This document shows, piece after piece, positions 1 to 64,000 of a stretch of DNA of 64,000 bases. Made by a program: the position numbers and the translations under genes. Under the pieces are notes generated by a model. The model did no database searches, was not told the origin of the DNA, and saw only the letters and a list, made by a program, of their open reading frames with translations. The DNA lies in assembly GCA_021817145.1 (NCBI GenBank), contig JAKAVV010000007.1, forward strand, positions 66,957-130,956. The letters run 5' to 3'. Numbering within the stretch: position 1 is the stretch's first letter; every line of letters begins with the position of its first letter. The stretch is from a bacterium (lineage in GTDB: Bacteria; Vulcanimicrobiota; JABDET01).

Positions 1-702
1 TGCATTGAAGAATTCGTGAACTCTGGGGAATCGCACTTGATTGTCACTTTAGGCGCTGAAATGGTCATGGCAGCACGGAAAAAACATGAGCTGCGGGAAA
101 TGCTGAAAAAAGCTTCTTTAATCGTTCCTGATGGAGGAGGAATTCTCTGGGCAGCAAAAAAATTAGGGGACCCTTTAAAAGAAAAAGTGGCAGGGATTGA
201 ACTAATTGAAAAAATCTCTTCCCAATCAGGGAGGAAAAACTGGAACCTTTTTTTCCTGGGAGGAAAACCAGGGATCTCTGAAAAAGCCGTTCAAAAACTG
301 AGAAATAAATTTCCTGATATGAGAGTTGCAGGATCTTATCATGGATATTTTAACCATAAGGAGATTCCTCCGATTTTAAAAAATGAAAAAATTGACATTC
401 TTTTTGTAGGAATGGGGTTTCCTTATCAAGAAAACTGGATCTTAAATCACTGTCAAGCCTTGCAGATTCCTGTTGGAATAGGGGTTGGAGGTAGTTTTGA
501 TGTGCTGAGCGGAGAATTAAAAAGAGCGCCTAAGTGGATGATTAATTTGAATTTGGAGTGGTTTTACCGCCTTATTCAAGAACCACGTAGATGGAAAAGG
601 ATGCTGGTCATCCCTCAATTCATGATTTTAGTTTATGCTTTATCCATCAAGAAACTCTTCAGTGACAAGACAGAAGAGGAAAAAGAGAATCGAATAACAT
701 GA
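1..702 (+). CDS. WecB/TagA/CpsF-family glycosyltransferase (N-acetylmannosaminyltransferase-like); 5' end probably truncated by the window edge
   Basis: An open frame runs to position 1 upstream of the GTG at 16. The protein is family-like throughout (PDGGGILWAAK, GGSFDV, EWFYRL) but lacks the roughly 40 N-terminal residues typical of TagA/WecG. Confidence 0.7.
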   Translation, partial: CIEEFVNSGESHLIVTLGAEMVMAARKKHELREMLKKASLIVPDGGGILWAAKKLGDPLKEKVAGIELIEKISSQSGRKNWNLFFLGGKPGISEKAVQKLRNKFPDMRVAGSYHGYFNHKEIPPILKNEKIDILFVGMGFPYQENWILNHCQALQIPVGIGVGGSFDVLSGELKRAPKWMINLNLEWFYRLIQEPRRWKRMLVIPQFMILVYALSIKKLFSDKTEEEKENRIT

Positions 703-1670
703 AAGCAATGATCCTGGCAGCTGGTGAAGGCACAAGACTCAAACCTTTAACCGATTACTTTCCAAAACCTCTTGTCCCTATTATGAACAAACCTGTTATG
801 GCGCATGTTTTATCCTGGCTTTTAGAGAATGAAATTCAAGACATTGTGATCAACACCCATTATCTGGCAGACCAAATCGAATCTTACTTTGGAGATGGAT
901 CTCGATTTAACGTTAAGATTCGATATTCCCGAGAAGAGAAACTTCTTGGAACAGCAGGAGGAGTAAAAAAAGTCAGCTCTTTATTTCAGGAAACATTTCT
1001 GGTGATTGGAGCTGATGACTTATCTGATGTTAATCTGAAAAAATTAGTTGAATCCCATAAAAGCGCCAAAGCTGTCGCAAGCATTGGTCTGAAGGAAGTT
1101 GAAAAAACTGAACAGTACGGCATTGTTGCAGCAGACAAAACAGGGAAGATTTTAGAGTTTCAAGAAAAGCCTGAAAGCGATAAAGCGATCAGCCAAATGG
1201 CTAATACAGGCATCTATGTTTTTGAACCAGAAATTTTTAATTTTATCCCCCCAAATGAGCTGTTTGACTTTGGTCGCCAGGTCTTCCCTCTTCTGCTTGA
1301 AAGAAAAGCTGCATTTTACGGTTTCCCTGTAGAAGGATACTGGTGTGACATCGGTTCTCTTGAAGAGTACAAAGAAAGCCACTGGAACATTTTGAAAAGG
1401 GGATGTAAAATTAAGCCTGAAGCTCAAGAAATCTCCCCTGGCTTATGGATTGAAGAGAAAGCGGAAATCCATCCCGAAGCAGTTCTGCGCCCACCCTGCT
1501 ATATTGGAAAAGGAACAGTAATTGAACAAGGAGCTGTTCTTAATGGATTGGTTGCTGCGGGAAGAAATGTGCGGATTAAAAAGAACAGCTGCCTGAATCA
1601 AGCGATTCTGTGGGATGGAGTTGTCGTCCCTGCTGGAACAACCTTACAAAACGATATTGTTACAGGTTGA
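699..1670 (+). CDS. Sugar-1-phosphate nucleotidyltransferase (GlmU/RmlA/ManC-like) with a C-terminal left-handed β-helix
   Basis: N-terminal MKAMILAAGEGTRLKPLT is the NTP-transferase signature. The C-terminus carries hexapeptide-like repeats. The start overlaps the upstream stop as ATGA. Confidence 0.75.
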   Translation: MKAMILAAGEGTRLKPLTDYFPKPLVPIMNKPVMAHVLSWLLENEIQDIVINTHYLADQIESYFGDGSRFNVKIRYSREEKLLGTAGGVKKVSSLFQETFLVIGADDLSDVNLKKLVESHKSAKAVASIGLKEVEKTEQYGIVAADKTGKILEFQEKPESDKAISQMANTGIYVFEPEIFNFIPPNELFDFGRQVFPLLLERKAAFYGFPVEGYWCDIGSLEEYKESHWNILKRGCKIKPEAQEISPGLWIEEKAEIHPEAVLRPPCYIGKGTVIEQGAVLNGLVAAGRNVRIKKNSCLNQAILWDGVVVPAGTTLQNDIVTG

Positions 1671-1702
1671 GTGCACAAACCGCAGTTTGCAAGAGGTTTG
1701 GG

Positions 1703-2713
1703 TTAGATATCTTCTGTTTTTCTCATAATATGGAATCGCTCTTTCTGGTATCCCCATTTTTCCATATAAGCTTCATAACCAGGAGGAAGATTTACAACCA
1801 AATAATCATGGCCGGAGTCATGGCAAATTTTTTCCATTTTTTTAAGAAGAAAATGAATCAGATTGGTTTCCCAAACCGATTGATCAAGAGAAATATCCAG
1901 AACAGTTCCCTGTTTTTCCCCTGTTGTTGCTTCATACTGATTTAAAGCCAGAACAGCATAACAAAATTTATTTTCCATCACAGCTGTGACAATGCCTGCT
2001 CCATGAGCATACAGCAGGTTGTTCAACACCTCCATCCACCATTTTCTCCATTTCAAAATTTCGTTCTGAGAATAATTCATCCAGTCAGGAAATCGGAAGA
2101 GGTAATTTCTCTCTATATAGGAAGAAACCTCTCCAATATTCTCGGTTATCGTATAAGATGGCTCTAAAGGAGCAGAAGAGCTGACTCCTGTATTATTCCT
2201 CTCGTCAGAATCAGGACAAGAGCAAGGCTTATTTGAAAAATTCATCCATTGATGTCCTATGATTTTAAATCCACCAAATCGAAGAGCGGTTTTTAAACTT
2301 CTTATATTCGTATTCGTAATCACTGCGCCCATCCACTGATACTCCTGCCGCGCATTCTTACAGGCTTCTTTTATAAGAGCAAGCCAGTAAAATTTTCCTC
2401 GATATTTCTCGCCAACTCCGATGTCTAAGAGATATGCCTGAGGCAGCAGAAGGATTGGATTACGATCTCTTAACTCCACGATGCAGTAACCTGCAGGCTC
2501 TTTTTTCTCCGCATCCCATAAAGATAAACAAAAAAAAGAAGAATCGAACTGCAAAATCCTTTCCAACTGATCAAGAGCAGTATGAATATTAGCATGGAAC
2601 GCCGCATCAGAAATTGAACGGGATGCGGGCCTGGAGAAACTCTGAAATTCAGCGATCATTTGCTTCAAAGAAACAAAATCGTTTCTCTTTGTTTTTCTAA
2701 TTTCGAGTTTCAT
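1703..2713 (-). CDS. Hypothetical protein, possibly GNAT-fold acetyltransferase-like
   Basis: The ORF is 336 aa. Its N-terminal half has a GNAT-like core (IGVGEKYRGK ... ALRFGGFKI). The call is weak. Confidence 0.35.
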   Translation of the reverse strand: MKLEIRKTKRNDFVSLKQMIAEFQSFSRPASRSISDAAFHANIHTALDQLERILQFDSSFFCLSLWDAEKKEPAGYCIVELRDRNPILLLPQAYLLDIGVGEKYRGKFYWLALIKEACKNARQEYQWMGAVITNTNIRSLKTALRFGGFKIIGHQWMNFSNKPCSCPDSDERNNTGVSSSAPLEPSYTITENIGEVSSYIERNYLFRFPDWMNYSQNEILKWRKWWMEVLNNLLYAHGAGIVTAVMENKFCYAVLALNQYEATTGEKQGTVLDISLDQSVWETNLIHFLLKKMEKICHDSGHDYLVVNLPPGYEAYMEKWGYQKERFHIMRKTEDI

Positions 2714-2738
2714 TCAACTTTCAAGCCTTATGTTTCAT

Positions 2739-4076
2739 TCAACCTTCATTCAGTTGAGAAGTAGAAAATTGATCCCCATGTTTCGCAGATTCGTCTTTAT
2801 TGGCTGATTCATATTCCTGAACAACTTTCTTCGCTAACACAGTCGCATCCTGCACTTTTTCAGCCCCTTGAAATAAAACCTCCATTCCTGAAGAACATTC
2901 CTGAATATTTTTAGAAGTGGACCAATCTCGCAACAGAGAAACTCCTTTTTTCATCTCTTCCAGTCCATTGGTGTAGGAATCCATGACAGCAAGGAAAATC
3001 ATCTTTCCCTCTTCAGCCCGAATTGGATCATAATCCAAAAAATTAGCGGGCAGTTTAGGAACAGATTGAATTTGTTTTGACACTAACCCAATCTTCTTGT
3101 CAAGCCAGTTTAAAACATCTAAAAACTCGCCGCTGCTAATGATCCCATCATAATAATCCTCCACTGCATTCACCAATTTTTCAAAAATTTCCCTAAAAAG
3201 ATTAATCTTTACAACCCCTTCAGATAAATCCAATTGAGGGAATACAATTCCCAGTTCAGGAAAGACCAATGAGCAGGAATGGCAAACCGATGATGCTTGA
3301 TGATTTTTGGCGCCGCATCGAGGACAAACTTTTTCTTGACTCCCAAACTTTTGAAATTCCGAAAGGGATTTCTCAAGAAATTCGTGATACAAATTCCAGT
3401 AATCGTGCAAAATCTTAAGCGCTGCCTGCAGCTCTTGGAACTTCTTTTGTTCAAAAAAGATGGGAAGCTGCTGGATCGCCTGTCTTGTATTGGGAAGCGA
3501 TTGATTTAACTTCTCTAATAGAGAATGCGCTTCTGGCCAAAGATTTTCTGCCTTATTAAACCTGCGAATCACTCGCTCCATTTCTGCGCAGTGATTTCCA
3601 TGGAACTGAATCATGCTTAAAGCAACTGATTCATCGCATTTCTGATTTTGGAAAGCTTGAAGAGCATTATACATGAGATTGAAAGTTTGATCTCTTGAAG
3701 GCTTAAGCGCGCTTTTTCTAAGCCCAAACTGCAGAATCCCTGCTTTCATTTCCTGAAAAGAGTCGCCAATCTTCTGAACTCCCTTATCCAGAGCTGCTTC
3801 ATCATAAGTTTTTAGATATTCTCGAATCAAGACGATTCCAGCATCAAATTGCGCGTAAGCAGATTCAAGGTGATTCACTTCTATTTTGAGTTCAGGACCG
3901 GACTCTTGTTTTGTTTCCTGAGCCGCTTTTTGAACCACAGTTTCTAGAGTTGTTAAATATGTTTCCAACGCGCTTTTAGAAGCTGTTTTGTTTTTTACCG
4001 CATCTGCAATTAAAAGTAAAGAATCAAAGAAAGGCATGGTTTCTTTTTTTTCAGCAGCCATGCCTTTCTTCTCCAA
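2739..4076 (-). CDS. Hypothetical helical protein with an internal zinc-ribbon (CPRCG...CHSC)
   Basis: The ORF is 445 aa with a CxxC...CxxC zinc-ribbon motif. No other recognisable domain was seen. Confidence 0.4.
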   Translation of the reverse strand: MEKKGMAAEKKETMPFFDSLLLIADAVKNKTASKSALETYLTTLETVVQKAAQETKQESGPELKIEVNHLESAYAQFDAGIVLIREYLKTYDEAALDKGVQKIGDSFQEMKAGILQFGLRKSALKPSRDQTFNLMYNALQAFQNQKCDESVALSMIQFHGNHCAEMERVIRRFNKAENLWPEAHSLLEKLNQSLPNTRQAIQQLPIFFEQKKFQELQAALKILHDYWNLYHEFLEKSLSEFQKFGSQEKVCPRCGAKNHQASSVCHSCSLVFPELGIVFPQLDLSEGVVKINLFREIFEKLVNAVEDYYDGIISSGEFLDVLNWLDKKIGLVSKQIQSVPKLPANFLDYDPIRAEEGKMIFLAVMDSYTNGLEEMKKGVSLLRDWSTSKNIQECSSGMEVLFQGAEKVQDATVLAKKVVQEYESANKDESAKHGDQFSTSQLNEG

Positions 4077-4107
4077 TCCTTACCAGTCCAATCAATTTTT
4101 TAAGAAA

Positions 4108-4950
4108 TCATACTTGGACAGCTTGATTTCCATTCAGAGTTTCAAGTCCTTGATCCCACTGTTGATAAGCTTGTTGAATCGTTGGTGGAAGTCCTTCTCC
4201 TTGACCGCACTGACAGCAGCACCCTGGCGGCATACTGATAGGCGGGAAGTATTGGTACGGAGAACCACCAATTGGAGGATAAGAATAAGGAGACCCGCCA
4301 AATCCATAAGGATTTATCCCTGCTCCTGGATAAAAGGGGTATCCCCCAAGCCCGGCGCCAGCTCCAAGACCAAGTCCTGTGCCAAGGGCTCCTGCTCCAG
4401 ATCCATAATAACCATTTCCACCAAGGTATTGTCCTAATTGGGGCTCCTGCCCACCATACTGCTGATAATACTGCTGTGGAACCTGCTGCTGCTGCGCCTG
4501 CTCACCAGCAGATGCGCCGAGAGTTCCTCCTAAAAGTCCACCTAAAATTGTGCCAACTCCAGGAAAAAGGAGGGTTCCTAAAGCAGCTCCGCCAAGTCCT
4601 CCAACCAATCCACCGCTGAGCGGATCGCTGAACAGATCTTTTACACCATTAACTGCTCCACCAAGAACATCACCTGCTCCATGGATGACTCCTCCGAAAG
4701 CATCTCCTACTCCTTTGAGCACCCCTTTGAAGGGAGAAACAATCGCTCCACCAATATCACCCAGAGCTTTTCCAGGATGACCTGACAACAAATCAATAGG
4801 AGCTTTTATTACATCTTCAGCTGAATGAATAACCCCACCGGCCACATCTCCAACAGCATGAACAGCCCCTCCAACAACACTTTCTGCTCCATGAACAACC
4901 CCTCCAATAGCGCTTCCTACAGCCTTAACAATGCCACCCATAACCAACAC
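4108..4950 (-). CDS. Glycine-rich, histidine-containing repeat protein with a Q/Y/G/P-rich prion-like C-terminus
   Basis: Roughly 10-residue repeats of the form G-G-V/A-V/I-H-x-A-x-D/S-V occupy the N-terminal part. The C-terminal region has a Q/Y/G/P-rich composition and a CCCQCGQGEG cluster. There is no signal peptide. Confidence 0.45.
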   Translation of the reverse strand: MLVMGGIVKAVGSAIGGVVHGAESVVGGAVHAVGDVAGGVIHSAEDVIKAPIDLLSGHPGKALGDIGGAIVSPFKGVLKGVGDAFGGVIHGAGDVLGGAVNGVKDLFSDPLSGGLVGGLGGAALGTLLFPGVGTILGGLLGGTLGASAGEQAQQQQVPQQYYQQYGGQEPQLGQYLGGNGYYGSGAGALGTGLGLGAGAGLGGYPFYPGAGINPYGFGGSPYSYPPIGGSPYQYFPPISMPPGCCCQCGQGEGLPPTIQQAYQQWDQGLETLNGNQAVQV

Positions 4951-5059
4951 CTCCAGAAATTTTATTATTATATATATCTCTTAAAAGGGAAAAATGTCTA
5001 GTGCGGAAAATGAAAGTTTACAATTATTTTACGAAAAATTTACAAAATTTTAACAATTA

Positions 5060-7534
5060 TTATTCTTCTTCATCATCTTCTTCAAGATGAGCCAGTGCAG
5101 TCACTTCATCCCCTTCATCCAGGCGGATGATCCGAACCCCCTGGGTATCCCTTCCAATTCTTGAAATTCCATTGACTAAGATTCGAATCAATTGTCCATT
5201 TTTAGTAATGACCATGACTTCATCATCTTCATTGACTGCTTCTACTCCAACAACATATCCTGTTTTATCATTGACTTTAATGTTTTTAACTCCTACCCCT
5301 CCACGTCCCTGAACTCGATATAAGTCTAAATCAGATCTTTTCCCATATCCATTTGACGTCACAACCAAAACCTCTTTTTTCCCTCTTAAACTATCCATGG
5401 CAACGACCCCATCATCGCTTCTTAAGCGAGCGCCTCGAACCCCCTGGGTTCTTCTTCCTGTTGGACGAACCATTTTTTCGTCAAAGCGAATAGCAAGTCC
5501 GTTTTTCGTTCCAAGCAGAACCTCTTCTTCTCCATCTGTTAACTGAACTCCAATTAAGCAGTCCTCTTCTTCCAGCTTAATCCCCATTAAGCCTGTTCTA
5601 AAGATATTAGTGTATTCTGAAATCGAGGTTTTTTTCACCTGTCCTTTTTTTGTCGCCATAAAAAGATAATGTTCTGTGTCAAAAGATTTTACAGGGAACA
5701 CAGAAGCAATCTTTTCCTCTTTTGGAATTTCAAGCAAATTGACAATAGCCGTTCCTTTTGCCTGTCTGCCTGCCTCTGGGAGCTCATGCACTTTCAACCT
5801 GAAAACCCTGCCTGTACCTGTAAAAATCATTAAATAATCATGGGTGTCAGCGACAAACATGTGCTCAATAAAATCCTCTGTTTTCAAACCCATGCCTTGA
5901 ACCCCTTTTCCCCCTCTTCTCTGACTCCGATAAGTGTCCAGCGGAATTCGTTTAATATATCCTGAATGAGAGACAGTAACAACCATGTCTTCATGAGGCA
6001 GCAGATCTTCTACCTGGAAATCAACAGGGGTTTCGTCAATAATTTGGGTTTTCCGCGAATCTCCAAATTTCTCTTTTAACTCTAAAATCTCTTTCTTTAT
6101 CACTCCTAAAATTTCCACTGAACTGCCTAAAATTTTCTCTAAATTCTTAATGGTTAGGAGCAGTTCTTGATGTTCTTCTTGAATTTTCTTCCTTTCTAAG
6201 CCCGTTAATCTCTGGAGTCTCATATCTAAAATTCCATTTGCCTGAGCTTCTGAAAGCTTAAACCGAGAAATCAATTTCTCTCGAGCCTCTTGCGGATCAT
6301 TAGAATTCCGAATTAAAGCAATCACTTCATCCAAATGATCCAGAGCGATCAAAAGACCTTCTAATAAATGAGCTCTTTCTTTTGCTTTCTTTAATTCAAA
6401 TCGGGTTCTCCGGTAAACGACTTGATAGCGGTGTTTCAGGTACTCGGAAATAATTTCTTTTAAAGTCAAAATTCGAGGAATGCCATCCACAAGGGCAAGC
6501 ATAATGACACCAAAATTAGCCTGCAAATCCGTATGTTTAAAGAGTTGATTTAAGACAATTTGCGGAATAGCATCTGTTCTTAGTTCAATAACAACTCTCA
6601 TCCCATGACGATCTGATTCATCTCGAATATCACTAATCCCATTAATCTTTTTGTCTCTGACCAGGTCAGCAATGGCTTCAATCAATCGGGCTTTATTGAC
6701 CTGATAAGGAATTTCAGTAACAATAATTGATTCATGCCTTCCTTTTTTCTGCTCAAATTGAGTTTTAGCCCTCATGGTTATTGAGCCTCTGCCTGTCAGG
6801 AGAGCCTGGCGAATCCCTTCTCTTCCCATGATCAATCCTGCTGTAGGAAAATCAGGACCAGGAATATATTTTAAAAGTTCTTCACCTTCAAGTTCAATCT
6901 GAAAATGAACCTCTAATCCTGAACCTGTAATCTTTGTTTTGTCAATGGCTGCGCAGATCCCATCTACCACTTCTGAAAGGTTGTGAGGAGGCATATTGGT
7001 TGCCATTCCAACAGCAATCCCAGAGGAACCATTAATTAGCAGATTAGGAAGTTTAGCGGGAAGAATAACAGGTTCTTCATGATTATTATCAAAATTAGGT
7101 CTGAAATCAACGGTTTCTTTATCCAAATCTTCCAACAAAGTCATGGCAATTTTAGAAAGTCTTGCCTCTGTGTAACGATAAGCTGCAGGAGGATCTCCAT
7201 CCACAGAACCGAAATTTCCATGCCCTTCAACCAGAGGGTATCTCATAGAGAAATCCTGAGCCATCCTTACCAGAGCATCATAAACAGCCACATCTCCATG
7301 GGGGTGGTATTTCCCGATCACATCCCCTACCACAGTCGCGCATTTTTTAAAGGGTTTATCAGGGGTTAATCCCAGGTTATCCATTGAGTAGAGAATGCGG
7401 CGGTGAACCGGTTTCAATCCATCTCTGACATCAGGCAGAGCCCTGGAAACGATGACACTCATAGCGTAATCCAGGTAAGAAACTTTCATTTCATCTGAAA
7501 TGCGAATAGGAAGAACAGTTTGAGCAATATTCAC
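5060..7534 (-). CDS. gyrA: DNA gyrase subunit A
   Basis: The N-terminus carries the canonical GyrA motifs [19 protein letters not shown] and the active-site region AAMRYTE-like YRYTEARL. The C-terminal β-pinwheel repeats are present. The ORF is 824 aa. Confidence 0.95.
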
Positions 7535-7549
7535 TGAGAAAACACCTCG

Positions 7550-8830
7550 TTAAATTTTTACGACTTCTTTTTTCCCGTAATGGGAATTCACATAATCATT
7601 TAAAATCTTTATAAACTCTTGAACAATTGTATTTCCTTTTAATGTGGTATATAATTTGCCATCCATAAAAACAGGAGCTTTCGGCTCTTCCCCTGTTCCT
7701 GGAAGAGAAATACCGATATGGGCATGCTTGGATTCACCCGGTCCATTCACAACACATCCCATAACCGCTACTTTCATCTCTTCAATTCCATGATATTCGT
7801 TTTTCCAGATTGGCATTTGAGTTTTAAGATATTCCTGAATCTCATGAGCCATCTCCTGGAAAAAAGTGCTGGTCGTTCTGCCGCAGCCAGGACAAGCGCT
7901 GACTTGAGGATTAAAGGAACGAATTTCAAGGGATTGCAAAATTTGCTGTCCTACTCTGACTTCTTCTGCTCGATCCCCACCAGGAGCAGGGGTTAAACTG
8001 ATCCGAATCGTATCCCCTATTCCTTCTTGAAGCAGTACAGCAAGGGCTGCTGCACTGGCAACAATCCCTTTTGCTCCCATTCCTGCTTCTGTTAATCCTA
8101 AATGCAGAGGGTAATCTCCTCTTCGGGAAAGTTCTCTGTACACATCAATCAAATTTTGAACTCCAGACAACTTTGCGCTTAAAGTAATCCGATTGTGAGA
8201 AAGCCCATGAGTTTCAGCTAACTCTGCTGATCTTAAAGCAGAGTCAACCATGGCTTCAAGAGTCACCTCTCTTGCGTCTTTAGGTTTTGCTTTACGAGCA
8301 TTTTCATCCATTAAATGAGTCAGCAGTTCTTGATCTAAAGAACCCCAGTTTACTCCAATTCTCACGGCTTTATCATAATGAACCGCCAGCTCAATGATCT
8401 TCAAAAAATTCTCATCTCTTCTTTTTCCTGTGCCGACGTTTCCCGGATTGATTCTATATTTATCCAGAAGTCTGGCGGTCTCAGGATATTCGCTCAGCAG
8501 AATATGTCCATTATAATGAAAATCTCCAATAATAGGGAGAAAATATCCCTTATCTCGAGCTCGTTTAATCATTTCAGGGACAGCCTGAGCAGCCTCTTTT
8601 GTATTCACTGTAACTCGGACCAACTCAGAGCCAGCTTTTGCCAGGTCCATAACTTGATTGGCTGTAGCAATTGGATCAGCGGTATCCGTATTAGTCATAG
8701 ACTGAACTCGAATCGGGTTCTCCCCACCAATTCCTACTCCGCCAACTTTGACTTCAACTGTTTTCTTTCGGTTAATAAAAGCCATTTTATATGATTTATT
8801 CGCTATTTTTTTATTTCCCCCCTTTTCCAC
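7550..8830 (-). CDS. ispG: 4-hydroxy-3-methylbut-2-enyl diphosphate synthase (GcpE/IspG), long form with an insertion domain
   Basis: GcpE motifs are present: [20 protein letters not shown] and a C-terminal CPGCGRT [4Fe-4S] motif. At 426 aa it is the insertion-containing form. Confidence 0.9.
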
Positions 8831-8901
8831 TAGACATTTTTTACCCTACAGAGTATAATAAGGCAGGAAACCACATCACATTTTTCCGGAGGTGAAGGAG
8901 C

Positions 8902-9363
8902 ATGGATGTTTCAGGAATTAACTCTATAGGAAGTTTCCCAGGTTCATCGGGAAGCTCTGGAAACCCTTATGGGGTATCAACCCAGGTATGGAATACAATG
9001 GTTAAGACATACCCCAATTTAACTCAAACTCTGCTGAGCATGCCTGAATCAGCAGTCAATCTTTATAAAAACATGAGCCTGAAAGACAAAGAGCTTTTCG
9101 CTAAAAAAATCCACGGTAAAACTCAATATATGTTTTGGACAATTGATAACAGGAAAGCTTTTATTCAAGGCACCTTTATGGGACAAAATATTTTTCCTCA
9201 TCTCGAAAACAAGATTGAGCAAGAGCAGCGGGATGGAAAAATTCCTAAGCAGGAAGCCTCTGAACTCCTGAAAGCAGTTTCAGTTTCACAAACCCTGACT
9301 CCAACCCAAAGAGAAGCGATTGTAACCCTGGATGAAACAGAGACTGGAATCCCACCCTCTTAA
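8902..9363 (+). CDS. Hypothetical protein
   Basis: The ORF is 153 aa and has a GGAGG-type RBS upstream. No recognisable motif was seen. Confidence 0.4.
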   Translation: MDVSGINSIGSFPGSSGSSGNPYGVSTQVWNTMVKTYPNLTQTLLSMPESAVNLYKNMSLKDKELFAKKIHGKTQYMFWTIDNRKAFIQGTFMGQNIFPHLENKIEQEQRDGKIPKQEASELLKAVSVSQTLTPTQREAIVTLDETETGIPPS

Positions 9364-9409
9364 CTTCTTCCCTATTTAAAAAAACAATGATCTATGATAT
9401 AATAAAGAG

Positions 9410-10372
9410 GTGAACTTTCATCTCCCAAAAGGGAAATCAATTGGAAAAGAGGTAACAAGGAGCTTAAAAATCCTTTTTGCGACTGCAGCAGTGTTTTTCC
9501 TCCTGTCATCAAGAAAATCCGCTGAAGGAATCCCTGCTGCGATACCCCTCTATCCTTTTAAGAAGATCGTTCTGCCTTTTTCAATTACCAATAAAAAGAA
9601 TATTGTTGTGCAAGGAGAGATCCGCGGGATTCCTGTCCATTTAATTATAGACACAGGAATGGATGCCCCTTTAATTCTCAGCAGATCCTTTTGTTCTGAA
9701 GTCGGGCTTCCACTCAAAAAAGATGCCAATCCTGACCAAAACTACAGCGCTGTCCTTCATCTTTTTGGCAGGAAACAAGAGGAAACAGGCCATGTTTTAA
9801 AAAGTTTTTCTCTCAGATTAAACAGGGAAAATTTTCGAATGAGGAAAAGTCTCGAAGTTTCTGATTTTTCTTATTTTACCCATCATCCTGACAAATATCA
9901 GGGGATTATAGGATGGGGATTTTTCCACGATTTTTTTGTCAAATTTGACTTCCCGAACCGAGAAATCATCCTCGAACACGCAGATTCTACCCCTCCTTCC
10001 TTTCAAAACGGAATACACATTTCTGATGGATTTATCCCAATTATTTCAGTCCGTATCCTTAATAAATCTATTCCATTCCTTCTGGATACAGGCTCACCTC
10101 AATCCTGGATCTCCTATAAATCCCTCAATAAACTGGTTAAAATTCCGATCTTTGCCTCTGTTCCTGGAAATTTAAAAGGAACCATAAAAGTGGACTCTTT
10201 ACAAGTGGGCAGGATCCATGTCCATGGTCTCTCCATCAATGTTATTGGGGGATTTTTCGCTCAAAGCCAGAATAAGAACTTTCAGGGGATCCTTGGACTA
10301 AATGCTTTAAAAACGACAGCAGTCATGTTAGACCCAACTCATAAAATAGCATTAATTAAAGAAAAATATTAA
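9410..10372 (+). CDS. Secreted aspartic protease, clan AA (two D-T-G lobes)
   Basis: Two D(T/S)G catalytic motifs are present (IDTGMDAPLIL and LDTGSPQSWIS). The N-terminus is hydrophobic. Confidence 0.55.
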   Translation: MNFHLPKGKSIGKEVTRSLKILFATAAVFFLLSSRKSAEGIPAAIPLYPFKKIVLPFSITNKKNIVVQGEIRGIPVHLIIDTGMDAPLILSRSFCSEVGLPLKKDANPDQNYSAVLHLFGRKQEETGHVLKSFSLRLNRENFRMRKSLEVSDFSYFTHHPDKYQGIIGWGFFHDFFVKFDFPNREIILEHADSTPPSFQNGIHISDGFIPIISVRILNKSIPFLLDTGSPQSWISYKSLNKLVKIPIFASVPGNLKGTIKVDSLQVGRIHVHGLSINVIGGFFAQSQNKNFQGILGLNALKTTAVMLDPTHKIALIKEKY

Positions 10373-10392
10373 GAGAAAAGAGGGGGAAAACC

Positions 10393-11289
10393 GTGCAAAA
10401 AATATTCACCCAGCGGCAAGTGAAAAAAATTTGGAAAAGTCTGCCAACAATTGAAGGAGCAGGGGTTCATCTCAACCGAGTGTTTGGGTTCCATCAAGTT
10501 CCCAAACTTGACCCTTTTCTGCTCTTAGATGATTTTCGTTCAGAAAATCCTGAAGAGTATAAAGCAGGTTTTCCCTGGCATCCACACCGCGGGATTGAGA
10601 CTATCACATACGTTTTAGATGGAGATGTGGAACATAAAGACAGCATTGGAAATTCAGGAGTTATTTCTGCAGGAGATATTCAATGGATGACTGCTGGCAG
10701 CGGAATCATTCATCAAGAAATGCCTCAGGGAAATCGCAGAGGAGAAATGTTTGGGTTTCAGCTCTGGGCAAATCTCCCCGCGAAATCAAAAATGATTCAT
10801 CCACGCTACCGCGATATTAAACAAAAAGATATCCCCCTTGTAAAAACTCAAGATGGAGCTGAAATACGAGTCATAGCAGGGGAGATTGAAGGGATAAAAG
10901 GACCAATTACAGAGGTTGTCATTAATCCTGAATATTTAGATGTAACCATTCCTCCAGGAAAACGATTTACTCATCCTGTCCAGGAAGGACATACTGTTTT
11001 CTCATACGTTATCGAAGGGGAAGGGGATTTCAACCCTGAGACAGACAAGACTCCTGTCAATTCTGAAAGATCTTTATGCGGAAACGGAACCCTTGTTTTA
11101 TATGGAGAGGGGGATGGTGTGACAATTGCTGCAAGCAGCCGCTCTGTTCGATTCCTGCTTATTTCTGGGAAGCCGATTCATGAACCGGTTGCCTGGTACG
11201 GGCCCATTGTCATGAATACTCAGGAAGAGCTGCGAAGAGCGTTTCAAGAGTATCATGATGGAAGTTTTACTGCGCGCCCATCGGAATAA
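10393..11289 (+). CDS. Pirin-family protein (cupin)
   Basis: The metal-binding pirin motif HPHRGIETITYVLDG is present. A 298-aa size is typical for pirin. Confidence 0.85.
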   Translation: MQKIFTQRQVKKIWKSLPTIEGAGVHLNRVFGFHQVPKLDPFLLLDDFRSENPEEYKAGFPWHPHRGIETITYVLDGDVEHKDSIGNSGVISAGDIQWMTAGSGIIHQEMPQGNRRGEMFGFQLWANLPAKSKMIHPRYRDIKQKDIPLVKTQDGAEIRVIAGEIEGIKGPITEVVINPEYLDVTIPPGKRFTHPVQEGHTVFSYVIEGEGDFNPETDKTPVNSERSLCGNGTLVLYGEGDGVTIAASSRSVRFLLISGKPIHEPVAWYGPIVMNTQEELRRAFQEYHDGSFTARPSE

Positions 11290-11307
11290 AGCAGCCGAAG
11301 CTTCCTT

Positions 11308-11715
11308 TTACTCATAAATAAATTCAATCGGAATCCTCACTTCAGGATGAAGGCTTTTATGAACAGGGCAGGTTTCAGCAACCCTTTCCAAAGTCTTTCT
11401 CATTTCACTTGAAACTTTCCCCGCAGGCATCCTCACTCTTGTTTTTAAGCTCCCAATGCGGCGAAGCGGTTCAGAAACCATTTCTTTGTGAACCTCTACT
11501 TCTGAACCACTCAAATCAATTCCATGGCGATCAGCGAACATTCCCATTGTTGTCAGGATACAGGAAGCAAGAGCAGCTGCCACTAAATCAGTTGGGCTGA
11601 AAGCAGAAGCATCCCCACCAATATCCTTTGGCGCATCTGTTCGAAGACTAACCCCTTCCTGGTGAACAGCCGTGCATTTTTTGCATCCATCATAAACAAC
11701 TTTTATCTTAACCAT
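11308..11715 (-). CDS. OsmC/Ohr-family peroxiredoxin-like protein
   Basis: The ORF is 135 aa with conserved Cys pairs (ASCILTT ... AETCPV) typical of OsmC. Confidence 0.7.
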   Translation of the reverse strand: MVKIKVVYDGCKKCTAVHQEGVSLRTDAPKDIGGDASAFSPTDLVAAALASCILTTMGMFADRHGIDLSGSEVEVHKEMVSEPLRRIGSLKTRVRMPAGKVSSEMRKTLERVAETCPVHKSLHPEVRIPIEFIYE

Positions 11716-12155
11716 TATGGCAGATCTTCTCCTGTGGCAGTAAGAGTAATTCCTCCATGTTTTACCCCTTTGACAGATCGGAGGGCATGATACAAAGCGC
11801 GTATTTGTTTGGGTTTCCCCTTTGCGGCAAGAAGCTCCAAGCAGTGGCTGTTCTCAAGATGGATGTGTTGAGCTGAGAGGACATAGCGGGAATATTCGTG
11901 CTGAATTTCGGTCAGTTTATTTACCAGTTCTCTTTGACTGTGGTCATAAAGGAGAGAGATCGTTCCTAGACTTTCTTTTTCTTCCTCCAACTCCTGTTTG
12001 ATCAGTTTTTCTCGAATTAGATCCCGAATTGCTTCTGAGCGGTTTGTGTATTTCTGCGCGCAGATTTCTTCATCAAACCGTTCTAAAAGATCCGATTCAA
12101 GAGAAACGCCAAATCTTACCACCTGTTTCATTTGATGGAGTATTCGGCGCAGCAT
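11715..12155 (-). CDS. nikR: Nickel-responsive transcriptional regulator NikR
   Basis: An N-terminal ribbon-helix-helix carries NRSEAIRDLIRE. The C-terminal region has the His/Cys nickel site (HIHLENSHC...H). The ORF is 146 aa. Confidence 0.85.
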   Translation of the reverse strand: MLRRILHQMKQVVRFGVSLESDLLERFDEEICAQKYTNRSEAIRDLIREKLIKQELEEEKESLGTISLLYDHSQRELVNKLTEIQHEYSRYVLSAQHIHLENSHCLELLAAKGKPKQIRALYHALRSVKGVKHGGITLTATGEDLP

Positions 12156-12175
12156 TAAAAAATCATGTTTTTCGT

Positions 12176-15124
12176 TTAAAATTTAAAGGTGGTTGTCATA
12201 AAGAATTCTCGGATCGGTTCTAATGCAATAGGGGGATACTTTCCTTTTACAGGGGAGTAATCCTGAGAAAAGGGGTATCCAAAAGAGCCCATAAATGTGG
12301 GGAAATAAGGGGTAGAATTGTAAGCCAGAATCTGACCATTATTAAACAAGTTGAACACTGAAAAAGTGGTGGAAAACCATCTGCTGGCATGATAAGTGAT
12401 CGCAAGATTCGCTAAAAACACAGAGGGGCCAGTTAAACTGTTCGGCAGAGTCTCACCAAGAGGATTGAAATCCCCATTTGCAGGCAGATCTTCTGCGCAG
12501 GCGGCAGGAGTTAGATAAGGATCATTGGGATTTGGAAGAGATCCGCACGCTGCTGCCATATTGACATAAAAACTCTTCAGCTGAGCGCTTCCCATGCCAT
12601 AAGGCTGCCCACTGGTAAACGTAAAATTCGGAGCAATTTCCCATTTTTTATTCGGTTTATAATCTAAGAGCAGATTAACCGTGTGTTTAATATTCCAGTC
12701 AGCTGGAATGGATTGGGTATTTGCCTGCTCGTAAAGAGAAGCCGCGTTTGGCAGAAGATTGGGCTGAAAAATTCCCGCTCCAGTCACTGTGCTGGTTGAA
12801 TTGTATTCTGGAAGAAAAGGGAAAATATATTCTGGATTTCCAACAATTGTGGAATTGTTGTAGGTGTAATTCAAGGTGCTGCTCAGATGATGCCAGTTTT
12901 GAGTATGGAGCTGAAATTCCACTCCTTCTGCCGTCAAAGAGGCTACATTAAAAGCCCCTCCTGCTTCTGCAATAGGAATATAAGTATAAATAATTGGATT
13001 TTTGACTGTCTTTAAATAGGGAGTGATCTTGAGATAGGTCTTTGAATTAGGAAAATATTCCATTGAAAATTCATAATTATCCCCAGATTCAGGAAGATTT
13101 CCGGCTGTTGTGTAACCTACATTTCCAATGACCTTGCAGGGTATGCCGTAAAGGGCTCCTGTTCTTGCTGCACAGAGGTTTGACACGCCAAACACTTCTG
13201 TATCACTTGTGAAGGTATTGAACTTCCCATACCCTGCTTTTAGGGCAAAGGAATGGGTTAACTGATAAGAAATTGAGATTCTCGGCTGAAAAAAAGAAGG
13301 GGATAAGATTCCTGAGTTAACACAAATATTAAACTGAGGTGTGCAGTGAGTAAACAATCCTTCTGGATCAGCAGGGTTATTGATCTGTAAATCAGGGGAG
13401 AATCCGGTGAATCCTTCAACAGCATAAGGAAGCCCATTGGGTTGGGTTATCATTCCTGGAAGATAAGGGGCTTGATAAATCATTTTGTCCCATCGGATTC
13501 CTGCATTCATGTCTAAGTCTGGAAGAGGGGTCCATTCATCATTCACCCAGAGAGATGGATTTTGATTATTTGCCCCTCCAAAATCCGGGTTTCCTGTTAA
13601 TGCCCCTAAGGGGTTTGGGTAAAGATTTGTCATCTCTTGAGTATCGTTGGTATAAATATACTCCCCTCCTAAAGTGATTTTGTTTTCTTTATTGATCTGG
13701 TCTTTGTATTCAAGTCTTACCCCTTTTTGGCGGGCAAGATCATATTGGGAGAAAAAACCATCTGCAGGGGTAGCGGAGTAAAAATCAGGGTTGCTGTCAT
13801 AGAGCCAGAATCGCAAACTTAAACTGCTGATTGGAGAAAAGTAGTGGTGATAGCGGAGACTTTCCAGATTGTAAAATTGATAATTAAAAGGAGGAACAGG
13901 GGAGAATTCTGCTTGAGTTCCACTAGGAGAATAGTAGGTGAATTCAGCAGATTCGAAATCAAATCCGTCTGCTAACAGGAGGGTGAGGATATTTTTCTCA
14001 TCCAAATTATAGGTTAGATTTAAGATTCCATCTCTTGCAACTTTTCGATAGATTTGCCCTCCAATGCCGGAGTAAGTCATAACCTCTTCTCCTGCTGAAT
14101 TTAAATATCCAGACATCCCTTCATTTTCAGAGATGGTGTTGAAAAAATAATGAAATCTCCCTGACTGCCCTTCTAATCTTAAGTCCCAGTTGTCGGGATT
14201 GGATGGACGAATTCCGCTGTATCCAATCCTACTCCCTATCTCTCCAGTGGCAGGGTCTGCTGAAAAAAGAGGGGAATTTTCCCCTTGATCCAGCCAAAAG
14301 CCGTAAGAAAACTGCAGTGAGCCATGCAGCCGCCCAAATCCTTCCGGTACAATCGTGTTTTCATACCCATCTATTCCACTTCCATATTGAACAGGATACA
14401 CTCCTGGGAAAAACTGGAGCGTCTCCATGCCTGTTGTCAATCCAAGATTTCCCGAATCCTCAAAAAGAGTGTAATTTGTGAGAGGAATTCCATCTAAAGC
14501 ATAAACTGTCCCAAATCCGCTTCCACCCCTGATATGAGGCCCTCCAGGCATGCTGAGAGCATAACCTCCACTTGCAGCATAGGTTTGAACCCCAGGAAGC
14601 TCTTCCATAATAGAGGTTGTGTTCAGAGAAGCTGGACCAGGCAGAAAGGCTTTCAGTTCTCTTTCTCCCATGGTGTAAGAGGTCATGGTTTGTCTTAAAT
14701 GGATAGTTTGATTTCTGGCACTGATGACTGTTAACCCTTTAACTGTATAGATGATTGGAAGAATACGAAGAACTTGATAAAAAGTTGTTCCTTTTTCCAA
14801 AGGAACTTTTGAGATAACCTTTGTTTTATATCCAACTCTTTGAATTTTAAGTGTGTAGTCCCCTGGAATTAAATGAATAAATGTAAAATACCCGTCTGCT
14901 CTACTTAATGTAATCCAGGTCTGCTTCTTTTTTATGACTGTAATGACTGCTCTTGAAACCGGTTTGCCTGTTCTTTTATTCACTACCCTGCCTGTTAGTA
15001 TTCCACCGCTCTGTTTCCCAAAGGCTGTTAGGGAGGTGGTGAAAAAATAAAGAATAAGGATGAAATATGATATTTTCCTCTGAAGCGGTTTCCTGCATAA
15101 TTGTGTTATTATTTTAATTTCCAT
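12176..15124 (-). CDS. TonB-dependent outer-membrane receptor with an N-terminal carboxypeptidase-regulatory-like domain
   Basis: The protein has a signal peptide, a CarbopepD_reg-like LTGRVVNKRTGKPVSRAVITV segment, and a long β-barrel region ending in an aromatic residue (...TTFKF). The ORF is 982 aa. Confidence 0.7.
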   Translation of the reverse strand: MEIKIITQLCRKPLQRKISYFILILYFFTTSLTAFGKQSGGILTGRVVNKRTGKPVSRAVITVIKKKQTWITLSRADGYFTFIHLIPGDYTLKIQRVGYKTKVISKVPLEKGTTFYQVLRILPIIYTVKGLTVISARNQTIHLRQTMTSYTMGERELKAFLPGPASLNTTSIMEELPGVQTYAASGGYALSMPGGPHIRGGSGFGTVYALDGIPLTNYTLFEDSGNLGLTTGMETLQFFPGVYPVQYGSGIDGYENTIVPEGFGRLHGSLQFSYGFWLDQGENSPLFSADPATGEIGSRIGYSGIRPSNPDNWDLRLEGQSGRFHYFFNTISENEGMSGYLNSAGEEVMTYSGIGGQIYRKVARDGILNLTYNLDEKNILTLLLADGFDFESAEFTYYSPSGTQAEFSPVPPFNYQFYNLESLRYHHYFSPISSLSLRFWLYDSNPDFYSATPADGFFSQYDLARQKGVRLEYKDQINKENKITLGGEYIYTNDTQEMTNLYPNPLGALTGNPDFGGANNQNPSLWVNDEWTPLPDLDMNAGIRWDKMIYQAPYLPGMITQPNGLPYAVEGFTGFSPDLQINNPADPEGLFTHCTPQFNICVNSGILSPSFFQPRISISYQLTHSFALKAGYGKFNTFTSDTEVFGVSNLCAARTGALYGIPCKVIGNVGYTTAGNLPESGDNYEFSMEYFPNSKTYLKITPYLKTVKNPIIYTYIPIAEAGGAFNVASLTAEGVEFQLHTQNWHHLSSTLNYTYNNSTIVGNPEYIFPFLPEYNSTSTVTGAGIFQPNLLPNAASLYEQANTQSIPADWNIKHTVNLLLDYKPNKKWEIAPNFTFTSGQPYGMGSAQLKSFYVNMAAACGSLPNPNDPYLTPAACAEDLPANGDFNPLGETLPNSLTGPSVFLANLAITYHASRWFSTTFSVFNLFNNGQILAYNSTPYFPTFMGSFGYPFSQDYSPVKGKYPPIALEPIREFFMTTTFKF

Positions 15125-15370
15125 GCTACCAAACTGGCTCCTTTATAAAAAAGCAGCTCCTCCTTCTATATGAGGGTGTAATATTATTATACAGAGTTTA
15201 CTATCAATTTTTAAAAGATATAGTCATTAATGAATCAGTAAAAGAGATGCTCCCTTCTCGTATACTCCATACAATGAAGAAAATTGTGTTATTTTTTTTA
15301 ATTTAGTGCTATTATAGCATGACAGGATCGATCTGTCAAGAGCCCGAATTGAAGCAGCTGACTGTTTAGA

Positions 15371-15496
15371 GTTTTCGAATATCCAACCCATTTCTTCCTA
15401 GATCCGCAGCAGCTTTTAAAGTGGTTCCAGTCCCAAGAAAAGGATCAAGAACAGTTTCATTTTTATAAGTAAAAGCTTTAATGATTCGATCAGAAG
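15371..15496 (-). pseudogene. Remnant of a β-class DNA methyltransferase, comprising only the motif I / C-terminal region
   Basis: About 125 bp are roughly 88% identical to 16121..16243 of the intact methyltransferase gene. It encodes ...LDPFLGTGTTLKAAADLGRK... on the minus strand. No upstream catalytic SPPY region is present. Confidence 0.5.
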
Positions 15497-15598
15497 GAGA
15501 ATATTTTCAATGATCGCAGGGGGTAAAATTTGATGATCGTCTGCATTCCATGGCAGAATGAAAAGGTAATTTAACGAGTTTCATATAACTTTTCAAAC

Positions 15599-15817
15599 AT
15601 GGTAAACACCATGAGGCAAGTAATTATTTATTCGGGGGAAGATGGTTATTGGATTGCCGAATGTCCTTCTCTTCCTGGCTGTATTAGCCAAGGATACACT
15701 AAAGAAGAAGCTATTGCCAACATAAAAGAAGCTATTCATGGTTATGTGGCAGCCTTGCAGCAGGACAAACTTCCTGTTCCCGAAGAGAAGTTTGAAGCAA
15801 TGCTTTTTGTGGTATGA
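15599..15817 (+). CDS. HicB-like (UPF0150) antitoxin, orphan
   Basis: The 72-aa product (MRQVIIYSGEDGYWIAECPSLPGCISQGYTKEEAIANIKEAIHGY) is paralogous to the hicB at 17371..17592. No hicA lies adjacent. Confidence 0.6.
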   Translation: MVNTMRQVIIYSGEDGYWIAECPSLPGCISQGYTKEEAIANIKEAIHGYVAALQQDKLPVPEEKFEAMLFVV

Positions 15818-16056
15818 GCAAGCTTCCACTCGTGGAATTATTCGATTGGCTGGTTTGACTGTGGAAGAGTTTGTGAATCTTCTTTGATTCGTTATTTTTT
15901 TACTTTCCTACCTTAAAAGTATCACTTTTCATCGTCGCTGTCAAGTTTTTGCGTGCTGCCGCTAGCTGAGCCTGGCACTAAGTTTTTTTTGGCATATTGA
16001 AATTCTACATATTTGGTTTCTCTAAGAGATTGTTTTTGTGTCTCGTGTTATAAAAT

Positions 16057-17124
16057 TTAAACGAATTTACTGTGGTGGTTTTTCAATCTTTTTACTGCCA
16101 GTTCCACAATTTCAGGAACGATTTCGTATCCTACCCCATTTCTTCCCAGATCCGCAGCAGCTTTTAAAGTGGTTCCACTCCCAAGAAAAGGATCAAGAAC
16201 ACTTTCACTTTTATAAGTAAAAGCTTTAATGAGTCGATAAGGCAGTTCATAAGGAAATGGTGCTGCATGGGAGCGGTGGTCTCCGCTTTTCTCGGGATTC
16301 ATTATCCAGACATCTGAGTTTTTGATCTTCAGCCAAAAATCCTTATCCAATTTTGAAGCCTCTTTCTGCTCTTTTGTTAAATGCCCATATTTATCGAACC
16401 CTTTTTTTTCGGGTTTATTAAACTCTAAAATAAATTCGTGCATGTTGTTGATTAAAATGCCGCCTGGGAAGGGATAGGTTCCAAAATGAGCTCTTACTCC
16501 ATTGGTTTTATGCCACACAATATCCCTTTTAAAAATAAATCCAATCTTTTCCATCAGATCAATGGTTCTACCTGCCAAATTTAAAGATTTAAACCCTTCT
16601 TTATTTCGCACAGGCAAATTCATGATATTAACAAAAGCCTTTCTCCCTGGCTGCAAAACCCTAAAGACCTCTTTCCACACCATTCCAATGGCTTCGAACC
16701 ATTCATCCAGTCCATGGATATCCCCAAGGTTATTTTCTATCGGATCTTTCGTGTACATTTTTGCGTTAAAATAAGGGGGTGAAGTGACCATTAAATGAAC
16801 AGAATCATCCTCTAATTCTTTCATGTTCATGGCATTGGCAGTATAAATTTTCTGTGTCGTATCATTGATCTTGAGAATGTTCTCCGCAGGAACTTCTTTT
16901 TTTGTTTCTTTATTTAACTTTGGCAGACTTTTTTCATGCTCGATCAGATCCTGCAGATCAAATCTCTTCTGCCCGCTGGCAGCTGTCAGGTATCGAATTT
17001 TTTCAGCTTTAGCCAGCCTATGCAAAATTTCAACGGAAATTCCAAGCCATTTCGCAGCTTCAATAGAAGATAAGTATTTTCTCTCTTCGTAATCCTTATA
17101 GCCATTCTTTACAGAAGCCTTCAC
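16057..17124 (-). CDS. DNA methyltransferase, β-class (N4-cytosine or N6-adenine) with an N-terminal HTH domain
   Basis: SPPY motif IV (MVTSPPYFN) precedes motif I (LDPFLGSGTT), which is the β-class order. An N-terminal HTH is present (LSSIEAAKWLGISVEILHRLAKAEKI). Confidence 0.85.
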   Translation of the reverse strand: MKASVKNGYKDYEERKYLSSIEAAKWLGISVEILHRLAKAEKIRYLTAASGQKRFDLQDLIEHEKSLPKLNKETKKEVPAENILKINDTTQKIYTANAMNMKELEDDSVHLMVTSPPYFNAKMYTKDPIENNLGDIHGLDEWFEAIGMVWKEVFRVLQPGRKAFVNIMNLPVRNKEGFKSLNLAGRTIDLMEKIGFIFKRDIVWHKTNGVRAHFGTYPFPGGILINNMHEFILEFNKPEKKGFDKYGHLTKEQKEASKLDKDFWLKIKNSDVWIMNPEKSGDHRSHAAPFPYELPYRLIKAFTYKSESVLDPFLGSGTTLKAAADLGRNGVGYEIVPEIVELAVKRLKNHHSKFV

Positions 17125-17281
17125 AGAAGCTGCTCCTCTTTGTTCTTAATGATACAACCGTTCTTTGCTTTGATAAATGGATCCTTCACTAAAACGTTTT
17201 CTTTCTTTAAGAAAAAAGCGCTGCAATTTGTATCCCCAACAAAACACTATTTCTTTTAGAAGCAGAAAATAGGAATGTTAG

Positions 17282-17348
17282 AGCAATCTCAAAAAAGTAA
17301 AAAAAAGCTTCTTTTTTCACGATAAAAGAAGTTCCAGATCCTGAACAG
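17282..17348. repeat. Direct repeat copy 1 (about 67 bp, containing the terminator hairpin)
   Basis: agcaatctcaaaaaagtaaaaaaaagcttcttttttcacgataaaagaagttccagatcctgaacag matches 19557..19623 with 3 mismatches. Confidence 0.8.
17298..17333 (-). terminator. Rho-independent terminator (hairpin plus U-run on the minus strand) downstream of hicB
   Basis: The stem agcttctttt/aaaagaagtt at 17306..17333 closes an 8-nt loop. On the plus strand an A7 run precedes it (17299..17305), which reads as a U-run after the hairpin on the minus strand. Confidence 0.5.
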
Positions 17349-17370
17349 CAGCAGTCATCGGGGTTAGTCC

Positions 17371-17592
17371 TTAAGCAGAGGTTTGGTAAATAAGAGGCTT
17401 ATATCTGGGGCGGGGTATTGGTTTTCCTTCTGCCTTTGCTGCTTCCAGCCAGGCTTCTTTGGCAACCTTTAACTGGGAAAGGGCTTCTTCAGGTGTTTTT
17501 CCAAAAGCTGAGCAAGCGGTTAGATCCGGAATATCAGCAATATACCCTTCATCTTTTTCACTGTAAAAAATGTTAATATGATAATCTCTCAT
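17371..17592 (-). CDS. hicB: HicB-family antitoxin
   Basis: The 73-aa product has the UPF0150 fold signature (YSEKDEGYIADIPDLTACSAFGKTPEEAL). It overlaps hicA by 4 bp. Confidence 0.7.
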   Translation of the reverse strand: MRDYHINIFYSEKDEGYIADIPDLTACSAFGKTPEEALSQLKVAKEAWLEAAKAEGKPIPRPRYKPLIYQTSA

Positions 17593-17843
17593 GACTGTTC
17601 CTCCAGCTTAAGATTATATTTTTCCAGCAGATGCAAAAATTGGCGAACTTGATATGGCTTGGCTTTACCATTTACTTCTTGCAAATTTATCAGTTCTTGA
17701 ACCTCGGGGTGGACAAAAATATGATGGCTCCCATTCACTCTTGAAAGATGAAATCCAAACGCTTGAACTAACACAATCATTTCCTCGAATCTTATATTTT
17801 TTGAACTAGAAAAAGCTTTCCTCAGCAATTTTCGCTTGTTCAT
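17589..17843 (-). CDS. hicA: HicA-family mRNA interferase toxin
   Basis: The 84-aa product is YcfA/HicA-like (LVQAFGFHLSRVNGSHHIFVHP). It lies immediately upstream of and overlaps hicB. Confidence 0.7.
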   Translation of the reverse strand: MNKRKLLRKAFSSSKNIRFEEMIVLVQAFGFHLSRVNGSHHIFVHPEVQELINLQEVNGKAKPYQVRQFLHLLEKYNLKLEEQS

Positions 17844-18322
17844 GCGCTGAGTGATAATTGATACAACATTTTCATAAATATATCATTCCAGAATTTAGAA
17901 GATTTTACCTGTGTGTTTTCTAAAAGGATGTGAAAAATCACAAAAATCTCATTCCAGCAAACACATTCTCAATCGGATTCGTGGTCTTCAAATGCTTCCA
18001 ATTGTAATTGACAAAAAGAAATAAATGGCAAGTATTGAGCTCAAAAAAGCATTCGAGAAAGGGGTTGGAACAATAAGGTCTAGCATAATCGCATTTTTCA
18101 ATTGTCCTATCCCAGCATAACAGGATTCACCAGGGTGGCAGAACAAATTTCCACACCTCTTGACAAGAACTCCGGGGGCATTGAAGAACGGTGTTTCCCT
18201 TTATCGGCTTTCGTCATTCCCTATGCTCCTGATCAGCGGCTTGATTGAGGTTCACTGATTTGCTTTGGGTTCGAGATTGAAGCGGGAATTACCTAATGCT
18301 TGGCTTTAAATAATGCCCTGCT

Positions 18323-19351
18323 TTGCTGGAGGAATCCATCATGCACACCAATAATTCCATACTCATGCCGCTCACAAACCGTTTAAAAGACGAGTCCAGC
18401 AGAGAATTTCGCTTTCTGGAGAATAAATTTCCAATCGTCAAACTGCTAACAGAAAAAACTCATCCTCTATCAGCGCTTAAAAGCTTCCATTTTATGAATT
18501 TATCCCGAGAAACTGTTCTCCCCTCAGAAGTCCCTTCTTCACAAAGAAGAGTTGTTGGAACAGCGATTGATTACCGAATTCGATATTATTTCGATATAAC
18601 GTCGTCCACAGAATTGGCTGCATATAGGGGGGCAAGAGTGGCAAATAAACTTTATTACCATCCTATGACTGGCGAATGTATCAGTCCTATTTTCCCTGCT
18701 GACTTTACTGCTAACTTCTTTAAGAATCTAGAGAATACCCTGAAAAGAATAAAGCCCGTTAATCGCTTGCTGGATCAAATAAGTGAAGAATTATTAGCTA
18801 GATACTGCGTTATTTTAGCCTACTTTGAAGCTTTATTTCGAGCTGGAAGATCCATCAATTCTCCTTTACGCACTCTTTCCCAGAAAGCAACGCTGCAAGA
18901 TCTCCTTAATTTGCCAGAACCATCATTCATAAAAGATGTCATGGATTTATCCAAGTCTTTTTATGAAGACGCCAAATCCTTATTTGATAAGCCTTGCAAA
19001 CTGAATCCAACTTTTGACGGAACCAATGACATAGGAGGGGCAGATGCTGATTTCATTCTAGAAGATACTCTTTATGAAATTAAGACTGTTTCAGATCTTA
19101 AGCCCAGCTGTTTTCGGGAAGCCATTTACCAATTGCTGGGTTATGTGCTGCTAGATTATTCGGATTCTCACCATATTCGAAAAATCGGCATTTATTTTAC
19201 AAGACAGCGTCAATTCTGGTCAATCCCCTTATATTTGTTCTTAATTCCGCATGCCAGCCTAAGTCAATCTTCTTCGTGGAAACCCGAATCAGAAAAAGAA
19301 ATAAAGAAACAGCTCAGCTTCTTGAGAAGAGAGTTCAAACAATTGCTTTAA
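18323..19351 (+). CDS. Hypothetical protein with a candidate PD-(D/E)xK nuclease motif
   Basis: The ORF is 342 aa. The segment GGADADFILEDTLYEIKTV fits D...E-x-K of the restriction-endonuclease fold. No other motif was recognised. Confidence 0.4.
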   Translation: MLEESIMHTNNSILMPLTNRLKDESSREFRFLENKFPIVKLLTEKTHPLSALKSFHFMNLSRETVLPSEVPSSQRRVVGTAIDYRIRYYFDITSSTELAAYRGARVANKLYYHPMTGECISPIFPADFTANFFKNLENTLKRIKPVNRLLDQISEELLARYCVILAYFEALFRAGRSINSPLRTLSQKATLQDLLNLPEPSFIKDVMDLSKSFYEDAKSLFDKPCKLNPTFDGTNDIGGADADFILEDTLYEIKTVSDLKPSCFREAIYQLLGYVLLDYSDSHHIRKIGIYFTRQRQFWSIPLYLFLIPHASLSQSSSWKPESEKEIKKQLSFLRREFKQLL

Positions 19352-19556
19352 AAATCAAAGCTAAATTGTTTGACCAAAGAAGCATTTTCAGAATATCGTA
19401 TGCGGAGAGAATTAAAAATGCGCGCACTGCCAAGCTCTTTGCAGAAATGTTAGATCCAAACCCAAAAATTTGATGAATCTGCAAACTCGTTTTGATTTAA
19501 AAGCTGCGCAGCGAGAACTCGGGGATTTTATTCGCGAAGATATACGACCCCTACAG

Positions 19557-19623
19557 AGCAATCTCAAAAAAGTAAAAAAAAGCTTCTTTTTTCACGATAA
19601 AAGAAGCTCCAGATCGTGAACAG
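19557..19623. repeat. Direct repeat copy 2 (about 67 bp, containing the terminator hairpin); overlaps the 3' end of the SNF2 helicase gene
   Basis: The sequence is near-identical to 17282..17348. The stop codon of the 19592..22873 CDS lies in the hairpin loop. Confidence 0.8.
19573..19608 (-). terminator. Rho-independent terminator for the SNF2 helicase gene
   Basis: The hairpin agcttctttt / aaaagaagct at 19581..19608 is perfect. A plus-strand A-run precedes it at 19574..19580. Confidence 0.5.
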
Positions 19624-22600
19624 TCATGTTCCTGATAAGGTTATCCCCTTCTTCAAGAATTGACTGAGCCAGCTCTTTTTTTGTTTTCTGCAGAGCCAGC
19701 ACTTTTTCTTCCACTGTTCCTTTTGCGATTAAACGGTAAGCAAAAACAGGTTTGGTCTGCCCAATTCGATGGGTTCGATCAACTGCCTGGGATTCTACTG
19801 CCGGGTTCCACCAGGGATCCAGGAGAAAAACGTACTCTGCTGAGGTAAGGTTTAAACCAAACCCTCCAGCCTTTAAACTGATTAAAAAGATTTTGCATTC
19901 TGGATCCTGCTCAAAATGATTGACTACTCCCTCTCTATCCGTGGTTTTCCCATCTAGATATTCATAAGGGATTTTTTCTTTTTCCAGATGATTTCGCACA
20001 AGGGCAAGAAATTTCGTGAATTGGGAAAAAACAAGGGCTTTGTGCCCTTCTTCAATAACCTCGAACAGTTGGGGGAAAAGGGCATCCAGCTTTGCGCTGC
20101 CTTGAAATGCAAGAGATTCGTCCAGTAAACCTGGATGACAGGCAGCCTGGCGAAGTCGCAGCAGGGCTTCTAAAATCTGGATTTTGGTTTTTGCTATTCC
20201 TTCTGTGTCAATCTGTTTAAGCAAGGAGCGCCGATAATATTCGCGCAGCTGAGCATACATTTCTTTCTGTTTCCCTTCCATTTCACAATAAATGAGCTGT
20301 TCTGTTTTAGCAGGGAGTTCAGGAGCCACATCTTCTTTTCTGCGGCGCAGTAGAAAAGGGCGAAGGGAACGGGATAGAAAGGGTTTGTTTTCTTCAGAAA
20401 CACTCCTCGTTTCGCCTCCTGACAATTTTTGGAATAAGGAGCTGTTCCCTAGAATGCTTGGATTTAAAAACTCGAACTGACTCCAGAGTTCACCTAGATG
20501 ATTTTCAACAGGAGTCCCTGTGAGGGCGACTCGATATTGTCCTGATAAAAGTCGAGCCGCTTTGGCTGAATCGCTGTTCGGGTTTTTAATTGCCTGTGAT
20601 TCATCCAGGATAAGATAATCAAATGGATAGTCTTTAAGAAAAAAAATATCTTTTCGAAGGGTTCCATAAGTTGTCAAAACAAGATCGTAATCTTTAAAAT
20701 GGTTTGTATTTTTTTCTCTGGAGGTTCCTGTGTGATCCAGAATCCGCAGATCAGGAGTAAATCTGCGGGCTTCTTGTTTCCAGTTAAAAATCAAGGATTT
20801 TGGAACTACAGCAAGAGAAGGGGGGATTCGTTTTTCTTTATTAGAATTTTTTCTGGCGGCAAGCAGAGCTAAAATCTGGATTGTTTTTCCAAGCCCCATA
20901 TCATCCGCTAAAATTCCCCCGAATCCAAACTCCTGTAGAAAGAAGAGCCATCCTAATCCGATTTTTTGATATTCTCGCAGTGTTCCTTGAAATGTTAAAG
21001 GGGGCTCTGCTCCTTTTATTCCTGTAAAATTTTGCAGTTTTTCACGGATTTTTGAAAATCGTTCATCGCTTTTTATTTCAGGTTGAAGAGAAAGGAGAGC
21101 ATCTAGAAAACCCGCCTGATTTTTTGAAAAAGTGACTGTTCCGTCTTTAATTTCGGCAAGGGATGAAAGCAGCCCGTACTGCTGCAGCCATTCTTCAGGA
21201 AGGATCCCAACTGTTCCATCATCTAAAACAACTGTATTTTCTTTTTTTCTTACCGCTTCCAGAATTTTAGGGAAAGGGACAGAGGATCCTTCAAAGTCCA
21301 CCTGCCCATCCAGCTCAAACCAGTCTATTTCTGTGGAGATTTTTAAAGTGGAAGAACGGAGGGGACGAAAGAGTTTCCCTTCTGCTTCCACATGCCACTC
21401 TTTTTCCACCAGAACTTTAACCGTTTTATTTAATTTTGAAATAGGGAGTTCCCATCCCTGTCCACCGTTTTTTCCTGTTAATCGAAATCCATGCTCCAGT
21501 AAAAGTTTCTGCGCCTGGTTTTCTTCAATAAAGTTTCTTTCATGAATTTCTCTTTCCCCTGCATGAAAAAGAACGTGTCTTGGATCCTGTGGATAGATCT
21601 CAAGACCATTGTATGAGAAAGATAACTTTGCAAAAACAGTGGGTCTGTATTTTAGATTTAGATCAGGGGATTTTAAGTGAAGGTTTGGTTTTGGGGGTGA
21701 AGAAACTTTTGTGATTTTAAATTCTTCAGGGAGCTCTAATAAAGGGAGTTGGGGTAAGGAGAGGAGTTCGGCTAGAAAATTTTCTTTTTCGTTTTCATGA
21801 ATTTGGATCTCATTTTTTTTACACAACATCACAATCCATGGGAAAACTCCTGAGTCTTCTAATAAGGCGGCGCGGTCGGGAAAGAAAACAGCCCCTCCTG
21901 CAGCCAGAAGTGAAGGCTGATCCAGTGGAATTTTTTCTCCCTTTCTGGAAAGCACTCCTTTGCCAATAAAATAAGGGGGATGTGATGAAAATTCTAGAGA
22001 AAATCCCCATGGTTTCCCTTCTTCCCACTGCAGGGGATGGGAATGAAGGGTATTAGTTTCTCGCAAAAAAGCTTTTCCACTTTGGCAAATTTGAGGAAGG
22101 ATTCTTTTTACTCGATCTGCTGGAATAATGTAATATCCCCCATAATAACCTCGATAAGAATAGTTTCGATAGGAGTAACTTTGATAAGAATAGGATGGAT
22201 TCTTTTTTGGAGATAGATTTTCTGGAATTGCTGCAAGATAACTTAACAAGGCTTGATCAGAATCTGGCAGTTCAGGGAAAGAGTCGTTTTTTATTCTTGC
22301 CATTTTTGTCTTCCCCCAGGTTCCGTCTTTCTTTTTCTCGCGGAAAGCTGCTTCAATAGTAAGAGTATGGTTGGAAAAAGTTTGAGTTACATCCACAATA
22401 TAGACAATTTCAGAGTTTATGAGTGGAGAGGAAGTGGAATGAAAAGAAGGGGAAGGAAGTTGATTTTTGATTCGGGCAATATCAATTTTCCAATCAGGAA
22501 GCTGGGGCTCTTTCACAGAGACAAGGTTGACTTCCTGGGGTTCTTCAAGTTCTCTGAAATAATGATTCCAGCTTGCCATTAATAGGACTGCTGAAATATG

Positions 22601-22873
22601 AGGGCAAACTTTAAATGTATCCTGAAAAGCTCGGCAGGTGCAGAATACTTGCAGGTTTTTTTGATCTGCTGTGACCATGACTTCAAAAGGGCTGCCGTCT
22701 AAAACATGAGCCGCAATAAATTCCCCTTCTTTTAAAACGAGAATTCTGACCGTATCGTAAAAATAGGCGAGTTTCCGACCAAGTTCGAAGTTTTCAAATG
22801 GAATTTGATGGGTGATGTTTTGGATTAAAAAAGGGCCTGGCACATTATGGAGTATTTTTTGGGGAAAATCCAA
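19592..22873 (-). CDS. SNF2-family helicase with an N-terminal SWIM zinc finger
   Basis: A SWIM finger (CTCRAFQDTFKVCPHISAV) is present. SNF2 motif I (ILADDMGLGKTIQ) and motif II (LILDESQAIKN) are present, and the C-terminal helicase domain ends in QAVDRTHRIGQ. The ORF is 1093 aa. Confidence 0.85.
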   Translation of the reverse strand: MDFPQKILHNVPGPFLIQNITHQIPFENFELGRKLAYFYDTVRILVLKEGEFIAAHVLDGSPFEVMVTADQKNLQVFCTCRAFQDTFKVCPHISAVLLMASWNHYFRELEEPQEVNLVSVKEPQLPDWKIDIARIKNQLPSPSFHSTSSPLINSEIVYIVDVTQTFSNHTLTIEAAFREKKKDGTWGKTKMARIKNDSFPELPDSDQALLSYLAAIPENLSPKKNPSYSYQSYSYRNYSYRGYYGGYYIIPADRVKRILPQICQSGKAFLRETNTLHSHPLQWEEGKPWGFSLEFSSHPPYFIGKGVLSRKGEKIPLDQPSLLAAGGAVFFPDRAALLEDSGVFPWIVMLCKKNEIQIHENEKENFLAELLSLPQLPLLELPEEFKITKVSSPPKPNLHLKSPDLNLKYRPTVFAKLSFSYNGLEIYPQDPRHVLFHAGEREIHERNFIEENQAQKLLLEHGFRLTGKNGGQGWELPISKLNKTVKVLVEKEWHVEAEGKLFRPLRSSTLKISTEIDWFELDGQVDFEGSSVPFPKILEAVRKKENTVVLDDGTVGILPEEWLQQYGLLSSLAEIKDGTVTFSKNQAGFLDALLSLQPEIKSDERFSKIREKLQNFTGIKGAEPPLTFQGTLREYQKIGLGWLFFLQEFGFGGILADDMGLGKTIQILALLAARKNSNKEKRIPPSLAVVPKSLIFNWKQEARRFTPDLRILDHTGTSREKNTNHFKDYDLVLTTYGTLRKDIFFLKDYPFDYLILDESQAIKNPNSDSAKAARLLSGQYRVALTGTPVENHLGELWSQFEFLNPSILGNSSLFQKLSGGETRSVSEENKPFLSRSLRPFLLRRRKEDVAPELPAKTEQLIYCEMEGKQKEMYAQLREYYRRSLLKQIDTEGIAKTKIQILEALLRLRQAACHPGLLDESLAFQGSAKLDALFPQLFEVIEEGHKALVFSQFTKFLALVRNHLEKEKIPYEYLDGKTTDREGVVNHFEQDPECKIFLISLKAGGFGLNLTSAEYVFLLDPWWNPAVESQAVDRTHRIGQTKPVFAYRLIAKGTVEEKVLALQKTKKELAQSILEEGDNLIRNMTVHDLELLLS

Positions 22874-23012
22874 ATCCTGCTTTGGAGTGAGTAAAGAAAA
22901 ACCCTGCCTTGGTTTCTGCAGGGTTTAAAAGTACTAAAGTGCCATCCTGTCTTGGGTGGCGCGTAATGCTGTTCTAACTAACTTTTTGATTCATGTTTTA
23001 TCTGTCCTCAAC

Positions 23013-23582
23013 TTATTTGCGGAAGACCCATGTTCCATAAGTTTTTTGTGTGCCCTGCATTCCATTATGGACCACATATTTTCCAGGGAATTCATGAGGG
23101 GCGACCCAAACATTGATGGTTTCCCCGTTAAGGAGGTAGAAAGGAGGTCTTGCGGTATGCGGCTCACGAGCGATGAAATCTCTTAAGACCCCTACTTTTC
23201 TAGCATCTGGGAGTTTTTCTACGGTAACATTTCTGACATTCCAAATTCTGATTCTGTGTCCCTGCCAGATGCCGGAAAAAAATCGAACAGGGGGGCGTTT
23301 CATGGCAAAGACCCATGTTCCATAAGTTTTTTGTGTGCCTTGCATTCCATTATGGACCACATATTTTCCAGGGAATTGGCGGGGGGCGACCCAAACATTG
23401 ATGGTTTCTCCATTAAGGAGGTAGAAAGGAGGTCTTGCAGTATGCGGCTCACGAGCGATGAAATCTCTTAAGACCCCTACTTTTCTAGCATCTGGGAGTT
23501 TTTCTACGGTAACATTTCTGACATTCCAAATTCTGATTCTGTGTCCCTGCCAGATGCCGGAAAAAAATCGAACAGGGGTTTT
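23013..23582. repeat. Tandem duplication, 2 x 285 bp
   Basis: Copy 1 spans about 23013..23297 and copy 2 about 23298..23582. For example gacccatgttccataagttttttgtgtgcc occurs at 23025 and 23310. Only a few substitutions differ (RQFPG versus HEFPG). Confidence 0.85.
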
Positions 23583-23699
23583 TGCAGAATAAGTATCAAA
23601 AGCGGCAAATGCCTTTTGAGGGGAACCTAGAAGCAGTAGTGAAAAAACAAATGATAATGCGAGAAACGATAAAAATCCACGAACAATAATTTTTTTCAT
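23013..23699 (-). CDS. Secreted protein of unknown function containing a near-perfect internal tandem duplication
   Basis: A signal peptide (MKKIIVRGFLSFLALSFVFSLLLLGSPQKAFA) is followed by two 95-aa units that are about 97% identical at the nucleotide level. Confidence 0.5.
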   Translation of the reverse strand: MKKIIVRGFLSFLALSFVFSLLLLGSPQKAFAAFDTYSAKTPVRFFSGIWQGHRIRIWNVRNVTVEKLPDARKVGVLRDFIAREPHTARPPFYLLNGETINVWVAPRQFPGKYVVHNGMQGTQKTYGTWVFAMKRPPVRFFSGIWQGHRIRIWNVRNVTVEKLPDARKVGVLRDFIAREPHTARPPFYLLNGETINVWVAPHEFPGKYVVHNGMQGTQKTYGTWVFRK

Positions 23700-23807
23700 T
23701 GACTCCTCCTTGCCTTTTTTTGTTTGTTATTTAACGCGCGCAGCGGTTTTCCTTCTCATGACTTCGTTGGTCTGTGCCTCTATTTGCAGCGATTTTAAAA
23801 AAGTATA

Positions 23808-23836
23808 TTGACAAATTATGAAGAATGTGATAACAT
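23808..23836 (+). promoter_or_regulatory. Putative sigma70-type promoter for dps
   Basis: TTGACA lies at 23808..23813 and TAACAT at 23831..23836 with a 17-nt spacer. AGGAGG lies at 23863..23868, 6 nt before the ATG at 23875. Confidence 0.45.
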
Positions 23837-23874
23837 AAAGAGTTAAATCAATTTAAAAAATAAGGAGGAAAAAA

Positions 23875-24372
23875 ATGCAAACAAATGCTGCTCATTATGA
23901 TAAACAGATTGGACTTTCAGAGGAAGAGAGAAAGGGCTCTGCTTCTATTTTGAATGCTCTGCTCTCAGATGAGTATCTGCTTTACACTAAAACCCGGAAT
24001 TACCACTGGAATGTTGTTGGACCCCAATTTAATGATCTTCATAAGTTTTTTGAAGCTCAGTACGAGGCGCTGAATGATATAGTGGATGATGTGGCTGAAA
24101 GAGCAAGAGCTTTAAATGAACCGGCTTTAGGCACAATGACTGAATTTTTAAAACAGGCTCGTTTAAAAGAGGAGCCCGGAAAATATCCGGATGCCAGAAC
24201 TATGATTTCGGATTTGCTCTCAGACCATGAAGCCATTATTCGAACTTTACGCTCTGATTTAGAAACCTGTTTAAATCGTTTCCATGATATGGGAACCAAC
24301 GATTTTCTAACCGGGCTTATGGAAAAACATGAGAAAATGGGATGGATGTTGAGGGCTTTTCTGCGGAATTAG
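23875..24372 (+). CDS. dps: Dps-family DNA-protection / ferritin-like protein
   Basis: YTKTRNYHWNVVGPQFNDLHKFFEAQYE is the Dps ferroxidase-site region. The ORF is 165 aa. Confidence 0.85.
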   Translation: MQTNAAHYDKQIGLSEEERKGSASILNALLSDEYLLYTKTRNYHWNVVGPQFNDLHKFFEAQYEALNDIVDDVAERARALNEPALGTMTEFLKQARLKEEPGKYPDARTMISDLLSDHEAIIRTLRSDLETCLNRFHDMGTNDFLTGLMEKHEKMGWMLRAFLRN

Positions 24373-25013
24373 CCTCTCAATTTTTGGATAGCGGTTTTGG
24401 GATCATCATGGCTTGAGAAAACAGCGCTTCCAGCAACCAGGACTGTGGCTCCAGCTTCTTTAACTAAAGGGGCTGTTTCAGGATGGATCCCTCCATCTAC
24501 CTCTAATTCAATGAGGTGATCCGCTTTTTTTATTAATTCTTTTGCTTTTTGAATTTTTGGAAGAGAGGATTTAATAAAAGACTGGGCGCCAAACCCTGGA
24601 TCAACAGTCATAATTAAAAGCAGATCCAGAACTTCTAAAACATTTTCGGCAAAAGCCAGAGGGGTTGCGGGATTTAACGCAAGCCCCGCTTTTTTCCCAA
24701 GAGAACGAATAGAAGATAACGTGCGGTAAAGGGTTGGACAGGTTTCTGCGTGGACGGTTAAAATATCTGCTCCTGAATCAGCATAAGTTTTTAAATACGG
24801 ATCAGGATTTGCGATCATAAGGTGAACATCAAAAGGGAGACCTGTTTTTCCCCTTACAGATTGAATAATCATGGGACCAATGGTAAGATTAGGAACGAAA
24901 TGCCCATCCATGACATCAAAATGAATATAGTCGGCATGGTCTTTAATGCGTTCGATCTCAGAGGAGAGGTTGGAAAAATCAGCGCTGAGAAGAGAGGGTG
25001 AGATTTTAATCAT
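24369..25013 (-). CDS. rpe: Ribulose-phosphate 3-epimerase
   Basis: ISPSLLSADFSNL...HFDVMDGHFVPNLTIGP is the canonical Rpe sequence. Confidence 0.9.
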   Translation of the reverse strand: MIKISPSLLSADFSNLSSEIERIKDHADYIHFDVMDGHFVPNLTIGPMIIQSVRGKTGLPFDVHLMIANPDPYLKTYADSGADILTVHAETCPTLYRTLSSIRSLGKKAGLALNPATPLAFAENVLEVLDLLLIMTVDPGFGAQSFIKSSLPKIQKAKELIKKADHLIELEVDGGIHPETAPLVKEAGATVLVAGSAVFSSHDDPKTAIQKLRG

Positions 25014-25807
25014 GATTCAATAATATTTTCTAGCCCAACCACAAGCCCTTTCAGCTCTCTTACCTTTCGGACAGCGATCAAAACTCCAGGCATAAATGAT
25101 TCTCGTGATAAACTGTCATGACGAAGCGTTAAAACTTCTCCTTCCCCCCCAAAGATGACTTCTTCATGGGCGACAAAACCAGGGAGTCGGACAGAATGAA
25201 TTCGAATCCCATTCACTTCTCCACCCCTGACTCCTGAAATTTTCTCTTCGCTGGGATGGTTTTCGAATTCTGCTCTTGCTTCTTTCATAAGGGAAGCGGT
25301 TCGAAGAGCTGTCCCAGAGGGGGCATCCAGTTTTTTATCATGATGCAGTTCAATAATTTCGCTTGAGCGGTAATATTTTGCCGCTTCTTTAGCGAATTTC
25401 ATCAATAGGACTGCCCCTATGGCAAAATTTGGGGCAATTAAAGCGGGTGTTTCGAACTTTTCACACCATTCCTGTATTTTTTTATAATCTTCCTCTCTGA
25501 ATCCTGTTGTTCCAATCACACAGGGGATTTTATGTTTTAATCCGATTTCTAGATGGGTTAAAGCAGCTTCATATCGAGTGAAATCCACGATGACATCTGT
25601 TTTTTTGGATAGGATTGCACTTTCAAGAAAAGGGGTGATGGAGATTCCTAGTGAGCCGATTCCAGCAAGAGATCCGGCATCTTGTCCTGAATGGCTGGCA
25701 TCAATAGCAGCTGACACCGCCATATCCTTTTCATGAGAAACCGCTTTTACCACTTCTCTTCCCATTTTGCCGGATGCTCCAGCAACAGCCACTAAGATTT
25801 TTTCCAT
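25010..25807 (-). CDS. dapB: 4-hydroxy-tetrahydrodipicolinate reductase
   Basis: An N-terminal Rossmann fold (VAVAGASGKMGREV) is present. A 265-aa size with DapB-like C-terminal tetramerisation region; the ORF overlaps rpe by 4 bp. Confidence 0.85.
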   Translation of the reverse strand: MEKILVAVAGASGKMGREVVKAVSHEKDMAVSAAIDASHSGQDAGSLAGIGSLGISITPFLESAILSKKTDVIVDFTRYEAALTHLEIGLKHKIPCVIGTTGFREEDYKKIQEWCEKFETPALIAPNFAIGAVLLMKFAKEAAKYYRSSEIIELHHDKKLDAPSGTALRTASLMKEARAEFENHPSEEKISGVRGGEVNGIRIHSVRLPGFVAHEEVIFGGEGEVLTLRHDSLSRESFMPGVLIAVRKVRELKGLVVGLENIIES

Positions 25808-25844
25808 ATTAGTATTCCCCTTGATTTATTTCTTGGATTACCAT

Positions 25845-27098
25845 TTAGCCCACTTTAATCTCTTGTTTTATCGGTCCTAAAACAGCCCATGTCAGGGCAT
25901 CCAGTTGAAAGATTTCTTGAGCAATATTTTTAATATCCTGAAGCCCTGCTTCTTGGATTTTCTTTAAAATTTCTTTGTGAGGAATGAATCGTTTGTGATA
26001 AACTTCATCTTTTGCCATTCGGATCATTCGGTTGGAGGAGCTTTCAAGAAACAAGGCAGTTCCTCCTTTGAGATGTTCTTTTGCTGTATGGAGTTCTTTT
26101 GCAGTAACCCCCTTATCTTTCACAGCAGCAAGATTTTCAAGAACCAGTTGTGTGACTGTTTCCAGATTAGAAGGGCTTGCCGCCCCATAAACTCCAAAAA
26201 TGGCGCTGTCTGCATAAGCTCCTTGAAATGTAGAAATCGAATAAACCAGCCCCCGCTTTTCTCTGATTTCCTGGAACAAGCGAGAACTGACACTCCCCCC
26301 TACAATGGTGTCTAAAAGAGAAAAAACATATCGCTTTTCATCGGTTTGGGGAACCCCTTTCATCCCAATACAGAAATGAACTTGTTCTGTGTCTTTGTAT
26401 TTTGTGATTTGTGATGGAGTAAATTGAGGAGGGGGAAGGTTAATCCTGGAATGATTGGATCTTCTTGAAAATTGAAAATATGTTTGGGTCAGTTTAACGA
26501 TTTCTTCATGCTTTACTTTTCCCGCGACAGAAATGATAATGTGTTCAGGTGTGTAAAATCGTTCTACAAATTGACGAAGTGTTTGACGATTAGTCTGAAG
26601 GATTGACTCTTTTGTTCCAAGAATGGGAAGCCCGAGAGGGTGGTTCTTCCAGGCTGTTTGAGCCATTAAATCAAAAACTAGTTCATCAGGGGAATCTTCG
26701 TACATTTTAATCTCTTCGAGAATGACCCCTTTTTCTCGCTCTACTTCAGGTTCGGGAAAATGCGAATTTAAGATCATGTCTCCCATGATCTCCATAGCGG
26801 TTGGAATATGTTTGTCCATGACTTTTGCATAAAAACAGGTTTGCTCTTTTTCCGTGAAAGCATTCAAGTTTCCCCCAATTCCATCCATTATTTCCGCGAT
26901 TTCTTTTGCGGAATGAGAGGGGGTTCCTTTAAACATTAGATGCTCGAGGAAATGAGAGACTCCTCGATTAGAATCCTCTTCATCCTGGCTGCCGACATTG
27001 ACCCAGATTCCAATAGAAGCGGATGGATATTGAGGAATTCGTTCTGTTACAATCCGAAGACCATTGGGCAAAACAGTTTTTTGAAAAGTTTCTTTCAT
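25845..27098 (-). CDS. M16-family zinc peptidase (pitrilysin/insulinase-like)
   Basis: The inverted zincin motif HFLEHLMFKGT (HxxEH) is present. The ORF is 417 aa. Confidence 0.8.
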   Translation of the reverse strand: MKETFQKTVLPNGLRIVTERIPQYPSASIGIWVNVGSQDEEDSNRGVSHFLEHLMFKGTPSHSAKEIAEIMDGIGGNLNAFTEKEQTCFYAKVMDKHIPTAMEIMGDMILNSHFPEPEVEREKGVILEEIKMYEDSPDELVFDLMAQTAWKNHPLGLPILGTKESILQTNRQTLRQFVERFYTPEHIIISVAGKVKHEEIVKLTQTYFQFSRRSNHSRINLPPPQFTPSQITKYKDTEQVHFCIGMKGVPQTDEKRYVFSLLDTIVGGSVSSRLFQEIREKRGLVYSISTFQGAYADSAIFGVYGAASPSNLETVTQLVLENLAAVKDKGVTAKELHTAKEHLKGGTALFLESSSNRMIRMAKDEVYHKRFIPHKEILKKIQEAGLQDIKNIAQEIFQLDALTWAVLGPIKQEIKVG

Positions 27099-27166
27099 GG
27101 GTGAAGTTTTAATTCTCTTTAGAAGGTCAGGTTCCTTTAGGGTTTGCCGTCAGTTAGAACTTGATC

Positions 27167-28600
27167 TCAATTTCTGACAAAGATCATCAGTCCATCTCTC
27201 GATATTTTTAGAATAAACTTTTTTTGATATGCGATTTTAGGGGTTACTTTAAAGTCTTGATACCACTGTTTAAAATTTGGATCCATGACAAGATACTGAG
27301 CGTTTTTTTGATAAAAAGGTTTAACAAAACATCCATGGGGAATAAGCCCTGTAAAATTTGGTTGAGCTGAGACAATGGAACCAGGAGGGATTTTGGAGAT
27401 AAGTTTTCTTATGGTTCGATCCTTTTGGGTGATCCAGGGGATTTTGAACGGGATTCTTAAAGGGGTTGAACTGAAAAGAAGAGTGCATAAAATTGTGAAA
27501 GTCAACTGAGTTTTTAAAATTTTATTCAGTGTTTTTTCAGGGGTTTTGGAACGAGTCATCATTTTTTTGGTTCCGTACATGGCAGAGATAAAGATAAAAG
27601 GAATTAAAACAGCGGGATAACGGTTCCCTGTCATACTCATCATCGAAGTTTTGCTGAGGAGATTTGCTGAAAGGGATGGAATGGTCATAAAAAGAGGGCC
27701 TGGAGCCATGAGAGACAAGAAAGCCAATGGAGCCAGAAGTTCAAGACAATAAAAAATTTTAGGACGAGTAAAAGCGGTTTGAATCGCGATGATGGGATGT
27801 GAAAGAATCCCTATGAGAAGAGATTGGAGAGTATTGGCGCCAAACATCGAGTATCGATCTTGGGATGAAAGATATTGATAAGGGGCATTTCTAAAAAAGG
27901 GGATTAAAACATCCACACACAGGAAAGACCATCCCATTCCTAAAATAAACAAAGAAAATCCTTGCAGAAGCAGTGATTTTTTAGATTCTTTATACCCCAA
28001 AAATGCCAAATAAAGTCCAAAGAATCCTACGGTTAAACCGATCTCTTCTTTGCACATCATCCCTAAAATCAACATGCTCCACATAAGGATATATTTTTCT
28101 TCTAAAAAGAAGTAATAGGCAAACAAAAGAAGAGGAATCACGTAAGCCAGCTCATTGATCAAGTCCCAGGTAACCCCTTGCAGAACGTGGTTAAGGGAAA
28201 ATAGAAGCGCGAAAAATAAAGCTGGCTTTTCATCTTTGAAAATTTTTCGAGCGATTAAAAAAAGAGGGATAATGCTGACGGCTCCTGCTGCAGCCTGACA
28301 GATAATAAGGGTGACAGGGGATGGGAATAAAGCATAAATTGGAGCGAGGAACCCAAAAATAGGAGAAAAGTGAACTCCTAAATGATTATAACCTTCAATA
28401 CTGTCATAAAACCCTTTTCCATGAATAAAATACCACATTGCTTGATCAAAAACCGCCACATCATTTGACATTTGAGTGAAAGAGAAAAATCTTAAAAGGT
28501 CAAGCGCGCAGAAAACCAAAAAATAGCTGAGAACAATAAGAGTCAGTTTCCAGGAATTGGATTTATTAGTCTTGAATTTATTTATCATTAGTTTGCACAA
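27167..28600 (-). CDS. Polytopic integral membrane protein of unknown function
   Basis: The ORF is 477 aa with at least 9 predicted hydrophobic helices. No catalytic motif was recognised. Confidence 0.4.
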   Translation of the reverse strand: MCKLMINKFKTNKSNSWKLTLIVLSYFLVFCALDLLRFFSFTQMSNDVAVFDQAMWYFIHGKGFYDSIEGYNHLGVHFSPIFGFLAPIYALFPSPVTLIICQAAAGAVSIIPLFLIARKIFKDEKPALFFALLFSLNHVLQGVTWDLINELAYVIPLLLFAYYFFLEEKYILMWSMLILGMMCKEEIGLTVGFFGLYLAFLGYKESKKSLLLQGFSLFILGMGWSFLCVDVLIPFFRNAPYQYLSSQDRYSMFGANTLQSLLIGILSHPIIAIQTAFTRPKIFYCLELLAPLAFLSLMAPGPLFMTIPSLSANLLSKTSMMSMTGNRYPAVLIPFIFISAMYGTKKMMTRSKTPEKTLNKILKTQLTFTILCTLLFSSTPLRIPFKIPWITQKDRTIRKLISKIPPGSIVSAQPNFTGLIPHGCFVKPFYQKNAQYLVMDPNFKQWYQDFKVTPKIAYQKKFILKISRDGLMIFVRN

Positions 28601-28639
28601 ACTGTTTTTACTTTTTCATGGTTTTACCTTTTTAAAAAT

Positions 28640-29110
28640 GTGAGATGCATCAGGGTGAGTTTGAAGTTTTTAATCCGTAAAGCCAAATTGTCAGATGCCG
28701 ATTTTCTTGCCGATCTGTCAGGAGAATTAGGGTATCCTGCCTCTAAAAAAGAGATGACTGTCAGGTTGAAGTCAATTTTACCTGATTCTTCACATGCTGT
28801 ATTTGCCGCAGAAACCGCGCGAAAACGGATTGTGGGTTGGATTCATGTCTGTGTTAGAAAGTGTGTGGAATCAAACTCCTTCCCTGAAATTGTAGGTCTG
28901 GTTGTATCTCGCGAATTCAGAGGAAAAGGGATAGGGAAGGCTCTCCTGCAGAAAGCGGAAGAATGGGCATTAAGCGGAAATTTTCAGACAATTTGTTTGA
29001 GGTCAAGAACGACCCGCAGAGAGGCGCATCAGTTTTATGAACATTCAGGTTATAAAATTGTCAAAACTCAAAAGGTCTTTAAAAGGGTTTTAAACACCTT
29101 CATCGAATAA
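28640..29110 (+). CDS. GNAT-family N-acetyltransferase
   Basis: An acetyl-CoA-binding motif is present (VVSREFRGKGIGKALLQKAEEWA). Confidence 0.75.
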   Translation: MRCIRVSLKFLIRKAKLSDADFLADLSGELGYPASKKEMTVRLKSILPDSSHAVFAAETARKRIVGWIHVCVRKCVESNSFPEIVGLVVSREFRGKGIGKALLQKAEEWALSGNFQTICLRSRTTRREAHQFYEHSGYKIVKTQKVFKRVLNTFIE

Positions 29111-29133
29111 AGTAAGCTTGGCGCAAAGTCGTT

Positions 29134-30471
29134 ATGCATAGACAGCCTGTTGGCAGCATCAATGATTCTGGCCACCTGGTTATCGGTGGCTGTGATACAG
29201 TAGAACTTACGAAGCAGTTTGGGACACCCCTTATTGTTCTGGATGAAGCTGTAATTCGTGAAAGCTGTCGGTTATATCGAGAAGCTTTCCGAAAACATTA
29301 TCCTCAAGGTCAAGTGGTTTACGCTGGGAAAGCGTTTTTGTGTACAGCCATGTGCCGCTTGGTAGAACAAGAAGGACTTTTCCTGGATGTGGTCAGTGGG
29401 GGGGAACTTTATACTGCCATGAAAGCGGAGTTTTCTCCCGAGAAGATCTTTTTTCATGGAAACAATAAAACTCAGGAAGAATTAGAAGCAGCGATTCAAT
29501 ATGGAGTTGGCAGAATTGTTGTGGACAATCCGTATGAATTAAGATTGCTCGAACCGTTAACCAAAAAGAAAAAAAAGCCAATTATTATTCATTTTAGAGT
29601 TACTCCAGGGGTTGAGGCTCATACCCATCATTCTATTCAAACAGGACAGTCAGACTCTAAGTTTGGTTTTTCTCTGCTGGATGATACTTTATTTAAAGAG
29701 ATTCGGAATGTGATACGGTTTCCAAGATTGAAATTAACAGGACTTCACTGTCATATCGGAAGCCAGATTTTTGACCAGAAAGCCTATCAGAAATCTATTG
29801 AAGTGATGCTGCGTTTAATCAAAAATATTAAAGTTAAAACAGGGGCAGTTGTCCAGGAATTGAATTTTGGCGGAGGACTTGGAGTTCGTTATACTCAAGA
29901 TGACGCCCCTCCCAGCATTGAAGAACATATTGAAATTGTTACTAAAACCGTTCGCCGTGAATCAACAGCCTTAGGGCTTCCCATGCCTATTTTGTATGAT
30001 GAACCTGGCCGTTCTATTGTTGCTAGAGCTGGGGTTACTCTTTATACAATTGGATCCATTAAAGAAATCCCCAAAATCAGGAAATACGTGTCTGTGGATG
30101 GAGGAATGTCAGATAATCCCAGGGTGGCTCTTTATGATGCGAAATATGAATCTGTTTTAGCGAATCGTTTTAAAGAATCCCAGACAGAAAAAGTAACAAT
30201 AGCAGGGAAATGCTGTGAATCAGGAGATATTTTGCAAAAAGACGTCATGCTTCCAAAAGTGAAGTCAGGGGATATTCTGGCGCTTTTCTCGACAGGCGCT
30301 TATCATTATGCTATGGCAAGCAATTACAATCGCCTTCCCAGACCTGCGGTAGTTCTTTGCAAAGAAGGGAAAGCTGAAGTTATTATTCGCCGCGAAACGT
30401 ATGATGATTTAATTGCTCGTGATGTGGTTCCTGATCACTTAAACCACAAAGTTCGAATCCGCAGCCGATGA
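29134..30471 (+). CDS. lysA: Diaminopimelate decarboxylase
   Basis: It is a fold-III PLP decarboxylase (YAGKAF..., GGGLGVRY, CESGD). At 445 aa it is LysA-like. Confidence 0.85.
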   Translation: MHRQPVGSINDSGHLVIGGCDTVELTKQFGTPLIVLDEAVIRESCRLYREAFRKHYPQGQVVYAGKAFLCTAMCRLVEQEGLFLDVVSGGELYTAMKAEFSPEKIFFHGNNKTQEELEAAIQYGVGRIVVDNPYELRLLEPLTKKKKKPIIIHFRVTPGVEAHTHHSIQTGQSDSKFGFSLLDDTLFKEIRNVIRFPRLKLTGLHCHIGSQIFDQKAYQKSIEVMLRLIKNIKVKTGAVVQELNFGGGLGVRYTQDDAPPSIEEHIEIVTKTVRRESTALGLPMPILYDEPGRSIVARAGVTLYTIGSIKEIPKIRKYVSVDGGMSDNPRVALYDAKYESVLANRFKESQTEKVTIAGKCCESGDILQKDVMLPKVKSGDILALFSTGAYHYAMASNYNRLPRPAVVLCKEGKAEVIIRRETYDDLIARDVVPDHLNHKVRIRSR

Positions 30472-30534
30472 AAATTGACGCCCTTTTTCCCCCGAAATCT
30501 TGATTTTGTTTTAGTTTTGTGAGATAATAGAAGG

Positions 30535-31164
30535 ATGAGGGTTCACTCTTTTGGTTTTACTCTTTTAGAGCTTATTGTGGTGATTGCTATTGTTGGGATT
30601 ATACTTTCCATTGCGATCCCTGAATGGAACCATCACGTCCAAATGGAAAATCTTCAGGATTCGACAAAATTGTTTGTTTCAGATCTGCAGAGGGCCGAAG
30701 CAAAAGCCAGGCAGCTTGAGGTTTCAGGAACAATTACATCGGCCCAGTCCAATCAGATTTTCAAGAATTTTCCCCATTCTATTGTCGCGATTAACGCTTT
30801 AACTGGACAAGTTTTGTTTTCTCAAGAGATTCCCGATAATATTGCCATGAATTTCAGCCCTACAACAGCCTTCCCTTGTTCTGGTTCTGTTGTTCTTCAA
30901 TTTCCAGAAGGAAATGGCGGAGCCTCTGTTCCTGGAGGGATCGGACTTTCTGCAAATGGAGGGGTATATGTATCCCCCAATGGTCTTCCTAATCTCTGCG
31001 GGTCCAATGAGAAAGCTGCTCCCTTTCGTGGTCCAAATCAGAATCAAACCTCAATTCAGATCACCTCTACTTATGGGTACCAGGTTCCTGTAATGTTAAC
31101 TCTTCAAAGTGGGAGTGTAATCCTTGGATCTCTGCAGATCGCAGTAGGGGGCGGTGGACCTTAA
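30535..31164 (+). CDS. Type IV pilin / pseudopilin-like protein (prepilin N-terminal domain)
   Basis: A prepilin peptidase site G|FTLLELIVV is followed by a hydrophobic helix. Confidence 0.65.
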   Translation: MRVHSFGFTLLELIVVIAIVGIILSIAIPEWNHHVQMENLQDSTKLFVSDLQRAEAKARQLEVSGTITSAQSNQIFKNFPHSIVAINALTGQVLFSQEIPDNIAMNFSPTTAFPCSGSVVLQFPEGNGGASVPGGIGLSANGGVYVSPNGLPNLCGSNEKAAPFRGPNQNQTSIQITSTYGYQVPVMLTLQSGSVILGSLQIAVGGGGP

Positions 31165-31171
31165 CTTTTTA

Positions 31172-32950
31172 TCAAGGCTCCCTTTGTTCTCTAGAATTTT
31201 CACTCACTCCATACAGTTGTATAGGGGTTTTTCTCCCGCGAAGCGAGATTTCTCCTAAAGATTGGCATTGAGACTGAAGAGCTGTCTCAAGTTTTTGGAA
31301 AGTGGCAGATGATAGAAGAATCGGATAATGAGGAAATCGTTTTGTTACATCTTGAATTCGTGAAGCCGTATTTACTGTATCTCCGATAACTGTGAATTCA
31401 GAGTGCTGTCTGCTTCCCACATCCCCCCATAAAACAGCCCCTGTATGGATTCCAATCCCAATTGAAAACTCAGGTTTTCCCGCTCCTCTCCAGATTTTGT
31501 TTTGGTCTTCAAGGATTTTAACCATTTCTTCTGCTGCTTGAAGAGCTTGTTCAGCATGCCTCTCAGTTTCTGTTAACCCGAATACTGCAAGGAACCCATC
31601 TCCTAAAAATTTATTGATATATCCTTTGTGGATCATAATGACAGTCCCCATGATTTCAAAAAACTCTTTGAGCTGAGTGACCAGGGCTTCAGGATTTGAA
31701 GATTCTGAAAGGGTTGTGAATCCTCTGATATCCAGAAACAGGATGGTTAACTCTTTTTTTGTTCCTGAGGGTGATAATAAATCCCGCTTCTGCGTAAGTT
31801 CTTTCATTACCTCAGGTCCCACATAATGAGTAAAAGCCCCCTTAATCCATGTTGATTCTTTCTCGGTTTGAAGATGTTTATAAATAAAAACAGGAAAATA
31901 ACTGATGATCAACCCTGACCAGAAAAATGCCACATTTACAAAAATCCCTTTTGAATGTTCCAGATATTCTGCTCCAAAATAAAGGTAATATCCGATGATC
32001 AGAACAAGAAGGCTGGTTAGAAATCCTCTCCCCTTTTTTTCTTCTAAAAGCATAACGGTTAAAGCCAAATTAAGGAAAAGCAAAAGCAGCAGCTGCCCTT
32101 TCCAGGAAGCCAGGTGAATAAAGTTTTTGTTTAAGAAATTTTCAGCTGCAAGAGCCTGAATAAAAACCCCTGGAACTCTCCCAACAGGGGTTAAATGAAC
32201 ATCATGGGCAGAAGGGTTTGTAAAACCGATAAAAACAAGTTTGTTTTTAAAAAATTGCGGTGAAACTTGATGCTTCATGACTTCCCTAAAAGAGTAACTG
32301 GGAAACAAGGTTGTCAAATTTTTTGAAAACCTGAGATGGAGCTGCTTCTGTAATAACGTTTCTGGATGGCGGGATAGGTACTGCCTTGCAGCTTCAAATC
32401 CAAAAGGGGCTAAATAAAAATTAGGATAAATGAGAATACTTCTTACCACCCCATCTGAATCAGGCTGGAAATTAGCATATCCAATTTTGCAGACTTTTGC
32501 AAAAATCTTATTATCAACCGAATATTGGATGGATACGATTTTCCCGCGATAAATTACAGGTCCAATAACAGTGGCTAAAACGATATTTCCGCATTTTTTA
32601 AAAATATGGGTTAGTTTTGCGTCATACGAAGTTTTTGCTGTGAAAAACATATCTAGAGCAGTGGTCTCAGCTCCTGCTTTTTTGAGCCACAAACATACTT
32701 TTCCGATTGTATGATATTCTAATTTTGGGGACCCGCCATGCTTCATGAACCACACGTTTGTGCCTGGTCCCCATTTGATAATCACAATATTGGAACTTGG
32801 TTTTCCAACATAACTTTTTTGAAACTTATCCCAAAGCGGCCAGTTCCAGGAATGGAGTAAACTTCGATAAGGGGAAGGGTAGAAAAACAGGAAACCCGAT
32901 AATAGGGTGGCAAAAATCCCCCAACTGAAAGTAAACCGCCATTTTTTCAT
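31172..32950 (-). CDS. CHASE2-sensor class III adenylate/guanylate cyclase
   Basis: An N-terminal periplasmic and transmembrane CHASE2-like region is present. The C-terminal cyclase core carries FLDIRGFTTLSE ... KFLGDGFLAVFG. Confidence 0.75.
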   Translation of the reverse strand: MKKWRFTFSWGIFATLLSGFLFFYPSPYRSLLHSWNWPLWDKFQKSYVGKPSSNIVIIKWGPGTNVWFMKHGGSPKLEYHTIGKVCLWLKKAGAETTALDMFFTAKTSYDAKLTHIFKKCGNIVLATVIGPVIYRGKIVSIQYSVDNKIFAKVCKIGYANFQPDSDGVVRSILIYPNFYLAPFGFEAARQYLSRHPETLLQKQLHLRFSKNLTTLFPSYSFREVMKHQVSPQFFKNKLVFIGFTNPSAHDVHLTPVGRVPGVFIQALAAENFLNKNFIHLASWKGQLLLLLFLNLALTVMLLEEKKGRGFLTSLLVLIIGYYLYFGAEYLEHSKGIFVNVAFFWSGLIISYFPVFIYKHLQTEKESTWIKGAFTHYVGPEVMKELTQKRDLLSPSGTKKELTILFLDIRGFTTLSESSNPEALVTQLKEFFEIMGTVIMIHKGYINKFLGDGFLAVFGLTETERHAEQALQAAEEMVKILEDQNKIWRGAGKPEFSIGIGIHTGAVLWGDVGSRQHSEFTVIGDTVNTASRIQDVTKRFPHYPILLSSATFQKLETALQSQCQSLGEISLRGRKTPIQLYGVSENSREQREP

Positions 32951-33099
32951 GTTTAGAAGAAATTCTCTAGGATTTAAAGATTTATCCTTTAAGTCAGTTT
33001 GGATTTAACTTGTCTGTTTGGATCTCAAGATACCTCCTTTAGGAGGATTTTCAATCTAGTGTGTGATAGATTATAATCAGAGTAGTAAGGAGGGATGAC

Positions 33100-34059
33100 A
33101 TGAAAAGGTTGATATTGTTCTTTTTATGCGTAGTTTTTTTAGGCGCATTTGCTCCTAAGGCAAAAGCAGGAGTTAACGTGAACATAAATGTGAATTTATT
33201 CCCTCAGTATGATGGCTTTGTTTCAGGGTATTATGGAATCCCTGAACCTGAGGTGGTCTATTATCAGGATAGACTCCACAGCTGGCAGGATGCAGCTACT
33301 TTATTTTTCTTGTCTCGGCTGACAGGATGTTATCCTCGAGTAATTTTAGGTTGGAGATTGGGAGGGATGCCCTGGGTCAGTATTGTTGCAAGACTGGGTG
33401 TGCCCTATAATGTTTTTTACGTCCCCTATGGTCCTTATGGTGATTATTTCATGAATCATGATGGTCCTCCTTATGGGAATGCTTGGGGATACTGGAGGAG
33501 AGGTCCTCGTGGAAGATTTCTTGCGCTTAATGATCAAGCAATTCGAAATCGAGTTTCTTTAATTATGACTTCTCAGTATTATCACATTCCTGTGCAGCAA
33601 GAGGCGGGATGGATTACAGAACACAGGGTTGGTTTTGGGAGATTAGTCCAGGAGCATTGGAGAGAAAGGAACCCTGGGTTTCGATTTGATAGAAGCGCAT
33701 TCGAGCATGGAGCGCGGATCCCTTTTTATAATGGGCGTGGTCCGCAAGGGCGTGGAAACCGTGGTCCGCAGTGGCAGAGGAATCAGGGTCCGCAAGGGCG
33801 TGGAAACCGTGGTCCGCAAGGTCGTGGAAATCGCGGTCCCCAGGGGCATGGAAATCATGGTCCCCAAGGTCGTGGAAATCATGGTCCCCAAGGGCATGGA
33901 AATCATGGTCCCCAAGGGCACGGAAATCGTGGTCCTCAAGGGCATGGAAATCGTGGTCCTCAAGGGCATGGAAATCGTGGTCCTCAAGGGCATGGAAATC
34001 GTGGTCCTCAAGGGCATGGAAATCGTGGTCCCCAGGGGCATGGAAATCATGGACATTAA
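33100..34059 (+). CDS. Secreted protein with a C-terminal GPQG(H/R)GN(R/H) octapeptide repeat array
   Basis: A signal peptide and a roughly 200-aa globular region precede about 14 tandem 8-aa repeats. Confidence 0.5.
   Translation: MKRLILFFLCVVFLGAFAPKAKAGVNVNINVNLFPQYDGFVSGYYGIPEPEVVYYQDRLHSWQDAATLFFLSRLTGCYPRVILGWRLGGMPWVSIVARLGVPYNVFYVPYGPYGDYFMNHDGPPYGNAWGYWRRGPRGRFLALNDQAIRNRVSLIMTSQYYHIPVQQEAGWITEHRVGFGRLVQEHWRERNPGFRFDRSAFEHGARIPFYNGRGPQGRGNRGPQWQRNQGPQGRGNRGPQGRGNRGPQGHGNHGPQGRGNHGPQGHGNHGPQGHGNRGPQGHGNRGPQGHGNRGPQGHGNRGPQGHGNRGPQGHGNHGH
33721..34056. repeat. 24-bp tandem repeat array (about 14 units) encoding GPQGHGNR
   Basis: Units such as ggtcctcaagggcatggaaatcgt are directly visible and carry small substitutions (H/R, cct/ccc). 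Confidence 0.85.
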
Positions 34060-34079
34060 CTTTAATTAGAAAAAATAGG

Positions 34080-34583
34080 CTAAACTAAAGGGGCAGGAGT
34101 TTGTTCCTGCTCCTTTTCTATTTCATGAGTCCCCGTCCCCTCATTATCGGGTTGGCGCTTTGCAAAAAGCCAGCGTTCTCCTCCGATAAGGCAGGCAAAA
34201 AATAAGAAAAAATAAGCCTGGTCAAGCCCTAGCAAACTGATAGGGGACCCATGCATCATCCAGTAGTTTGCCATCATTGTCATTCCCATCAATGCTGCAA
34301 ATCTTGCGAATACTCCTGCGGCAAGAGCAAGTCCAACCGCTGTTTCTCCTCCTGCAACTAGGACAGAGAATATCACAGGATGAGGTAAAACGGTTTTTGT
34401 CAAAAAATGTCTGTAAAATGGGAAAATTGTCGGAGTTTTTAAGCTGTATTGAATCATTCCAGTTAGAATTTTAGGATGAACAAGCCATCCCCCCATTATT
34501 TTTTGTATTCCATGAATGAGAAAAGCCATTCCTGTGTAAAATTGGATGAGTCGAATCCCCCAAACTGATGCTTTATTTGTCAT
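34080..34583 (-). CDS. DoxX-family membrane protein
   Basis: The ORF is 167 aa with 4 TM segments. LIHGIQKIMGGW is DoxX-like. Confidence 0.55.
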   Translation of the reverse strand: MTNKASVWGIRLIQFYTGMAFLIHGIQKIMGGWLVHPKILTGMIQYSLKTPTIFPFYRHFLTKTVLPHPVIFSVLVAGGETAVGLALAAGVFARFAALMGMTMMANYWMMHGSPISLLGLDQAYFFLFFACLIGGERWLFAKRQPDNEGTGTHEIEKEQEQTPAPLV

Positions 34584-34633
34584 AGATCACCTTTCTGTTT
34601 TAATATCGTTTATACTTCATCTATACTTCATCT

Positions 34634-34957
34634 TCATAAGTTTGCCATTTCTTTTTCAAGGCAGGGAAAACAGAAGTCAGAGTGGGCAGATGGATGAGTT
34701 TCAAAACTTTCCCCGCAAGATCTGCATACTCTCCATTCCAACAGTTTTTTTTCAGCAGTGAATGGTTCGCTCAAGGATGAGGGGGGGGGCAGATTAAAAA
34801 AGGTGAACCATTTTTCATCTAGCGGTGGGAAAATAGCTGGGAAAAATGCAAGTTTTTCTTCAAGACATTCAGGGCATAAAAGAGATAGAATCTCTCCTAT
34901 TTTAGTTCGGGATGAAATAAAGACTTCACCACACTCAATGCAAGGTCTTTCTTTCAC
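34634..34957 (-). CDS. Small zinc-ribbon protein (four CxxC pairs)
   Basis: The pairs are CIECG, CPEC, CRSCG and CFPC. The ORF is 107 aa. Confidence 0.4.
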   Translation of the reverse strand: MKERPCIECGEVFISSRTKIGEILSLLCPECLEEKLAFFPAIFPPLDEKWFTFFNLPPPSSLSEPFTAEKKLLEWRVCRSCGESFETHPSAHSDFCFPCLEKEMANL

Positions 34958-35735
34958 TTTTTTTAGTCACCTCTCGAAATACAGCATCTACGTAATCACA
35001 AGCCAGCGTTTTTTCACCTGGTGTGAAAAAACTATTTTTAAAAATCTCCTGGCAAAAATTTAAATAATAGAGATAAAATTCCTTTTCTAGAGTTTTGGTT
35101 CTGTCATCCAGGTTTACTGGCGTTGTTTTAAAACGATTTTTGAAAGACTCAAACGCTTCTTTTAAAGTGGCGGGATAGAGCTTTCTGTTGATCTTCATTG
35201 TTTTTGTTTTGAATTCTGACAGAGAAGAAGCAAGTGCAGAGAAATTGGTTTCTTGATTTGGATTTGAGGCAGCGCTTTCCCAGATAGAATCCAGAAGTTC
35301 TTTTGCCGCTTTTTTGTCTTCATCCAGGCTTTTGGGGCTGGTCCACAAAACCCATGCAAGGCGATGGTAAAATTCGGCAGTTGTTAGATCGCAGTCTTTT
35401 TGAACTTTTAAAATCAGTTCATTCAGGTTTTGCAGAAGTTTTTCAGTGGTTGTATTTTCAGCGGCATGGATCCCATATTCATTCATCACATTCGTTAAAC
35501 TTTTTTTTATTTTGGATAACACTGCAGGGTTTAAGATTTCTTTTGTTCTTTTCAAGCGCAGAAGTGCATTTAGGTTTTCTTTTAGATTTTTATACTCGTC
35601 AAGTTTAGTTTTAAGGCTTAAATCTCCACTTAAAATTTCCATTAAGCTGTTTTTTTTAGAAGAATCTTGATCCGATCTTCTTGAAAGGATATAATCGACA
35701 AATTGATTTCTGTTTTTAGGAGTATCGAATTTCAT
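34935..35735 (-). CDS. Hypothetical helical protein
   Basis: The ORF is 266 aa with no motif. It overlaps the downstream zinc-ribbon gene by 23 bp. Confidence 0.4.
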   Translation of the reverse strand: MKFDTPKNRNQFVDYILSRRSDQDSSKKNSLMEILSGDLSLKTKLDEYKNLKENLNALLRLKRTKEILNPAVLSKIKKSLTNVMNEYGIHAAENTTTEKLLQNLNELILKVQKDCDLTTAEFYHRLAWVLWTSPKSLDEDKKAAKELLDSIWESAASNPNQETNFSALASSLSEFKTKTMKINRKLYPATLKEAFESFKNRFKTTPVNLDDRTKTLEKEFYLYYLNFCQEIFKNSFFTPGEKTLACDYVDAVFREVTKKSERKTLH

Positions 35736-35791
35736 TGAATTTTACTATATTATACCATGGAAAAGGGATTCTGTAAAGTTAGGCGAAAAAA

Positions 35792-37366
35792 GTGATTCCT
35801 ATGAAAATGATAAAAAATATATCTCTTAAAATTCAAGTTTTTCTTTTATTTTTCTTCTCTTTTTCTCTGATTCTCCCTGGTGTTTTGCAAGCTGCTCCAC
35901 ATTCGCATCCGCGCAAAAAGAAACCATTTTCTTCTAAACTCAAAGAGCGCGAAGTCATCACTCAGCATAAAGTGGTGATTAATGGGGATGTTGTTCACTA
36001 CACAGCAGTTGCGGGAACGATTCTTTTAAGAAACAAGAAGTTAAAACCCATGGCAAGTATTTTTTACATTGCTTATTTTAAAAATGGAGTCAGAGATAAG
36101 AGTAACAGACCCATTACTTTTGCTTACAATGGTGGTCCTGGCTCTTCTTCAGTCTGGCTGCAGTTTGGAGGGATTGGACCAAGAAGATTAGCGCTTCCAA
36201 ATGCAAAATTTGAGCCCCCTCCTCCTTATACTCTTCAAAATAATAATGACTGTCTTTTAAATAAAACCGATCTGGTTTTTATCGATCCGGTTGGAACAGG
36301 GTACAGTCATACCATTGGGAAAGTAAGCCCCAAAAAATTTTGGGGGGTTGATCAAGATGTCCGCTCTTTTGGAGAGTTCATCCAAGATTTTTTAACTAAA
36401 TTTAATCGCTGGAATTCTCCAAAGTTTATTCTAGGTGAAAGTTATGGAACGACCCGTTCTGCTGCCCTGTCTTATTATCTTCAAGAACAAGGGATCCCAT
36501 TAAATGGAGTGATTCTCCTCTCTTCAATTTTAAACTGGGAAACCGCTTCTTTTGCTCCTGGGAATGATCTCCCTTATATTCTTTACCTCCCTTCTTATGC
36601 TTCAGTGGCATGGTATCACCATAAATTAACCCCTCGACCTAAAAATCTCCCCTTATTTTTGAATCAGGTAGAAAGATTTGCAACAGGGGAATATGCCAAA
36701 GCATTAATGGATGGAAACACTGTTCCCAAAGCTTTGGAGGAGAATGTTCTTGGCAAACTGACAAAGTACACAGGGCTTAAACGATCTTTCTGGAAAGAAG
36801 CCGATCTTCGTGTCAATAATTCAGAGTTTGAAAAGCAGCTGCTCCACAACCAGGGTTTTGAGCTGGGAAGATTAGATGCCAGATTTGAAGGGTATGCCCG
36901 CAGACCTGTTCTTCCATTCCGAACTTATTCCGTTCTAGGGGAAGCGATTTCAGGAGCTTTTACAACAGCAGCGAATAGCTACATTCGAAACAATTTAAAA
37001 TATATCAGTAAAAGACCGTATGTGGTGATGAGTAATAAAGCAATCGAGGAGTGGAGTTGGAAACATAAAATTCCGAACCAACTTTTTTACCATTCAGGTG
37101 GTTTTTTAAATGTGGCTCCTGATCTGGCTGTTGCGATGACACGAAACCCTCATCTGCAGTTAATGCAGAATAATGGGTATTTTGATCTGGGCACCCCTTT
37201 TTATGCGACTGTTTATACCTTGAATCATTTGCTTCTTCCAAAACCCTTAATTTCTCACATCCATATTTACAATTATTATTCAGGGCACATGATTTATTTA
37301 AACACTCAGGCTCTAAAACAGCTGCACCAGAACATCGATCATTTTATCGGTGCAGCAGCAAGATAA
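35792..37366 (+). CDS. Secreted S10-family serine carboxypeptidase-like protein
   Basis: A signal peptide is present. NGGPGSSS and GESYG match the S10 oxyanion and catalytic-Ser motifs GGPGCSS and GESYAG. Confidence 0.55.
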   Translation: MIPMKMIKNISLKIQVFLLFFFSFSLILPGVLQAAPHSHPRKKKPFSSKLKEREVITQHKVVINGDVVHYTAVAGTILLRNKKLKPMASIFYIAYFKNGVRDKSNRPITFAYNGGPGSSSVWLQFGGIGPRRLALPNAKFEPPPPYTLQNNNDCLLNKTDLVFIDPVGTGYSHTIGKVSPKKFWGVDQDVRSFGEFIQDFLTKFNRWNSPKFILGESYGTTRSAALSYYLQEQGIPLNGVILLSSILNWETASFAPGNDLPYILYLPSYASVAWYHHKLTPRPKNLPLFLNQVERFATGEYAKALMDGNTVPKALEENVLGKLTKYTGLKRSFWKEADLRVNNSEFEKQLLHNQGFELGRLDARFEGYARRPVLPFRTYSVLGEAISGAFTTAANSYIRNNLKYISKRPYVVMSNKAIEEWSWKHKIPNQLFYHSGGFLNVAPDLAVAMTRNPHLQLMQNNGYFDLGTPFYATVYTLNHLLLPKPLISHIHIYNYYSGHMIYLNTQALKQLHQNIDHFIGAAAR

Positions 37367-37398
37367 GAGTATAAAGCCGTCTATTTTCGTCAATTAAG

Positions 37399-37878
37399 CT
37401 ATTCTGACTGTTCGATGATGGCTACTGCGCCAGATGTCATCAGATCGCCAGCATGCCGTTTTTCAATTCGGATCAATTTTTCCGATTTGTTTCCTGTTCT
37501 TGTCCATTCAAGTGAACTTTTTTCCTGGCTGCTGGCAGTGATTCCAATTTCCAGAATATTGGTTTGATCATTTCGGAGGCTGCGATTCAATACAGCAGCA
37601 GTGAATCCTTTGGATAAAAGGGTAGAAGCTTGAATTTGTTCGTTATTCTGCAGCAAATCAAGTATTTCTTGCGTGGATCTGGCAGCATCCTCTGTTGTAA
37701 TTTTCCCATCTTTATCCATGTCTGTGAAAAGGGCAACATCTGATTCGTTCAGATATCCCTCTGGAGAATAGTCAATCCATGTAAGGATAACCCCATCTTT
37801 AATATTGATTTTATCTCGTGCTGCAACTCCTCCCATAAGAGGGAAAAAGCGGACAGGTCGTTCCACGGTTTTAGCCAT
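37399..37878 (-). CDS. Hypothetical protein
   Basis: The ORF is 159 aa. No motif was recognised. Confidence 0.35.
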   Translation of the reverse strand: MAKTVERPVRFFPLMGGVAARDKINIKDGVILTWIDYSPEGYLNESDVALFTDMDKDGKITTEDAARSTQEILDLLQNNEQIQASTLLSKGFTAAVLNRSLRNDQTNILEIGITASSQEKSSLEWTRTGNKSEKLIRIEKRHAGDLMTSGAVAIIEQSE

Positions 37879-37998
37879 TTTTGCTTCCTCCTTTATCTTG
37901 GTTTAATGGATTAGTTTCTAAGCAGGTCTTTCCATTCCTTTTCTGCAGTTGATTTGTCTTGGAGGGAGACGATCTCGGGGCCTGGAAATATTCTTTGA

Positions 37999-39432
37999 AT
38001 GAATAAAGATCTGCAAGAAATCTTAAAAGGGATTGTTGGGGGAAAAAATGCTCTTCTAGCGCCTGAAGAGATTCTGGTTTATGAAAGCGACGGCGTTAGT
38101 TTAATTAAAGGGAAAGCAGATGCTGTTTTGCTCCCTGGGTCTCCCGAAGAAGTCATGCAGATCGTGAAACTGGCAAATCAGCATCAAATTCCTTTTGTCG
38201 CAAGAGGAGCAGGAACAGGATTAAGTGGAGGATGTTCTGCGCAGCAGGGGGGATGGATTATTTCAACCGCTCGACTGGATAAAATTTTAGAAATAGACAC
38301 TGTAAATCGGACTGCAAGAGTTCAGCCAGGGGTTGTGAATGCCGCTTTATCGGAAACGCTCTATCCTTATGGATATCAGTTTGCCCCTGATCCATCCAGC
38401 CAATCAGCTTGCACTTTGGGAGGGAATTTTGCTGAAAATTCGGGGGGACCGCACTGCTTGAAATACGGGATGACTTCCCCTCATATTTTAGGCGCAAAGA
38501 TAATTATGCCCAATGGGGAGCTTGTCAGTTTAGGGGGAAAGGTTCCAGGGAACACGGGTTATGATCTTCTTGGATTAATGGTTGGTTCAGAAGGCACATT
38601 AGGAATTGCTGTTGAGTTTACAGTAAAATTAACCCCTCTGCCAGAAGCTGTAGAAACTTTTTTGGCAGTTTTCCCGACCATTGAAAAAGCTTCTCAAACT
38701 GTTTCTGAAATAATCGCTTCAGGAATCACTCCCGCAGCTCTGGAAATGCTGGATAAATTGACTCTTGAAGTGGTGGAAAAGTTTGTTCATGCTGGATATC
38801 CTCAAAATGCAGGTGCTGCTCTTTTAATTGAGTTGGATGGAGTTCAACTTCAAATTGTTGAGGAATCTGAATGGGTAAAAAAAATCTGCCAGAGAAATGG
38901 AGTTCTCTCACTTGAAAAAGCTGAGGAGGAAGAACATCGAAAAAAGCTGTGGCTTGGCAGGAAAAGCGCTTTCGGAGCTTTTGGAAGAGTCACACACGAT
39001 TTTTTTGTGATGGATGGAGTTGTTCCTCCTTCAAAACTTCCGGTTATCATGAAAAAAATAGAAGAAATCTCAGTGAAATACCAGGTTCAGATTGCCAATG
39101 TATTTCATGCTGGGGATGGGAATCTTCACCCTAACATTCTTTTCGATATTCGTGATAAAGAGATGGTGAAAAGGGTTCTTTCAGCAGGGGAAGAAATTTT
39201 GGAAGAGTGTGTTTCATTAGGAGGGGCTGTCAGCGGTGAGCATGGAATCGGTGTCGAAAAACAGAATTTAATGCCCCTTATGTTTACGGAAGTGGATCTA
39301 AATACCATGCAAAAAGTTCATGATTTTTTTAATCCACAGAATTTGTGCAATCCTGGGAAGATCTTTCCGACAGGGAAGACCTGTGGGGAAGCCCTGCCAG
39401 GCAGATATCTGAGTGTGGCATCCTGGATTTAA
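37999..39432 (+). CDS. FAD-linked oxidase (glycolate oxidase GlcD / D-lactate dehydrogenase family)
   Basis: FAD_binding_4 motifs are present (FVARGAGTGLSGG, GSEGTLG), followed by the C-terminal FAD-oxidase domain. Confidence 0.8.
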   Translation: MNKDLQEILKGIVGGKNALLAPEEILVYESDGVSLIKGKADAVLLPGSPEEVMQIVKLANQHQIPFVARGAGTGLSGGCSAQQGGWIISTARLDKILEIDTVNRTARVQPGVVNAALSETLYPYGYQFAPDPSSQSACTLGGNFAENSGGPHCLKYGMTSPHILGAKIIMPNGELVSLGGKVPGNTGYDLLGLMVGSEGTLGIAVEFTVKLTPLPEAVETFLAVFPTIEKASQTVSEIIASGITPAALEMLDKLTLEVVEKFVHAGYPQNAGAALLIELDGVQLQIVEESEWVKKICQRNGVLSLEKAEEEEHRKKLWLGRKSAFGAFGRVTHDFFVMDGVVPPSKLPVIMKKIEEISVKYQVQIANVFHAGDGNLHPNILFDIRDKEMVKRVLSAGEEILEECVSLGGAVSGEHGIGVEKQNLMPLMFTEVDLNTMQKVHDFFNPQNLCNPGKIFPTGKTCGEALPGRYLSVASWI

Positions 39433-39472
39433 GGGAACTGATTTAAAAAAAGAGTAAGGAAGGTGTTGAAAA

Positions 39473-40471
39473 ATGGACAGGAATTTAGCTCTTGAAATGG
39501 TTCGAGTCACAGAAGCAGCTGCTTTATCTTCTGCCCGACTGATGGGAAGGGGGAATGAAAAAGCGGCGGATCAGGCGGCTGTTAATGCCATGAGGCGAGC
39601 CTTTAATGATATTTCTTTTTCTGGCACTATTGTGATTGGTGAAGGAGAAAGAGATGAAGCGCCGATGCTGTATATTGGAGAAAAAGTTGGCGCAGGAGAT
39701 GGACCTGAAGTGGATATTGCCGTTGATCCGCTTGAAGGGACAACAATCTGCGCGCGCGGAGGGGATAATGCCCTTTCTGTGATTGCCATTGGAGATAAGG
39801 GGATGTTTTTACACTGCCCTGATGTTTATATGGAAAAGATTGCAGCAGGGAGAGAAGTCGCTCATGCTCTTGATCTTCGAAAATCTCCGACCGAAAATCT
39901 TCAAGCTGTCGCTAAAGCAAAAGGGGAACCTGTTGAAAATTTAACTGTGATTATTTTAGATCGACCTCGACATCAGGAGTTAATAACCGAAGTTCGAAGA
40001 TCAGGCGCCAGAATTCGCTTAATTACAGATGGGGATGTGTCTGGAGCTCTGGCTACCTGCTGGAAAGAGACTGGAGTTGATTTATTAATTGGAACAGGAG
40101 GAGCTCCAGAAGGGGTTTTGGCTGCAGCTGCATTAAGGTGCATTGGTGGGGAAATGCAGGGCAGACTTGTTTTTAGAAATGAAGATGAAAAAGCAAGAGC
40201 GAGAAAAATGGGAATCCAGAATTTTGAGAAGATTTACACAACAGAAGAATTAGCCGGCGGATCAGTCATGTTCTGCGCCACAGGAGTGACCAGCGGAGAT
40301 TTCTTAAAAGGAGTTCGGTTTTTTTCTGGTGGGGCTGAAACTCATTCTGTTGTCATGAGATCAGCCAGCGGCACAGTTCGATTTGTTGAAACAACTCACC
40401 GCTTTGATTTGAAGCCGAATTATGGGTGGGAGTCTGATGCCAATTTAATTTCTTCTGCAAAAAAACGATAG
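39473..40471 (+). CDS. glpX: Fructose-1,6-bisphosphatase class II
   Basis: The N-terminus MDRNLALEMVRVTEAAALSSARLMGRGNEKAADQAAV and the motif DPLEGTT are GlpX signatures. Confidence 0.9.
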   Translation: MDRNLALEMVRVTEAAALSSARLMGRGNEKAADQAAVNAMRRAFNDISFSGTIVIGEGERDEAPMLYIGEKVGAGDGPEVDIAVDPLEGTTICARGGDNALSVIAIGDKGMFLHCPDVYMEKIAAGREVAHALDLRKSPTENLQAVAKAKGEPVENLTVIILDRPRHQELITEVRRSGARIRLITDGDVSGALATCWKETGVDLLIGTGGAPEGVLAAAALRCIGGEMQGRLVFRNEDEKARARKMGIQNFEKIYTTEELAGGSVMFCATGVTSGDFLKGVRFFSGGAETHSVVMRSASGTVRFVETTHRFDLKPNYGWESDANLISSAKKR

Positions 40472-40477
40472 GAGGGT

Positions 40478-41641
40478 ATGATGAATCATCAGAGTTTTAT
40501 TAATCGTGAAAGAATGATCCAACATGTTGAGGATTTGTTCCGTGTTTCCAGCGAATCAAGAGAAGAGAGGGAGATTGCAGTAAAATTAAAAGAAGAATTG
40601 GAGAATTTGGGAGCAGAAGTTTTTGTGGATGATGCGGACAAAGCAGTGAATGGAAATTCGGGAAATGTGATTGCTTATGTAAAAGGGAATAAGCCTGATG
40701 CTCCTCCATTTCTGTTAAGCGCCCACATGGATACTGTTGTTCCAGGAAAAGGGGTTCGCCCTATCAGAAACGGGAAAGTTTTAAAAACCAGCGGGGACAC
40801 TGTGCTGGGTGGAGATGATAAATCAGGATTAAGCATTATTATGGAAGTCTTGCGAACGTTGAAAGAAAAAGATCTGCCTTACGGAGATCTGGAAATTGCA
40901 TTTACCGTTTGTGAAGAAATAGGGCTTTTAGGGGCAAAAGCTCTTGATCCGAAAAGGCTTAAATCAAAAGATGGACTGGTTTTAGACAGCGAGGAAGCCT
41001 GCATTTTGACAACAAAAGGTCCTGCTGCTGTCAGGATGGATGTAGACGTCATAGGGCTTGAATCCCATGCAGGGGTTGCTCCTGAAAAAGGTGTTTCTGC
41101 GATTAAAATAGCGGCTGAAGCGATTTCGAAAATGAAGTTAGGAAGAATTGACAAAGAAACAACGGCTAATATTGGAGTGATTCAAGGAGGAGCTGCTACC
41201 AATATTATCCCTAATCATGTTCATTTAAAAGGTGAAGCCCGAAGTCTTGAACCGGCAAAATTAAAAGTTCAGACCGCCCATATGAAAAAGTGCTTTGAGG
41301 ATGCGGCTAAAAAGTTTTTCGTTAAAACAAAAGGGAAGAAGATTACGGGTAAAGTAAAGCTTGATATTGATCATGATTATACAAGATTAAACCTAAGCAA
41401 AAACAGCCAGGTTGTAAAATTGGGAATTGAAGCTGCGCGGGAACTGGGTTATTCCTTAAAAGAAGGAGCAACAGGAGGAGGAAGCGATGCCAACGTTTAT
41501 AACCTCTGGAAAATTCGCTCCGCTAATTTAGGAACAGGTATGAGAGATATTCATACTGTAAAAGAATGGCTTGATCTGGATGATTTTGAACGATCGGCAA
41601 ATCTCGTTGCCCAGATGATTTTGCTGCATGCCGTTCATTAG
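40478..41641 (+). CDS. M20-family metallopeptidase (PepT/ArgE/DapE-like)
   Basis: Metal-binding motifs are present (LSAHMDTVVPG, GGDDKSGLS, CEEIGLLGA). Confidence 0.75.
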   Translation: MMNHQSFINRERMIQHVEDLFRVSSESREEREIAVKLKEELENLGAEVFVDDADKAVNGNSGNVIAYVKGNKPDAPPFLLSAHMDTVVPGKGVRPIRNGKVLKTSGDTVLGGDDKSGLSIIMEVLRTLKEKDLPYGDLEIAFTVCEEIGLLGAKALDPKRLKSKDGLVLDSEEACILTTKGPAAVRMDVDVIGLESHAGVAPEKGVSAIKIAAEAISKMKLGRIDKETTANIGVIQGGAATNIIPNHVHLKGEARSLEPAKLKVQTAHMKKCFEDAAKKFFVKTKGKKITGKVKLDIDHDYTRLNLSKNSQVVKLGIEAARELGYSLKEGATGGGSDANVYNLWKIRSANLGTGMRDIHTVKEWLDLDDFERSANLVAQMILLHAVH

Positions 41642-42087
41642 CCTTGAATTTTAGCCTGAGAAGCTTTGAGCTCTTTTTGAAGCGTGTCTAATTCAGCGAG
41701 ATGAGTGTCAGCCTGTTCAGCCAACTTAAGGGCTTGGGCTGAATCTTTTGCCTCCCCTAAAGCGGTAAGAGCTTCTTGATAAAAAGAGAGCGCCTGTATC
41801 AAACAAGAGCATATTGGCGCCAGTTCAGGCAGCGAGTTTTGCGAGTATTTATCAAGCATGGCTTGGGTCAATTCTAATTCCTGATTTAATCGTGATATAA
41901 ATTCATCTTCAGAAATGCTTTGAGCTTCGTATTCTTGAATAAAATCTTGGGTTTTTACATAAAGACTTCCTGACAAAAGAGCGTTATTAGTGAATTTTTG
42001 AAAGGTTTGAAGATTCAAACCGCAGCCAGGGCAGGCTTTCATCTCTGATGATAAAGGAGACCCGCAGCGAAGGCAGGCAGTGATCAT
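41638..42087 (-). CDS. Zinc-ribbon protein with a C-terminal coiled coil
   Basis: The N-terminus is CLRCGSPL...CPGCG. It sits immediately downstream of 42091..42912. Confidence 0.4.
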   Translation of the reverse strand: MITACLRCGSPLSSEMKACPGCGLNLQTFQKFTNNALLSGSLYVKTQDFIQEYEAQSISEDEFISRLNQELELTQAMLDKYSQNSLPELAPICSCLIQALSFYQEALTALGEAKDSAQALKLAEQADTHLAELDTLQKELKASQAKIQG

Positions 42088-42090
42088 TGT

Positions 42091-42912
42091 TTACAGGAAG
42101 AATCCTAATCCTACCCCTAGAGCGCTTCCTAATACAGGAGACATCCCGAGCGACCCTAGAGCAAATGGAGCAAAATCCGAGACCAGCCCTGGAACAATAC
42201 TGGTATAGCGAGAAGTGTTTAATTTGCTTAAATACTGTTCTGTCTGCTGGGTGCTCTGCGCCGCATTTTGTTCTAGCGAATTGAAGTAGTTCTGACTAAA
42301 AATAGATCCTGTATTATTAGCCCCAATCCCTGTTGAAATATTAGAGGGGTTAGATGAGTAGGATCCGCTTGAATAGGATCCACTTGAGTAAGATCCGCTT
42401 GAAACGGCAGGATTGTATGCCTCAGGACTACTTGAATTTTCAAAATTAGTGAACCCTAATAATGGATTGAAAACAGGGCTGATTCCATCACCATCTCCGT
42501 CTCCATCCCCATTCCCAGGGATTGTCCCTGTGGAATTTCCTTCAGAAGCCTGAACATTAACAGCCGGATTATTCTGCCAGTTCTGCCAAGTAATGAGTTC
42601 AGGTGGTTCCCCATTAGGAGATCCCGGCAAGTTTGTGCCAAGAGAATTGTGTCTGAGAGAATAAATATCTCGATTCATTTCCCCTAACTGCTGCCATAAT
42701 TGCTGGGTTTGTCCATAATTAACCTGTCCGGACTGCAGATCTGTTTGTTCAAGCTGCTGGATTTGAGAAAGTTCAGGATTTAAAACCTGCTGCTCAGCCT
42801 GGGTCAGGCTGCCATCTTGGGTGCCTGCTGCAATTCTCTGCTGAAACCACTGAATATTCGCGTTGAGGAAAGGAAGTTGTCCGCCGAAGTTGATGGTAAT
42901 ATTTCCGCTCAT
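42091..42912 (-). CDS. Q/N/S-rich low-complexity protein with a C-terminal hydrophobic tail
   Basis: GDGDGDGDG and (SSGSY)x3 repeats are present. The protein ends in PFALGSLGMSPVLGSALGVGLGFFL. Confidence 0.4.
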   Translation of the reverse strand: MSGNITINFGGQLPFLNANIQWFQQRIAAGTQDGSLTQAEQQVLNPELSQIQQLEQTDLQSGQVNYGQTQQLWQQLGEMNRDIYSLRHNSLGTNLPGSPNGEPPELITWQNWQNNPAVNVQASEGNSTGTIPGNGDGDGDGDGISPVFNPLLGFTNFENSSSPEAYNPAVSSGSYSSGSYSSGSYSSNPSNISTGIGANNTGSIFSQNYFNSLEQNAAQSTQQTEQYLSKLNTSRYTSIVPGLVSDFAPFALGSLGMSPVLGSALGVGLGFFL

Positions 42913-43207
42913 ATTTTTTCACCTGAGACTATTTTAGCACATAATTTGGAAACAATGTTGAACAAATTGTTAACATTTCTTTAAAAAAAAGTAAATTTTT
43001 TATTGGGTTATAGAGAAAAGTAAAAATTCCCTACCAAACAAGGATTGGTAGGGATGTCAATCCTTATTCACCAGCTCTTGCTGTTTTTTTCTTCTTTTTG
43101 CAAGCTTTTCTCTAAAAGTTTCTTTTTTTTGTTTGGTATGATTCTCTCGGGAGGACAATTCAGTCTCCCGACTGCCTTTTTTACTTGTTTTGTTTTTGGA
43201 ATTTTTT

Positions 43208-44260
43208 TCATAAAGATTGGCGGTGTCCTGGCACACGAATAGAGAGGGATGCCATCATTCGGTTTTCGTACTCTGAGTCAATGGGATGCTCTCTCCTATA
43301 AGAGTTAAAGGTCATGATGTTTCTAATGGGTGAGTTCCAATAATCCGCAAAGCGGTAAATGAGACCCAGACGGTCTGCAGATGCTTTTACAAGAAGGGGG
43401 TTTGTCATGTCATCTGTATTGATAGTTTTCAAGTTTTTTCCAGGGGCAGCAGCATTCTCAGACAATGCTTCCTCTGCTGTTTTCCCCGCCATGATGCTGT
43501 TCAGCACCATCGCTGTAGTGGTTCTTCCTTTTCCATGGCTGCAGTGGAAGTAAATTCCTTTTCCAGAAGCAGCGGCTTTTTCGTGGATGGATATGAGCTT
43601 GTCCACTGCTGCAGGGGTGGGAGGCAAGCCATCCAGGATAGGGATGCGGTGGTATTCAATAGGATCTACCCCTTTTGCCGCACGTTCCTTATTCATACGA
43701 TTCACTGCCTCTTCTTCTGTTTCTGCGTTTTTTACACGGATTGTAGATTTTTTAATTTCGCCATTCCGAGAGATATGAAAATAAGTCATTTTTCCCTTTT
43801 TTATCTTGTGGAGAAATAGTTTTTGCTCTGATTCCATAAGCTTTTTCGTTTTGACTCCCGGTTCGGGCAAATTGCTGATATTTGTATGAGCGACTTTGAG
43901 CCATCGATCAGGGGAAACCTTTTCGGGAACCTTTATAAGTCCATGCGGTTCCTGGCGCAGATCTACATCAAATCCGATGGTGTGGTTGTCGAAAATTTGA
44001 CGGAGCTCTTCTGGATCTGGTTGGGATGATCCAGCAATAACGATATTTCCTGTAGGGATGACACGAAAATTTTGCCATTTTCGGTCTTGCTGCCAAAAGA
44101 CGCTCTCGTCCTGTCTGGAAACCTCAAATGCCTCATGCTCGAGATTTTTCAGCTCATTGAGCGATTTGTCCTTTGGGTAAAGGGGAATTCTTACATTTTG
44201 CGGTGAGGTTTCAAGTTTCATATAGACTTTATTATACTCAATAGAATGGAGCGTCTTCAA
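43208..44260 (-). CDS. Protein-tyrosine/dual-specificity phosphatase-like protein
   Basis: The CX5R P-loop HCSHGKGRTT is present. Confidence 0.6.
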   Translation of the reverse strand: MKTLHSIEYNKVYMKLETSPQNVRIPLYPKDKSLNELKNLEHEAFEVSRQDESVFWQQDRKWQNFRVIPTGNIVIAGSSQPDPEELRQIFDNHTIGFDVDLRQEPHGLIKVPEKVSPDRWLKVAHTNISNLPEPGVKTKKLMESEQKLFLHKIKKGKMTYFHISRNGEIKKSTIRVKNAETEEEAVNRMNKERAAKGVDPIEYHRIPILDGLPPTPAAVDKLISIHEKAAASGKGIYFHCSHGKGRTTTAMVLNSIMAGKTAEEALSENAAAPGKNLKTINTDDMTNPLLVKASADRLGLIYRFADYWNSPIRNIMTFNSYRREHPIDSEYENRMMASLSIRVPGHRQSL

Positions 44261-44309
44261 GGTGGAAAAGTTTCCAATATGTTAATTCGTCTTCAAGGGT
44301 TACGCCTGT

Positions 44310-44708
44310 TTAGTTCTCTTTTTCTAGGTAGCGATAAGCCAGGAGAACTGCGGCAAAATCGTCGTAGGGAACAGGGGGAACTTGAAGTCCTAAAGGAATA
44401 AGTTTCCAGATCCCCTTTGGAGGATGGTGTTTAAAATACAATTTTCGGGCAAGATAAGTCGAATTGCGTTCATCTACGCTGATAACAGAGATCCCTTTTG
44501 AGAGAGCGAGAGTTTTTGTTTTAATGTTTTTCGAGCAAGTTCCATCCCCTACCAGGATGATTTCTGGATTCCACTGATTAATCTTTTCAGCAAGTTTTAT
44601 TTCGAAACTGCTGGTTGGAACAACGGCTTGATCTAGAATTGCTTTGTTATCCCCTATCACTGCTAAGCCGCATTTTTCTTTCCCTGGATCAACTGCCAGT
44701 AAAATCAT
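44310..44708 (-). CDS. ruvX: RuvX/YqgF-type RNase H-like nuclease (putative pre-16S rRNA nuclease / Holliday junction resolvase-like)
   Basis: MILLAVDPGKEKCGLAVIG, ILVGDG and VDERNSTYLARK match the YqgF pattern, including DERxST. The ORF is 132 aa. Confidence 0.7.
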   Translation of the reverse strand: MILLAVDPGKEKCGLAVIGDNKAILDQAVVPTSSFEIKLAEKINQWNPEIILVGDGTCSKNIKTKTLALSKGISVISVDERNSTYLARKLYFKHHPPKGIWKLIPLGLQVPPVPYDDFAAVLLAYRYLEKEN

Positions 44709-45652
44709 TCTGATGGAATACCGGCATGCCCAACCTGGAATACGACATCCAGTGGACCTGTGATGTAGAGGTCTTTTTTAGCCACTACTCGAACAATGGT
44801 TGGAGCATCAATGGTCTTGATTTCAGCCTTTTTATCCAGAAGAGTGGCGACTAAGATTTTCCCTCCAAAATTATTGGTTGCGGGATCCGGGATCATCCCC
44901 GCTTTTAAAGCGGATTTTTGAACCCTGCTCAATAATTTGAATAGGTCGACTAAAATTTGGTTCCCTGATTGGCTTCCATTGATTTCCATACTGGTGATAA
45001 TCTGTCCTGAGCGAAATACTCTTCTGTTTATGATAAGACCCATTTTTACGGATACAGGTTCCGTAAGATAAGTATTACGGGCTGCAGAGAGAATAACCAC
45101 ATAGCTTTTAGGGGTATTTGAAAGGAACTGAATAACCTGATGATATTTTGCTTTCTTGATAGAAATTAAATGTTCATTCAAGGGGATTTGATTTTCCCCT
45201 TGAAGAGCTCCGATTCGATCATAATCTTTAATGGTTTGCGCATTCGCTTTGTTGAACAAATGCTGCAGTTGAGCGGTGATCGCTTGAACAGACTCTCCTC
45301 CTTGCACAACCCCCATGACAAGAGGTTGGTTTAGGTGAAAAACAAGCTGGCTCTTGGCCGTCACGTTTGTCAGCTGCTGGACTTCATTTTCCAGTTTGTT
45401 TTTAGCTGTTTCAAGGGCATGGACGCCCCATAATGAGATTCGCACATTTCCTGAAACAAGAATAAGAAATCCGATTGTGATAAGGCTGATCGCCATCCCA
45501 TAAAGGAAAGTGAAGATCATGGAGGTATAGCGGGGTCTGATGTTAAAAATCGTCAATCTCTTTTTCCCAAAATATTTACCAATCCGATCTCCAATAAGGG
45601 CGATACCCCCTCCCATAAACATCAAAAACAAAATTTTTGCTAATCCTTCCAT
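44705..45652 (-). CDS. Membrane-anchored protein of unknown function
   Basis: N-terminal TM helices are followed by a coiled-coil and β-rich region. Confidence 0.4.
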   Translation of the reverse strand: MEGLAKILFLMFMGGGIALIGDRIGKYFGKKRLTIFNIRPRYTSMIFTFLYGMAISLITIGFLILVSGNVRISLWGVHALETAKNKLENEVQQLTNVTAKSQLVFHLNQPLVMGVVQGGESVQAITAQLQHLFNKANAQTIKDYDRIGALQGENQIPLNEHLISIKKAKYHQVIQFLSNTPKSYVVILSAARNTYLTEPVSVKMGLIINRRVFRSGQIITSMEINGSQSGNQILVDLFKLLSRVQKSALKAGMIPDPATNNFGGKILVATLLDKKAEIKTIDAPTIVRVVAKKDLYITGPLDVVFQVGHAGIPSE

Positions 45653-45707
45653 TATGCTTGCTCTCTATTAAAAATTCATCCGATTTTCCAGGAATCCTTG
45701 GAGGGAT

Positions 45708-46232
45708 TTGAATCTTGAATCGAATTTATCTTGCTGGAGGATGATATGTCCCATGATTGAAACCCATTCGTTTGAACAGACTCAGGAATTAGGTGAAAAG
45801 ATAGCAGCTTTTTTAACTCCAGGAACTGTGCTTGGATTAAAAGGGGAACTTGGCTCAGGGAAAACCACTTTTATTCAGGGGATCTGTAAAGGTCTGAGAG
45901 TTTCTGAACAAGTAGTGAGCCCAACCTTTGTGCTGATGCATGTGTATAAAGGGAGGATTCCTGTTTATCATTTTGATCTTTATCGCCTGGGTCCTAAAGA
46001 TTTTCCAGATTTAGGGTGGGAAGATTATTTGTGCGGGAATGGTGTTTCTCTGCTGGAATGGATTGATCGGACAGAAAACCATTTCCCTTTTCCACATCTG
46101 GAAATTTCGATTGATTATGGAGAAGAAACGAATTGCAGAATATTTTCTTTTACTCCAAAAGGAGGGGGTTTTGAATGGCTTCCTCAATTCTTTGAAGAAG
46201 CATCTTTATTGAACTCAAAAGGAGAAAAGTGA
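45708..46232 (+). CDS. tsaE: tRNA t6A37 biosynthesis ATPase TsaE
   Basis: The P-loop LKGELGSGKTTFIQG is present. A 174-aa size is typical for YjeE. Confidence 0.8.
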   Translation: MNLESNLSCWRMICPMIETHSFEQTQELGEKIAAFLTPGTVLGLKGELGSGKTTFIQGICKGLRVSEQVVSPTFVLMHVYKGRIPVYHFDLYRLGPKDFPDLGWEDYLCGNGVSLLEWIDRTENHFPFPHLEISIDYGEETNCRIFSFTPKGGGFEWLPQFFEEASLLNSKGEK

Positions 46233-46358
46233 TGAAAAACCTCCCTGTGCCAAGATTAGATAAAAACCCTGATTTAAGAAAACATCTTTTAAAGTACTGC
46301 AGATTCAAAGACAGAACAGCAGCCCGTTTGAACAAGAGGTTCAACAAGAGGGGCTAGC

Positions 46359-47039
46359 ATGAATCTTTTAGCGTTTGATACTTCAACTGATGTCGGAAGT
46401 GTGGCTCTTGTTCAAGATGGAATTCTTTTGGCAGAGCAGATGATTCGCTCTCCCATGAATTTACTGACATGGCTTTCTCCGACGATTCAGAAAATGTTAA
46501 AAGAAGCGGGTATTTCCCCCGATAAGCTGAATGGTCTGGCTGTTGGGATTGGTCCGGGATCTTTTACTGGAATTCGTCTGCAGATGTCAACAGCCCGCGC
46601 TTTTGCTCAAGTTCGAAAAGTACCTTTATATGGAATTTCAGGGCTTGAAACCCTTGCCTATCAGATTCTGCCTTATCGAGGTTATATTTTATCCTGTATT
46701 GATGCGAGAAGAGGGGAATTGTTTTACGGCATTTTTGAAGCCAATGGGGATGCTTTAACCATAAAGGAGGAGTTTGGCTGTCTTCCTCCGGACAGGGTTC
46801 TCGAAAAAGCGCAGAAATATCAGGGAGAGTGGATTATTGTGGGAGAGACTAACCCATATCTGGAGTTTTTGCTGAAAGGGCTGCCTCACTCTTTGTATGC
46901 CGATAGGATTGGAATAATAAGAGCTTCTACGATAGGGATTTTAGCTTATCAGAAGAAAGATCAATTAAATGGGGATCCTTTTTCAGTTCAGCCGCTTTAT
47001 TTGAGAGCTTCGAACGCGGAAATAGAAAAAAGAGCCTAA
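46359..47039 (+). CDS. tsaB: tRNA t6A37 biosynthesis protein TsaB
   Basis: The N-terminus is YeaZ-like (MNLLAFDTSTDVGSVALV). Confidence 0.8.
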   Translation: MNLLAFDTSTDVGSVALVQDGILLAEQMIRSPMNLLTWLSPTIQKMLKEAGISPDKLNGLAVGIGPGSFTGIRLQMSTARAFAQVRKVPLYGISGLETLAYQILPYRGYILSCIDARRGELFYGIFEANGDALTIKEEFGCLPPDRVLEKAQKYQGEWIIVGETNPYLEFLLKGLPHSLYADRIGIIRASTIGILAYQKKDQLNGDPFSVQPLYLRASNAEIEKRA

Positions 47040-47060
47040 AAAAGTAGGAAGAAGAAGATC

Positions 47061-47612
47061 TTGGCTATGTCAGATATTTTAAAAGTTTCAATTCAACCCC
47101 TTGTGGAAAGCGATCTGGATGAAGTGATGGCTATTGAAAAACAAACTTTTAAAACTTATTGGCCCTCTACCGCTTTTTTAAATGAAATATCAAACAATCG
47201 GCTTGCTTTTTACTTTGCGGCTCGGCATGAAAACGTATTGGTTGGTTATACAGGGATCTGGGTTGTTCTGGATGAAGCTCATATTACAACCATTGCTGTC
47301 CACCCTGAATATAGAGGGAAAAAGATTGGAGACCAGCTCCTGTTTCATCTCATGACATTTGCTTCTTCAAAAGGGGCGAGATGGGCGACTCTTGAGGTTA
47401 GAGAATCCAATCTGTCTGCTCAGAATCTGTATAAAAAGTACGGATTTATATCTGTTGGAATCAGGAAAAATTATTATATGGAAGAAAGTGAAAATGCCGT
47501 CATCATGTGGGCGGGAAATTTGAGAGGAGAAAATTTTAAATTAAAACTTCAAAAATTGAAGGAGTCTCTGGAAAAAGGTGAATCTAACCTTCAAGAGATG
47601 CAGCAGACATGA
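47061..47612 (+). CDS. rimI: Ribosomal-protein-alanine N-acetyltransferase (GNAT)
   Basis: A GNAT motif (IAVHPEYRGKKIGDQLL) is present. The gene sits in the conserved tsaB-rimI-tsaD position. Confidence 0.7.
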   Translation: MAMSDILKVSIQPLVESDLDEVMAIEKQTFKTYWPSTAFLNEISNNRLAFYFAARHENVLVGYTGIWVVLDEAHITTIAVHPEYRGKKIGDQLLFHLMTFASSKGARWATLEVRESNLSAQNLYKKYGFISVGIRKNYYMEESENAVIMWAGNLRGENFKLKLQKLKESLEKGESNLQEMQQT

Positions 47613-48613
47613 TAAGTTTTGGAATTGAAACCAGCTGTGATGAAACTTCAGTCGCTTTTGTTGAAGATGCCGTTAAAATAAAGGTGAATTTAATTTCATC
47701 TCAGGTGAAGATCCATCAAGAATATGGAGGGGTTGTTCCTGAGATCGCTTCTCGCAAACACCTGGAAAATATTAATGTTTTGATTGATCAGGCTTTGGAG
47801 CAAACAGGAATATCCTGGGATCAGGTTGATTTAATTTCAGCTACAAAAGGACCAGGATTGGTTGGAGCTTTACTGGTGGGTGTGGCAGCAGCCAAAAGTT
47901 TGTCTGTTGCATTAGATCTTCCATTGATTGGAGTCAATCATCTGGTTGCTCATGTTTATGCCAACTTTTTAGAGCATCCTGATCTGCGGTTTCCTTTCCT
48001 TGCTCTGATTGTTTCAGGAGGACATACTTGTCTGGTGGAAATGAAAGAGCATTTTTCCTGGAAAACACTCGGCGCAACTCGTGATGATGCAGCAGGGGAG
48101 GCTTTTGACAAGGTGGCACGGATCTTGGATTTGGGGTATCCAGGCGGACCAGTGATTGATCAATTGGCGAAAAAAGGGGATCCTGAAAAAATCCGATTTC
48201 CACGTAGTTATTTAGAACCCGATTCTCTAGGTTTCAGCTACAGCGGATTAAAAACATCTGTGATGAATGCTCAAAAAAGAGGAGATTTAAAGGGTTTTCG
48301 CATTGAAGATATCGCTGCTTCTTTCCAGGAAGCAGTGGTGGATCCTCTGGTTGAAAAAACCAGAAGAGCTGTGTTGAAAACTGGAATCAAGCAGGTTTTA
48401 CTGGCAGGTGGAGTGGCTTGCAACAGCCGTTTAAGAGAGCGATTAAAACAGGCTTCCGAAAAATTTGATTTTGCGCTGTATTATCCAAGTCCAAAGCTCT
48501 GCACAGACAATGCGGCAATGATTGCCTGCGCGGGCAGTTTTTTATATCAAAAAGGGGTTCGGGAAGATCTGGGCATGGATGTGATTCCTCAATTGGAAGG
48601 TTTTTTGAATTGA
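47609..48613 (+). CDS. tsaD: tRNA N6-adenosine threonylcarbamoyltransferase TsaD
   Basis: MISFGIETSCDETSVAF is present, with metal-binding His residues (VNHLVAH). The ORF is 334 aa. Confidence 0.9.
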   Translation: MISFGIETSCDETSVAFVEDAVKIKVNLISSQVKIHQEYGGVVPEIASRKHLENINVLIDQALEQTGISWDQVDLISATKGPGLVGALLVGVAAAKSLSVALDLPLIGVNHLVAHVYANFLEHPDLRFPFLALIVSGGHTCLVEMKEHFSWKTLGATRDDAAGEAFDKVARILDLGYPGGPVIDQLAKKGDPEKIRFPRSYLEPDSLGFSYSGLKTSVMNAQKRGDLKGFRIEDIAASFQEAVVDPLVEKTRRAVLKTGIKQVLLAGGVACNSRLRERLKQASEKFDFALYYPSPKLCTDNAAMIACAGSFLYQKGVREDLGMDVIPQLEGFLN

Positions 48614-48656
48614 CGCAGAGAAAGAAACCCATGGAGAAAAAAATAAAATAAAAACA

Positions 48657-51600
48657 ATGAAGCGCTCTTTCCTTTTTATCTTTTGGGTTCTTTTTTTTGT
48701 ATTTCCTGTTTTTATGGCTTATGGAAAGCTGGATAGATCAGGTTTTATCTCCCCTCGCGATCTGCGCCCAGGGATGGTTGGATACGGCAAAACGGTTTTT
48801 GAAGGAACTAAAATTTCAACCTTTAAAGTTGTCGTTTTAGGGGTTATTCCGAAATTTATTTCAGGAGCAGATTTGATTCTTGTTAAAGTGGAAAGCCCTT
48901 ATCTTCTCAAAAGAGGAATTGGTCTTGTTGCTGGAATGAGCGGATCTCCTGTGTATTTTGACGGGAAATTAGCAGGGGCTGTCGCTTATGGATGGCCCTT
49001 TACAAAAGCCGCGATCGCAGGGGTTGTCCCAATTAATGCCATGCTGACCACGAATCTTCCCGAAAAAGCTCCCAATCTTGCTTATGGAGGAACCTATCAT
49101 CTTGGAAAAGCAATGAGTATTGAAGGGAAAAAGGTCAATACGATTGTGGCTCAGCTCCCTGGGGAAGGAAATCAAGAAAATTCAGAAAGTTTGCCGAATT
49201 CTTTATCACTGGTTCCATTAAGCGGAATTCTAGCTGCTTCAGGATTTAACCCATCAGGATTTGCGGCTCTTGGGAAGATTTTCCCTATGGCTGAAATTGT
49301 TCCAGGCGGGGGGAAAATGAAGATTAAAGATCCTCCTCCTGTTGAACCAGGACAGTCTGTTGGGGTTGCTTTAATGGAAGGGGACATGAATCTGATTGCA
49401 ACCGGCACTTTGACTTATCGCAGTGGATCTCGGATTTTAGCTTTTGGGCATCCTTTTCTTTTTCTTGGGAACGTGGATTTCCCAATGGTCCAAACCTACG
49501 TCCACTATATCCTTCCCAGCATGGAACTCCCTTTTAAATTTGCCTCTCCTATTCGACCTGTTGGGCAGATTGCTCAAGATAGACTGTATGGGATTGGAGG
49601 AGTTTTAGGTAAATCCGCTTCTCTTGTTCCTATTAACATTACTGTTTTTGATAAAGAGAGAAAAGTCAGAAAAGAGTTTCATGTTAGAATTATTCGATCT
49701 CCAATCTTAACTCCGAGACTGGCTACATTGGCTATCAGCCAGGCGATTCCCGCTGTCACAAAGCTGCTGGGAGGAGCGACTGCATCTGTTGATTACACGA
49801 TTCAATTTCAGGGATATCCACCAATTAGAAAGAGAAATTTACTTTTTTCTCAAGCGAGCATTTCAGCGATAACCACTTTTGACGTGCTTGATCCACTACA
49901 GAAAATTTTGGAGAATAATTTTAAAAAGGTTCATTTAGTGAAAATCAATGTGAAAGTTAATGTGAAACCAGGGATTATGGCAGCCACTATTCAAAAAGTG
50001 GTTTTAGACAGGCATACCATAAAACCAGGAGGACTCCTGGGGATAAGGGTCTGGCTGAAGCCCTATGACAAAAAAGTTGTTGAAAAGCGGTTCAGAATAA
50101 GAATCCCTGCCGATGTTCAAGGGATAGTTCAGGTTGGTATTGCTGGTGGACCTGCGAATAATTTGTTGAAAAGAAATATGAGTATTCCCCCTCCTGCTCC
50201 ATTAAATGTAAAAGAGATGATCCAGCAGGTTCAGGAGGCTCCTCCTTTTAATTCTTTGATTATTCGTCTTTCACTTCCTAGAGGGGCTCTTAATTGGAAA
50301 GGGGAGTCTTTCTCCAATTTCCCTTCTGCTTATGCCAATTTGCTGAAGGCGTCTGGCTCAGGCTCTTTAACCCTTCATTCTGACAGCTTGAAACAGGTGT
50401 ACAGGATGCCCTGGGTTATTTTAGGAAGCACAATTAAACATGTCATGATTGAAGTGAGCCCTCAGCCAAAGCTGAAGCAGACTCCTATCCCACCGGTTCA
50501 ACCCCATCCTGTTTTCTTTGATCCAGCAGATAGTTTGCATCCTCTTTTTATAGACACTTCTTATTCTGCGGCTGCTCCTCTGGTTACTAATCATAAAGTG
50601 ATCCACAATCCGCAGCAAACAGTAACAAAAAGAGTTCTCCCTCCTTTGCCATCTCTGCCTACTGCGAATTCGCTGATCCCAAGCAATTTAGTGACAGTGT
50701 CATTTGATCAGTTGCAGAACTGGCAGCAAGGAACTTTGAAGAATCTGGCTGTTTCTCCAAAAGGGGATCTTTTTGCAGCTCCTGCCGTAAAAATTCTTGG
50801 GCATTTTAAAGAAAATAACCTTTTATCCATCACTGGATTCAAGGGAGCGCAGTATGTGGGCACTGCTGATCCTGGAAGAATTTATAAAGTGGCAAATGGA
50901 AAAAAAGTTTTATTTTTTAACCCTAAAACCATGGGTGTTCTGAGCATGGCATCTCTTTCAAATGGAGATCTGCTGGCAGGCACGATGAATGGAAGGATTT
51001 TCTGGCTTAATTCAAAGGGGAAGATAATCCACTGGTATCATCTTCCCGAGAAATACATTTGGGATATTGTACCCTATCGAAAAAAGATTTATATTGCTGC
51101 TGGGAATCCAAGTGGGGTTGTTTATGAGTTAAATCTTCTTGCTCCCAGTCACCCCCCTGTTCTTCTTGCAAAAACGGAGGAATCTCATATTACAGCCATC
51201 TATCCTGAGAAACATTACCTTTATGCTGGAACAGCAAATAATGGACTGCTGCTGAGAATTTATCCGGATGGGGTGGTTCAAACTGCTGCTGATTTGAATG
51301 CTCAGGAAATTCTTTCTCTTACAGGAAATTCTGCTGGGGATCTGTATATTGGCGTTTCAGGGAATGGGATGATCTATTGTCTGAGTCCAGATGGCAGTCT
51401 GCGCCTTTTAACCCAGCTCCCATCAAAAGATATAACCTGGCTTGGAGAAAGAAAAGGAAATCTTTTTGCTGGAACAGGAATTCCAGCCAGGCTTTATGCT
51501 GTCCAATCTGATGGTTCTGTATCTCTTTTATGGGATGGCAGTCCTTCACATAAAAGCATGCCTGAGATCGGATTGAAAGGGAATAAAAGCGGAAAGGATT

Positions 51601-52574
51601 TTATTGTTTCGGGAAATTCATCATCCCTTTTCCATTTTTCAGAGAAAGAATTTAAGAAAGGAGTCTTTTTATCTCAAATTTTGGATGCGGGGAATGGTTC
51701 TTTATGGGGAAGATTACTCTGGTATGGGAAAACGCCTCCAGGCTCCAGAATTCTCGTTAAAACCAGGACAGGGAATACTCCTTTTCCTGATTCTACCTGG
51801 AGTTCGTGGTCATCCCCTTATCCATCTTCAGGGAAAACGATTCTGAGTTCGGGAAGATATTTGCAGTTTAAGGTTTCTCTTTTTAGAGATTCAGAAGGAA
51901 GATCTCCTGTGATGAAAGGAGTGCAGCTGTTTTGGAAGCCTGAAAACTTACCCCCTGTGATCAATGTTCTGCTGCCAAAATCAGGAGATGTGATTGATTC
52001 CAAGTCCCTTCTGCGAGGAACACTGCAAGATGCAGAGGGGAACACTTTATTATTTGAAATCTGGACTGAAAGAAAAGGGATAGAGAAAAAAGTTTATTCG
52101 AATCTTTTTTCCACTCCTGTAAAAGGGGTAACCCCCTTTATGATCCCATTGAGTTTTATCCATCAGAATGGAATTTTAAACTTGAAAATTCTGGTTTCCA
52201 ATTCCCCTTCTAATTTGCCTGGTAATATTTTAAAAAAAGAGATGACCATTAAAAATTTAACGTTTGATTCCACAACTCCTGAGGTTGTTTTAACTAAAAT
52301 TTATACTCGAAATCAAACCCTTCATCTCCAGGGGAAAGCGTATGATTTCGGAAGTTATGTTAAAAATATTCAGGTGCGCATGAATGAAGGCCCGTGGTTT
52401 GAGACTGTTCCTGAAAATGGAATTTTTGATTCGAAAAAAGAAAGATTTTACTTTAATTTTTCAGGGATCCCTGTTTCAACCATCAAGCAGATTCAAGTCC
52501 GAGCTTCTAATGCTGCAGGGAATCAATTTACAGTTACAAAGCAGCTCAAAGAGCTGCTGGCAAAAGGAGGATAA
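48657..52574 (+). CDS. Large secreted multidomain protein with an N-terminal trypsin-fold (S55/SpoIVB-like) protease domain, β-propeller repeats and C-terminal Ig-like region
   Basis: A signal peptide is present. GMSGSPVY matches the GxSGSP Ser-protease motif. Repeated NG(R/L)I...DG blades lie around aa 860-1000. The ORF is 1305 aa. Confidence 0.55.
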   Translation: MKRSFLFIFWVLFFVFPVFMAYGKLDRSGFISPRDLRPGMVGYGKTVFEGTKISTFKVVVLGVIPKFISGADLILVKVESPYLLKRGIGLVAGMSGSPVYFDGKLAGAVAYGWPFTKAAIAGVVPINAMLTTNLPEKAPNLAYGGTYHLGKAMSIEGKKVNTIVAQLPGEGNQENSESLPNSLSLVPLSGILAASGFNPSGFAALGKIFPMAEIVPGGGKMKIKDPPPVEPGQSVGVALMEGDMNLIATGTLTYRSGSRILAFGHPFLFLGNVDFPMVQTYVHYILPSMELPFKFASPIRPVGQIAQDRLYGIGGVLGKSASLVPINITVFDKERKVRKEFHVRIIRSPILTPRLATLAISQAIPAVTKLLGGATASVDYTIQFQGYPPIRKRNLLFSQASISAITTFDVLDPLQKILENNFKKVHLVKINVKVNVKPGIMAATIQKVVLDRHTIKPGGLLGIRVWLKPYDKKVVEKRFRIRIPADVQGIVQVGIAGGPANNLLKRNMSIPPPAPLNVKEMIQQVQEAPPFNSLIIRLSLPRGALNWKGESFSNFPSAYANLLKASGSGSLTLHSDSLKQVYRMPWVILGSTIKHVMIEVSPQPKLKQTPIPPVQPHPVFFDPADSLHPLFIDTSYSAAAPLVTNHKVIHNPQQTVTKRVLPPLPSLPTANSLIPSNLVTVSFDQLQNWQQGTLKNLAVSPKGDLFAAPAVKILGHFKENNLLSITGFKGAQYVGTADPGRIYKVANGKKVLFFNPKTMGVLSMASLSNGDLLAGTMNGRIFWLNSKGKIIHWYHLPEKYIWDIVPYRKKIYIAAGNPSGVVYELNLLAPSHPPVLLAKTEESHITAIYPEKHYLYAGTANNGLLLRIYPDGVVQTAADLNAQEILSLTGNSAGDLYIGVSGNGMIYCLSPDGSLRLLTQLPSKDITWLGERKGNLFAGTGIPARLYAVQSDGSVSLLWDGSPSHKSMPEIGLKGNKSGKDFIVSGNSSSLFHFSEKEFKKGVFLSQILDAGNGSLWGRLLWYGKTPPGSRILVKTRTGNTPFPDSTWSSWSSPYPSSGKTILSSGRYLQFKVSLFRDSEGRSPVMKGVQLFWKPENLPPVINVLLPKSGDVIDSKSLLRGTLQDAEGNTLLFEIWTERKGIEKKVYSNLFSTPVKGVTPFMIPLSFIHQNGILNLKILVSNSPSNLPGNILKKEMTIKNLTFDSTTPEVVLTKIYTRNQTLHLQGKAYDFGSYVKNIQVRMNEGPWFETVPENGIFDSKKERFYFNFSGIPVSTIKQIQVRASNAAGNQFTVTKQLKELLAKGG

Positions 52575-52577
52575 ACA

Positions 52578-53510
52578 ATGACTGCTTCTTTAACAGATGA
52601 AACAACAAGAATAAAAACAGTGGTGGTTTTAGGATCAGGGGCAATGGGTTCTGGAATTGCTCAGGTTCTTGCTCAAACTGGATATTCTGTCATTGTTCGT
52701 GATACAGAAGAGCGGTTTTTAAAAAAAGGGAAAGAAGGGATTGAAGACAGCCTTTCTCGACTTGTAAAAAAAGGGGCAGTGTCCTCATCTGAAAAAGAAA
52801 CGGTTTTAAATCGCCTGTTACTGACAACTGAGATTGAAAAAGTAAAAGAAGGAGATTTTATTATTGAGGCTGTAACAGAAGATCTTGAAATAAAGAAAGA
52901 ACTGTTTCGAAAGATTGATTCAGTGGCAAAACCGGGCGCGATTATTGCGACGAATACTTCCAGTCTTTCTGTAACAGAGCTGGCTCTCTGCACAAAAAGA
53001 GCGGATAAAGTTGTGGGGATGCACTTTTTTAATCCTGTGCCTGTGATGAAACTGGTAGAGGTCGTAAAGACAGCTTATACGTCTAAAGAAACGTTTCAAA
53101 TCACCTGGGACCTTGCAAAAAGAATGGGGAAAGAGCCGATTGAAGCAAAAGATACTCCAGGGTTTATTTTTAATCGTCTGATTATTCCTTATTTAAATGA
53201 AGCTTTCTGGGCTGTTTATGAAGGAGTTGGAAAAGTTGAAGATATTGATAAAGCCATGAAATTAGGTGGAAATATGCCGATTGGACCTCTGCAGCTTCTG
53301 GATCTGGTTGGTCTGGATGTGCAGCTCCATGCCTGCGAAACGTTTTATCGAGAGTTTGGAGATCCGAAATTTAGACCCTGCCCTTTAAATCGCCAAATGG
53401 TGAGAGCGGGATACTTAGGAAGAAAAGTGAAAAAAGGATTTTACGATTATACAGTTGATCCTCCAACCCCTTATTCTTTTGATTTAAGGTCATGGGGACT
53501 GCCTGCTTGA
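52578..53510 (+). CDS. hbd: 3-hydroxyacyl-CoA (3-hydroxybutyryl-CoA) dehydrogenase
   Basis: A Rossmann fold (VVVLGSGAMGSGIAQV) and the HFFNPVPVMKLVEV motif are present. Confidence 0.85.
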   Translation: MTASLTDETTRIKTVVVLGSGAMGSGIAQVLAQTGYSVIVRDTEERFLKKGKEGIEDSLSRLVKKGAVSSSEKETVLNRLLLTTEIEKVKEGDFIIEAVTEDLEIKKELFRKIDSVAKPGAIIATNTSSLSVTELALCTKRADKVVGMHFFNPVPVMKLVEVVKTAYTSKETFQITWDLAKRMGKEPIEAKDTPGFIFNRLIIPYLNEAFWAVYEGVGKVEDIDKAMKLGGNMPIGPLQLLDLVGLDVQLHACETFYREFGDPKFRPCPLNRQMVRAGYLGRKVKKGFYDYTVDPPTPYSFDLRSWGLPA

Positions 53511-53560
53511 CCTTGCTGGATCACGGCAGACTGTTATCGTAAAAATTTACATCATAAAAT

Positions 53561-55219
53561 ATGTCAGTTGGACTTGTTCTTGGAACCAGAGAATCTTCTC
53601 CCCTTGAGTTTTGGGTCGGAGTGGAAGAAGGGGAGTATCTTCAGCTCGATGATCTGGTAACTGTTCAAACAGAAGTTCCTGGAAAAAATGAAACGGTCAC
53701 ATTTTATGGAGTAGTGGATTTTGTCGCTAAAAAATTTGAAGGGACGCAGTTTGACTCAGATACCGCTTTAGCAGTAGGCGGGGTTTTGCCTGTTACCCTT
53801 TCTCATGCAGCCCATGTGGTGGTTACCAGGATTGAACCTGAACGATACATCCCTCCCCATCCAGGAAATAAAGTTTACCGCTGCACAGGGGACCAGGTCA
53901 GCCATGGGCTTTATTTTGATAGAATGGAGAAAAAGATCCCTGTTGGATTAAGCAAAACAGGGGATCCGATTTACTTAAATTGGGAGTTTTTAAATGGAGA
54001 AAAAGGGGCTCATGTCAGTATTTCAGGGATATCGGGGATTGCCACAAAAACGACGTTTGCCACTTTTCTTTTGTACAGTTTATTTCACTCAGGAGTTTTA
54101 GGAAATGAAGCTCCTAATACCCATGCTATTATTTTCAATGTTAAAGGGGAGGATCTGCTTTTTTTAGATAGGAAAAACAAAAAGTTTTCGGAAGAAGAGA
54201 AAAAAAAGTATGAGAGATTGAATTTAAGCCTTTCCCCTTTTGAATCTGTCTCCTTCCATGCCCCTGCAAAACCTCATGAATCTCTTTTAATCCCTGCCAC
54301 AACAACAAGAACCCAGGATGTCAAACCATTTTTCTGGACATTAAGACAGGTTGCCAGAGAAAGACTGCTTGGGTATTTCTTTGAAGAAGGGGGGGAAGAC
54401 CTGGGAATGATGGAACACGCGATCTCTGTTTTAATGGAAAAGCTGTTCCAGTTAGCTCAAGATGATAAACCAGATGATACCCCTTTGGTTTCGCAGTCTG
54501 GTTCTATGATGAATTCTCTGGATGATTTGCTAAATGATTTGCGTGACCATCCGGATGACTGGTATGGTTCAACACAAGTCGCTTCTCAAACTCAAAGAGC
54601 AATTTTTAGAAGACTGAGCCAGGCTCTGCAGCATGGCGGTTCACTGGTTAGACCCCTGCCCCCTGCCAGCAAATTATCCGATTATCAAATCTCCTGGAAA
54701 GAAAAACAGTTGACTGTGATTGACCTGCATACCCTGCAGTCAGGAGCAAAAATGTTTGTGGTAGGATCTGTTTTAAAGAAAGTTTTCGAAGAAAAAGAAA
54801 AAACAGGGACTGCTCTTCCCCGCGTTTTTATTGTTGTGGATGAATTGAACAAATACGCTCCAAGAGATGGCTGGAGCCCGATTAAAAACAAACTGCTGGA
54901 TATTGCTGAAAGAGGGAGAAGTCTTGGGATTATTTTAATTGGAGCCCAGCAGACAGCCAGTGAAGTGGAGCGAAGGATCTTTGGAAATGCCGCGATTAAA
55001 GTGGCGGGAAGACTGGATGCTTCAGAAGCAGAACACTCGGAGTACGATTTTTTAACCACGACTTTCAGGAAAAGAGCGATCATGCTGAATCCAGGAACCA
55101 TGATTATCACTCAACCCGATGTTCCAACCCCTGTTTTGATCCAGACCCCTTTCCCCTTATGGGCAACTCGTCCTCAAGAAGCCGAAGTTCCTGAAGATTT
55201 GTTTGAAAAGATTTTTTAA
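53561..55219 (+). CDS. HerA/DUF87-family ATPase (HAS-barrel plus RecA-like core), solitary
   Basis: An N-terminal HAS-barrel-like region is present. The Walker B is VFIVVDELNKYAP and the C-terminal motif is ILIGAQQTASEV ... IKVAGRL. The Walker A is atypical, reading GISGIATKTT. Confidence 0.6.
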   Translation: MSVGLVLGTRESSPLEFWVGVEEGEYLQLDDLVTVQTEVPGKNETVTFYGVVDFVAKKFEGTQFDSDTALAVGGVLPVTLSHAAHVVVTRIEPERYIPPHPGNKVYRCTGDQVSHGLYFDRMEKKIPVGLSKTGDPIYLNWEFLNGEKGAHVSISGISGIATKTTFATFLLYSLFHSGVLGNEAPNTHAIIFNVKGEDLLFLDRKNKKFSEEEKKKYERLNLSLSPFESVSFHAPAKPHESLLIPATTTRTQDVKPFFWTLRQVARERLLGYFFEEGGEDLGMMEHAISVLMEKLFQLAQDDKPDDTPLVSQSGSMMNSLDDLLNDLRDHPDDWYGSTQVASQTQRAIFRRLSQALQHGGSLVRPLPPASKLSDYQISWKEKQLTVIDLHTLQSGAKMFVVGSVLKKVFEEKEKTGTALPRVFIVVDELNKYAPRDGWSPIKNKLLDIAERGRSLGIILIGAQQTASEVERRIFGNAAIKVAGRLDASEAEHSEYDFLTTTFRKRAIMLNPGTMIITQPDVPTPVLIQTPFPLWATRPQEAEVPEDLFEKIF

Positions 55220-55314
55220 GGGAATTTGAAAGGTTTTTAAAAGAAGGACACATAATATTTGGGAAAAGGATTTTATCTTTAAATGAAATTACTGAATGGA
55301 AAGGAGTAACAATC

Positions 55315-55530
55315 ATGGACGCTAGTGTGCCCTCCTGTAGGATGCCTGAAACTTGGTGCGGTTATAACTGCGATGCGCAATGCCTGCATTGTTGCCCTAT
55401 ACATGGCTGTTGTGATCATTGTAATGATGCTTGCATGTGTCGTTTGGGCAATTGCTGCTCAGGAATACCTCCAGGAACCATACACTCAACTGCAACTTCC
55501 TGTCGAAACAGCTGTCTTTGCCCTGATTAG
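55315..55530 (+). CDS. Very Cys-rich 71-aa ORF; alternatively the overlapping +1 frame 55325..55546 encodes a single-TM peptide
   Basis: TG-rich DNA gives Cys codons in one frame and a VVIIVMMLACVVWAIAA helix in the other. The true coding frame is unresolved. Confidence 0.2.
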   Translation: MDASVPSCRMPETWCGYNCDAQCLHCCPIHGCCDHCNDACMCRLGNCCSGIPPGTIHSTATSCRNSCLCPD

Positions 55531-55650
55531 AGCGTCTCCTGTTTAATTCAAAACTGCATGTTCTGCATCTTTCTCTTTTTCTTGTTTAAAGTTTCAGAAG
55601 GATTTAATCCTTTTTTGACAAAATTTTCGGGGTAGGATCTAGGAGGTGAT

Positions 55651-56616
55651 TTGGGGATCAGAACTCTCGATCTTTTTGCAGGGTGTGGTGGGAGCAGTCA
55701 GGGTGCCCGCTATGCAGGGTGTGAGATTGTTTCAGCCATTGATAAATGGAAACTGGCTGAGACTACTTTTAAGGATAATTTCCCAAAAACGCGTTTTTAC
55801 TGTGAGGAGATGGACTCCTTTACTTCAAAGCGGATACGCGCCGAGTTTAATAACATTGATTTGATTCTGGCGTCTCCTGAGTGTACAAATCATACCTGTG
55901 CTAAAGGAGGTGTTCGACGCTCTGAGGATATACGCTCTGAGGATAGCAGAAAGACGGCATTTCACGTTCTTAAGTTCGCCAAAGAGTTAATGCCTCGCTG
56001 GATTGTTATCGAAAATGTAACCCAGATGAGATCATGGTCCAGATATGCCGAATTTATCGAGAGTTTGCGCAGGGCGGGATCGGGGTATCAGGTCCGTGAG
56101 CAGGTTCTAAATTCGGCCGATTTCGGTGTGCCGCAGCGGAGGGTACGCCTGTTCATCCTTTGTGATCGAAAAAGAAAACCTCCTGAGGTGTTGCCGACTA
56201 GAAGAAGATGGGTCCCTATTGGTAAGTTTCTTGAAATGAACGGGAAATATTCATTAACGCCGCTTTATAGTAAGGGGCGTGCTGAGCGTACTATAGAACG
56301 TGCGAGACGAGCCATTAAGGAGCTCGAGAGAGATACACCCTTTCTCATTGTGTATTACGGCAACGATTCAGCGGGTGGCTGGCAGAGGCTGGATGCCCCG
56401 CTTCGCACGATTACGACGCTGGATCGTTTTGCCCTTGTCAGAAAGGAGGGTCGGTACTTAATGAGAATGCTGCAGGTTCCGGAACTGCAGGCTGCCATGG
56501 GATTTCCTGACAATTACAAATTTGAATTTGGGAGCAGGAGAGAAAAAATTCACTTACTGGGCAACGCCGTCTGTCCACCTGTTATGAAGGCGGTTGTTTC
56601 TCGCCTTACACATTGA
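55651..56616 (+). CDS. DNA (cytosine-5)-methyltransferase
   Basis: Motif I is LDLFAGCGG, motif IV is the PC-like ASPEC, motif VI is VIENV and motif VIII is VPQRRVRLFI. This gene marks the start of the higher-G+C island. Confidence 0.8.
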   Translation: MGIRTLDLFAGCGGSSQGARYAGCEIVSAIDKWKLAETTFKDNFPKTRFYCEEMDSFTSKRIRAEFNNIDLILASPECTNHTCAKGGVRRSEDIRSEDSRKTAFHVLKFAKELMPRWIVIENVTQMRSWSRYAEFIESLRRAGSGYQVREQVLNSADFGVPQRRVRLFILCDRKRKPPEVLPTRRRWVPIGKFLEMNGKYSLTPLYSKGRAERTIERARRAIKELERDTPFLIVYYGNDSAGGWQRLDAPLRTITTLDRFALVRKEGRYLMRMLQVPELQAAMGFPDNYKFEFGSRREKIHLLGNAVCPPVMKAVVSRLTH

Positions 56617-57305
56617 GGCAACTGGACGAGGCTAAGCTCAGGTTTTTCACCAGGAAATTGCTGGCCTGGTCCAGAGACAATCTTCGTAGCTATCCCTGGC
56701 GGAGAACCCGTAGTCCGTATCGCGTACTTATTGCGGAGCTCATGCTTCGGAGGACGCGGGCAGATCAGGTATTACCAGTCTATCGCCTTTTCATGCGTCG
56801 GTTTCCAACCCTGCGAGATTTCCTTGGCGGCACCGCGCAGGAGATACTAAAATTACTGAAACCGCTCGGGTTGCGCTGGAGGGCCAGGAATTTTATTTCC
56901 TTGCGCGATTATCTTGAAAAACATTCTATAAAGGTGTTGCCTCTCGAGTATCGCCTGCTGACGGCAATGCCCGGCATCGGCGATTATGTGGCCCGTGCCT
57001 TGCTTTGTTTTACAGGTGAATCGCCCGTTTACTTAGTGGACGTGAACGTAATCAGGCTTGTATGTAGATTCTTTGGATACCAAAATAATCCGGAACTCAG
57101 ACGGCGGAAATGGTTCCGTGAAATCATGGAGGCTTTGACCCTGCGGAAAAGGTGCCGCGAGTTTGTGCAGGTGACTCTGGATTTACCTGCCACGGTTTGC
57201 TTACCGAAAAAGCCAAAATGTGGGATATGTCCCTTGTTCCGGCGATGCTCTTATGGAGCTATGCTGTCGGTACCGCCGGATAACATGGGAAAGACCATTC
57301 TTTAA
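56613..57305 (+). CDS. HhH-GPD superfamily DNA glycosylase (EndoIII/MutY/Mig family) with a [4Fe-4S] cluster loop
   Basis: The helix-hairpin-helix is LTAMPGIGDYVARALL and the catalytic Asp region is LVDVNVIRL. The FCL motif is C-x6-C-x2-C-x5-C (CLPKKPKCGICPLFRRC). A TTG start overlaps the methyltransferase stop. Confidence 0.75.
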   Translation: MRQLDEAKLRFFTRKLLAWSRDNLRSYPWRRTRSPYRVLIAELMLRRTRADQVLPVYRLFMRRFPTLRDFLGGTAQEILKLLKPLGLRWRARNFISLRDYLEKHSIKVLPLEYRLLTAMPGIGDYVARALLCFTGESPVYLVDVNVIRLVCRFFGYQNNPELRRRKWFREIMEALTLRKRCREFVQVTLDLPATVCLPKKPKCGICPLFRRCSYGAMLSVPPDNMGKTIL

Positions 57306-57574
57306 GCGTTCGATTTCCCTATGCAGACGATTATATTCCTTGCTTCCACAACCACCCAGGCCAACTTGGATACCCATAGGCAATGAAGGAATAGTCTCGT
57401 CTGAGCAGGAATGATCGTTTAAAGCGTTTAATTCAGCAGGAAATCGGGAGGCCGGGAATACCTGAATCACCCTGAATGGAACGTGACCACTCCCCGGAAA
57501 AATCAGGTCAGTTCGCCGGCGGATTCAGGAGGTTGGACGTATTCCTGGCCAAGGAAATTGGAGGGTCATAGAGG

Positions 57575-58669
57575 GTGGCAGAAAACCCGGACGCGGCTTC
57601 ACTAAAATTTGCAGACCTCCTTTCCCAGAGGAAGTGGGAGAGTTATGAGCAATTTGTCTCCGAGGCGCCCGGATTCTATCAACAGGAACTCGAAGAGGAC
57701 ATCAAGCGCGAAGAAGGTCTGCGCGAAAAGATCAGGAAAGACCTTCTCCTTCACAAGTTCGAAGTAAAGAGCTACCGCGATCAGCTTGGTGAGGCAGAGA
57801 AGCTTCTTTTCTCAGGACGTGTTATAGCCATAGACGGGACCGTCTCAAAATTTAAAACCCTCTCAGGCCTGCGCTGCCAGATCGGCGTGGTGGCGGTAAA
57901 CTACTTCAATGATATGGTAAGGAAAGCTTACTTCATCTCAGAAGCCAGCCTCCGCAATGAGGAAAGCGAAGTCCTGGAAATCATCAAGAACCGCGAACAG
58001 CGCAATCGTCTCCTCTCTGACATGGTGGTCAGGGCACTTATGCTTTACCGCGAAAGGGAAGTTGCCATGAGGTCCGAGTATCTGGAAAGTTTCAGAATGC
58101 TGCACGGCCCTCTCCTTCCATTTGAGCTCATGACAGGCCTCGGACGCTTAAGGGCCCTGGAAGCAACGCTGGGGATACTCCAGTCGGTGGCAGCCGATCC
58201 AAAGTGCTTCAGCATTATTTCGGCCTCCACCCACGATGACTACCTGACGCTCGGGATGGCTCTTGAGCCGGGCGAATATATGCGGGACCCGAATTTCTCG
58301 CTCGGAGATGAGATAGCAGAAAACAAGGACTTCATGGTGGCTGAAAAATGGCGAGAATCTGAATTCGAAAGAGTAAAGGGTTTCTTGAGGACATTCGCTG
58401 ATAAGATTCACATAGGAATAATCCGGGTGTCCGGACACCCTTACGTGTTTTACGCCCACAAGGACACGTTTGATCTTGCAGTAGCCATTATCGCAAGAGA
58501 CTCCTTGCTCCAGAAGGAAAAAGGCTTCCCGTTGCTGGTGGACTATGCAGACACACTTTGCTCCGAATTCTTCCCTCCAGGGGACTTCACCGGTCAACTT
58601 TTATACAAACTTGCACAGGAAGGACACTTCCTTTCCGAAATAAGTGAAAGGGCTTTGCGTCAAAAATAA
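57575..58669 (+). CDS. NurA-like nuclease (putative)
   Basis: RVIAIDGTVSKF resembles the NurA catalytic 'hhAIDGS' motif. The ORF overlaps the downstream HerA-like gene by 26 bp. Confidence 0.45.
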   Translation: MAENPDAASLKFADLLSQRKWESYEQFVSEAPGFYQQELEEDIKREEGLREKIRKDLLLHKFEVKSYRDQLGEAEKLLFSGRVIAIDGTVSKFKTLSGLRCQIGVVAVNYFNDMVRKAYFISEASLRNEESEVLEIIKNREQRNRLLSDMVVRALMLYREREVAMRSEYLESFRMLHGPLLPFELMTGLGRLRALEATLGILQSVAADPKCFSIISASTHDDYLTLGMALEPGEYMRDPNFSLGDEIAENKDFMVAEKWRESEFERVKGFLRTFADKIHIGIIRVSGHPYVFYAHKDTFDLAVAIIARDSLLQKEKGFPLLVDYADTLCSEFFPPGDFTGQLLYKLAQEGHFLSEISERALRQK

Positions 58670-60368
58670 GGAGGACTTCATGACCGAAATCATAACAGGG
58701 GAAGCGCAGAAAGGTACCGATAAAACAACCCCCTCGCAGCAGCGAAAGGATCCCCTCGGGTTCGTGAATTTTGACGGGTCTTCTGGAGACAACAGCCTCG
58801 TCGATGTGCGGGTACCCCAGGATAGAATCGAAAGAATAAGGCGGGGGCAGTACGTGTTATTGATTGAGTCCAAAGGGGGAGATTCCTACCTGGGGCGCGT
58901 AACCAAAGGCCCCTTCTATAACCCGGACGCGGTCGGGCGTGACTCGGGCTTTGCGAAAGCCTCAATCCTCATGGGAGACAAAGTAAAATTCCTGCCGGAC
59001 TACCACGCAGTTTGCATGGTGGAAATCCTGGGAAGCGTATATCTGGACACCCTGTCGCTGAGCGGCCATACAACACGTCCCCTTCCAAAGACATTCGTCT
59101 GGGAACTCGATGAAAATAAGATTGAGGAATTACTGAATCTCAGGGGAAACATGTACCTGGGACACCTCGCGGGCTACGAGGGTGTCCGAGTTCACTTCCA
59201 GGCAGGCGACAAAAGGGTATTGCCTCGAAACGTCGGCATTTTCGGGACAGTGGGTTCCGGAAAAACCAACACCTCTCAGGTCCTGATCGAAGAGGCCTCT
59301 GCAGCAGGGTATGCTGTCGCCGTCCTTGACGTGGAAGGCGAGTACGTTTCCATGGACAGATCGAGCGAAGAGTTATCCGTCAGTCCCAGGTTGCGGGAAG
59401 CCGCCAGTCGCTTTGGAATTTCCCCTCGCGGAATCGACAGCCTGCGCGTTTACCGGGTGACGGGAACCGAGTCAAAGAGAAAGGATGCCATCGAGTTCTG
59501 CATAAAATTCGGAGACATTTCCCCGTACACACTGTGCGAGATAATGGGGCTCAACGAAGCTCAGGAACATAGATTTCTTGAACTCTACGACACTGCAGTG
59601 GAATCAGTGAGATCCGGCAAACAGCAACCCGGCGCGAAATCAAAGTGGGACAGACTCAAGGGTGGAGAAGCGGTGGTAGGGTTGGATCGCATCCCGGAAC
59701 TTACGTTGCAACTTCTCATTGATAAACTGCGAACAGACTTTCTCACGGGATCAAAGGGAGCCGACCGGTCCTCCTGGCTTAAGGTGAACCAGTTGCTCCA
59801 TAAACTGAAGCGATACCAGATTTTTGATACACACGAACAGGGATTGAACGTAAACGACCTTCTGACGCCAGGTCGGGTGAGCATATTTGATCTGAGCGAT
59901 TCCACCAACACGAGAATCAATAACATTGTCATCGCAGACATTCTCAGGCGCGTTTTTGATCACAAACTGAACAACGAAGATGCTCCTCCGACCCTGATCA
60001 TGATTGAGGAAGCGCATACTTTTGTAAGCCGCGAAAACGTATCGAAAATGGAATTTACAGTGGATCAGCTTCGGGAAATCAGCAGAAGAGGGCGCAAGCG
60101 ATGGCTGGGACTCTGCTTCATCTCCCAGCAGCCTGCTCATCTTCCTGACGAGCTGTACGAGCTCTGCAACACAAAAATCATTCACCAGACGACCGGCAAG
60201 AAAAACCTGGATGCCCTTCGCACTTCTGCAGGAAATGTGAACGAAGCGGTCTGGAGCGAAGTCCCGATCCTGGGCCAAGGTCGTAGCGTGATCATCAGCC
60301 CGCAGTTCACGCACCCCGTTCTCTGCGACATGAGGCCATGTCAGACGCACAGGGAATACACGGATTGA
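58644..60368 (+). CDS. HerA/DUF87-family ATPase
   Basis: The Walker A GIFGTVGSGKTNTSQ and Walker B LIMIEEAHTFVS are present. The C-terminal motif is CFISQQPAHL...CNTKIIHQ. Confidence 0.75.
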   Translation: MKGLCVKNKEDFMTEIITGEAQKGTDKTTPSQQRKDPLGFVNFDGSSGDNSLVDVRVPQDRIERIRRGQYVLLIESKGGDSYLGRVTKGPFYNPDAVGRDSGFAKASILMGDKVKFLPDYHAVCMVEILGSVYLDTLSLSGHTTRPLPKTFVWELDENKIEELLNLRGNMYLGHLAGYEGVRVHFQAGDKRVLPRNVGIFGTVGSGKTNTSQVLIEEASAAGYAVAVLDVEGEYVSMDRSSEELSVSPRLREAASRFGISPRGIDSLRVYRVTGTESKRKDAIEFCIKFGDISPYTLCEIMGLNEAQEHRFLELYDTAVESVRSGKQQPGAKSKWDRLKGGEAVVGLDRIPELTLQLLIDKLRTDFLTGSKGADRSSWLKVNQLLHKLKRYQIFDTHEQGLNVNDLLTPGRVSIFDLSDSTNTRINNIVIADILRRVFDHKLNNEDAPPTLIMIEEAHTFVSRENVSKMEFTVDQLREISRRGRKRWLGLCFISQQPAHLPDELYELCNTKIIHQTTGKKNLDALRTSAGNVNEAVWSEVPILGQGRSVIISPQFTHPVLCDMRPCQTHREYTD

Positions 60369-60372
60369 CAGG

Positions 60373-62625
60373 ATGAAGCAGCAGACAGAAACGGGCTCTG
60401 GTCAGGCGAAATTCAGGCCAAAGGCGCGGCTGGTTTCGATCCTCGGTGAGCATCTCATCCGGGATGGAACGGTTGGAATACTCGAGCTGGTCAAAAATGG
60501 TTACGATGCCGACGCATGCACGGTGAACGTGGAGCTACACGATCTCCAAAATCCCGAAGCAACGCGAATCATTGTAAAGGATGACGGGGTAGGAATGACC
60601 CTCAATCAGTTTTTGCATGAATGGCTGGAACCGGCATCTGGTCATAAGGAGCTCCAGAAGAAAAGAGGGCAGAGAACACAAAAAGGGCGCCTGCCTCTTG
60701 GCGAAAAAGGGGTAGGCCGGTTTGCCGCACACAAGCTGGGAAAATCCCTACACCTGATCACAAGGGCGAAGAATTCGCCGGTGGAGGTGGTGGTTGAAAT
60801 CGACTGGGGAGACTTTGATGATCCGGAAAAATTCCTCGACGATGTTACGGTGAATTGGGTCGAACGAAAGCCCGATGAATTTCCAGGAGATAGCAGCGGC
60901 ACATCGCTGGATATGCGCGGGGCGCGGGAAGCCTGGAGCCAGAAAGACCTCAAGCGACTTCATCGCGCCCTGACGACCCTTATGAGTCCCTTTAAAGGCC
61001 CGAAGAATTTCACCGTTAACCTCAAGTGTCCAGAATATCCACAGTATGAAAGCCTCGTGCCAGCAGCAATTTTCGACCGGGCTCATTACGTTTTTACGGG
61101 AATTATTGACGAACGCGGCACCCTCGAATACGAATACGCTTGCAGGCTACCCCAGTTCAAACCTCGCAATGAAAAGGGTAAAGTGAACCTTCCTCAATCC
61201 ATTAAAGGATGGCTTCCCTCCGATCGCCAGAGCCAATGCGGACCATTTATCCTTCAGCTTTACTACTGGGACCGCAGGAAAGAATATCTGGATCCAGTCG
61301 GCCTCAACAAGAAGGATATCGATCGAATCAATGGTGTCACAATATTCAGAGATGGAATCCGAATTCTGCCATACGGGGATCCAGAGGATGACTGGCTTGG
61401 CCTGAACGCGAGGCGTGTTGACATCCCAACAGAGCGTATCAGCACAGACGGTGTTGTTGCCTCAGTGGAAATAAATCAGGCAGAGAACCCGGGTCTGCGT
61501 GATAAGACAAATCGGGAGGGCCTGATAGAAAACGCTGCCTTCGTGGACATGAAGGATCTCGTGTTTGAAGCCATCACTACCGTATTCGAAGAAGAATGGT
61601 TCAGAGACAGACCCAGGAAAGAGAGCAATCCTGCAAGCACAGTAGAGGCAGCCAGTGGAAAGCTTAAAGAAAACGTCAGGGAGCTGTCATTGCAGAAGAG
61701 CAAAATAACAGAAATCGCCGGTCAGGTTGAAAGCATCGTCAAAGGCGGCGGGAAGATTCCGAAGCCCGTTCACGAACTGCTGGAGACCGTAAATCCACTG
61801 ATCATAACCACATCCACACTCGCAGCAAGTGCAAACGAGTTGAAGACCGCCCATGAAGAGATAGCTCGGGAGTTTGATCTTGAAAGAGATGTACTCCTCG
61901 GGATGGCTGGTCTGGGCCTTGCAGCCGAACGCTTTACCCACGAGTTTGCAAGGCTCACGAGGGAAGCTTCGCAGAATCTGAAGAAACTCAAGACATCGCT
62001 GGGACAGGCAAGTCCGGAGGCCTCAAGATACCTTGAAGCCCTTGAAGCAGCGCTCGATGCCCTTCGAAATGACATCCTTTCTCTCGGTCCCCTGTTCTAC
62101 GTAAGGCGGCCGACGAGGGAGAAATCCCTTTCCGTCAAAAGAGTTATAGATAACGTGTTGCTCCTCAATGCACAGCAAATCAAAGAAGCAAGGATACAGG
62201 TAGAAGTGAAGGAGAAGTTTCCCATTACAGTCGTCATGCGCGAAGGGCAGTGCACGCAGGTATTTAACAACCTCGTTGACAACGCAGTTTTCTGGCTTTC
62301 GAGAAAATCTCAGCAAGACGACAGGAAACTCAAAATCGTGATTGATGGCGACAGCCGTTCCGTCCTGGTCACGGATAACGGTCCCGGTGTCCTTCCGAAA
62401 TATGTCGACCGGCTCTTCCAGCCATTTTTCTCGACTAAACCGGAAGCCAGGGCAGAAGGAAGAGGCCTCGGTCTTTATATATCACGGGAAACATTGAAGC
62501 TTGTTGGAGGGACAATTTCTCTGACAGGCAGTAGTTCAGATGAAGAAGCATTCCCAACAGGAGCAGCGTTCGAGGTGATTTTTCCTGAGACAGCAACCCG
62601 CGAGACGGAAGGTCGAGGAGCATGA
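60373..62625 (+). CDS. Hybrid protein: N-terminal GHKL (MORC/Hsp90-type HATPase) domain plus C-terminal histidine-kinase core (DHp-like region plus HATPase_c)
   Basis: The N-terminal region has ILELVKNGYDADA (N-box), VKDDGVGMT (G1) and GEKGVGRFAAHKLG (G2). The C-terminal region has ERFTHEFARLT (candidate H-box), NLVDNAVFW (N), VTDNGPGV (G1) and GRGLGLYISRETLKLVGG (G2). Confidence 0.65.
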   Translation: MKQQTETGSGQAKFRPKARLVSILGEHLIRDGTVGILELVKNGYDADACTVNVELHDLQNPEATRIIVKDDGVGMTLNQFLHEWLEPASGHKELQKKRGQRTQKGRLPLGEKGVGRFAAHKLGKSLHLITRAKNSPVEVVVEIDWGDFDDPEKFLDDVTVNWVERKPDEFPGDSSGTSLDMRGAREAWSQKDLKRLHRALTTLMSPFKGPKNFTVNLKCPEYPQYESLVPAAIFDRAHYVFTGIIDERGTLEYEYACRLPQFKPRNEKGKVNLPQSIKGWLPSDRQSQCGPFILQLYYWDRRKEYLDPVGLNKKDIDRINGVTIFRDGIRILPYGDPEDDWLGLNARRVDIPTERISTDGVVASVEINQAENPGLRDKTNREGLIENAAFVDMKDLVFEAITTVFEEEWFRDRPRKESNPASTVEAASGKLKENVRELSLQKSKITEIAGQVESIVKGGGKIPKPVHELLETVNPLIITTSTLAASANELKTAHEEIAREFDLERDVLLGMAGLGLAAERFTHEFARLTREASQNLKKLKTSLGQASPEASRYLEALEAALDALRNDILSLGPLFYVRRPTREKSLSVKRVIDNVLLLNAQQIKEARIQVEVKEKFPITVVMREGQCTQVFNNLVDNAVFWLSRKSQQDDRKLKIVIDGDSRSVLVTDNGPGVLPKYVDRLFQPFFSTKPEARAEGRGLGLYISRETLKLVGGTISLTGSSSDEEAFPTGAAFEVIFPETATRETEGRGA

Positions 62626-63791
62626 AAGTCATCTTGCTGGATGATCACGCCGATACAATGGAGGAAGCTATCAGGTCCATTCGTGATTCGGGTGTGCAAT
62701 GTGAGCCCCTCAGGAACATCAGCGAACTCGAAAACTTACTGAACAAAGGTGAACCCTTTGATGGTGTAATCCTCGACTGGTTCCTGGACGACGAACCGGA
62801 CTCCAACCTTGCTAAAATTAGTCTGCAGAAGATAAGGGAGCATAGATTCGTCCCCGTCTTCGTTTACACCGAACACCGTACAGAATATGAAAGAGAAGCT
62901 GACTCGATTGATTTTCCTAGATCCTGCATAAGCTCCTTCAGCAAGAAAGCTTTGCCCGAGTCCAATCTTGGCGCGAAGATCAAGGAATGGCTTGACGGGT
63001 TTTTCGCAGGAAAAATTTCCAGAAGCTGGCGGAAAGCAAACCAGGGCGCAATCGAGAAGGTTCTCTATGAACTGGCCAGCATGGACGATGACGGAGTTGT
63101 AGGCTCCCTACAACGCATGATCCAGAGTGAAAATGGAGAAGCATACGACGTTGATCACGCCCTTGAGTTGCTGCACCGAATCAGCGTGCGAGTGCTGTCG
63201 AATGATGCGAAACTGCGGAGCATCCTTAAAAGTTGCTTAAAGTCCAAAACAAACAATAAAAAAGCGACTGAAATGAAAATTTGGCAATTCCACATGTATT
63301 ACCAGCCAGGCGGCGACATCGTCAGGGCTGGTGACATTGTTCAGAGCAAACGGGACAGTCATGAGGAAATGGAATATTTCGTAATCCTTACCCCGGCCTG
63401 CGATCTCGCCCAGTTTAAAACCACATACCTGCGTCTCGTGAGAATGATCCCACATAACTTCGCTGATGGAGAACCACCTCGACACCTTTATTTCCTCCCG
63501 TTCGTTCCGCTGGATGCCACGAAGATCGCTGATTTTGCAATTGACTTTCATCAGTCCTTTGCGGTTCGCAATGAGAGCATCGAACAGGAATGGCAAAAGC
63601 TACAGAAGGAGAAAGGTCAGAAAAAACTGCCAAAGATCAACATGGCTTACAGCCACAAGTATCAAGAGATGTCTGGAGAAGGAATCGTCTTGAAGTGCAT
63701 TGCCCGCCTGGATGATCCTTACAGATCCGATCTTTTCCAAAAATTCTCCTCCCACGCAAGCAGAATTGGAGTACCAGATGTGTCGAGCTAA
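62622..63791 (+). CDS. Receiver (REC)-domain protein with an uncharacterised roughly 260-aa C-terminal domain
   Basis: The N-terminus MKVILLDDHADTMEE...FDGVILDWFL has the acidic pocket and a phospho-acceptor Asp candidate. The start overlaps the kinase stop as ATGA. Confidence 0.5.
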   Translation: MKVILLDDHADTMEEAIRSIRDSGVQCEPLRNISELENLLNKGEPFDGVILDWFLDDEPDSNLAKISLQKIREHRFVPVFVYTEHRTEYEREADSIDFPRSCISSFSKKALPESNLGAKIKEWLDGFFAGKISRSWRKANQGAIEKVLYELASMDDDGVVGSLQRMIQSENGEAYDVDHALELLHRISVRVLSNDAKLRSILKSCLKSKTNNKKATEMKIWQFHMYYQPGGDIVRAGDIVQSKRDSHEEMEYFVILTPACDLAQFKTTYLRLVRMIPHNFADGEPPRHLYFLPFVPLDATKIADFAIDFHQSFAVRNESIEQEWQKLQKEKGQKKLPKINMAYSHKYQEMSGEGIVLKCIARLDDPYRSDLFQKFSSHASRIGVPDVSS

Positions 63792-64000
63792 CACGAATTC
63801 CAAATGAGGCTCACCATGAGGTGTGATCGTGAAATTTTCAAGCATTAAAATAAAACCTGACGTAAGTAACCTTCCTGACCTGCGGCATCCCTTCTGGATA
63901 GCATCCAGTCACCTGACGCAAACCGAAAGTGCCATCGATAGGTGGGCAGAGTATGAGCCAGCTGCTCTCACCCTCAAGACAAGCATGAAAACTCCAACTC

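Follow-up and report, generated by a model that had tools for sequence, protein, structure and literature searches.

What are near-identical direct repeats doing on either side of a small toxin-antitoxin and nuclease cassette, and how did the cassette come to lie between a DNA methyltransferase gene and an SNF2 helicase gene? We addressed this question in a 64-kb window (the whole stretch of DNA analyzed here), in comparison with loci from related metagenome assemblies of Ca. Eremiobacterota. The two repeats, R1 (positions 17280-17348) and R2 (19555-19623), are each 69 nt long, lie 2,275 bp apart, and differ at two positions (T/C at 17332/19607 and C/G at 17341/19616). The original prediction of a 67-bp repeat with three differences was right about the repeat itself, while its length and mismatch count required correction. 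The 52 nt at the start of the 69-mer are the same in R1 and R2, and past the right edge of the repeat a 6-nt indel (CAGCAG) is followed by four further matching bases, such that the two SNPs and the indel are all located at the cassette-proximal end. A core 31-mer occurs exactly twice in the window, compared with zero occurrences expected from 100 shuffles. Because R1 and R2 are both present in ∼10 independent metagenome assemblies, the repeat is not an assembly artifact.

The sequence of the 69-mer indicates that it is a duplicated gene end, comprising the last 10 codons, stop codon, and intrinsic terminator of the SNF2 helicase gene, and not a repeat family. The helicase gene (19592..22843, minus strand; DpdE/ZorD-like, with SWIM, SNF2_assoc, SNF2, and Helicase_C domains identified by domain searches) would have been the insertion target at its 3′ end. 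As had been noted earlier, the second copy overlaps its final codons: according to the repeat comparison and a terminator scan, R2 holds the last 10 codons of the resident gene (VHDLELLLS, then stop), with the stop codon (19592-19594) in the hairpin loop, and the intrinsic terminator. The residues DLELLLS are the conserved C-terminus of the SNF2 family. By the same comparison, R1 resembles an attL/attR junction that carries an SNF2 3′ end, terminator included, in a displaced position; its minus strand encodes a relic, MTAAVQDLELLLS followed by a stop (17358-17317), and the resident SNF2 protein ends in NMTVHDLELLLS and a stop. A gap of 22 nt (17349-17370) separates R1 from the hicB stop, which lies upstream of it, and the methyltransferase start follows 155 nt downstream of R1. 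Across strains, its homopolymers vary (A8/T6, A7/T6, and A7/T7), with the T and C SNPs and the CAGCAG constant, and R2 is without variation in 28 retrieved copies (some of which are one contig retrieved twice).

A perfect hairpin had been claimed for both copies, and this holds for copy 2 only. There, the SNF2 terminator hairpin (19579..19610, minus strand; AGCTTCTTTT-N8-AAAAGAAGCT) has 10 perfect pairs, an 8-nt loop containing the stop codon, and the trailing sequence U8ACU6. It was called on the minus strand by the terminator scan, which counts a 12-pair stem plus the U-run, and its predicted folding energy is −21 kcal/mol (z = −2.8). Copy 1 (17304..17335, minus strand) reads AAAAGAAGTT, and the T at 17332 weakens its hairpin by placing an A.C mismatch in the minus-strand RNA; the terminator scan was negative for this copy, and its folding was no better than that of shuffled sequences (z = +0.7). 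From its sequence and folding, copy 1 is presumed to be the hicAB terminator.

The repeats bracket hicB (17371-17592), hicA (17589-17780), and an open reading frame of 336 amino acids. The bracketing agrees with the original prediction; the start assigned there to the open reading frame (18323) does not, since the true start is the ATG at 18341, which is preceded by GGAGG. Both hic genes are on the minus strand. The HicB antitoxin (73 aa; PF21748, 5e-7, 30 bits; PF15919, 5e-6, 27.1 bits; both at or barely over their cutoffs) consists of the RNase H-like HicB/UPF0150 fold only, without a DNA-binding tail, and the HicA toxin (PF07927, 6.7e-8, 33 bits against a cutoff of 27) is 63 aa long by the gene callers, in a reading frame open to 17843. 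The stop of hicA overlaps the start of hicB (ATGA, 17589-17592). With both domains encoded by adjacent, overlapping genes, the pair can be assigned from sequence features to the HicAB type II toxin-antitoxin systems. Between the divergent hicA and nuclease genes lies an intergenic region (17844..18340) that contains a population breakpoint (18295|18296) and has no Rfam match, and a non-coding right end (19352..19554) extends from the nuclease stop to copy 2. A scan of 14500-24000 likewise returned no Rfam matches, and the 64-kb window is devoid of tRNA genes. The GC content from about 14750 to 19500 (the downstream end of a TonB-receptor gene to copy 2) is 0.34-0.41, versus 0.41-0.46 in the flanks.

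The 336-aa protein (18341..19351, plus strand; convergent with SNF2) carries RecB/Cas4-like PD-(D/E)xK motifs (GGADAD...EIK...QLLGY), which are invariant among 330 homologs. It has no Pfam or NCBIfam match, and in PADLOC it matches RTasPDDEXK (3e-11) and PDC-S61 (3e-9). The AlphaFold2 model has a pLDDT of 92.4; its best Foldseek matches are RecB-type nuclease domains, which are not significant. These similarities place the protein in a putative nuclease family found in defense islands. Homologs occur in islands adjoining integrases and defense genes, as read from the contexts of two close homologs; neither of these contexts has hicAB, SNF2, or a methyltransferase as a neighbor, which suggests that elsewhere the cassette is not conserved as a unit. 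A type II restriction-modification pairing of the methyltransferase with the 336-aa protein was also considered and rejected, given that the methyltransferase occurs without the 336-aa gene in two related contigs (L108 and L112, described below).

The left neighbor of the insertion site is an N6/N4 DNA methyltransferase with an N-terminal HTH (16057..17124, minus strand; domain searches). Beyond it, there is a second, older bracket, copy 1 of which is a ∼120-nt frameshifted fragment of the methyltransferase motif I region (15373..15493) that repeats 16122-16241 at about 92-94% identity, with indels. This bracket encloses hicB2 (15599-15817; PF15919, 4e-8) followed by a decayed hicA2 remnant (together 15599..15887, plus strand), the latter read by eye as MSKLP..., a frameshift, and ...RGIIRLAGLTVEEFVNLL before a stop. 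The second bracket is also present in L112.

Comparison among strains provides evidence that the cassette was inserted. The original prediction had suggested looking in relatives for an unoccupied site bearing just one repeat copy, and exact-protein look-ups recovered two such contigs. In both L108 and L112 the order is methyltransferase, 69-mer, helicase, with one repeat copy and no cassette: the position corresponding to 17348 joins directly to 19624 through the single 69-mer, and the methyltransferase comes directly after SNF2. L108 belongs to the same species (flanks about 99.7-99.9% identical), and L112 is from a Ca. Eremiobacterota MAG that is ∼98% identical; the occupied form is found in about ten assemblies. 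These empty sites support insertion between the methyltransferase and the helicase, as had been proposed. The 69-mer of L108 has a private AAAAGAGCGAAAAAA stretch (four differences) which is in no R1 or R2, indicating that this allele is not a recent product of deletion between the repeats. The 69-mer of L112 reads A7/T7, T, G. In 10 retrieved copies R1 is A7/T7, as in this outgroup empty site, and R2 is A8/T6, which is the pattern expected of hybrid junctions. The L112 69-mer is also exactly as predicted for a deletion between R1 and R2 with the crossover between the two SNPs. The polarity (gain) is read from two empty alleles, one in the outgroup and one in the ingroup.

Within one species, in which the flanking genes differ by ≤0.3% between strains, this locus has at least four or five structural alleles: the empty site, the 2.3-kb cassette, a hicA-deleted variant, an arrangement enlarged by a block of 11.45 kb, and one in which the methyltransferase is truncated and accompanied by foreign DNA. 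The deletion (17734-17865; L015 and L104) removes the 5′ end of hicA, and in L015 the right end (19352..19554) is highly variable, with 11 differences in 203 nt. The additional block (11,452 bp, at 18295|18296) lies inside the bracket, which it extends to 13.7 kb, and consists of defense genes (nSTAND3, MAD7-like, and NERD-kinase genes) with no recombinase. The same open reading frame and copy 2 are thus also found beside this block, and the earlier description of the bracketed cassette is upheld as an insertion and not as an atomic unit.

A joined form of the cassette was found in one sample. A single 2,416-nt MEGAHIT contig from one MAG (L010) corresponds to 2,275 nt plus a further 141 nt, with identical 141-nt ends, and reads through the cassette end, one 69-mer, and the cassette start, without a branch at either chromosomal junction. 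As assembled, this contig represents either a circle or a tandem array. The junction has the copy-1 SNPs, which places the crossover within the 52-nt identical block. The terminal 141-mer (17446-17586) also ends an unrelated contig, L114, and may therefore be a branching node, so that the loop is not necessarily a stand-alone circle. With the cassette absent in some strains and head-to-tail through one repeat in one sample, the repeats appear to be still recombinogenic.

Taken together, we judge it somewhat probable that the locus arose by Campbell-type integration of a circular element that carried its own diverged SNF2 gene end, and that it is now an integrase-less, att-flanked cassette similar to a CIME. 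The circle would have contained hicA-hicB, the RecB/Cas4-like nuclease gene, and a slightly different SNF2 gene end, and would have recombined once, reciprocally, with the resident SNF2 gene end. The resulting insertion of 2,275 bp would comprise the 2,206-bp cassette plus one extra 69-mer, placed in the SNF2 3′ end and terminator. The helicase gene would thereby still have a full 3′ end with its terminator (copy 2), copy 1 would be displaced to a position behind hicB, where it may be able to terminate hicAB, and the methyltransferase would keep its native upstream region. The clustering of the R1/R2 differences at one end, within flanks that diverge by no more than 0.3%, suggests that the two copies were probably not identical when they were joined. 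Candidates for the enzyme include a trans-acting site-specific recombinase with the 10-8-10 hairpin as its core, and RecA-type recombination across the 52-bp identical block; a stretch of 52-69 identical bp suffices for slow RecA-dependent exchange, and dedicated machinery would therefore not be required. The circular intermediate at the origin, the gain (rather than loss) of the cassette, and the recombining enzyme are all elements that we infer. Since the cassette has retained no recombinase, we read it as a decayed element of the att-flanked type, which may now serve as a slot in the defense island.

Several other histories could produce a bracketed cassette. The one that we take most seriously, while still considering it unlikely, makes the occupied state ancestral: copy 1 would be the remnant of a tandem SNF2-like gene replaced by hicAB and the nuclease gene, and the empty sites would be later deletions between the two gene ends. 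Repeat-mediated loop-out evidently occurs, copy 1 is a diverged relic of an SNF2 C-terminus, the single copy in L112 combines features of R1 (A7/T7, T) with that of R2 (G) as a perfect chimera, and gene debris is common here, as a displaced internal piece of the methyltransferase likewise lies at a distance of 748 bp. Against these points, two independent deletions would be required (in the outgroup and in L108), the private four-difference stretch of L108 has no source in either repeat, and the supposed paralog amounts to 13 codons that end 12 nt (17359-17370) from the hicB stop. Furthermore, none of the relatives showed two SNF2 genes, and 69 SNF2 loci from GTDB species representatives of many phyla (mostly 37-51% identical, with a few partial matches at 58-66%) have no methyltransferase, hic, or nuclease gene nearby. 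For the preferred circular donor, a source was likewise sought, and none of the 120 best C-terminal homologs (about 66-69% identical) ends in ...AAVQDLELLLS. Duplication of the 69 bp in situ, as incoming DNA without homology was inserted (by staggered cuts leaving a very long target-site duplication, or by slippage or template switching), would account for the sharp repeat edges on both sides and the identical 52-nt core. Fresh copies should however be identical, and these carry two SNPs and a 6-nt indel at one end within surroundings that differ by ≤0.3%; there is also no transposase, and no terminal inverted repeats of ≥14 nt were found at the cassette ends. The target duplications known from transposition are 2-15 bp long, and we regard in situ duplication as very improbable.

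Similarly improbable, in our estimation, is a self-mobilizing mini-element, in which movement of the cassette is driven by the RecB/Cas4-like nuclease that it encodes, or by a Xer-type recombinase of the host acting at the 10-8-10 hairpin, with L010 as a high-copy circle. In its active form such a recombinase-less element would use a defense-gene terminator hairpin (10-bp arms, 8-bp spacer) as its att site, could be excised and re-inserted by either enzyme, and its circle could accumulate and be held in the population by hicAB addiction, a scenario to which we give equally little credence. The arm-spacer-arm layout does resemble tyrosine-recombinase core sites, the nuclease is the sole enzyme of DNA metabolism aboard, and the loop contig is unbranched at the chromosomal junctions; that loop is a single contig, however, and shares its terminal sequence with L114. 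To our knowledge, no PD-(D/E)xK protein of this family is a recombinase; its homologs are ordinary defense-island genes for which repeats have not been reported, and the nuclease gene is also present in the allele with the 13.7-kb bracket. The least credible alternative, which we consider largely refuted already, is a dispersed terminator-associated repeat of the REP/MITE kind standing on both sides of the cassette by chance. The REP/MITE-like idea came with the original prediction, and a hairpin with a U-run is indeed typical of many dispersed intergenic repeats. The search for further copies gave it no support: there are two in the window, none outside the R1 and R2 positions in about 100 retrieved loci of the species, and zero exact matches to a 25-nt core in three public collections from which this species is absent (genome_contigs, metagenome_contigs, and viral_contigs), the core being carried by the JGI contig L104. 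In addition, the 69-mer is simply SNF2 coding sequence with the conserved family C-terminus plus its terminator, and the empty sites hold exactly one copy. Two further candidates were rejected: a transposon, IS, or MITE (no inverted repeat of ≥14 nt, a 69-bp duplication, no transposase, and two copies only) and a DGR-like template/variable repeat pair (no reverse transcriptase, and mismatches that are not adenine-specific).

CIMEs are decayed integrative elements whose genes for integration and transfer are gone, whose attL and attR are retained, and whose usual location is the 3′ end of the gene that they target (PMC5704250). The cassette shares with them direct repeats of a target-gene 3′ end flanking cargo-only DNA (69 nt with two mismatches, of which R2 completes the target gene), an intact target gene (SNF2), unoccupied single-copy sites in relatives (L108 and L112), and a joined attP-like form (seen in one contig, as a circle or tandem array). 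Inside there are no integration or transfer genes, the content being hicA, hicB, and the PD-(D/E)xK protein only. It differs in that it is tiny (2.2 kb), with descent from an ICE or IME a candidate only, in its target, a defense helicase gene instead of a tRNA or housekeeping gene, and in its host, which belongs to an uncultured phylum (Ca. Eremiobacterota). It differs further with respect to a cognate integrase, ancestral or mobilizing: Pfam searches for integrases, resolvases, and transposases (Phage_integrase and others) found none in the cassette, in the scanned ORFs of ≥170 aa from the whole 64-kb window, or among the genes called in the flanks.

Genomic islands and prophages with tyrosine integrases insert at the 3′ ends of protein-coding or tRNA genes and bring along a surrogate 3′ end. 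The present locus resembles them in the duplication of the target 3′ end and terminator, in an identity block of tens of bp, and in a slightly diverged element-side copy, but the cassette is far smaller than typical islands and is without an integrase, an excisionase, or recognizable arm-type sites. As with integron cassettes, among them the toxin-antitoxin cassettes of chromosomal integrons, the cargo is small and promoter-poor, includes a toxin-antitoxin pair, has hairpin-forming borders, and may be able to circularize with one site. IntI, attI, and an array are all absent here, however, and the sites are near-identical gene-end copies, unlike attC; they have no R″/R′ boxes, and GTTRRRY occurs on neither strand of the 69-mer, and an integron origin was rejected accordingly. 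Alternative cargo between conserved flanks in one species is also a feature of defense-island hotspots, although direct repeats are not left behind when cargo is exchanged through homologous flanks, and here one layer of the variation is bracketed by them.

Overall, the case is a solid and fairly ordinary one with one intriguing hint. It offers a natural before-and-after pair in which a toxin-antitoxin and nuclease cassette would have entered a defense island with neither neighbor damaged, and suggests that a 69-bp gene end and terminator can act as a reusable site for docking and loop-out in an uncultured phylum. For genome annotation, "terminator repeats" beside small cassettes may be att-like scars. 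If the loop contig represents real circles or amplification, this locus would be a tractable case of cargo-only DNA moving without a recombinase of its own, and the addiction module would then favor the cells that retain the cassette.

The cassette is bracketed by 69-nt direct repeats at 17280-17348 (copy 1, R1) and 19555-19623 (copy 2, R2), which in a comparison of the window with itself differ at two positions (T at 17332 against C at 19607, and C at 17341 against G at 19616) and are identical over their first 52 nt. To the right of the 69-mer, similarity extends only across an indel of 6 nt (CAGCAG, carried by copy 1) and then four bases. The direct repeat of the original prediction therefore exists, with its left edge placed 2 nt short and with two differences rather than three. 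Copy 2, read on the minus strand, forms the 3′ end of a gene for a 1,083-aa SNF2 helicase (SWIM, SNF2_assoc, SNF2, and Helicase_C domains; DpdE/ZorD-like in PADLOC). Its codons, ...VHDLELLLS, are followed by a stop codon within the loop of a 10-bp hairpin and then by U8ACU6; this hairpin was called by a terminator scan and folds at -21 kcal/mol (z = -2.8). The terminal DLELLLS and stop are the conserved C-terminus of the SNF2 helicase family (120 homologues). Copy 1, which lies 22 nt past the hicB stop and 155 nt ahead of the methyltransferase start, encodes MTAAVQDLELLLS and a stop in the same frame, and is therefore another SNF2 gene end that has diverged slightly. The T at 17332 weakens the hairpin of copy 1, and the hairpin predicted to be perfect in each copy is so in copy 2 only. 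At the other end of the SNF2 gene, a ∼52-nt between-strain indel lies just upstream of or at the start (22882-22886), and the called length varies with it (1,028, 1,083, 1,093, or 1,111 aa).

The repeats enclose three genes: hicA (minus strand; PF07927), hicB (minus strand; PF21748/PF15919, with scores at or just above cutoffs), and a plus-strand gene for a 336-aa protein (start at 18341, with GGAGG ahead of it). The 336-aa protein has no sequence match in Pfam, NCBIfam, or PDB; it has 330 homologues, in which GGADAD...K...G-Y is invariant and a Q (QxxGY) nearly so. It matches the PADLOC models for a DRT-associated PD-(D/E)xK protein (3e-11) and the candidate defence gene PDC-S61 (3e-9). A confident AlphaFold2 model (pLDDT 92.4) has its best Foldseek matches, none of them significant, in the nuclease domains of Dna2, AdnAB, AddAB, and Cas4. 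Both homologue contexts examined are defence islands with integrases nearby, one adjoining Hachiman and an nSTAND3 helicase and the other adjoining SRAP and an integrase.

A second bracket encloses hicB2 (15599-15817) and a decayed hicA2 remnant (to 15887). It consists of a ∼120-nt frameshifted fragment of the region around methyltransferase motif I (DPFLGxGTT), 748 bp downstream of the intact copy (15373-15493 vs 16122-16241; 92-94% identical). This bracket is older, because a ∼98% relative (L112) also has it, and a simple Campbell insertion does not account for it, since the distal copy is not followed by a methyltransferase C-terminus. Contig L019 ends exactly at the bracket edge, 15493. 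Elsewhere in the window, a 228-aa gene (23013-23699, minus strand) contains a 271-nt tandem duplication (23023-23578; period 285, 97% identical), for which other strains have a single unit and a product of 133 aa. A 24-nt unit is repeated in tandem about twelve (up to about 17) times at 33690-34100, inside a 319-aa ORF (33100-34059) with no Pfam match. A second methylase locus lies at 55651-57305, where an HhH-GPD base-excision-type gene follows, and overlaps, that of a C-5 cytosine DNA methylase.

Related assemblies were collected through exact-protein look-ups. Assemblies of the window's species include a set of MAGs (GCA_0274215xx-8xx) and ENA MEGAHIT assemblies, among them a contig (L002) that is 100% identical to the window across 15 kb; closely related proteins are named in NCBI as Ca. 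Eremiobacterota. The contiguous form, with the cassette between R1 and R2, is present in about ten assemblies, and four further states were found (empty, loop, large allele, and other variants). An empty site with one repeat copy, the arrangement the original prediction proposed looking for in relatives, occurs in L108 (ERZ27237345, a 94.7-kb contig) and in L112 (GCA_023381495.1), where the methyltransferase, a single 69-mer, and SNF2 follow one another directly; these true empty sites support the proposed insertion of the cassette between methyltransferase and helicase. The 69-mer of L108 agrees with copy 2 at the SNPs and includes a stretch of its own, AAAAGAGCGAAAAAA, absent from every R1 and R2, and that of L112 has the homopolymer state A7/T7 and the T of many R1 copies, then the G of R2.

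The large allele, from contigs L104 (JGI) and L094 (ENA), which share an overlap of 3,135 nt (100% identity), carries an 11,452-bp block at 18295|18296 (L104:9564-14219 and L094:3136-9931), with no repeats at its ends. The block encodes a 1,666-aa nSTAND3 protein, a 600-aa MAD7/SspG-like protein, and a 1,451-aa NERD-kinase related to MkoA/mad6. The 430 nt to its left (17866-18295) diverge by 5%, against 99.98% identity in neighbouring DNA. The same 132-nt hicA deletion is found in this allele and in a small cassette (L015). The deletion (17734-17865; L015/L111 and L104) removes the hicA 5′ end and leaves hicB, so this toxin gene is undergoing loss while hicB persists. Two other contigs (L018 and L020) break at 17729. 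In a 68-kb MAG contig (L125, GCA_027421885.1), homology to the window ends at 16938/16939, inside the 5′ part of the methyltransferase; there the HTH domain is replaced (329-aa product), unrelated small genes follow, and the same assembly also holds a window-type contig beginning at 16888.

The loop state is contig L010 (GCA_027421785.1, DAIBGL010000070.1), which has 2,416 nt, the first and last 141 of them identical; 2,416 - 141 = 2,275, the exact R1-R2 spacing. It runs from the cassette end (...19554) through one 69-mer with the copy-1 SNPs to the cassette start (17349...). The 141-nt overlap equals the final k of MEGAHIT, and a MEGAHIT contig that begins and ends with one k-mer corresponds to a closed walk through the graph at k = 141. 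With the 69-nt repeat shorter than k, real 141-mers, and hence reads, must span the cassette end, repeat, and cassette start, and the closed walk implies that in this assembly no branch leading into either flank of the chromosome survived. A circle or tandem array is thus favoured, one that is either more abundant than the chromosomal junctions or present alongside chromosomes with the empty site. Exactly 17446 is also where an unrelated contig (L114, GCA_027421545.1) ends, its last 141 nt being the terminal 141-mer of L010 (17446-17586); this k-mer may thus be a branch point in the graph, with the loop possibly attached to something unseen. The assembly boundary at 17446 is recurrent, with no variant sequence seen next to it. 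Assembly graph logic gives a strong hint of a loop form.

These arrangements most likely stem from a Campbell-type event, in which two SNF2 gene ends that already existed and differed slightly recombined reciprocally. Such an event, rather than duplication at insertion, is favoured because the R1/R2 differences are all confined to that end of copy 1 which faces the cassette, against ≤0.3% difference between strains around the locus, because copy 1 still reads as the SNF2 C-terminus of another allele, and because in many strains the R1 homopolymer state is that of the outgroup empty site and R2 differs, as in hybrid attL/attR junctions. The same clustering of differences fits poorly with an in-situ 69-bp duplication, which we consider very improbable. 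A possible but doubtful alternative holds that the occupied state is ancestral, with copy 1 the relic of a second SNF2 gene and the empty sites repeat-mediated deletions; the chimeric 69-mer of L112 fits this scenario, but it is at odds with the haplotype private to L108, with an outgroup whose site is empty, and with no tandem SNF2 having been seen elsewhere.

The outcome that would contradict an insertion, that the predicted 67-mer is a dispersed terminator repeat, did not materialise, and is essentially excluded within available data: the window has two copies only, a 31-nt repeat core occurs exactly twice in it and never in 100 shuffles, and a whole-window repeat search found no third copy. 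A 25-nt core gave no match in metagenome_contigs, a collection that omits the sample of L104, which weakens such zero-match results; L104 (JGI 3300039716, Ga0438459_0002943) itself contains this core. A self-mobilising mini-element, moved by the nuclease it encodes or by a Xer-type enzyme of the host, seems very improbable. Under the Campbell-type event, a crossover left of position 53, e.g., in the hairpin, would fit the SNPs of both the loop junction and the original event, the latter provided that attB, like the site in L108, was of the C,G type; a site-specific recombinase and RecA acting on the 52-bp block both fit such a crossover.

No Pfam match to an integrase, resolvase, or transposase was found in the cassette, the large allele, or the scanned window ORFs (≥170 aa), and the window has no tRNA genes. 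The GC content of ∼14750-19500 is below that of its flanks. We read the cassette and its repeats as a decayed, integrase-less, att-flanked element, matching the definition of a CIME (PMC5704250) except on two points, ICE or IME ancestry and a cognate integrase. Att-like repeats built from the 3′ end of a target gene are an already known kind of structure; this cassette is unusual in its size, in lacking a recombinase, in having the terminator of a defence helicase gene for its site, and in the loop contig.

Follow-up and report, generated by a model that had tools for sequence, protein, structure and literature searches.

Comparison of alleles at the sequence level has shown that the right-hand end of the window, the whole 64,000-nucleotide stretch of DNA analysed here, is horizontally acquired cargo in a strain-variable hotspot flanked by two core genes of DNA repair (a HerA-like ATPase gene and sbcD); this cargo covers positions 55,229-64,000 plus about 0.4 kb beyond the edge. 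The host is an uncultured, unclassified bacterium. The G+C-rich part of the cargo, at about 55.65-64.1 kb, represents one co-transferred six-gene cassette in which two modules share one C5 methylase. Module 1 consists of the methylase (with a glycosylase), a NurA-like nuclease and a HerA translocase, and module 2 of the methylase, a paraMORC-histidine-kinase and a receiver-domain effector of the HEF_HK/Response_reg_2 "two-component-like" family. The explanation as a whole, i.e., acquired hotspot cargo, a single two-module cassette sharing its methylase, the working proposed below and a later inversion, is considered probable.

Composition and variable presence of the cargo

The G+C content is 0.410 over positions 1-55,550 versus 0.502 over 55,551-64,000, confirming the abrupt step near 55.5 kb that was proposed in a first-pass annotation of this DNA; in the left part, the highest value of any 8.45-kb window is 0.424 (sd 0.007). 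The switch to G/C-rich third positions that was also claimed is borne out (0.47-0.61 vs 0.35±0.03): GC3 values of the six block ORFs are 0.47, 0.56, 0.58, 0.61, 0.54 and 0.55, and those of 42 host ORFs are 0.349±0.028 with a maximum of 0.436. The strand-symmetrised tetranucleotide distance in 4-kb windows reaches z = 12-14 relative to the host mean at 56-64 kb, and is back to z = 1-3 past 64 kb. A G+C content above 50% from the methyltransferase onward, as previously described, applies to the block but not to the initial ~350 nt of the methylase ORF, which are at only 0.43-0.46. The compositional shift is located at about 55.65-56.0 kb, and the change point determined by two-segment likelihood (about 56,020-56,060) lies within the methylase ORF, not in the 55,530-55,650 spacer.

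The left anchor of the hotspot is a core gene encoding a 552-aa HerA-like ATPase (53,561-55,219, + strand), which is host-like (G+C, 0.43; GC3, 0.37) and lies outside the island. An identical 552-aa protein is encoded in all alleles of the conspecific assemblies; identity is 90% with the protein of a sister MAG and 45-59% with those of Thermus, Aquificaceae, Acidobacteria and Actinomycetota. This protein has weak HerA/mad8 profile matches only, and has no significant BLASTP similarity to the HerA of the island. To the right of the identical gene, at least five different contexts occur among conspecific MAGs whose flanks are 99.3-99.7% identical. In the "empty" allele, the 552-aa gene is followed by a 0.55-kb spacer and sbcD-sbcC. 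One cargo allele (type C) is a simple 13.8-kb insertion of methylase/STAND/R-M/HD genes between the 552-aa gene and sbcD, and another has 3.3 kb with a HepT/MNT-type toxin-antitoxin pair. In a sister species (SbcD, 76% identical), the linkage of the 552-aa gene to sbcDC is kept and the outer flanks differ; there, the hotspot holds other, unrelated small toxin-antitoxin cargo. The window's allele is the only compositionally foreign one at the hotspot, the remaining alleles having a G+C content of 0.39-0.41.

The horizontal acquisition put forward in the first-pass annotation is supported by this presence, absence and replacement of cargo among nearly identical flanks; the two observations that were to speak against it, lack of a G+C step and synteny of the block in relatives, were both checked and neither holds. 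Two of the traits that define genomic islands, composition unlike that of the host (in G+C, GC3 and tetranucleotides) and variable presence between conserved flanks, are present, and the third, an integrase, tRNA target or flanking direct repeats, is absent. The cassette is 99.99-100% identical in six independent assemblies, its import is recent, and the island is of an ordinary kind. SNP density between alleles climbs toward the site, which is the only hint of homologous exchange through the flanks. Homologue comparison found no donor of the cassette: outside the species, the best homologues of the kinase and the receiver are 52% and 44% identical, with the exception of a 98%-identical receiver variant that has no host assignment.

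Edges of the cargo and a probable rearrangement on the right side

Structurally, the cargo joins the host sequence on the left at 55,228/55,229, nine nucleotides 3' of the stop codon of the 552-aa gene, and not at 55,530-55,650 where the left boundary had been placed. Identity with the empty-site allele ends at 55,228 (L001 2607) and identity with cargo allele C ends at 55,288 (L001 2667), the intervening ~60 nt (55,229-55,288) being common to the window's allele and allele C. The left end of the inserted DNA (55,229-55,650, + strand) has a host-like G+C content of about 0.40. Within this segment, translation gives a doubtful 73-aa hydrophobic ORF (55,325-55,546), for which a family search found no match.

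At the other end, the last stretch with raised G+C is the cut 5' part of a 90-aa ORF (63,823-64,000, + strand), which in full corresponds to window-equivalent positions 63,823-64,095 (L001 11,202-11,474) and likewise has no match in a family search. Just beyond this ORF, the G+C content is down to 0.37 (L001 11,501-12,000). On the parent contig, the G+C-rich stretch stops at window-equivalent positions of about 64,100-64,120. The right boundary had correctly been expected outside the window, but it lies only ~100 nt beyond the edge and the G+C-rich cassette is just ~8.5 kb. A transposase fragment is located to the right of the block, ~0.4 kb beyond the window; this fragment and an rve transposase, also to the right, are the only recombinase-type genes found. 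The window contains no tRNA, a search for flanking repeats of the island found none that is convincing, and the integrase, tRNA or att-like/direct repeats that the first-pass annotation proposed to look for do not mark the cargo.

In the window's 785-kb contig, sbcD is at 755,374 (+) and the 552-aa gene at ~198-200 kb (-), such that the two are ~555 kb apart and sbcD is inverted. Inverted repeats of ~0.8 kb, 93-96% identical, are present at 188.4-189.2 kb and 753.5-754.5 kb, and are copies of the transposase fragment; sbcD adjoins the inverted copy of the cassette-side fragment. These arrangements are consistent with an inversion of ~560 kb between the inverted fragment copies, which would have parted the right side of the island from sbcDC after insertion. 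When the inversion is undone from the coordinates, the order becomes 552-aa gene, cassette, fragment, 0.6 kb and sbcD. As the inversion is seen in a single MAG contig, and as the sequence preceding sbcD is not the same in a second cassette-bearing MAG, the repeat might have been misassembled.

Two other accounts of the block's position are less credible. The cassette might have resided elsewhere in the chromosome and been brought beside the 552-aa gene by the large inversion, given that sbcD is not 3' of the cassette in this contig and that, in the second cassette-bearing MAG, it is on another contig next to unrelated genes. This is improbable, because the ~60 nt at the left end are common with allele C, a simple insertion between the hotspot genes, reversal of the inversion restores the hotspot order, and the cassette of assembly L003 continues into the transposase-fragment variant of the sbcD side. 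The step itself could be an artefact, either a chimeric contig of two organisms or a native region with odd codon usage: the DNA comes from a metagenome-assembled genome, and several assemblies have contig breaks near the right end of the cassette. However, at least five independent NCBI and ENA assemblies spanning both sides have an identical junction from the 552-aa gene to the cassette, the block is missing from conspecific strains, and it is GC3 and tetranucleotides that differ, not amino-acid content alone; an artefact is therefore extremely improbable. Insertion at the hotspot followed by inversion is the reading retained here.

Genes of the cassette and their conservation elsewhere

The block comprises six full ORFs and the cut 5' end of the 90-aa ORF, rather than seven defence- or repair-like ORFs as first annotated, and "methylase-linked defence cassette" describes it better than "repair-like". 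The cassette genes overlap or abut, and all six are on one strand and have one foreign composition. The first gene (55,651-56,616, + strand) encodes a 321-aa C5-cytosine DNA methyltransferase which matches Pfam DNA_methylase over its full length (1.6e-40), the PADLOC DrmMII model (351 bits) and TIGR00675 dcm (113 bits), and its translation contains the motifs FAGCGG, PEC, ENV, QRR and GNAV. These features point to a modification (self-marking) component. The start of the second gene (56,613-57,305, + strand) overlaps the methylase stop by 4 nt and encodes a 230-aa MutY/Mig-like HhH-GPD DNA glycosylase (Pfam HhH-GPD, 3.4e-8, plus the EndIII 4Fe-4S motif), with a VDVNV motif and a Cys4 cluster in the translation. 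The MutY C-terminal domain is absent, the score against TIGR01084 mutY is 155 bits, under the 286-bit equivalog cut-off, and the PADLOC "Type II nicking endonuclease" model matches at 2.2e-33. By analogy, this protein is likely the T:G (5mC-deamination) repair partner, equivalent to a "V gene" product. A type II-like restriction-modification system pairs a methyltransferase with an endonuclease for its site; the block has the methylase, and domain and defence-profile searches found no classical restriction-endonuclease domain in it.

After a 270-nt gap, the third gene (57,575-58,669, + strand) encodes a 364-aa protein without a direct Pfam or NCBIfam match, which is predicted to be a NurA-like nuclease with an RNase H-like fold from a structure model and the context of its homologues. 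The AF2 model, built with 42 homologues, has a pLDDT of 93.1 and a pTM of 0.89. Its top PDB matches in Foldseek are NurA proteins of three archaea at E-values of 2e-6 to 1e-4 (2ygk_A, 2.2e-6; 9x1n_G of the T. kodakarensis HerA-NurA complex; 3tal of P. furiosus), with TM-scores of only 0.4-0.55 and sequence identity of 11-13%. Conservation across the homologues is complete for D87 (AxDGT), E160 and D309 and nearly complete for D323 and D326. The Pfam NurA profile matches two of the 42 homologues (E 0.011) and not the window protein, and a profile search of PDB sequences with this family gave spurious matches only. A HerA gene is directly 3' of the NurA-like gene in every informative homologous locus. 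In the window too, a co-oriented and translationally coupled HerA (DUF87) gene adjoins it (58,644-60,368, + strand), encoding a HerA/FtsK-type hexameric ATPase of 574 aa from a GTG start or 562 aa from the ATG at 58,680. This protein matches Pfam DUF87 (4.8e-21) and HerA_C, PADLOC HerA models down to 2e-22 and, partially, the NCBIfam CedD and HerA models.

The fifth gene (60,373-62,625, + strand) encodes a soluble 750-aa fusion of a paraMORC-type GHKL module with a histidine kinase. Its Pfam domains are HATPase_c_3 (4.8e-20, residues 36-177), followed by a transducer-like region, and an HEF_HK DHp domain (2.7e-3, residues 514-574) before the C-terminal HATPase_c (3.9e-22, residues 626-740). 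The N-terminus is similar to the BbrUII/HgiDII restriction enzymes (3.4e-15). Three features do not vary among 24 kinase homologues: H523-E524-F525, D377-K378-x-N-R-E-G and the GHKL boxes in the two ATPase domains. The sixth gene (62,622-63,791, + strand) overlaps the kinase stop by 4 nt and encodes a 389-aa receiver-domain protein with weak Response_reg_2 and Response_reg matches, composed of an N-terminal REC fold and a conserved C-terminal α/β domain joined by a helical linker. In its AF2 model (pLDDT 83.9), residues ~1-126 match the receivers of PhoB and PmrA in Foldseek with a TM-score of ~0.75. Among the homologues, K108, G237-D238, T257-P-x-C260-D261-L, Y343 and P366-Y-R-x-D370 are invariant, and D8 and D52 are nearly invariant (≥90%). 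Profile searches of PDB and Pfam gave no match for the C-terminal domain, to which no fold could be assigned; it is presumed to be an output or effector domain. Sequence features place the kinase/receiver pair in the HEF_HK/Response_reg_2 family, with scores of 18.6 bits for HEF_HK and 18.2 bits for Response_reg_2 that are under the Pfam gathering thresholds of 24.1 and 27, respectively.

The two modules are found both together and apart. The order methylase-(glycosylase)-NurA-HerA-kinase-receiver recurs in three metagenome loci, L060 (G+C, 0.57), L061 and L062 (G+C, 0.35). A C5 methylase is near the kinase homologue in 56-57 of 80 loci; of the 71 loci whose sequence is long enough, 57 have a receiver-like gene directly 3' of the kinase. 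Of the 80 loci, just 4 also have NurA-HerA, such that a functional link between the modules is putative. A minimal trio of dcm, kinase and receiver is present on Acaryochloris and Campylobacter conjugative plasmids. Conversely, in loci L146, L149 and L150, the immediate neighbours of NurA-like homologues (30-35% identity) are a DNA methylase on one side and a HerA gene on the other, with no detectable kinase homologue.

Known systems and a proposed working

HEF_HK/Response_reg_2 pairs that accompany C5 methylases and V genes have been described in silico only (Bellieny-Rabelo, Pretorius and Moleleki 2021, PMC8011034). In that study, methylase-kinase-receiver linkage is reported for 644 regions, ~70% of the set is from Proteobacteria, and linkage to Vsr is described. 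At the sequence level, the window has traits of this family: its kinase is soluble, contains the invariant His-Glu-Phe and conforms to the most common architecture, "group 1" (HATPase_c_3, HEF_HK and HATPase_c), a receiver-like protein without other known domain is encoded directly downstream, a C5 methylase is upstream, and a gene for repair of 5mC deamination is in the cluster. The window differs in that both signature domains are under the gathering thresholds, the repair gene is of MutY/Mig type and not Vsr, the host is of an unclassified lineage, and a NurA-HerA pair is inserted between methylase and kinase; neither NurA nor HerA is mentioned in PMC8011034.

The archaeal/bacterial NurA-HerA end-resection complex is similar to the window pair in its RNase H-like NurA fold, conserved acidic residues and coupled DUF87/HerA gene. 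Unlike that complex, the window pair is on mobile cargo in the context of a DNA methylase and not of mre11-rad50, and its NurA-like protein, at the TM-scores and identities given above, lacks a Pfam NurA match. SIR2-HerA, DUF4297-HerA and HerA/FtsK "capture" systems also have a HerA-type ATPase, an effector encoded just upstream and a location in defence hotspots. PADLOC and NCBIfam anti-phage HerA models match the window HerA partially, but with 41-42 bits versus family cut-offs of 800-850; furthermore, the partner is NurA-like and not a SIR2 or Cap4-like nuclease, and a methylase is in the module.

ParaMORC GHKL ATPases occur in restriction-modification contexts (Iyer, Abhiman and Aravind 2008, cited in PMC8011034). 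Like those of BbrUII/HgiDII, the window module has an N-terminal HATPase_c_3 domain with intact ATP-binding boxes, a transducer-like Lys motif and a methylase-linked neighbourhood, but it is fused to a complete histidine-kinase module and the polypeptide has no recognisable nuclease domain. Mig.MthI-type T:G mismatch glycosylases accompany C5 methylases. The window glycosylase is similarly a short MutY/EndoIII-family 4Fe-4S enzyme whose reading frame overlaps that of a C5 methylase, although it scores under the mutY equivalog cut-off and its T:G specificity is putative.

Detocs is a defensive two-component system in which a kinase relays to a receiver-effector. The idea of this relay is common to Detocs and module 2; the window kinase and receiver have no PADLOC match to the DtcA, DtcB or DtcC models at E ≤ 0.01. 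The best score of the methylase is to DrmMII of DISARM class 2, but it is the only gene matching a DISARM model, and drmA, drmB and drmC are absent. MADS is also methylation-based and located in a hotspot, and both HerA-like proteins touch its mad8 model; however, its operon has eight genes, among them an N6 methylase, the window methylase is a C5 enzyme, and no other mad model was matched.

In the proposed working, the methylase would mark the host's own sites with 5-methylcytosine, and the glycosylase would excise T from the T:G mismatches left by 5mC deamination. The GHKL/paraMORC module of the kinase might engage unmodified incoming DNA, leading to autophosphorylation on His523 and transfer to receiver Asp52, whose conserved C-terminal domain would then act as the output or license it. 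NurA-HerA could thread and degrade foreign DNA from ends or nicks; this pair and the receiver C-terminal domain are the candidate effectors. For either module, in-silico description alone, and no experimental test of any member, was found in the literature surveyed. A bolder proposal, which is decidedly tentative and rather unlikely as it stands, is that the six genes form a single undescribed methylation-based immune system in which the paraMORC-histidine kinase reads unmodified DNA and, by His-to-Asp phosphorelay to the receiver, licenses NurA-HerA to act against the invader. If so, this would be a phosphorelay-gated restriction system whose receiver has a novel Cys/Asp-containing output domain, and methylase-NurA-HerA would by itself constitute a class of ATP-dependent restriction system that has so far gone unrecognised.

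Alternatively, two or three functionally uncoupled systems (methylase and glycosylase, NurA-HerA, and kinase/receiver) might merely lie side by side, as suggested by the ~76 of 80 loci and the plasmids in which methylase, kinase and receiver occur without NurA-HerA, by the three loci with methylase-NurA-HerA and no detectable kinase, and by the gap preceding the NurA-like gene. This possibility deserves some weight but is on the doubtful side: a single methylase is available to both modules, NurA-HerA is between methylase and kinase and not beside the trio, the six genes are on one strand with one foreign composition, and the fused order recurs in three loci although host G+C spans 0.35-0.57. 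The cassette might also have no immune role, and instead be an epigenetic/DNA-repair module in which an orphan methylase and a regulatory signalling pair are combined with NurA-HerA resection beside host repair genes. The neighbours (the HerA-like gene and sbcDC) are indeed repair genes, archaeal NurA-HerA, to which the PDB matches belong, is a resection machine, and a regulatory role is suggested in PMC8011034. This is quite unlikely, since other strains and the sister species carry typical cargo of defence and toxin-antitoxin genes at the site, and since the cassette is dispensable, as strains with an empty site exist. Moreover, both modules are consistently tied to DNA methylases, the kinase module is also on conjugative plasmids, and the N-terminus of the kinase resembles bona fide restriction enzymes.

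Hotspot alleles between a HerA-like gene and sbcD-sbcC

The G+C-rich cassette at the end of the window differs from its surroundings in every compositional measure used. In 1-kb steps, G+C stays at 0.35-0.47 up to 55 kb and is 0.48-0.54 from 56 kb onward to the window end, with means of 0.410 left of 55,550 vs 0.502 right of it; in the left part, 8.45-kb windows reach a maximum of 0.424 (sd 0.007). GC3 is 0.349±0.028 (maximum 0.436) for the 42 host ORFs left of the block that do not overlap and reach 150 aa or more, and is 0.47, 0.56, 0.58, 0.61, 0.54 and 0.55 for the six ORFs of the block. The tetranucleotide distance to the host average, taken in 4-kb windows, rises from z≈0 to z = 12-14. 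As the step is far beyond the internal variation of the window in all three profiles, it is real, and the abrupt shift in G+C and codon usage reported by the first-pass annotation is confirmed. That annotation placed the left boundary in the spacer at 55,530-55,650, which requires correction: composition changes slightly inside the first block gene (at ~56,020-56,060 in a two-segment likelihood fit), and the structural junction is at 55,228. The 5' ~350 nt of this methylase gene (window 55,651-56,000) have a G+C of just 0.43-0.46, and its GC3 of 0.47 is the lowest of the cassette; this low-G+C start may be a recombinant 5' end or may result from partial amelioration.

Comparison of conspecific assemblies supports horizontal acquisition, in that at least five alternative cargos occupy one site in one species. 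The 552-aa protein of the core HerA-like ATPase gene left of the cassette is exactly identical in many assemblies, with differing right-hand neighbours. In allele A ('empty'), a 0.55-kb A+T-rich spacer leads to sbcD, sbcC, a PilZ gene and an enoyl-CoA hydratase gene. The block in the window is allele B. Allele C is a 13.8-kb cargo that reaches sbcD on the same contig (loci L011 11,669-21,659 and L141 1-9,777; G+C 0.39-0.40) and encodes a 642-aa N6 methylase, a 1,711-aa STAND NTPase, a Dam-like methylase with a PD-(D/E)xK protein, and an HD-domain protein. Other alleles, seen outward from sbcD, carry a 3.3-kb cargo with a HepT/MNT-type toxin-antitoxin pair or a cargo with a 227-aa gene. The cargos other than that of allele B have a G+C of 0.39-0.41, and therefore composition alone would reveal allele B only.

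Between conspecific alleles, flank identity is 99.3-99.7%, and the cassette is 99.99-100% identical across six assemblies. Alleles A and B differ at 4-9 positions per kb within 5 kb of the site and at 0-2 per kb far away; this rise is consistent with, but only suggestive of, a swap of cargo by recombination in the flanking DNA. In a sister species (SbcD 76% and 552-aa protein 90% identical), the order of 552-aa gene, cargo (PIN, MazE, Fic-like) and sbcD-sbcC is kept, and the outer flanks are different genes. The cassette is thus foreign, dispensable and co-transferred, and its reading as a horizontally acquired island stands, with corrected boundaries. As a genomic island it is ordinary; its value is that one intergenic site, between the HerA-like gene and sbcDC in one uncultured species, is well documented with its alternative cargos. 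Its genes make up a new version of a family known from in-silico work alone.

The linkage of the host HerA-like gene to sbcD-sbcC in two species despite differing outer flanks (loci L007, L017 and L027) recalls the archaeal herA-mre11-rad50-nurA cluster, with the hotspot lying between the two genes; no NurA gene is found beside the host HerA-like gene in the window (53,561-55,219) or in these three loci. Cassette-bearing strains are without the 132-aa PilZ gene that other alleles have between sbcC and the enoyl-CoA hydratase gene, a difference that corresponds to a 396-nt indel (sbcD-side locus L032 ~14,320 vs L017 14,328-14,726).

Proteins encoded by the cassette

Folds, domains and conserved catalytic residues of the cassette proteins are as follows. 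The first is a full-length C5-cytosine methyltransferase, whose gene overlaps by 4 nt that of a 230-aa glycosylase of the MutY/EndoIII family, in which the iron-sulfur motif is present and the MutY C-terminal domain is absent. PADLOC groups relatives of the glycosylase with REBASE-type 'nicking' V genes, and we take it to be the expected repair partner for T:G mismatches arising from 5mC deamination, as for Vsr/Mig-type enzymes. After a gap of 270 nt follows a gene for a 364-aa NurA-like protein without a family match, which has 176 relatives among 1.84 billion cluster representatives. A structural model built from 42 relatives (pLDDT 93) has as its best PDB matches NurA of Sulfolobus, Thermococcus (complexed with HerA) and Pyrococcus, and residues D87, E160 and D309 are invariant; the family profile gave only spurious repeat-protein matches against PDB sequences. 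A HerA/DUF87 ATPase gene lies directly downstream.

The kinase is a soluble protein of 750 aa with an N-terminal MORC-type GHKL module, similar to the N-termini of BbrUII/HgiDII restriction enzymes, and a C-terminal histidine-kinase module. Its phospho-accepting His-Glu-Phe motif and both ATP sites are invariant in 24 homologues. More than 1,800 homologues are found at E ≤ 1e-10, the nearest outside the species being 52% identical; named sources include Chloroflexota, Terriglobia, Ignavibacteria and Bacteroidota, and no donor lineage of the cassette was identified from the kinase and receiver homologues.

The gene for the 389-aa receiver protein overlaps the kinase gene by 4 nt. By structure, the N-terminus of the protein is a receiver domain, with an invariant K108 and nearly invariant D8 and D52. 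The last 160 residues make up a conserved α/β domain whose G-D, T-P-x-C-D-L and P-Y-R-x-D motifs are invariant. Profile searches of PDB sequences and Pfam gave no match for the C-terminal domain, and in fold searches with the full model receiver-domain matches swamp the results, leaving the C-terminal fold unmatched. A few weak viral-library matches (E 7e-3 to 8e-2) pointed to a PemK/MazF-like fold, which is not claimed because profile-profile comparison with four MazF-family sequences was negative (probability 0.8%). A receiver variant with 98% identity (P0195) occurs on short Logan contigs, and hence a slightly diverged copy of the cassette circulates somewhere.

Two methylase-dependent modules with a shared methylase

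Across 80 metagenome loci that have a kinase homologue, a C5 methylase is nearby in 56-57, and a receiver-like gene is directly downstream in 57 of the 71 with enough sequence. A MutY-like gene is present in 11 of the 80, by single-pass count, since an iterative profile for the glycosylase picked up overlapping methylase ORFs and was not used. The NurA-like/HerA pair occurs in only four: one of these (L060; G+C 0.57) has the six-gene order of the cassette, and L061 and L062 (G+C 0.35) have this order minus the glycosylase. Each module is also found apart from the other. The dcm, kinase and receiver genes alone occur as a minimal trio on Acaryochloris and Campylobacter conjugative plasmids. In loci L146, L149 and L150, NurA-like homologues (30-35% identity) are directly flanked by a DNA methylase (N6/N4 type) on one side and a HerA belonging to the same subfamily on the other, and no kinase homologue was detected in these three loci. 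The cassette therefore brings together two recurrent methylase-dependent modules that have a single methylase between them. That the modules are merely juxtaposed here is an unlikely though tenable reading, to be set beside both their separate occurrence and the shared gene order in L060.

The kinase/receiver pair belongs to a family described in silico, in which the two genes are linked in 91.6% of 644 regions, with frequent C5 methylases upstream, Vsr genes downstream and a relationship to paraMORC ATPases; on sequence analysis only, a cytoplasmic two-component system tied to restriction-modification was proposed (Bellieny-Rabelo et al., PMC8011034). NurA, HerA and HhH-GPD glycosylases, all in the cassette, are nowhere mentioned in that paper, and the literature searched contained no experimental follow-up of the family and no description of a methylase-NurA-HerA trio. 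Anti-phage systems that pair a HerA ATPase with an effector are established, and 'capture' systems with HerA/FtsK are a further, proposed kind; the HerA partner in the cassette differs from these. Defence-model searches rejected membership in DISARM, MADS and Detocs, and WonAB, flagged by a 'paraMORC' text match, proved irrelevant.

Family knowledge suggests a scheme in which the methylase would mark self DNA, the glycosylase would lower the mutagenic cost of 5mC and the GHKL/paraMORC module would sense unmodified DNA. The kinase would then phosphorylate the receiver protein, and restriction might be carried out by the receiver C-terminal domain and/or NurA-HerA. The cargo joins the widespread paraMORC-kinase/receiver pair to the methylase-NurA-HerA trio, a module to which the cassette points. 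If either module restricts foreign DNA, the restriction-modification repertoire would gain a signalling-controlled or NurA-based effector, and a large 'orphan' two-component-like family beside dcm genes, with members on Campylobacter and cyanobacterial plasmids, would acquire a function.

Junctions, flanking contig and minor sequence features

Alleles A and B are alike up to window 55,228, nine nt past the stop codon of the 552-aa gene, and B and C are alike for ~60 nt further, to 55,288. The ~420 nt between the left junction and the methylase gene have host-like G+C and a lone, doubtful 73-aa hydrophobic ORF. On the right side, likeness to allele A returns 223 nt upstream of sbcD. Among the 22 public contigs that encode the window's last complete protein is the 785-kb contig DAIBGO010000001.1 of an NCBI metagenome-assembled genome (MAG), to which the window is identical. 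The right boundary does lie beyond the window, as first proposed, with elevated G+C stopping ~100 nt past the edge on this contig. Extension thereby located the right end of the G+C-rich block; of the other signs sought, integrases are absent beside the junctions, a tRNA/tmRNA scan of the window found none, and a repeat search across the island gave only short chance-level matches, none convincing as flanking repeats. An Rfam scan of the window found no family, and a promoter/terminator scan of 55.1-58 kb performed no better than on shuffled sequence.

On DAIBGO010000001.1, sbcD (755,374) and the 552-aa gene (~198-200 kb) are on opposite strands. Inverted copies of a transposase fragment, 93-96% identical, lie right of the cassette (188.4-189.2 kb; parent-contig locus L001 11,748-12,538) and upstream of sbcD (753.5-754.5 kb; L032 8,106-9,166), at the ends of a ~560-kb segment. 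Undoing an inversion between the copies places ~9.1 kb, the fragment and 0.6 kb, in this order, between the 552-aa gene and sbcD, which makes an island of ~10.6 kb. The segment reflects either a large inversion, which rests on one MAG contig, or misassembly at the repeat. Contigs of most assemblies end at the transposase fragment, and in one assembly the cassette continues into the sbcD-side fragment variant. A second cassette-bearing MAG has yet another sequence upstream of sbcD, and the region is therefore rearrangement-prone.

The whole stretch right of the cassette on DAIBGO010000001.1 has near-host composition. An A+T-rich spacer is followed by the ~0.8-kb transposase fragment, an orphan Phd-type antitoxin gene, three A+T-rich 72-nt tandem repeats outside the window (L001 13,029-13,269), each copy of which opens a small 'MEKINKIY...' reading frame, and an rve-family transposase gene. 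Beyond these lie a gene for an 847-aa adenosine-deaminase-like RdrB homologue (L001 18,135-20,678, minus strand; window-equivalent 70,756-73,299; PADLOC RdrB 1.2e-43) and an adjoining AAA_16-family ATPase gene (L001 20,734-21,170, minus strand), which together look like a RADAR system with host-like G+C ~7 kb past the window edge.

Elsewhere in the window, 13 copies of a 24-nt unit (86% matches) occupy 33,736-34,052, coinciding with a local G+C peak of 0.47, and a 285-nt unit is duplicated in tandem at 23,023-23,578 with 97% identity. A 273-aa low-complexity ORF on the minus strand (42,091-42,912) abounds in Q, S, G and N; it contains GDGDGD and SGSYSS repeats, and its C-terminus is hydrophobic.

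Follow-up and report, generated by a model that had tools for sequence, protein, structure and literature searches.

A gene for a small HhH-GPD glycosylase overlaps the end of a C5-cytosine DNA methyltransferase gene in the window (the whole stretch of 64,000 nucleotides of bacterial DNA that was analysed). The locus raises the question of which task this glycosylase performs and which system the two genes serve. The pairing of a methyltransferase with a Mig glycosylase has a precedent that has been known since 1996. Mig.MthI is encoded on the Methanothermobacter plasmid pFV1, beside the GGCC methyltransferase M.MthTI. Vsr corrects the T:G mispairs that result from deamination of 5-methylcytosine, and its gene overlaps or adjoins that of a dcm-type C5-methyltransferase. 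A literature search, limited in coverage, found no account of bacterial Mig-type genes beside methyltransferases.

Organization of the gene pair

Both open reading frames and the TTG/TGA overlap given in the initial annotation were found to be exact to the base when the sequence was read again (Table 1). The methyltransferase frame ends ACA CAT TGA, and no start available to the glycosylase lies further upstream than the TTG at 56613-56615. The next candidate, at codon 16, would cut into the alignment with Mig.MthI, which begins at residue 8. Identical gene calls with an identical overlap are present in the MAG record GCA_027421825.1. No Shine-Dalgarno-like purine run was detected in the 17 nt before the glycosylase TTG. 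The geometry of the overlap and the lack of a separate Shine-Dalgarno sequence for the glycosylase fit translational coupling, and by this arrangement the synthesis of the glycosylase may be coupled to that of the methyltransferase. Overlaps or very short gaps were the usual arrangement in related loci.

The methyltransferase matched the full length of Pfam PF00145 (E = 1.6e-40, profile positions 1-322 of 324) and scored above the cut-off of TIGR00675 (113 bits, cut-off 100.65). The expected motifs could be read as DLFAGCGG (I), ASPECTNH with Cys78 (IV), IENV (VI), QRRVRLF (VIII) and GNAVCPPV (X). The closest orthologue, found in L057, is 56% identical and keeps Cys78. A strong match was also obtained with the PADLOC model DrmMII (PDLC02654, 1.6e-105). 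DISARM class 2, which needs DrmMII together with DrmA, DrmB and DrmC/E, was rejected, since the six scanned neighbours match no Drm protein. Ten of the largest open reading frames elsewhere in the window were scanned as well, and were found to be housekeeping genes and one N6/N4 DNA methylase.

Table 1. Positions in the window of the gene pair, its functional elements and the genes that follow it
Feature	Position	Strand	Details
Ribosome-binding site GGAGG	55642..55646	+	4 nt before methyltransferase TTG; read from sequence
C5-cytosine DNA methyltransferase gene	55651..56616	+	321 aa; TTG start, TGA stop
TTGA overlap, 4 nt	56613..56616	+	glycosylase TTG formed from methyltransferase last sense codon and TGA
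Glycosylase gene	56613..57305	+	230 aa; TTG start
Glycosylase Glu42 codon	56736-56738	+	E-x-x-L-x-x-T helix
Glycosylase HhH	about 56949-57002	+	
Glycosylase Asp143 codon	57039-57041	+	in LVDVNVIRL
Iron-sulfur cluster loop	57198..57248	+	C196-x6-C203-x2-C206-x5-C212; sequence, Pfam EndIII_4Fe-2S
NurA-fold nuclease	57575..58669	+	364 aa; VDGT at Asp87; GFPLLVDYAD near C-terminus
HerA/DUF87 ATPase	58644..60368	+	start uncertain; MAG record starts at 58680, 562 aa
GHKL/histidine-kinase-like protein	60373..62625	+	750 aa; N-terminal HATPase_c_3 (paraMORC-type), C-terminal HATPase_c
Receiver-domain protein	62622..63791	+	389 aa; C-terminal domain of about 260 aa

The surrounding cassette

The gene order at the locus is methyltransferase, glycosylase, NurA-fold nuclease, HerA ATPase, GHKL/histidine-kinase-like protein and receiver-domain protein. 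With the methyltransferase the GC content steps up, from about 0.42 to 0.47-0.53, and it remains elevated through the end of the receiver gene. The six genes are best read as a horizontally acquired, GC-rich cassette that is opened by the methyltransferase-glycosylase pair.

The 364-aa protein gave no match to the Pfam NurA model or to any other Pfam model. Its AlphaFold model (pLDDT 89.5) was compared with the PDB by Foldseek, and the ten best matches were all NurA (E 2e-6 to 1e-4, probability 1.0). The family is 45-65% identical across bacteria and archaea, and Asp87 of the VDGT motif is invariant. A NurA fold that escapes the Pfam NurA model points to a distant NurA branch. On the structural model, the protein has an RNase H-like NurA fold, with an N-terminal acidic motif of the D-G-S/T type and HerA immediately downstream. 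The HerA ATPase matched Pfam DUF87 (4.8e-21) and HerA_C, as well as the HerA and CedD models of NCBIfam, and in related cassettes its gene always follows the NurA-like gene. A NurA-fold nuclease encoded right before a HerA-type ATPase brings the window pair close to the archaeal NurA-HerA end-resection complex and to HerA anti-phage systems (Sir2-HerA, DUF4297-HerA). Unlike archaeal NurA-HerA, the window pair lies in a methyltransferase-containing mobile cassette and not beside Mre11/Rad50, its nuclease goes undetected by Pfam NurA, and PADLOC finds the HerA part alone.

A further HerA-like gene is located upstream of the methyltransferase (53561-55219). It was rejected as a member of the cassette, as its GC content of 0.42 is host-like and related cassettes have no equivalent gene. 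Weak cross-matches to the cassette HerA were all that was observed for it. The MADS system was rejected as well, because the weak mad8 matches are accounted for by the generic HerA fold. Except for generic parts, the cassette is absent from PADLOC v2.

The 750-aa protein combines Pfam HATPase_c_3 (4.8e-20) with HATPase_c (3.9e-22), and its N-terminus resembles the BbrUII/HgiDII restriction-enzyme family (3.4e-15). Homologues of this protein adjoin methyltransferase-glycosylase pairs in L006, L016 and L014. The model of the receiver protein (pLDDT 87) superposes through its N-terminal domain on the receivers PhoB and PmrA (TM 0.72-0.80 normalised to the target, rmsd about 3 Å), and residues D8, D52 and K108 are conserved. 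Whole-chain Foldseek matches were confined to the receiver domain, with none for the C-terminal domain. These two genes recall the HEF_HK/Response_reg_2 pair, which has been associated with C5-methyltransferases, restriction-modification genes and Vsr (Bellieny-Rabelo et al. 2021, PMC8011034). Common to both are a protein with HATPase_c_3 and a kinase-like HATPase_c, an adjacent receiver protein, an upstream C5-methyltransferase and a T:G repair gene in the neighbourhood. In contrast to that pair, the window proteins score below the cut-off for both Pfam models (HEF_HK PF19191, 18.6 bits, cut-off 24.1; Response_reg_2 PF19192, 18.2 bits, cut-off 27). The position of the repair gene also differs, since Vsr stands after the receiver gene there, whereas the glycosylase directly follows the methyltransferase here. 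That paper makes no mention of HerA, NurA or HhH-GPD glycosylases.

The initial annotation had considered the methyltransferase to be either an orphan or a partner of the HerA/NurA genes. If the methyltransferase were solitary and accompanied by its repair gene alone, the NurA-HerA, kinase-like and receiver genes downstream would be a separate system that happens to lie nearby. The gap of 269 nt between the glycosylase and NurA-like genes is in line with this explanation, and so are the methyltransferase-glycosylase pairs that occur elsewhere without such neighbours. Moreover, no classical type II endonuclease was found by Pfam and PADLOC scans, in agreement with the initial annotation, to which no cognate restriction enzyme had been evident. 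Against an unrelated neighbourhood, the set of methyltransferase, NurA-like, HerA, kinase-like and receiver genes recurs in the same order in bacteria and archaea (Caldilinea, Ignavibacteria, a Woesearchaeota-like archaeon and dozens of metagenome contigs). In addition, the GC step starts at the methyltransferase and not after the glycosylase, the gap holds no terminator-like site, and the HK-like/RR-like pair is documented to occur with C5-methyltransferases (PMC8011034). Promoter-like and terminator-like sites occurred at background frequency, with none in the intergenic gaps, and no Rfam match was obtained in the window. A solitary pair is thus very unlikely. Of the two options, the orphan did not stand, and service to HerA/NurA is favoured by the NurA fold and the recurring gene set; the methyltransferase is supported as a predicted part of the NurA/HerA cassette.

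Association with methyltransferases and alternation with Vsr

In order to place the pair among its relatives, 42 other genomes encoding a glycosylase relative were considered. A C5-methyltransferase was found within 6 kb in 39 of them, and in 31 of the 42 it lies directly upstream on the same strand, mostly overlapping the glycosylase gene and otherwise within about 220 nt of it. The linked genomes span Chloroflexota, Armatimonadota, Leptospirales, Acidobacteriota, Bacillota, Planctomycetota, Atribacterota and a Nitrososphaera archaeon. The pairing of methyltransferase and glycosylase is real, widespread in bacteria and not a matter of chance. The methyltransferases in these pairs are a varied set (phmmer E 1e-22 to 1e-6, 315-560 aa), and the linked glycosylases stay 30-45% identical. 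This combination of diverse methyltransferases and conserved glycosylases speaks more for a general accessory of T:G repair than for a partner dedicated to one site.

A census of 37 distinct (de-replicated) related cassettes revealed which repair gene each of them carries. Vsr was present in 20, a separate Mig-like gene in 8, and an HhH-GPD domain fused to the methyltransferase in 3. None of the 37 has both Vsr and a glycosylase, and just one cassette among those with enough upstream sequence is without either repair gene. In L057 the order is methyltransferase, Vsr and NurA-like gene, so that Vsr occupies the slot of the glycosylase. Vsr and the Mig-like gene replace each other and are mutually exclusive in orthologous cassettes. 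The reading of the glycosylase as a Vsr substitute, proposed in the initial annotation, is supported by this alternation and by the shared slot.

No trace of Vsr itself was found at the locus. An HMM built from 22 Vsr proteins had no match in the window at E <= 1, no Vsr homologue was found in L001-L046 or in the 10 kb downstream of the window, and the 269 nt after the glycosylase contain no Vsr remnant (tblastn E >= 0.13, no nucleotide similarity to other cassettes). Vsr and the glycosylase share the predicted job and the gene position, but their fold and chemistry are unrelated: Vsr nicks 5' of the T, whereas the glycosylase would excise the base. The glycosylase is a predicted functional analogue of Vsr and not a homologue from the Vsr family PF03852.

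Identity of the glycosylase

The 230-aa protein was recognized by Pfam HhH-GPD (34.2 bits, cut-off 26.2), while residues 196-212 scored just below the cut-off of EndIII_4Fe-2S (19.8 bits, E = 0.00098, cut-off 20.5). The C-x6-C-x2-C-x5-C loop described earlier was confirmed as C196, C203, C206 and C212, and all four cysteines are invariant or nearly so across 40 glycosylase relatives. The catalytic Asp that had been placed in LVDVNVIRL is likewise present. In alignments Asp143 is the counterpart of Asp144 in Mig.MthI and of the MutY catalytic Asp, and Glu42 aligns with E42 of Mig; both residues are invariant in the two sets of relatives (n = 40 and n = 78). Only 18 residues follow the last cluster cysteine, and the protein has no MutY C-terminal (NUDIX-like) domain. 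Among the homologues included in the tree (at least 195 aa), 78 of 85 are short proteins of about 200-290 aa.

Public sources label the relatives 'A/G-specific adenine glycosylase', and mutY is the best NCBIfam match. The protein could then be a truncated MutY-like adenine glycosylase, acting on A:G and A:8-oxoG, whose general oxidative-damage repair merely travels with the island. The match to mutY TIGR01084 (155.2 bits, 2.5e-45) is far below the cut-off of 286.5 and covers profile positions 2-207 of 277, which correspond to the N-terminal domain alone; the C-terminal domain responsible for 8-oxoG recognition is missing. The score against nth TIGR01083 was 33.8 bits (cut-off 211.7). Among solved relatives, Mig.MthI (PDB 1KEA) was the best both with the single sequence (119.9 bits; MutY about 110; Nth at most 49) and with the family profile (212.6 bits; MutY 194.8; Nth at most 96), although no more than 10-18 bits separate it from the Bacillus MutY catalytic domain. 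The alignment with 1KEA spans residues 8-215 of the glycosylase and 8-216 of the 221 residues of Mig.MthI. Identity to Mig.MthI (31.8%) and to the N-terminal domain of Bacillus MutY (31.2%) is nearly equal, so it is the family profile, together with signature residues, tree and gene context, that carries the Mig assignment.

In a neighbour-joining tree, a distance tree with one Mig reference, seven MutY proteins and no outgroup, the seven full-length MutY proteins separated in 100/100 bootstraps and Mig.MthI nested within the short family in 80/100. The initial annotation had pointed to grouping with canonical Nth or MutY as decisive; the protein grouped with neither of them, and Mig.MthI was its closest solved relative.

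Mig.MthI is a T/G and U/G mismatch glycosylase (PMC2714593, PMC3260424), and the residues important for its thymine excision are F27, E42, R47, A50, Y126 and D144 (PMC2714593). At these positions, the window glycosylase has Y27, E42, R47, A50, Y125 and D143. R47 is invariant among the 78 short relatives and A50 is kept in 67, whereas MutY proteins have Q and I/V there; the window protein accordingly reads LRRT with Ala50, against LQQT with Val/Ile in MutY, where Val45 is the signature residue. Tyr125 sits at the position of the catalytic Lys of Nth, as does Y126 of Mig, which suggests that the glycosylase should be monofunctional. The change Y126K is reported to make MIG a lyase (PMC9945173).

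One position departs from Mig.MthI. Gln186 stands where Mig.MthI has Leu187 and corresponds to Gln182 of E. coli MutY. Gln is found at this position in 2 of the 78 short relatives, the majority having L, Y, F or W. The double change A50V/L187Q moves Mig.MthI from T/G towards A/G (PMC2714593). The MutY-like state of Gln186 suggests that the window glycosylase could have a broadened or altered preference; a T:G preference is likely, not assured.

Taken side by side, the window protein and Mig.MthI are similar in length (230 and 221 aa), share the HhH-GPD domain, the cluster loop, the equivalents of E42, R47, A50, Y126 and D144 and the absence of a MutY C-terminal domain, and both are encoded beside a C5-methyltransferase. 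They differ in sequence (about 32% identity, Gln186 for Leu187) and in setting, as the window host is bacterial and by its sequence not obviously thermophilic, the glycosylase gene overlaps the methyltransferase stop, and the pair is accompanied by the NurA/HerA/GHKL/receiver cassette instead of a type II endonuclease. With MutY the protein shares a homologous catalytic domain, the FeS cluster, the Glu and Asp residues and the Gln182/Gln186 position, but it lacks the C-terminal domain, belongs to a separate clade and is linked to methyltransferases. For an adenine glycosylase, the 39/42 linkage and the alternation with Vsr would have no rationale, and the MutY explanation is highly improbable. 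The 230-aa protein is very probably a Mig.MthI-type monofunctional mismatch glycosylase, predicted to repair T:G beside a C5-methyltransferase.

Proposed function

The upstream-encoded methyltransferase would make 5-methylcytosine, whose deamination to thymine would leave a T:G mispair that is invisible to ordinary uracil repair. The glycosylase would then flip out and remove the thymine (and also uracil from U:G) by means of Asp143 and Glu42. Host AP endonuclease, polymerase and ligase would restore C:G, and the methyltransferase would re-methylate the repaired site. Through the TTGA overlap, and with no ribosome-binding site of its own, the repair enzyme would be made in step with the mutagenic methyltransferase. 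In E. coli dcm-vsr, synthesis of the repair gene product is likewise tied to the methyltransferase.

The pair would form the modification-plus-repair module of the six-gene cassette, in which the NurA-like, HerA, GHKL/kinase-like and receiver proteins are probably the restriction and control arm. Both the substrate specificity of the glycosylase and the defence role of the cassette are what we infer from sequence. Tentatively, the pair may provide self-protection and damage control in a restriction-like defence system that has been widely transferred and not yet described. In such a system, the NurA-fold nuclease and the HerA translocase would destroy unmethylated DNA under the control of the paraMORC-type GHKL/histidine-kinase-like protein and the phospho-receiver, with near-universal T:G repair provided interchangeably by Vsr, a Mig-type enzyme or a fused HhH-GPD domain.

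Restriction glycosylases are known in other folds, e.g. R.PabI. An offensive enzyme of this kind, excising bases from unmethylated foreign DNA and passing AP sites or nicks to NurA-HerA, would suit a gene between the methyltransferase and the NurA-fold nuclease/HerA pair in an acquired island, and PADLOC places a Mig.MthI-like model among restriction-type enzymes ('Type II nicking endonuclease'), but it is highly improbable: many loci that have no NurA, HerA or kinase-like gene still place a member of the family after a C5-methyltransferase (including classical MvaI/BcnI-type restriction-modification contexts and Leptospirales FliG/YegS housekeeping neighbourhoods), the glycosylase alternates in the cassette with Vsr, a dedicated T:G repair nuclease, a few cassettes seem to have neither, and the 230 aa contain no sequence-reading domain.

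Implications

The methyltransferase-glycosylase pair follows a known precedent, and its value lies mainly in annotation and evolutionary insight. The name 'A/G-specific adenine glycosylase' is probably wrong for a whole bacterial family of proteins of about 220 aa, which are better regarded as glycosylase equivalents of Vsr, encoded by accessory genes that pay the mutagenic cost of 5-methylcytosine. The alternation of Vsr, a Mig-like gene and a fused HhH-GPD domain in one cassette is a clean natural case of non-orthologous gene displacement, and it suggests selection against carrying a C5-methyltransferase in the absence of T:G repair. The prokaryotic methyltransferase-HhH-GPD fusions echo the logic of eukaryotic MBD4 and TDG, in which 5-methylcytosine reading is joined to T:G repair. 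The surrounding cassette is the less-explored part. Being highly conserved from Woesearchaeota-like archaea to Chloroflexota, it is a concrete and testable candidate defence system.

Gene pair and methyltransferase

Both open reading frames proposed in the initial annotation were found exactly where it had placed them (Table), and the TTG/TGA overlap was confirmed. The methyltransferase frame ends in CAT TGA, and the glycosylase TTG consists of the T of CAT and the TG of TGA, giving an overlap of 4 bases. In the sequence, GGAGG was read 4 nt before the methyltransferase TTG, and no purine-rich stretch within the 17 nt 5' of the glycosylase TTG. The latter is the furthest-upstream start available to the glycosylase ORF; the alternative start, at codon 16, would remove residues that align with Mig.MthI, since this alignment begins at residue 8. 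Both genes are called with the identical overlap in the MAG record GCA_027421825.1 (contig DAIBGJ010000006.1). Judging from this gene geometry, translational coupling would keep the glycosylase in step with the methyltransferase.

Coordinates of the features in the window and in the compared loci
Feature	Sequence	Position	Strand	Description
C5-cytosine methyltransferase	window	55651-56616	+	TTG start, 321 aa
HhH-GPD glycosylase	window	56613-57305	+	TTG start, 230 aa
Gln186 codon of glycosylase	window	57168-57170		
Remaining cassette genes	window	57575-63791		
N6/N4 DNA methylase	window	16057-17124	-	PF01555, 7e-44
HerA-like P-loop ATPase	window	53561-55219		552 aa, GC 0.42
Small ORF	window	55325-55546		73 aa
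Pair and neighbours	L006 (Blastocatellia)	1155-12351		
Uncalled Mig-like ORF	L047 (Caldilinea MAG)	7315-8004		TTG start, 229 aa
HhH-GPD/methylase fusion	L050	1511-3508		single ORF
HhH-GPD/methylase fusion	L055	2970-5216		single ORF
HhH-GPD/methylase fusion	L056	2561-4777		single ORF
Cassette with extended methyltransferase	L058	2464-4110		

The methyltransferase covered the whole Pfam DNA_methylase profile (E 1.6e-40) and passed the NCBIfam dcm superfamily cut-off. Motifs I (DLFAGCGG), IV (ASPECTNH), VI (IENV), VIII (QRRVRLF) and X (GNAVCPPV) were all present, and Cys78 of motif IV is kept in 56%-identity orthologues and in L047. Nothing suggests that the enzyme is inactive. The top PADLOC match was the DISARM DrmMII model (1.6e-105). 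A DISARM system was rejected in spite of this strong match, as a scan of six neighbouring proteins gave no match to another DISARM component; the methyltransferase is of a lineage common to DISARM, the system itself not being DISARM. A further scan covered ten of the largest ORFs in the rest of the window; GyrA, GcpE, a TonB-dependent receptor, an SNF2 helicase and one N6/N4 DNA methylase, the last about 40 kb from the island, were among them.

Placement of the glycosylase

Pfam matched the HhH-GPD domain, with the EndoIII iron-sulfur motif marginal, and the predicted cluster loop was found as C196-x6-C203-x2-C206-x5-C212. The best NCBIfam model was mutY, which reached 155 bits (cut-off 286.5) and aligned only at profile positions 2-207 of 277; the nth model gave 33.8 bits (cut-off 211.7). 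The chain stops 18 residues past the last cluster cysteine, and therefore the MutY C-terminal domain is absent. In a PDB search, Mig.MthI (1KEA) scored best (119.9 bits), followed by MutY catalytic domains (about 100-110) and EndoIII (≤49). With a profile of 40 relatives, the scores were 212.6 bits (1KEA), 194.8 (Bacillus MutY), about 160 (E. coli MutY) and ≤96 (EndoIII). Pairwise identity was non-discriminating (31.8% to Mig.MthI, 31.2% to Bacillus MutY). A distance tree was built from 86 sequences, namely the window protein, 77 other short relatives, Mig.MthI and seven full-length MutY-like sequences, one of these being the Bacillus MutY catalytic domain. The seven MutY sequences separated in 100/100 bootstraps, and Mig.MthI fell within the short family in 80/100. 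With both models under their cut-offs, 1KEA the best solved relative and MutY separate in every bootstrap, the protein is, in line with the initial proposal of a Mig-like enzyme, neither a canonical MutY nor a canonical Nth.

Mig.MthI is set apart from MutY by F27, R47, A50, Y126 and L187, the catalytic residues being E42 and D144 (Chang et al., PMC2714593). The equivalents in the window glycosylase are Y27, E42, R47, A50, Y125 and D143. R47 occurs in 78/78 short proteins and A50 in 67/78, positions at which MutY sequences have Gln and Ile/Val. Tyr125 stands at the position of the EndoIII nucleophilic Lys, and a monofunctional glycosylase is therefore expected. Gln186 corresponds to Leu187 of Mig.MthI and to Gln182 of E. 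coli MutY; no more than 2 of the 78 short proteins have Gln here, and a 68%-identical homologue (P0002) has Leu. This residue is a real caveat, because the double change A50V/L187Q shifts Mig.MthI towards A/G (PMC2714593), and the base preference of the window enzyme may be broadened or shifted. Only through Gln186 does a MutY-like adenine glycosylase keep some weight as an explanation; the absent C-terminal domain, the signature residues, the tree and the gene context all contradict it.

Linkage to methyltransferases

A family-signature scan, using one genome per species, yielded 42 glycosylase loci, which span eight phyla and include a Nitrososphaera archaeon. Of these, 39 have a C5-methyltransferase homologue; two of the three loci lacking it are short contigs. 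In 31 loci the methyltransferase immediately precedes the glycosylase on the same strand, usually overlapping its start or a few bases from it; in 2 it is adjacent in another orientation, and in 6 it is 0.6-2 kb distant. These methyltransferases have diverged far from each other and from the window enzyme (E 1e-22 to 1e-6, 315-560 aa), whereas the glycosylases remain 30-45% identical; many methyltransferase specificities are thus served by a single repair family.

The other neighbours of the pair were heterogeneous in 23 loci (L005-L027), comprising ResIII helicases, MvaI/BcnI endonucleases, HATPase_c_3/Z1 clusters, DEAD/MZB helicases and GmrSD. No Vsr homologue was found in these loci or in the window. 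Several Leptospirales pairs (L017-L044) have housekeeping neighbours: of the flanking proteins that were scanned in L005-L027, 6 contain FliG and 4 contain YegS/DAGK domains. Such a setting is suggestive of a solitary methyltransferase that is inherited vertically together with its repair gene. In L006 the pair has a kinase-like/receiver pair upstream and a HATPase_c_3/Z1/DUF4420 (PD-(D/E)XK) cluster downstream.

The island and its cassette

Up to about 55.5 kb the DNA has a GC content of about 0.42; the value then steps up sharply to 0.47-0.53, beginning at the methyltransferase and lasting to the gene end at 63791. Beyond the window, the source contig carries a PhdYeFM antitoxin and an rve integrase gene; together with the GC step, this indicates a mobile island. 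Before the methyltransferase, a 430-nt spacer at this GC step holds a small ORF for a cysteine-rich hydrophobic protein, which is called in the source record. Directly upstream of the island, at host-like GC, is a second, divergent HerA-like P-loop ATPase with no Pfam match, weak HerA and mad8 matches and no counterpart in related cassettes.

The 364-aa protein 3' of the glycosylase had no Pfam match; its family is 45-65% identical across bacteria and archaea. The ten best PDB structure matches of its model (pLDDT 89.5) were all NurA, and Asp87 of the VDGT motif is invariant. Three genes follow: one for a HerA/DUF87 ATPase, one for a 750-aa protein that combines an N-terminal HATPase_c_3 (paraMORC-type GHKL) with a C-terminal histidine-kinase-type HATPase_c, and one for a 389-aa protein that begins with a genuine receiver fold (D8, D52 and K108 conserved). 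The latter two are similar to the HEF_HK/Response_reg_2 pair described by Bellieny-Rabelo et al. (PMC8011034), reported adjoining C5-methyltransferases, R-M genes and Vsr; however, both Pfam models are under threshold here, and HerA, NurA and HhH glycosylases are unmentioned in that paper. From the gene context, the NurA-fold nuclease and HerA would form a restriction arm controlled by the GHKL/kinase-like and receiver proteins. This conserved, horizontally spread cassette, which includes the C5-methyltransferase and is present in both bacteria and archaea (also in L047-L088), matches PADLOC v2 in its generic parts only. It is a candidate for an uncharacterised restriction-like defence system.

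Alternation of repair genes

Three distant NurA-like homologues showed the same gene order (methyltransferase, NurA-like, HerA, GHKL/kinase-like, ~385-aa protein). Vsr precedes the methyltransferase in a Woesearchaeota-like contig and follows the receiver gene in an Ignavibacteria contig. In the third, the Caldilinea contig L047, the Mig-like ORF lies inside an apparent 700-bp intergenic gap, so TTG-started coupled glycosylase genes can escape gene callers. Searching metagenomes with the NurA-like family added 66 loci. Methyltransferase/kinase-type cassettes numbered 40, or 37 once near-identical copies were removed: 20 carry Vsr, 8 a separate Mig-like gene, 3 an N-terminal HhH-GPD fused to the methyltransferase and 6 neither repair gene, the sequence ending within 850 nt upstream in five of these six. 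No locus among the cassettes compared has both Vsr and glycosylase. The fusions (666-749 aa, confirmed by Pfam) end in a C5 DNA methylase and occupy the cassette position of the window pair; their HhH-GPD domains show only remote similarity to the Mig-like family (E 1e-13 to 1e-17). Of the cassettes, only L058 lacks both Vsr and a Mig-like gene although its upstream sequence is ample. Its methyltransferase has a C-terminal extension of ~150 aa without Pfam match, which might be another repair module.

Over its full length, the L057 methyltransferase shares 56% identity with the window enzyme. There, Vsr overlaps the methyltransferase end and the NurA-like gene comes next, which is the slot of the window glycosylase. 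T:G repair enzymes are thus swapped in one slot by non-orthologous displacement, the strongest contextual argument for the glycosylase function; together with the mutual exclusivity, it supports the proposal of a substitute for Vsr. A restriction glycosylase is contradicted by this alternation and by the family's occurrence beside methyltransferases in unrelated, even housekeeping, contexts. The initial annotation had left open an orphan methyltransferase or one serving HerA/NurA; the recurrent gene order and the GC step at the methyltransferase speak against an orphan adjoining an unrelated system and for the HerA/NurA link.

Proposed function

Mig.MthI is the characterised archaeal precedent for methyltransferase-linked T:G repair, and Vsr is the textbook analogue. 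By analogy with their enzymology, the methyltransferase would make 5mC, deamination would turn it into T:G, the glycosylase would take out T (and U), and host base-excision repair would bring back C. The observed basis comprises gene structure, family assignment, conserved linkage, Vsr mutual exclusivity and one acquired island. A PADLOC model of 221 positions, filed as 'Type II nicking endonuclease', aligns over the glycosylase residues that 1KEA also covers and scores similarly, and we infer that it is derived from Mig.MthI.

The window pair is well supported and unsurprising to a specialist. No description of the NurA/HerA/GHKL/receiver cassette was found in the literature searched or in PADLOC v2, which is not proof of novelty. 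What goes beyond precedent is the breadth of a bacterial family whose members mostly carry an adenine glycosylase annotation, the clean alternation of Vsr, Mig-like gene and fused domain, and this little-explored cassette.
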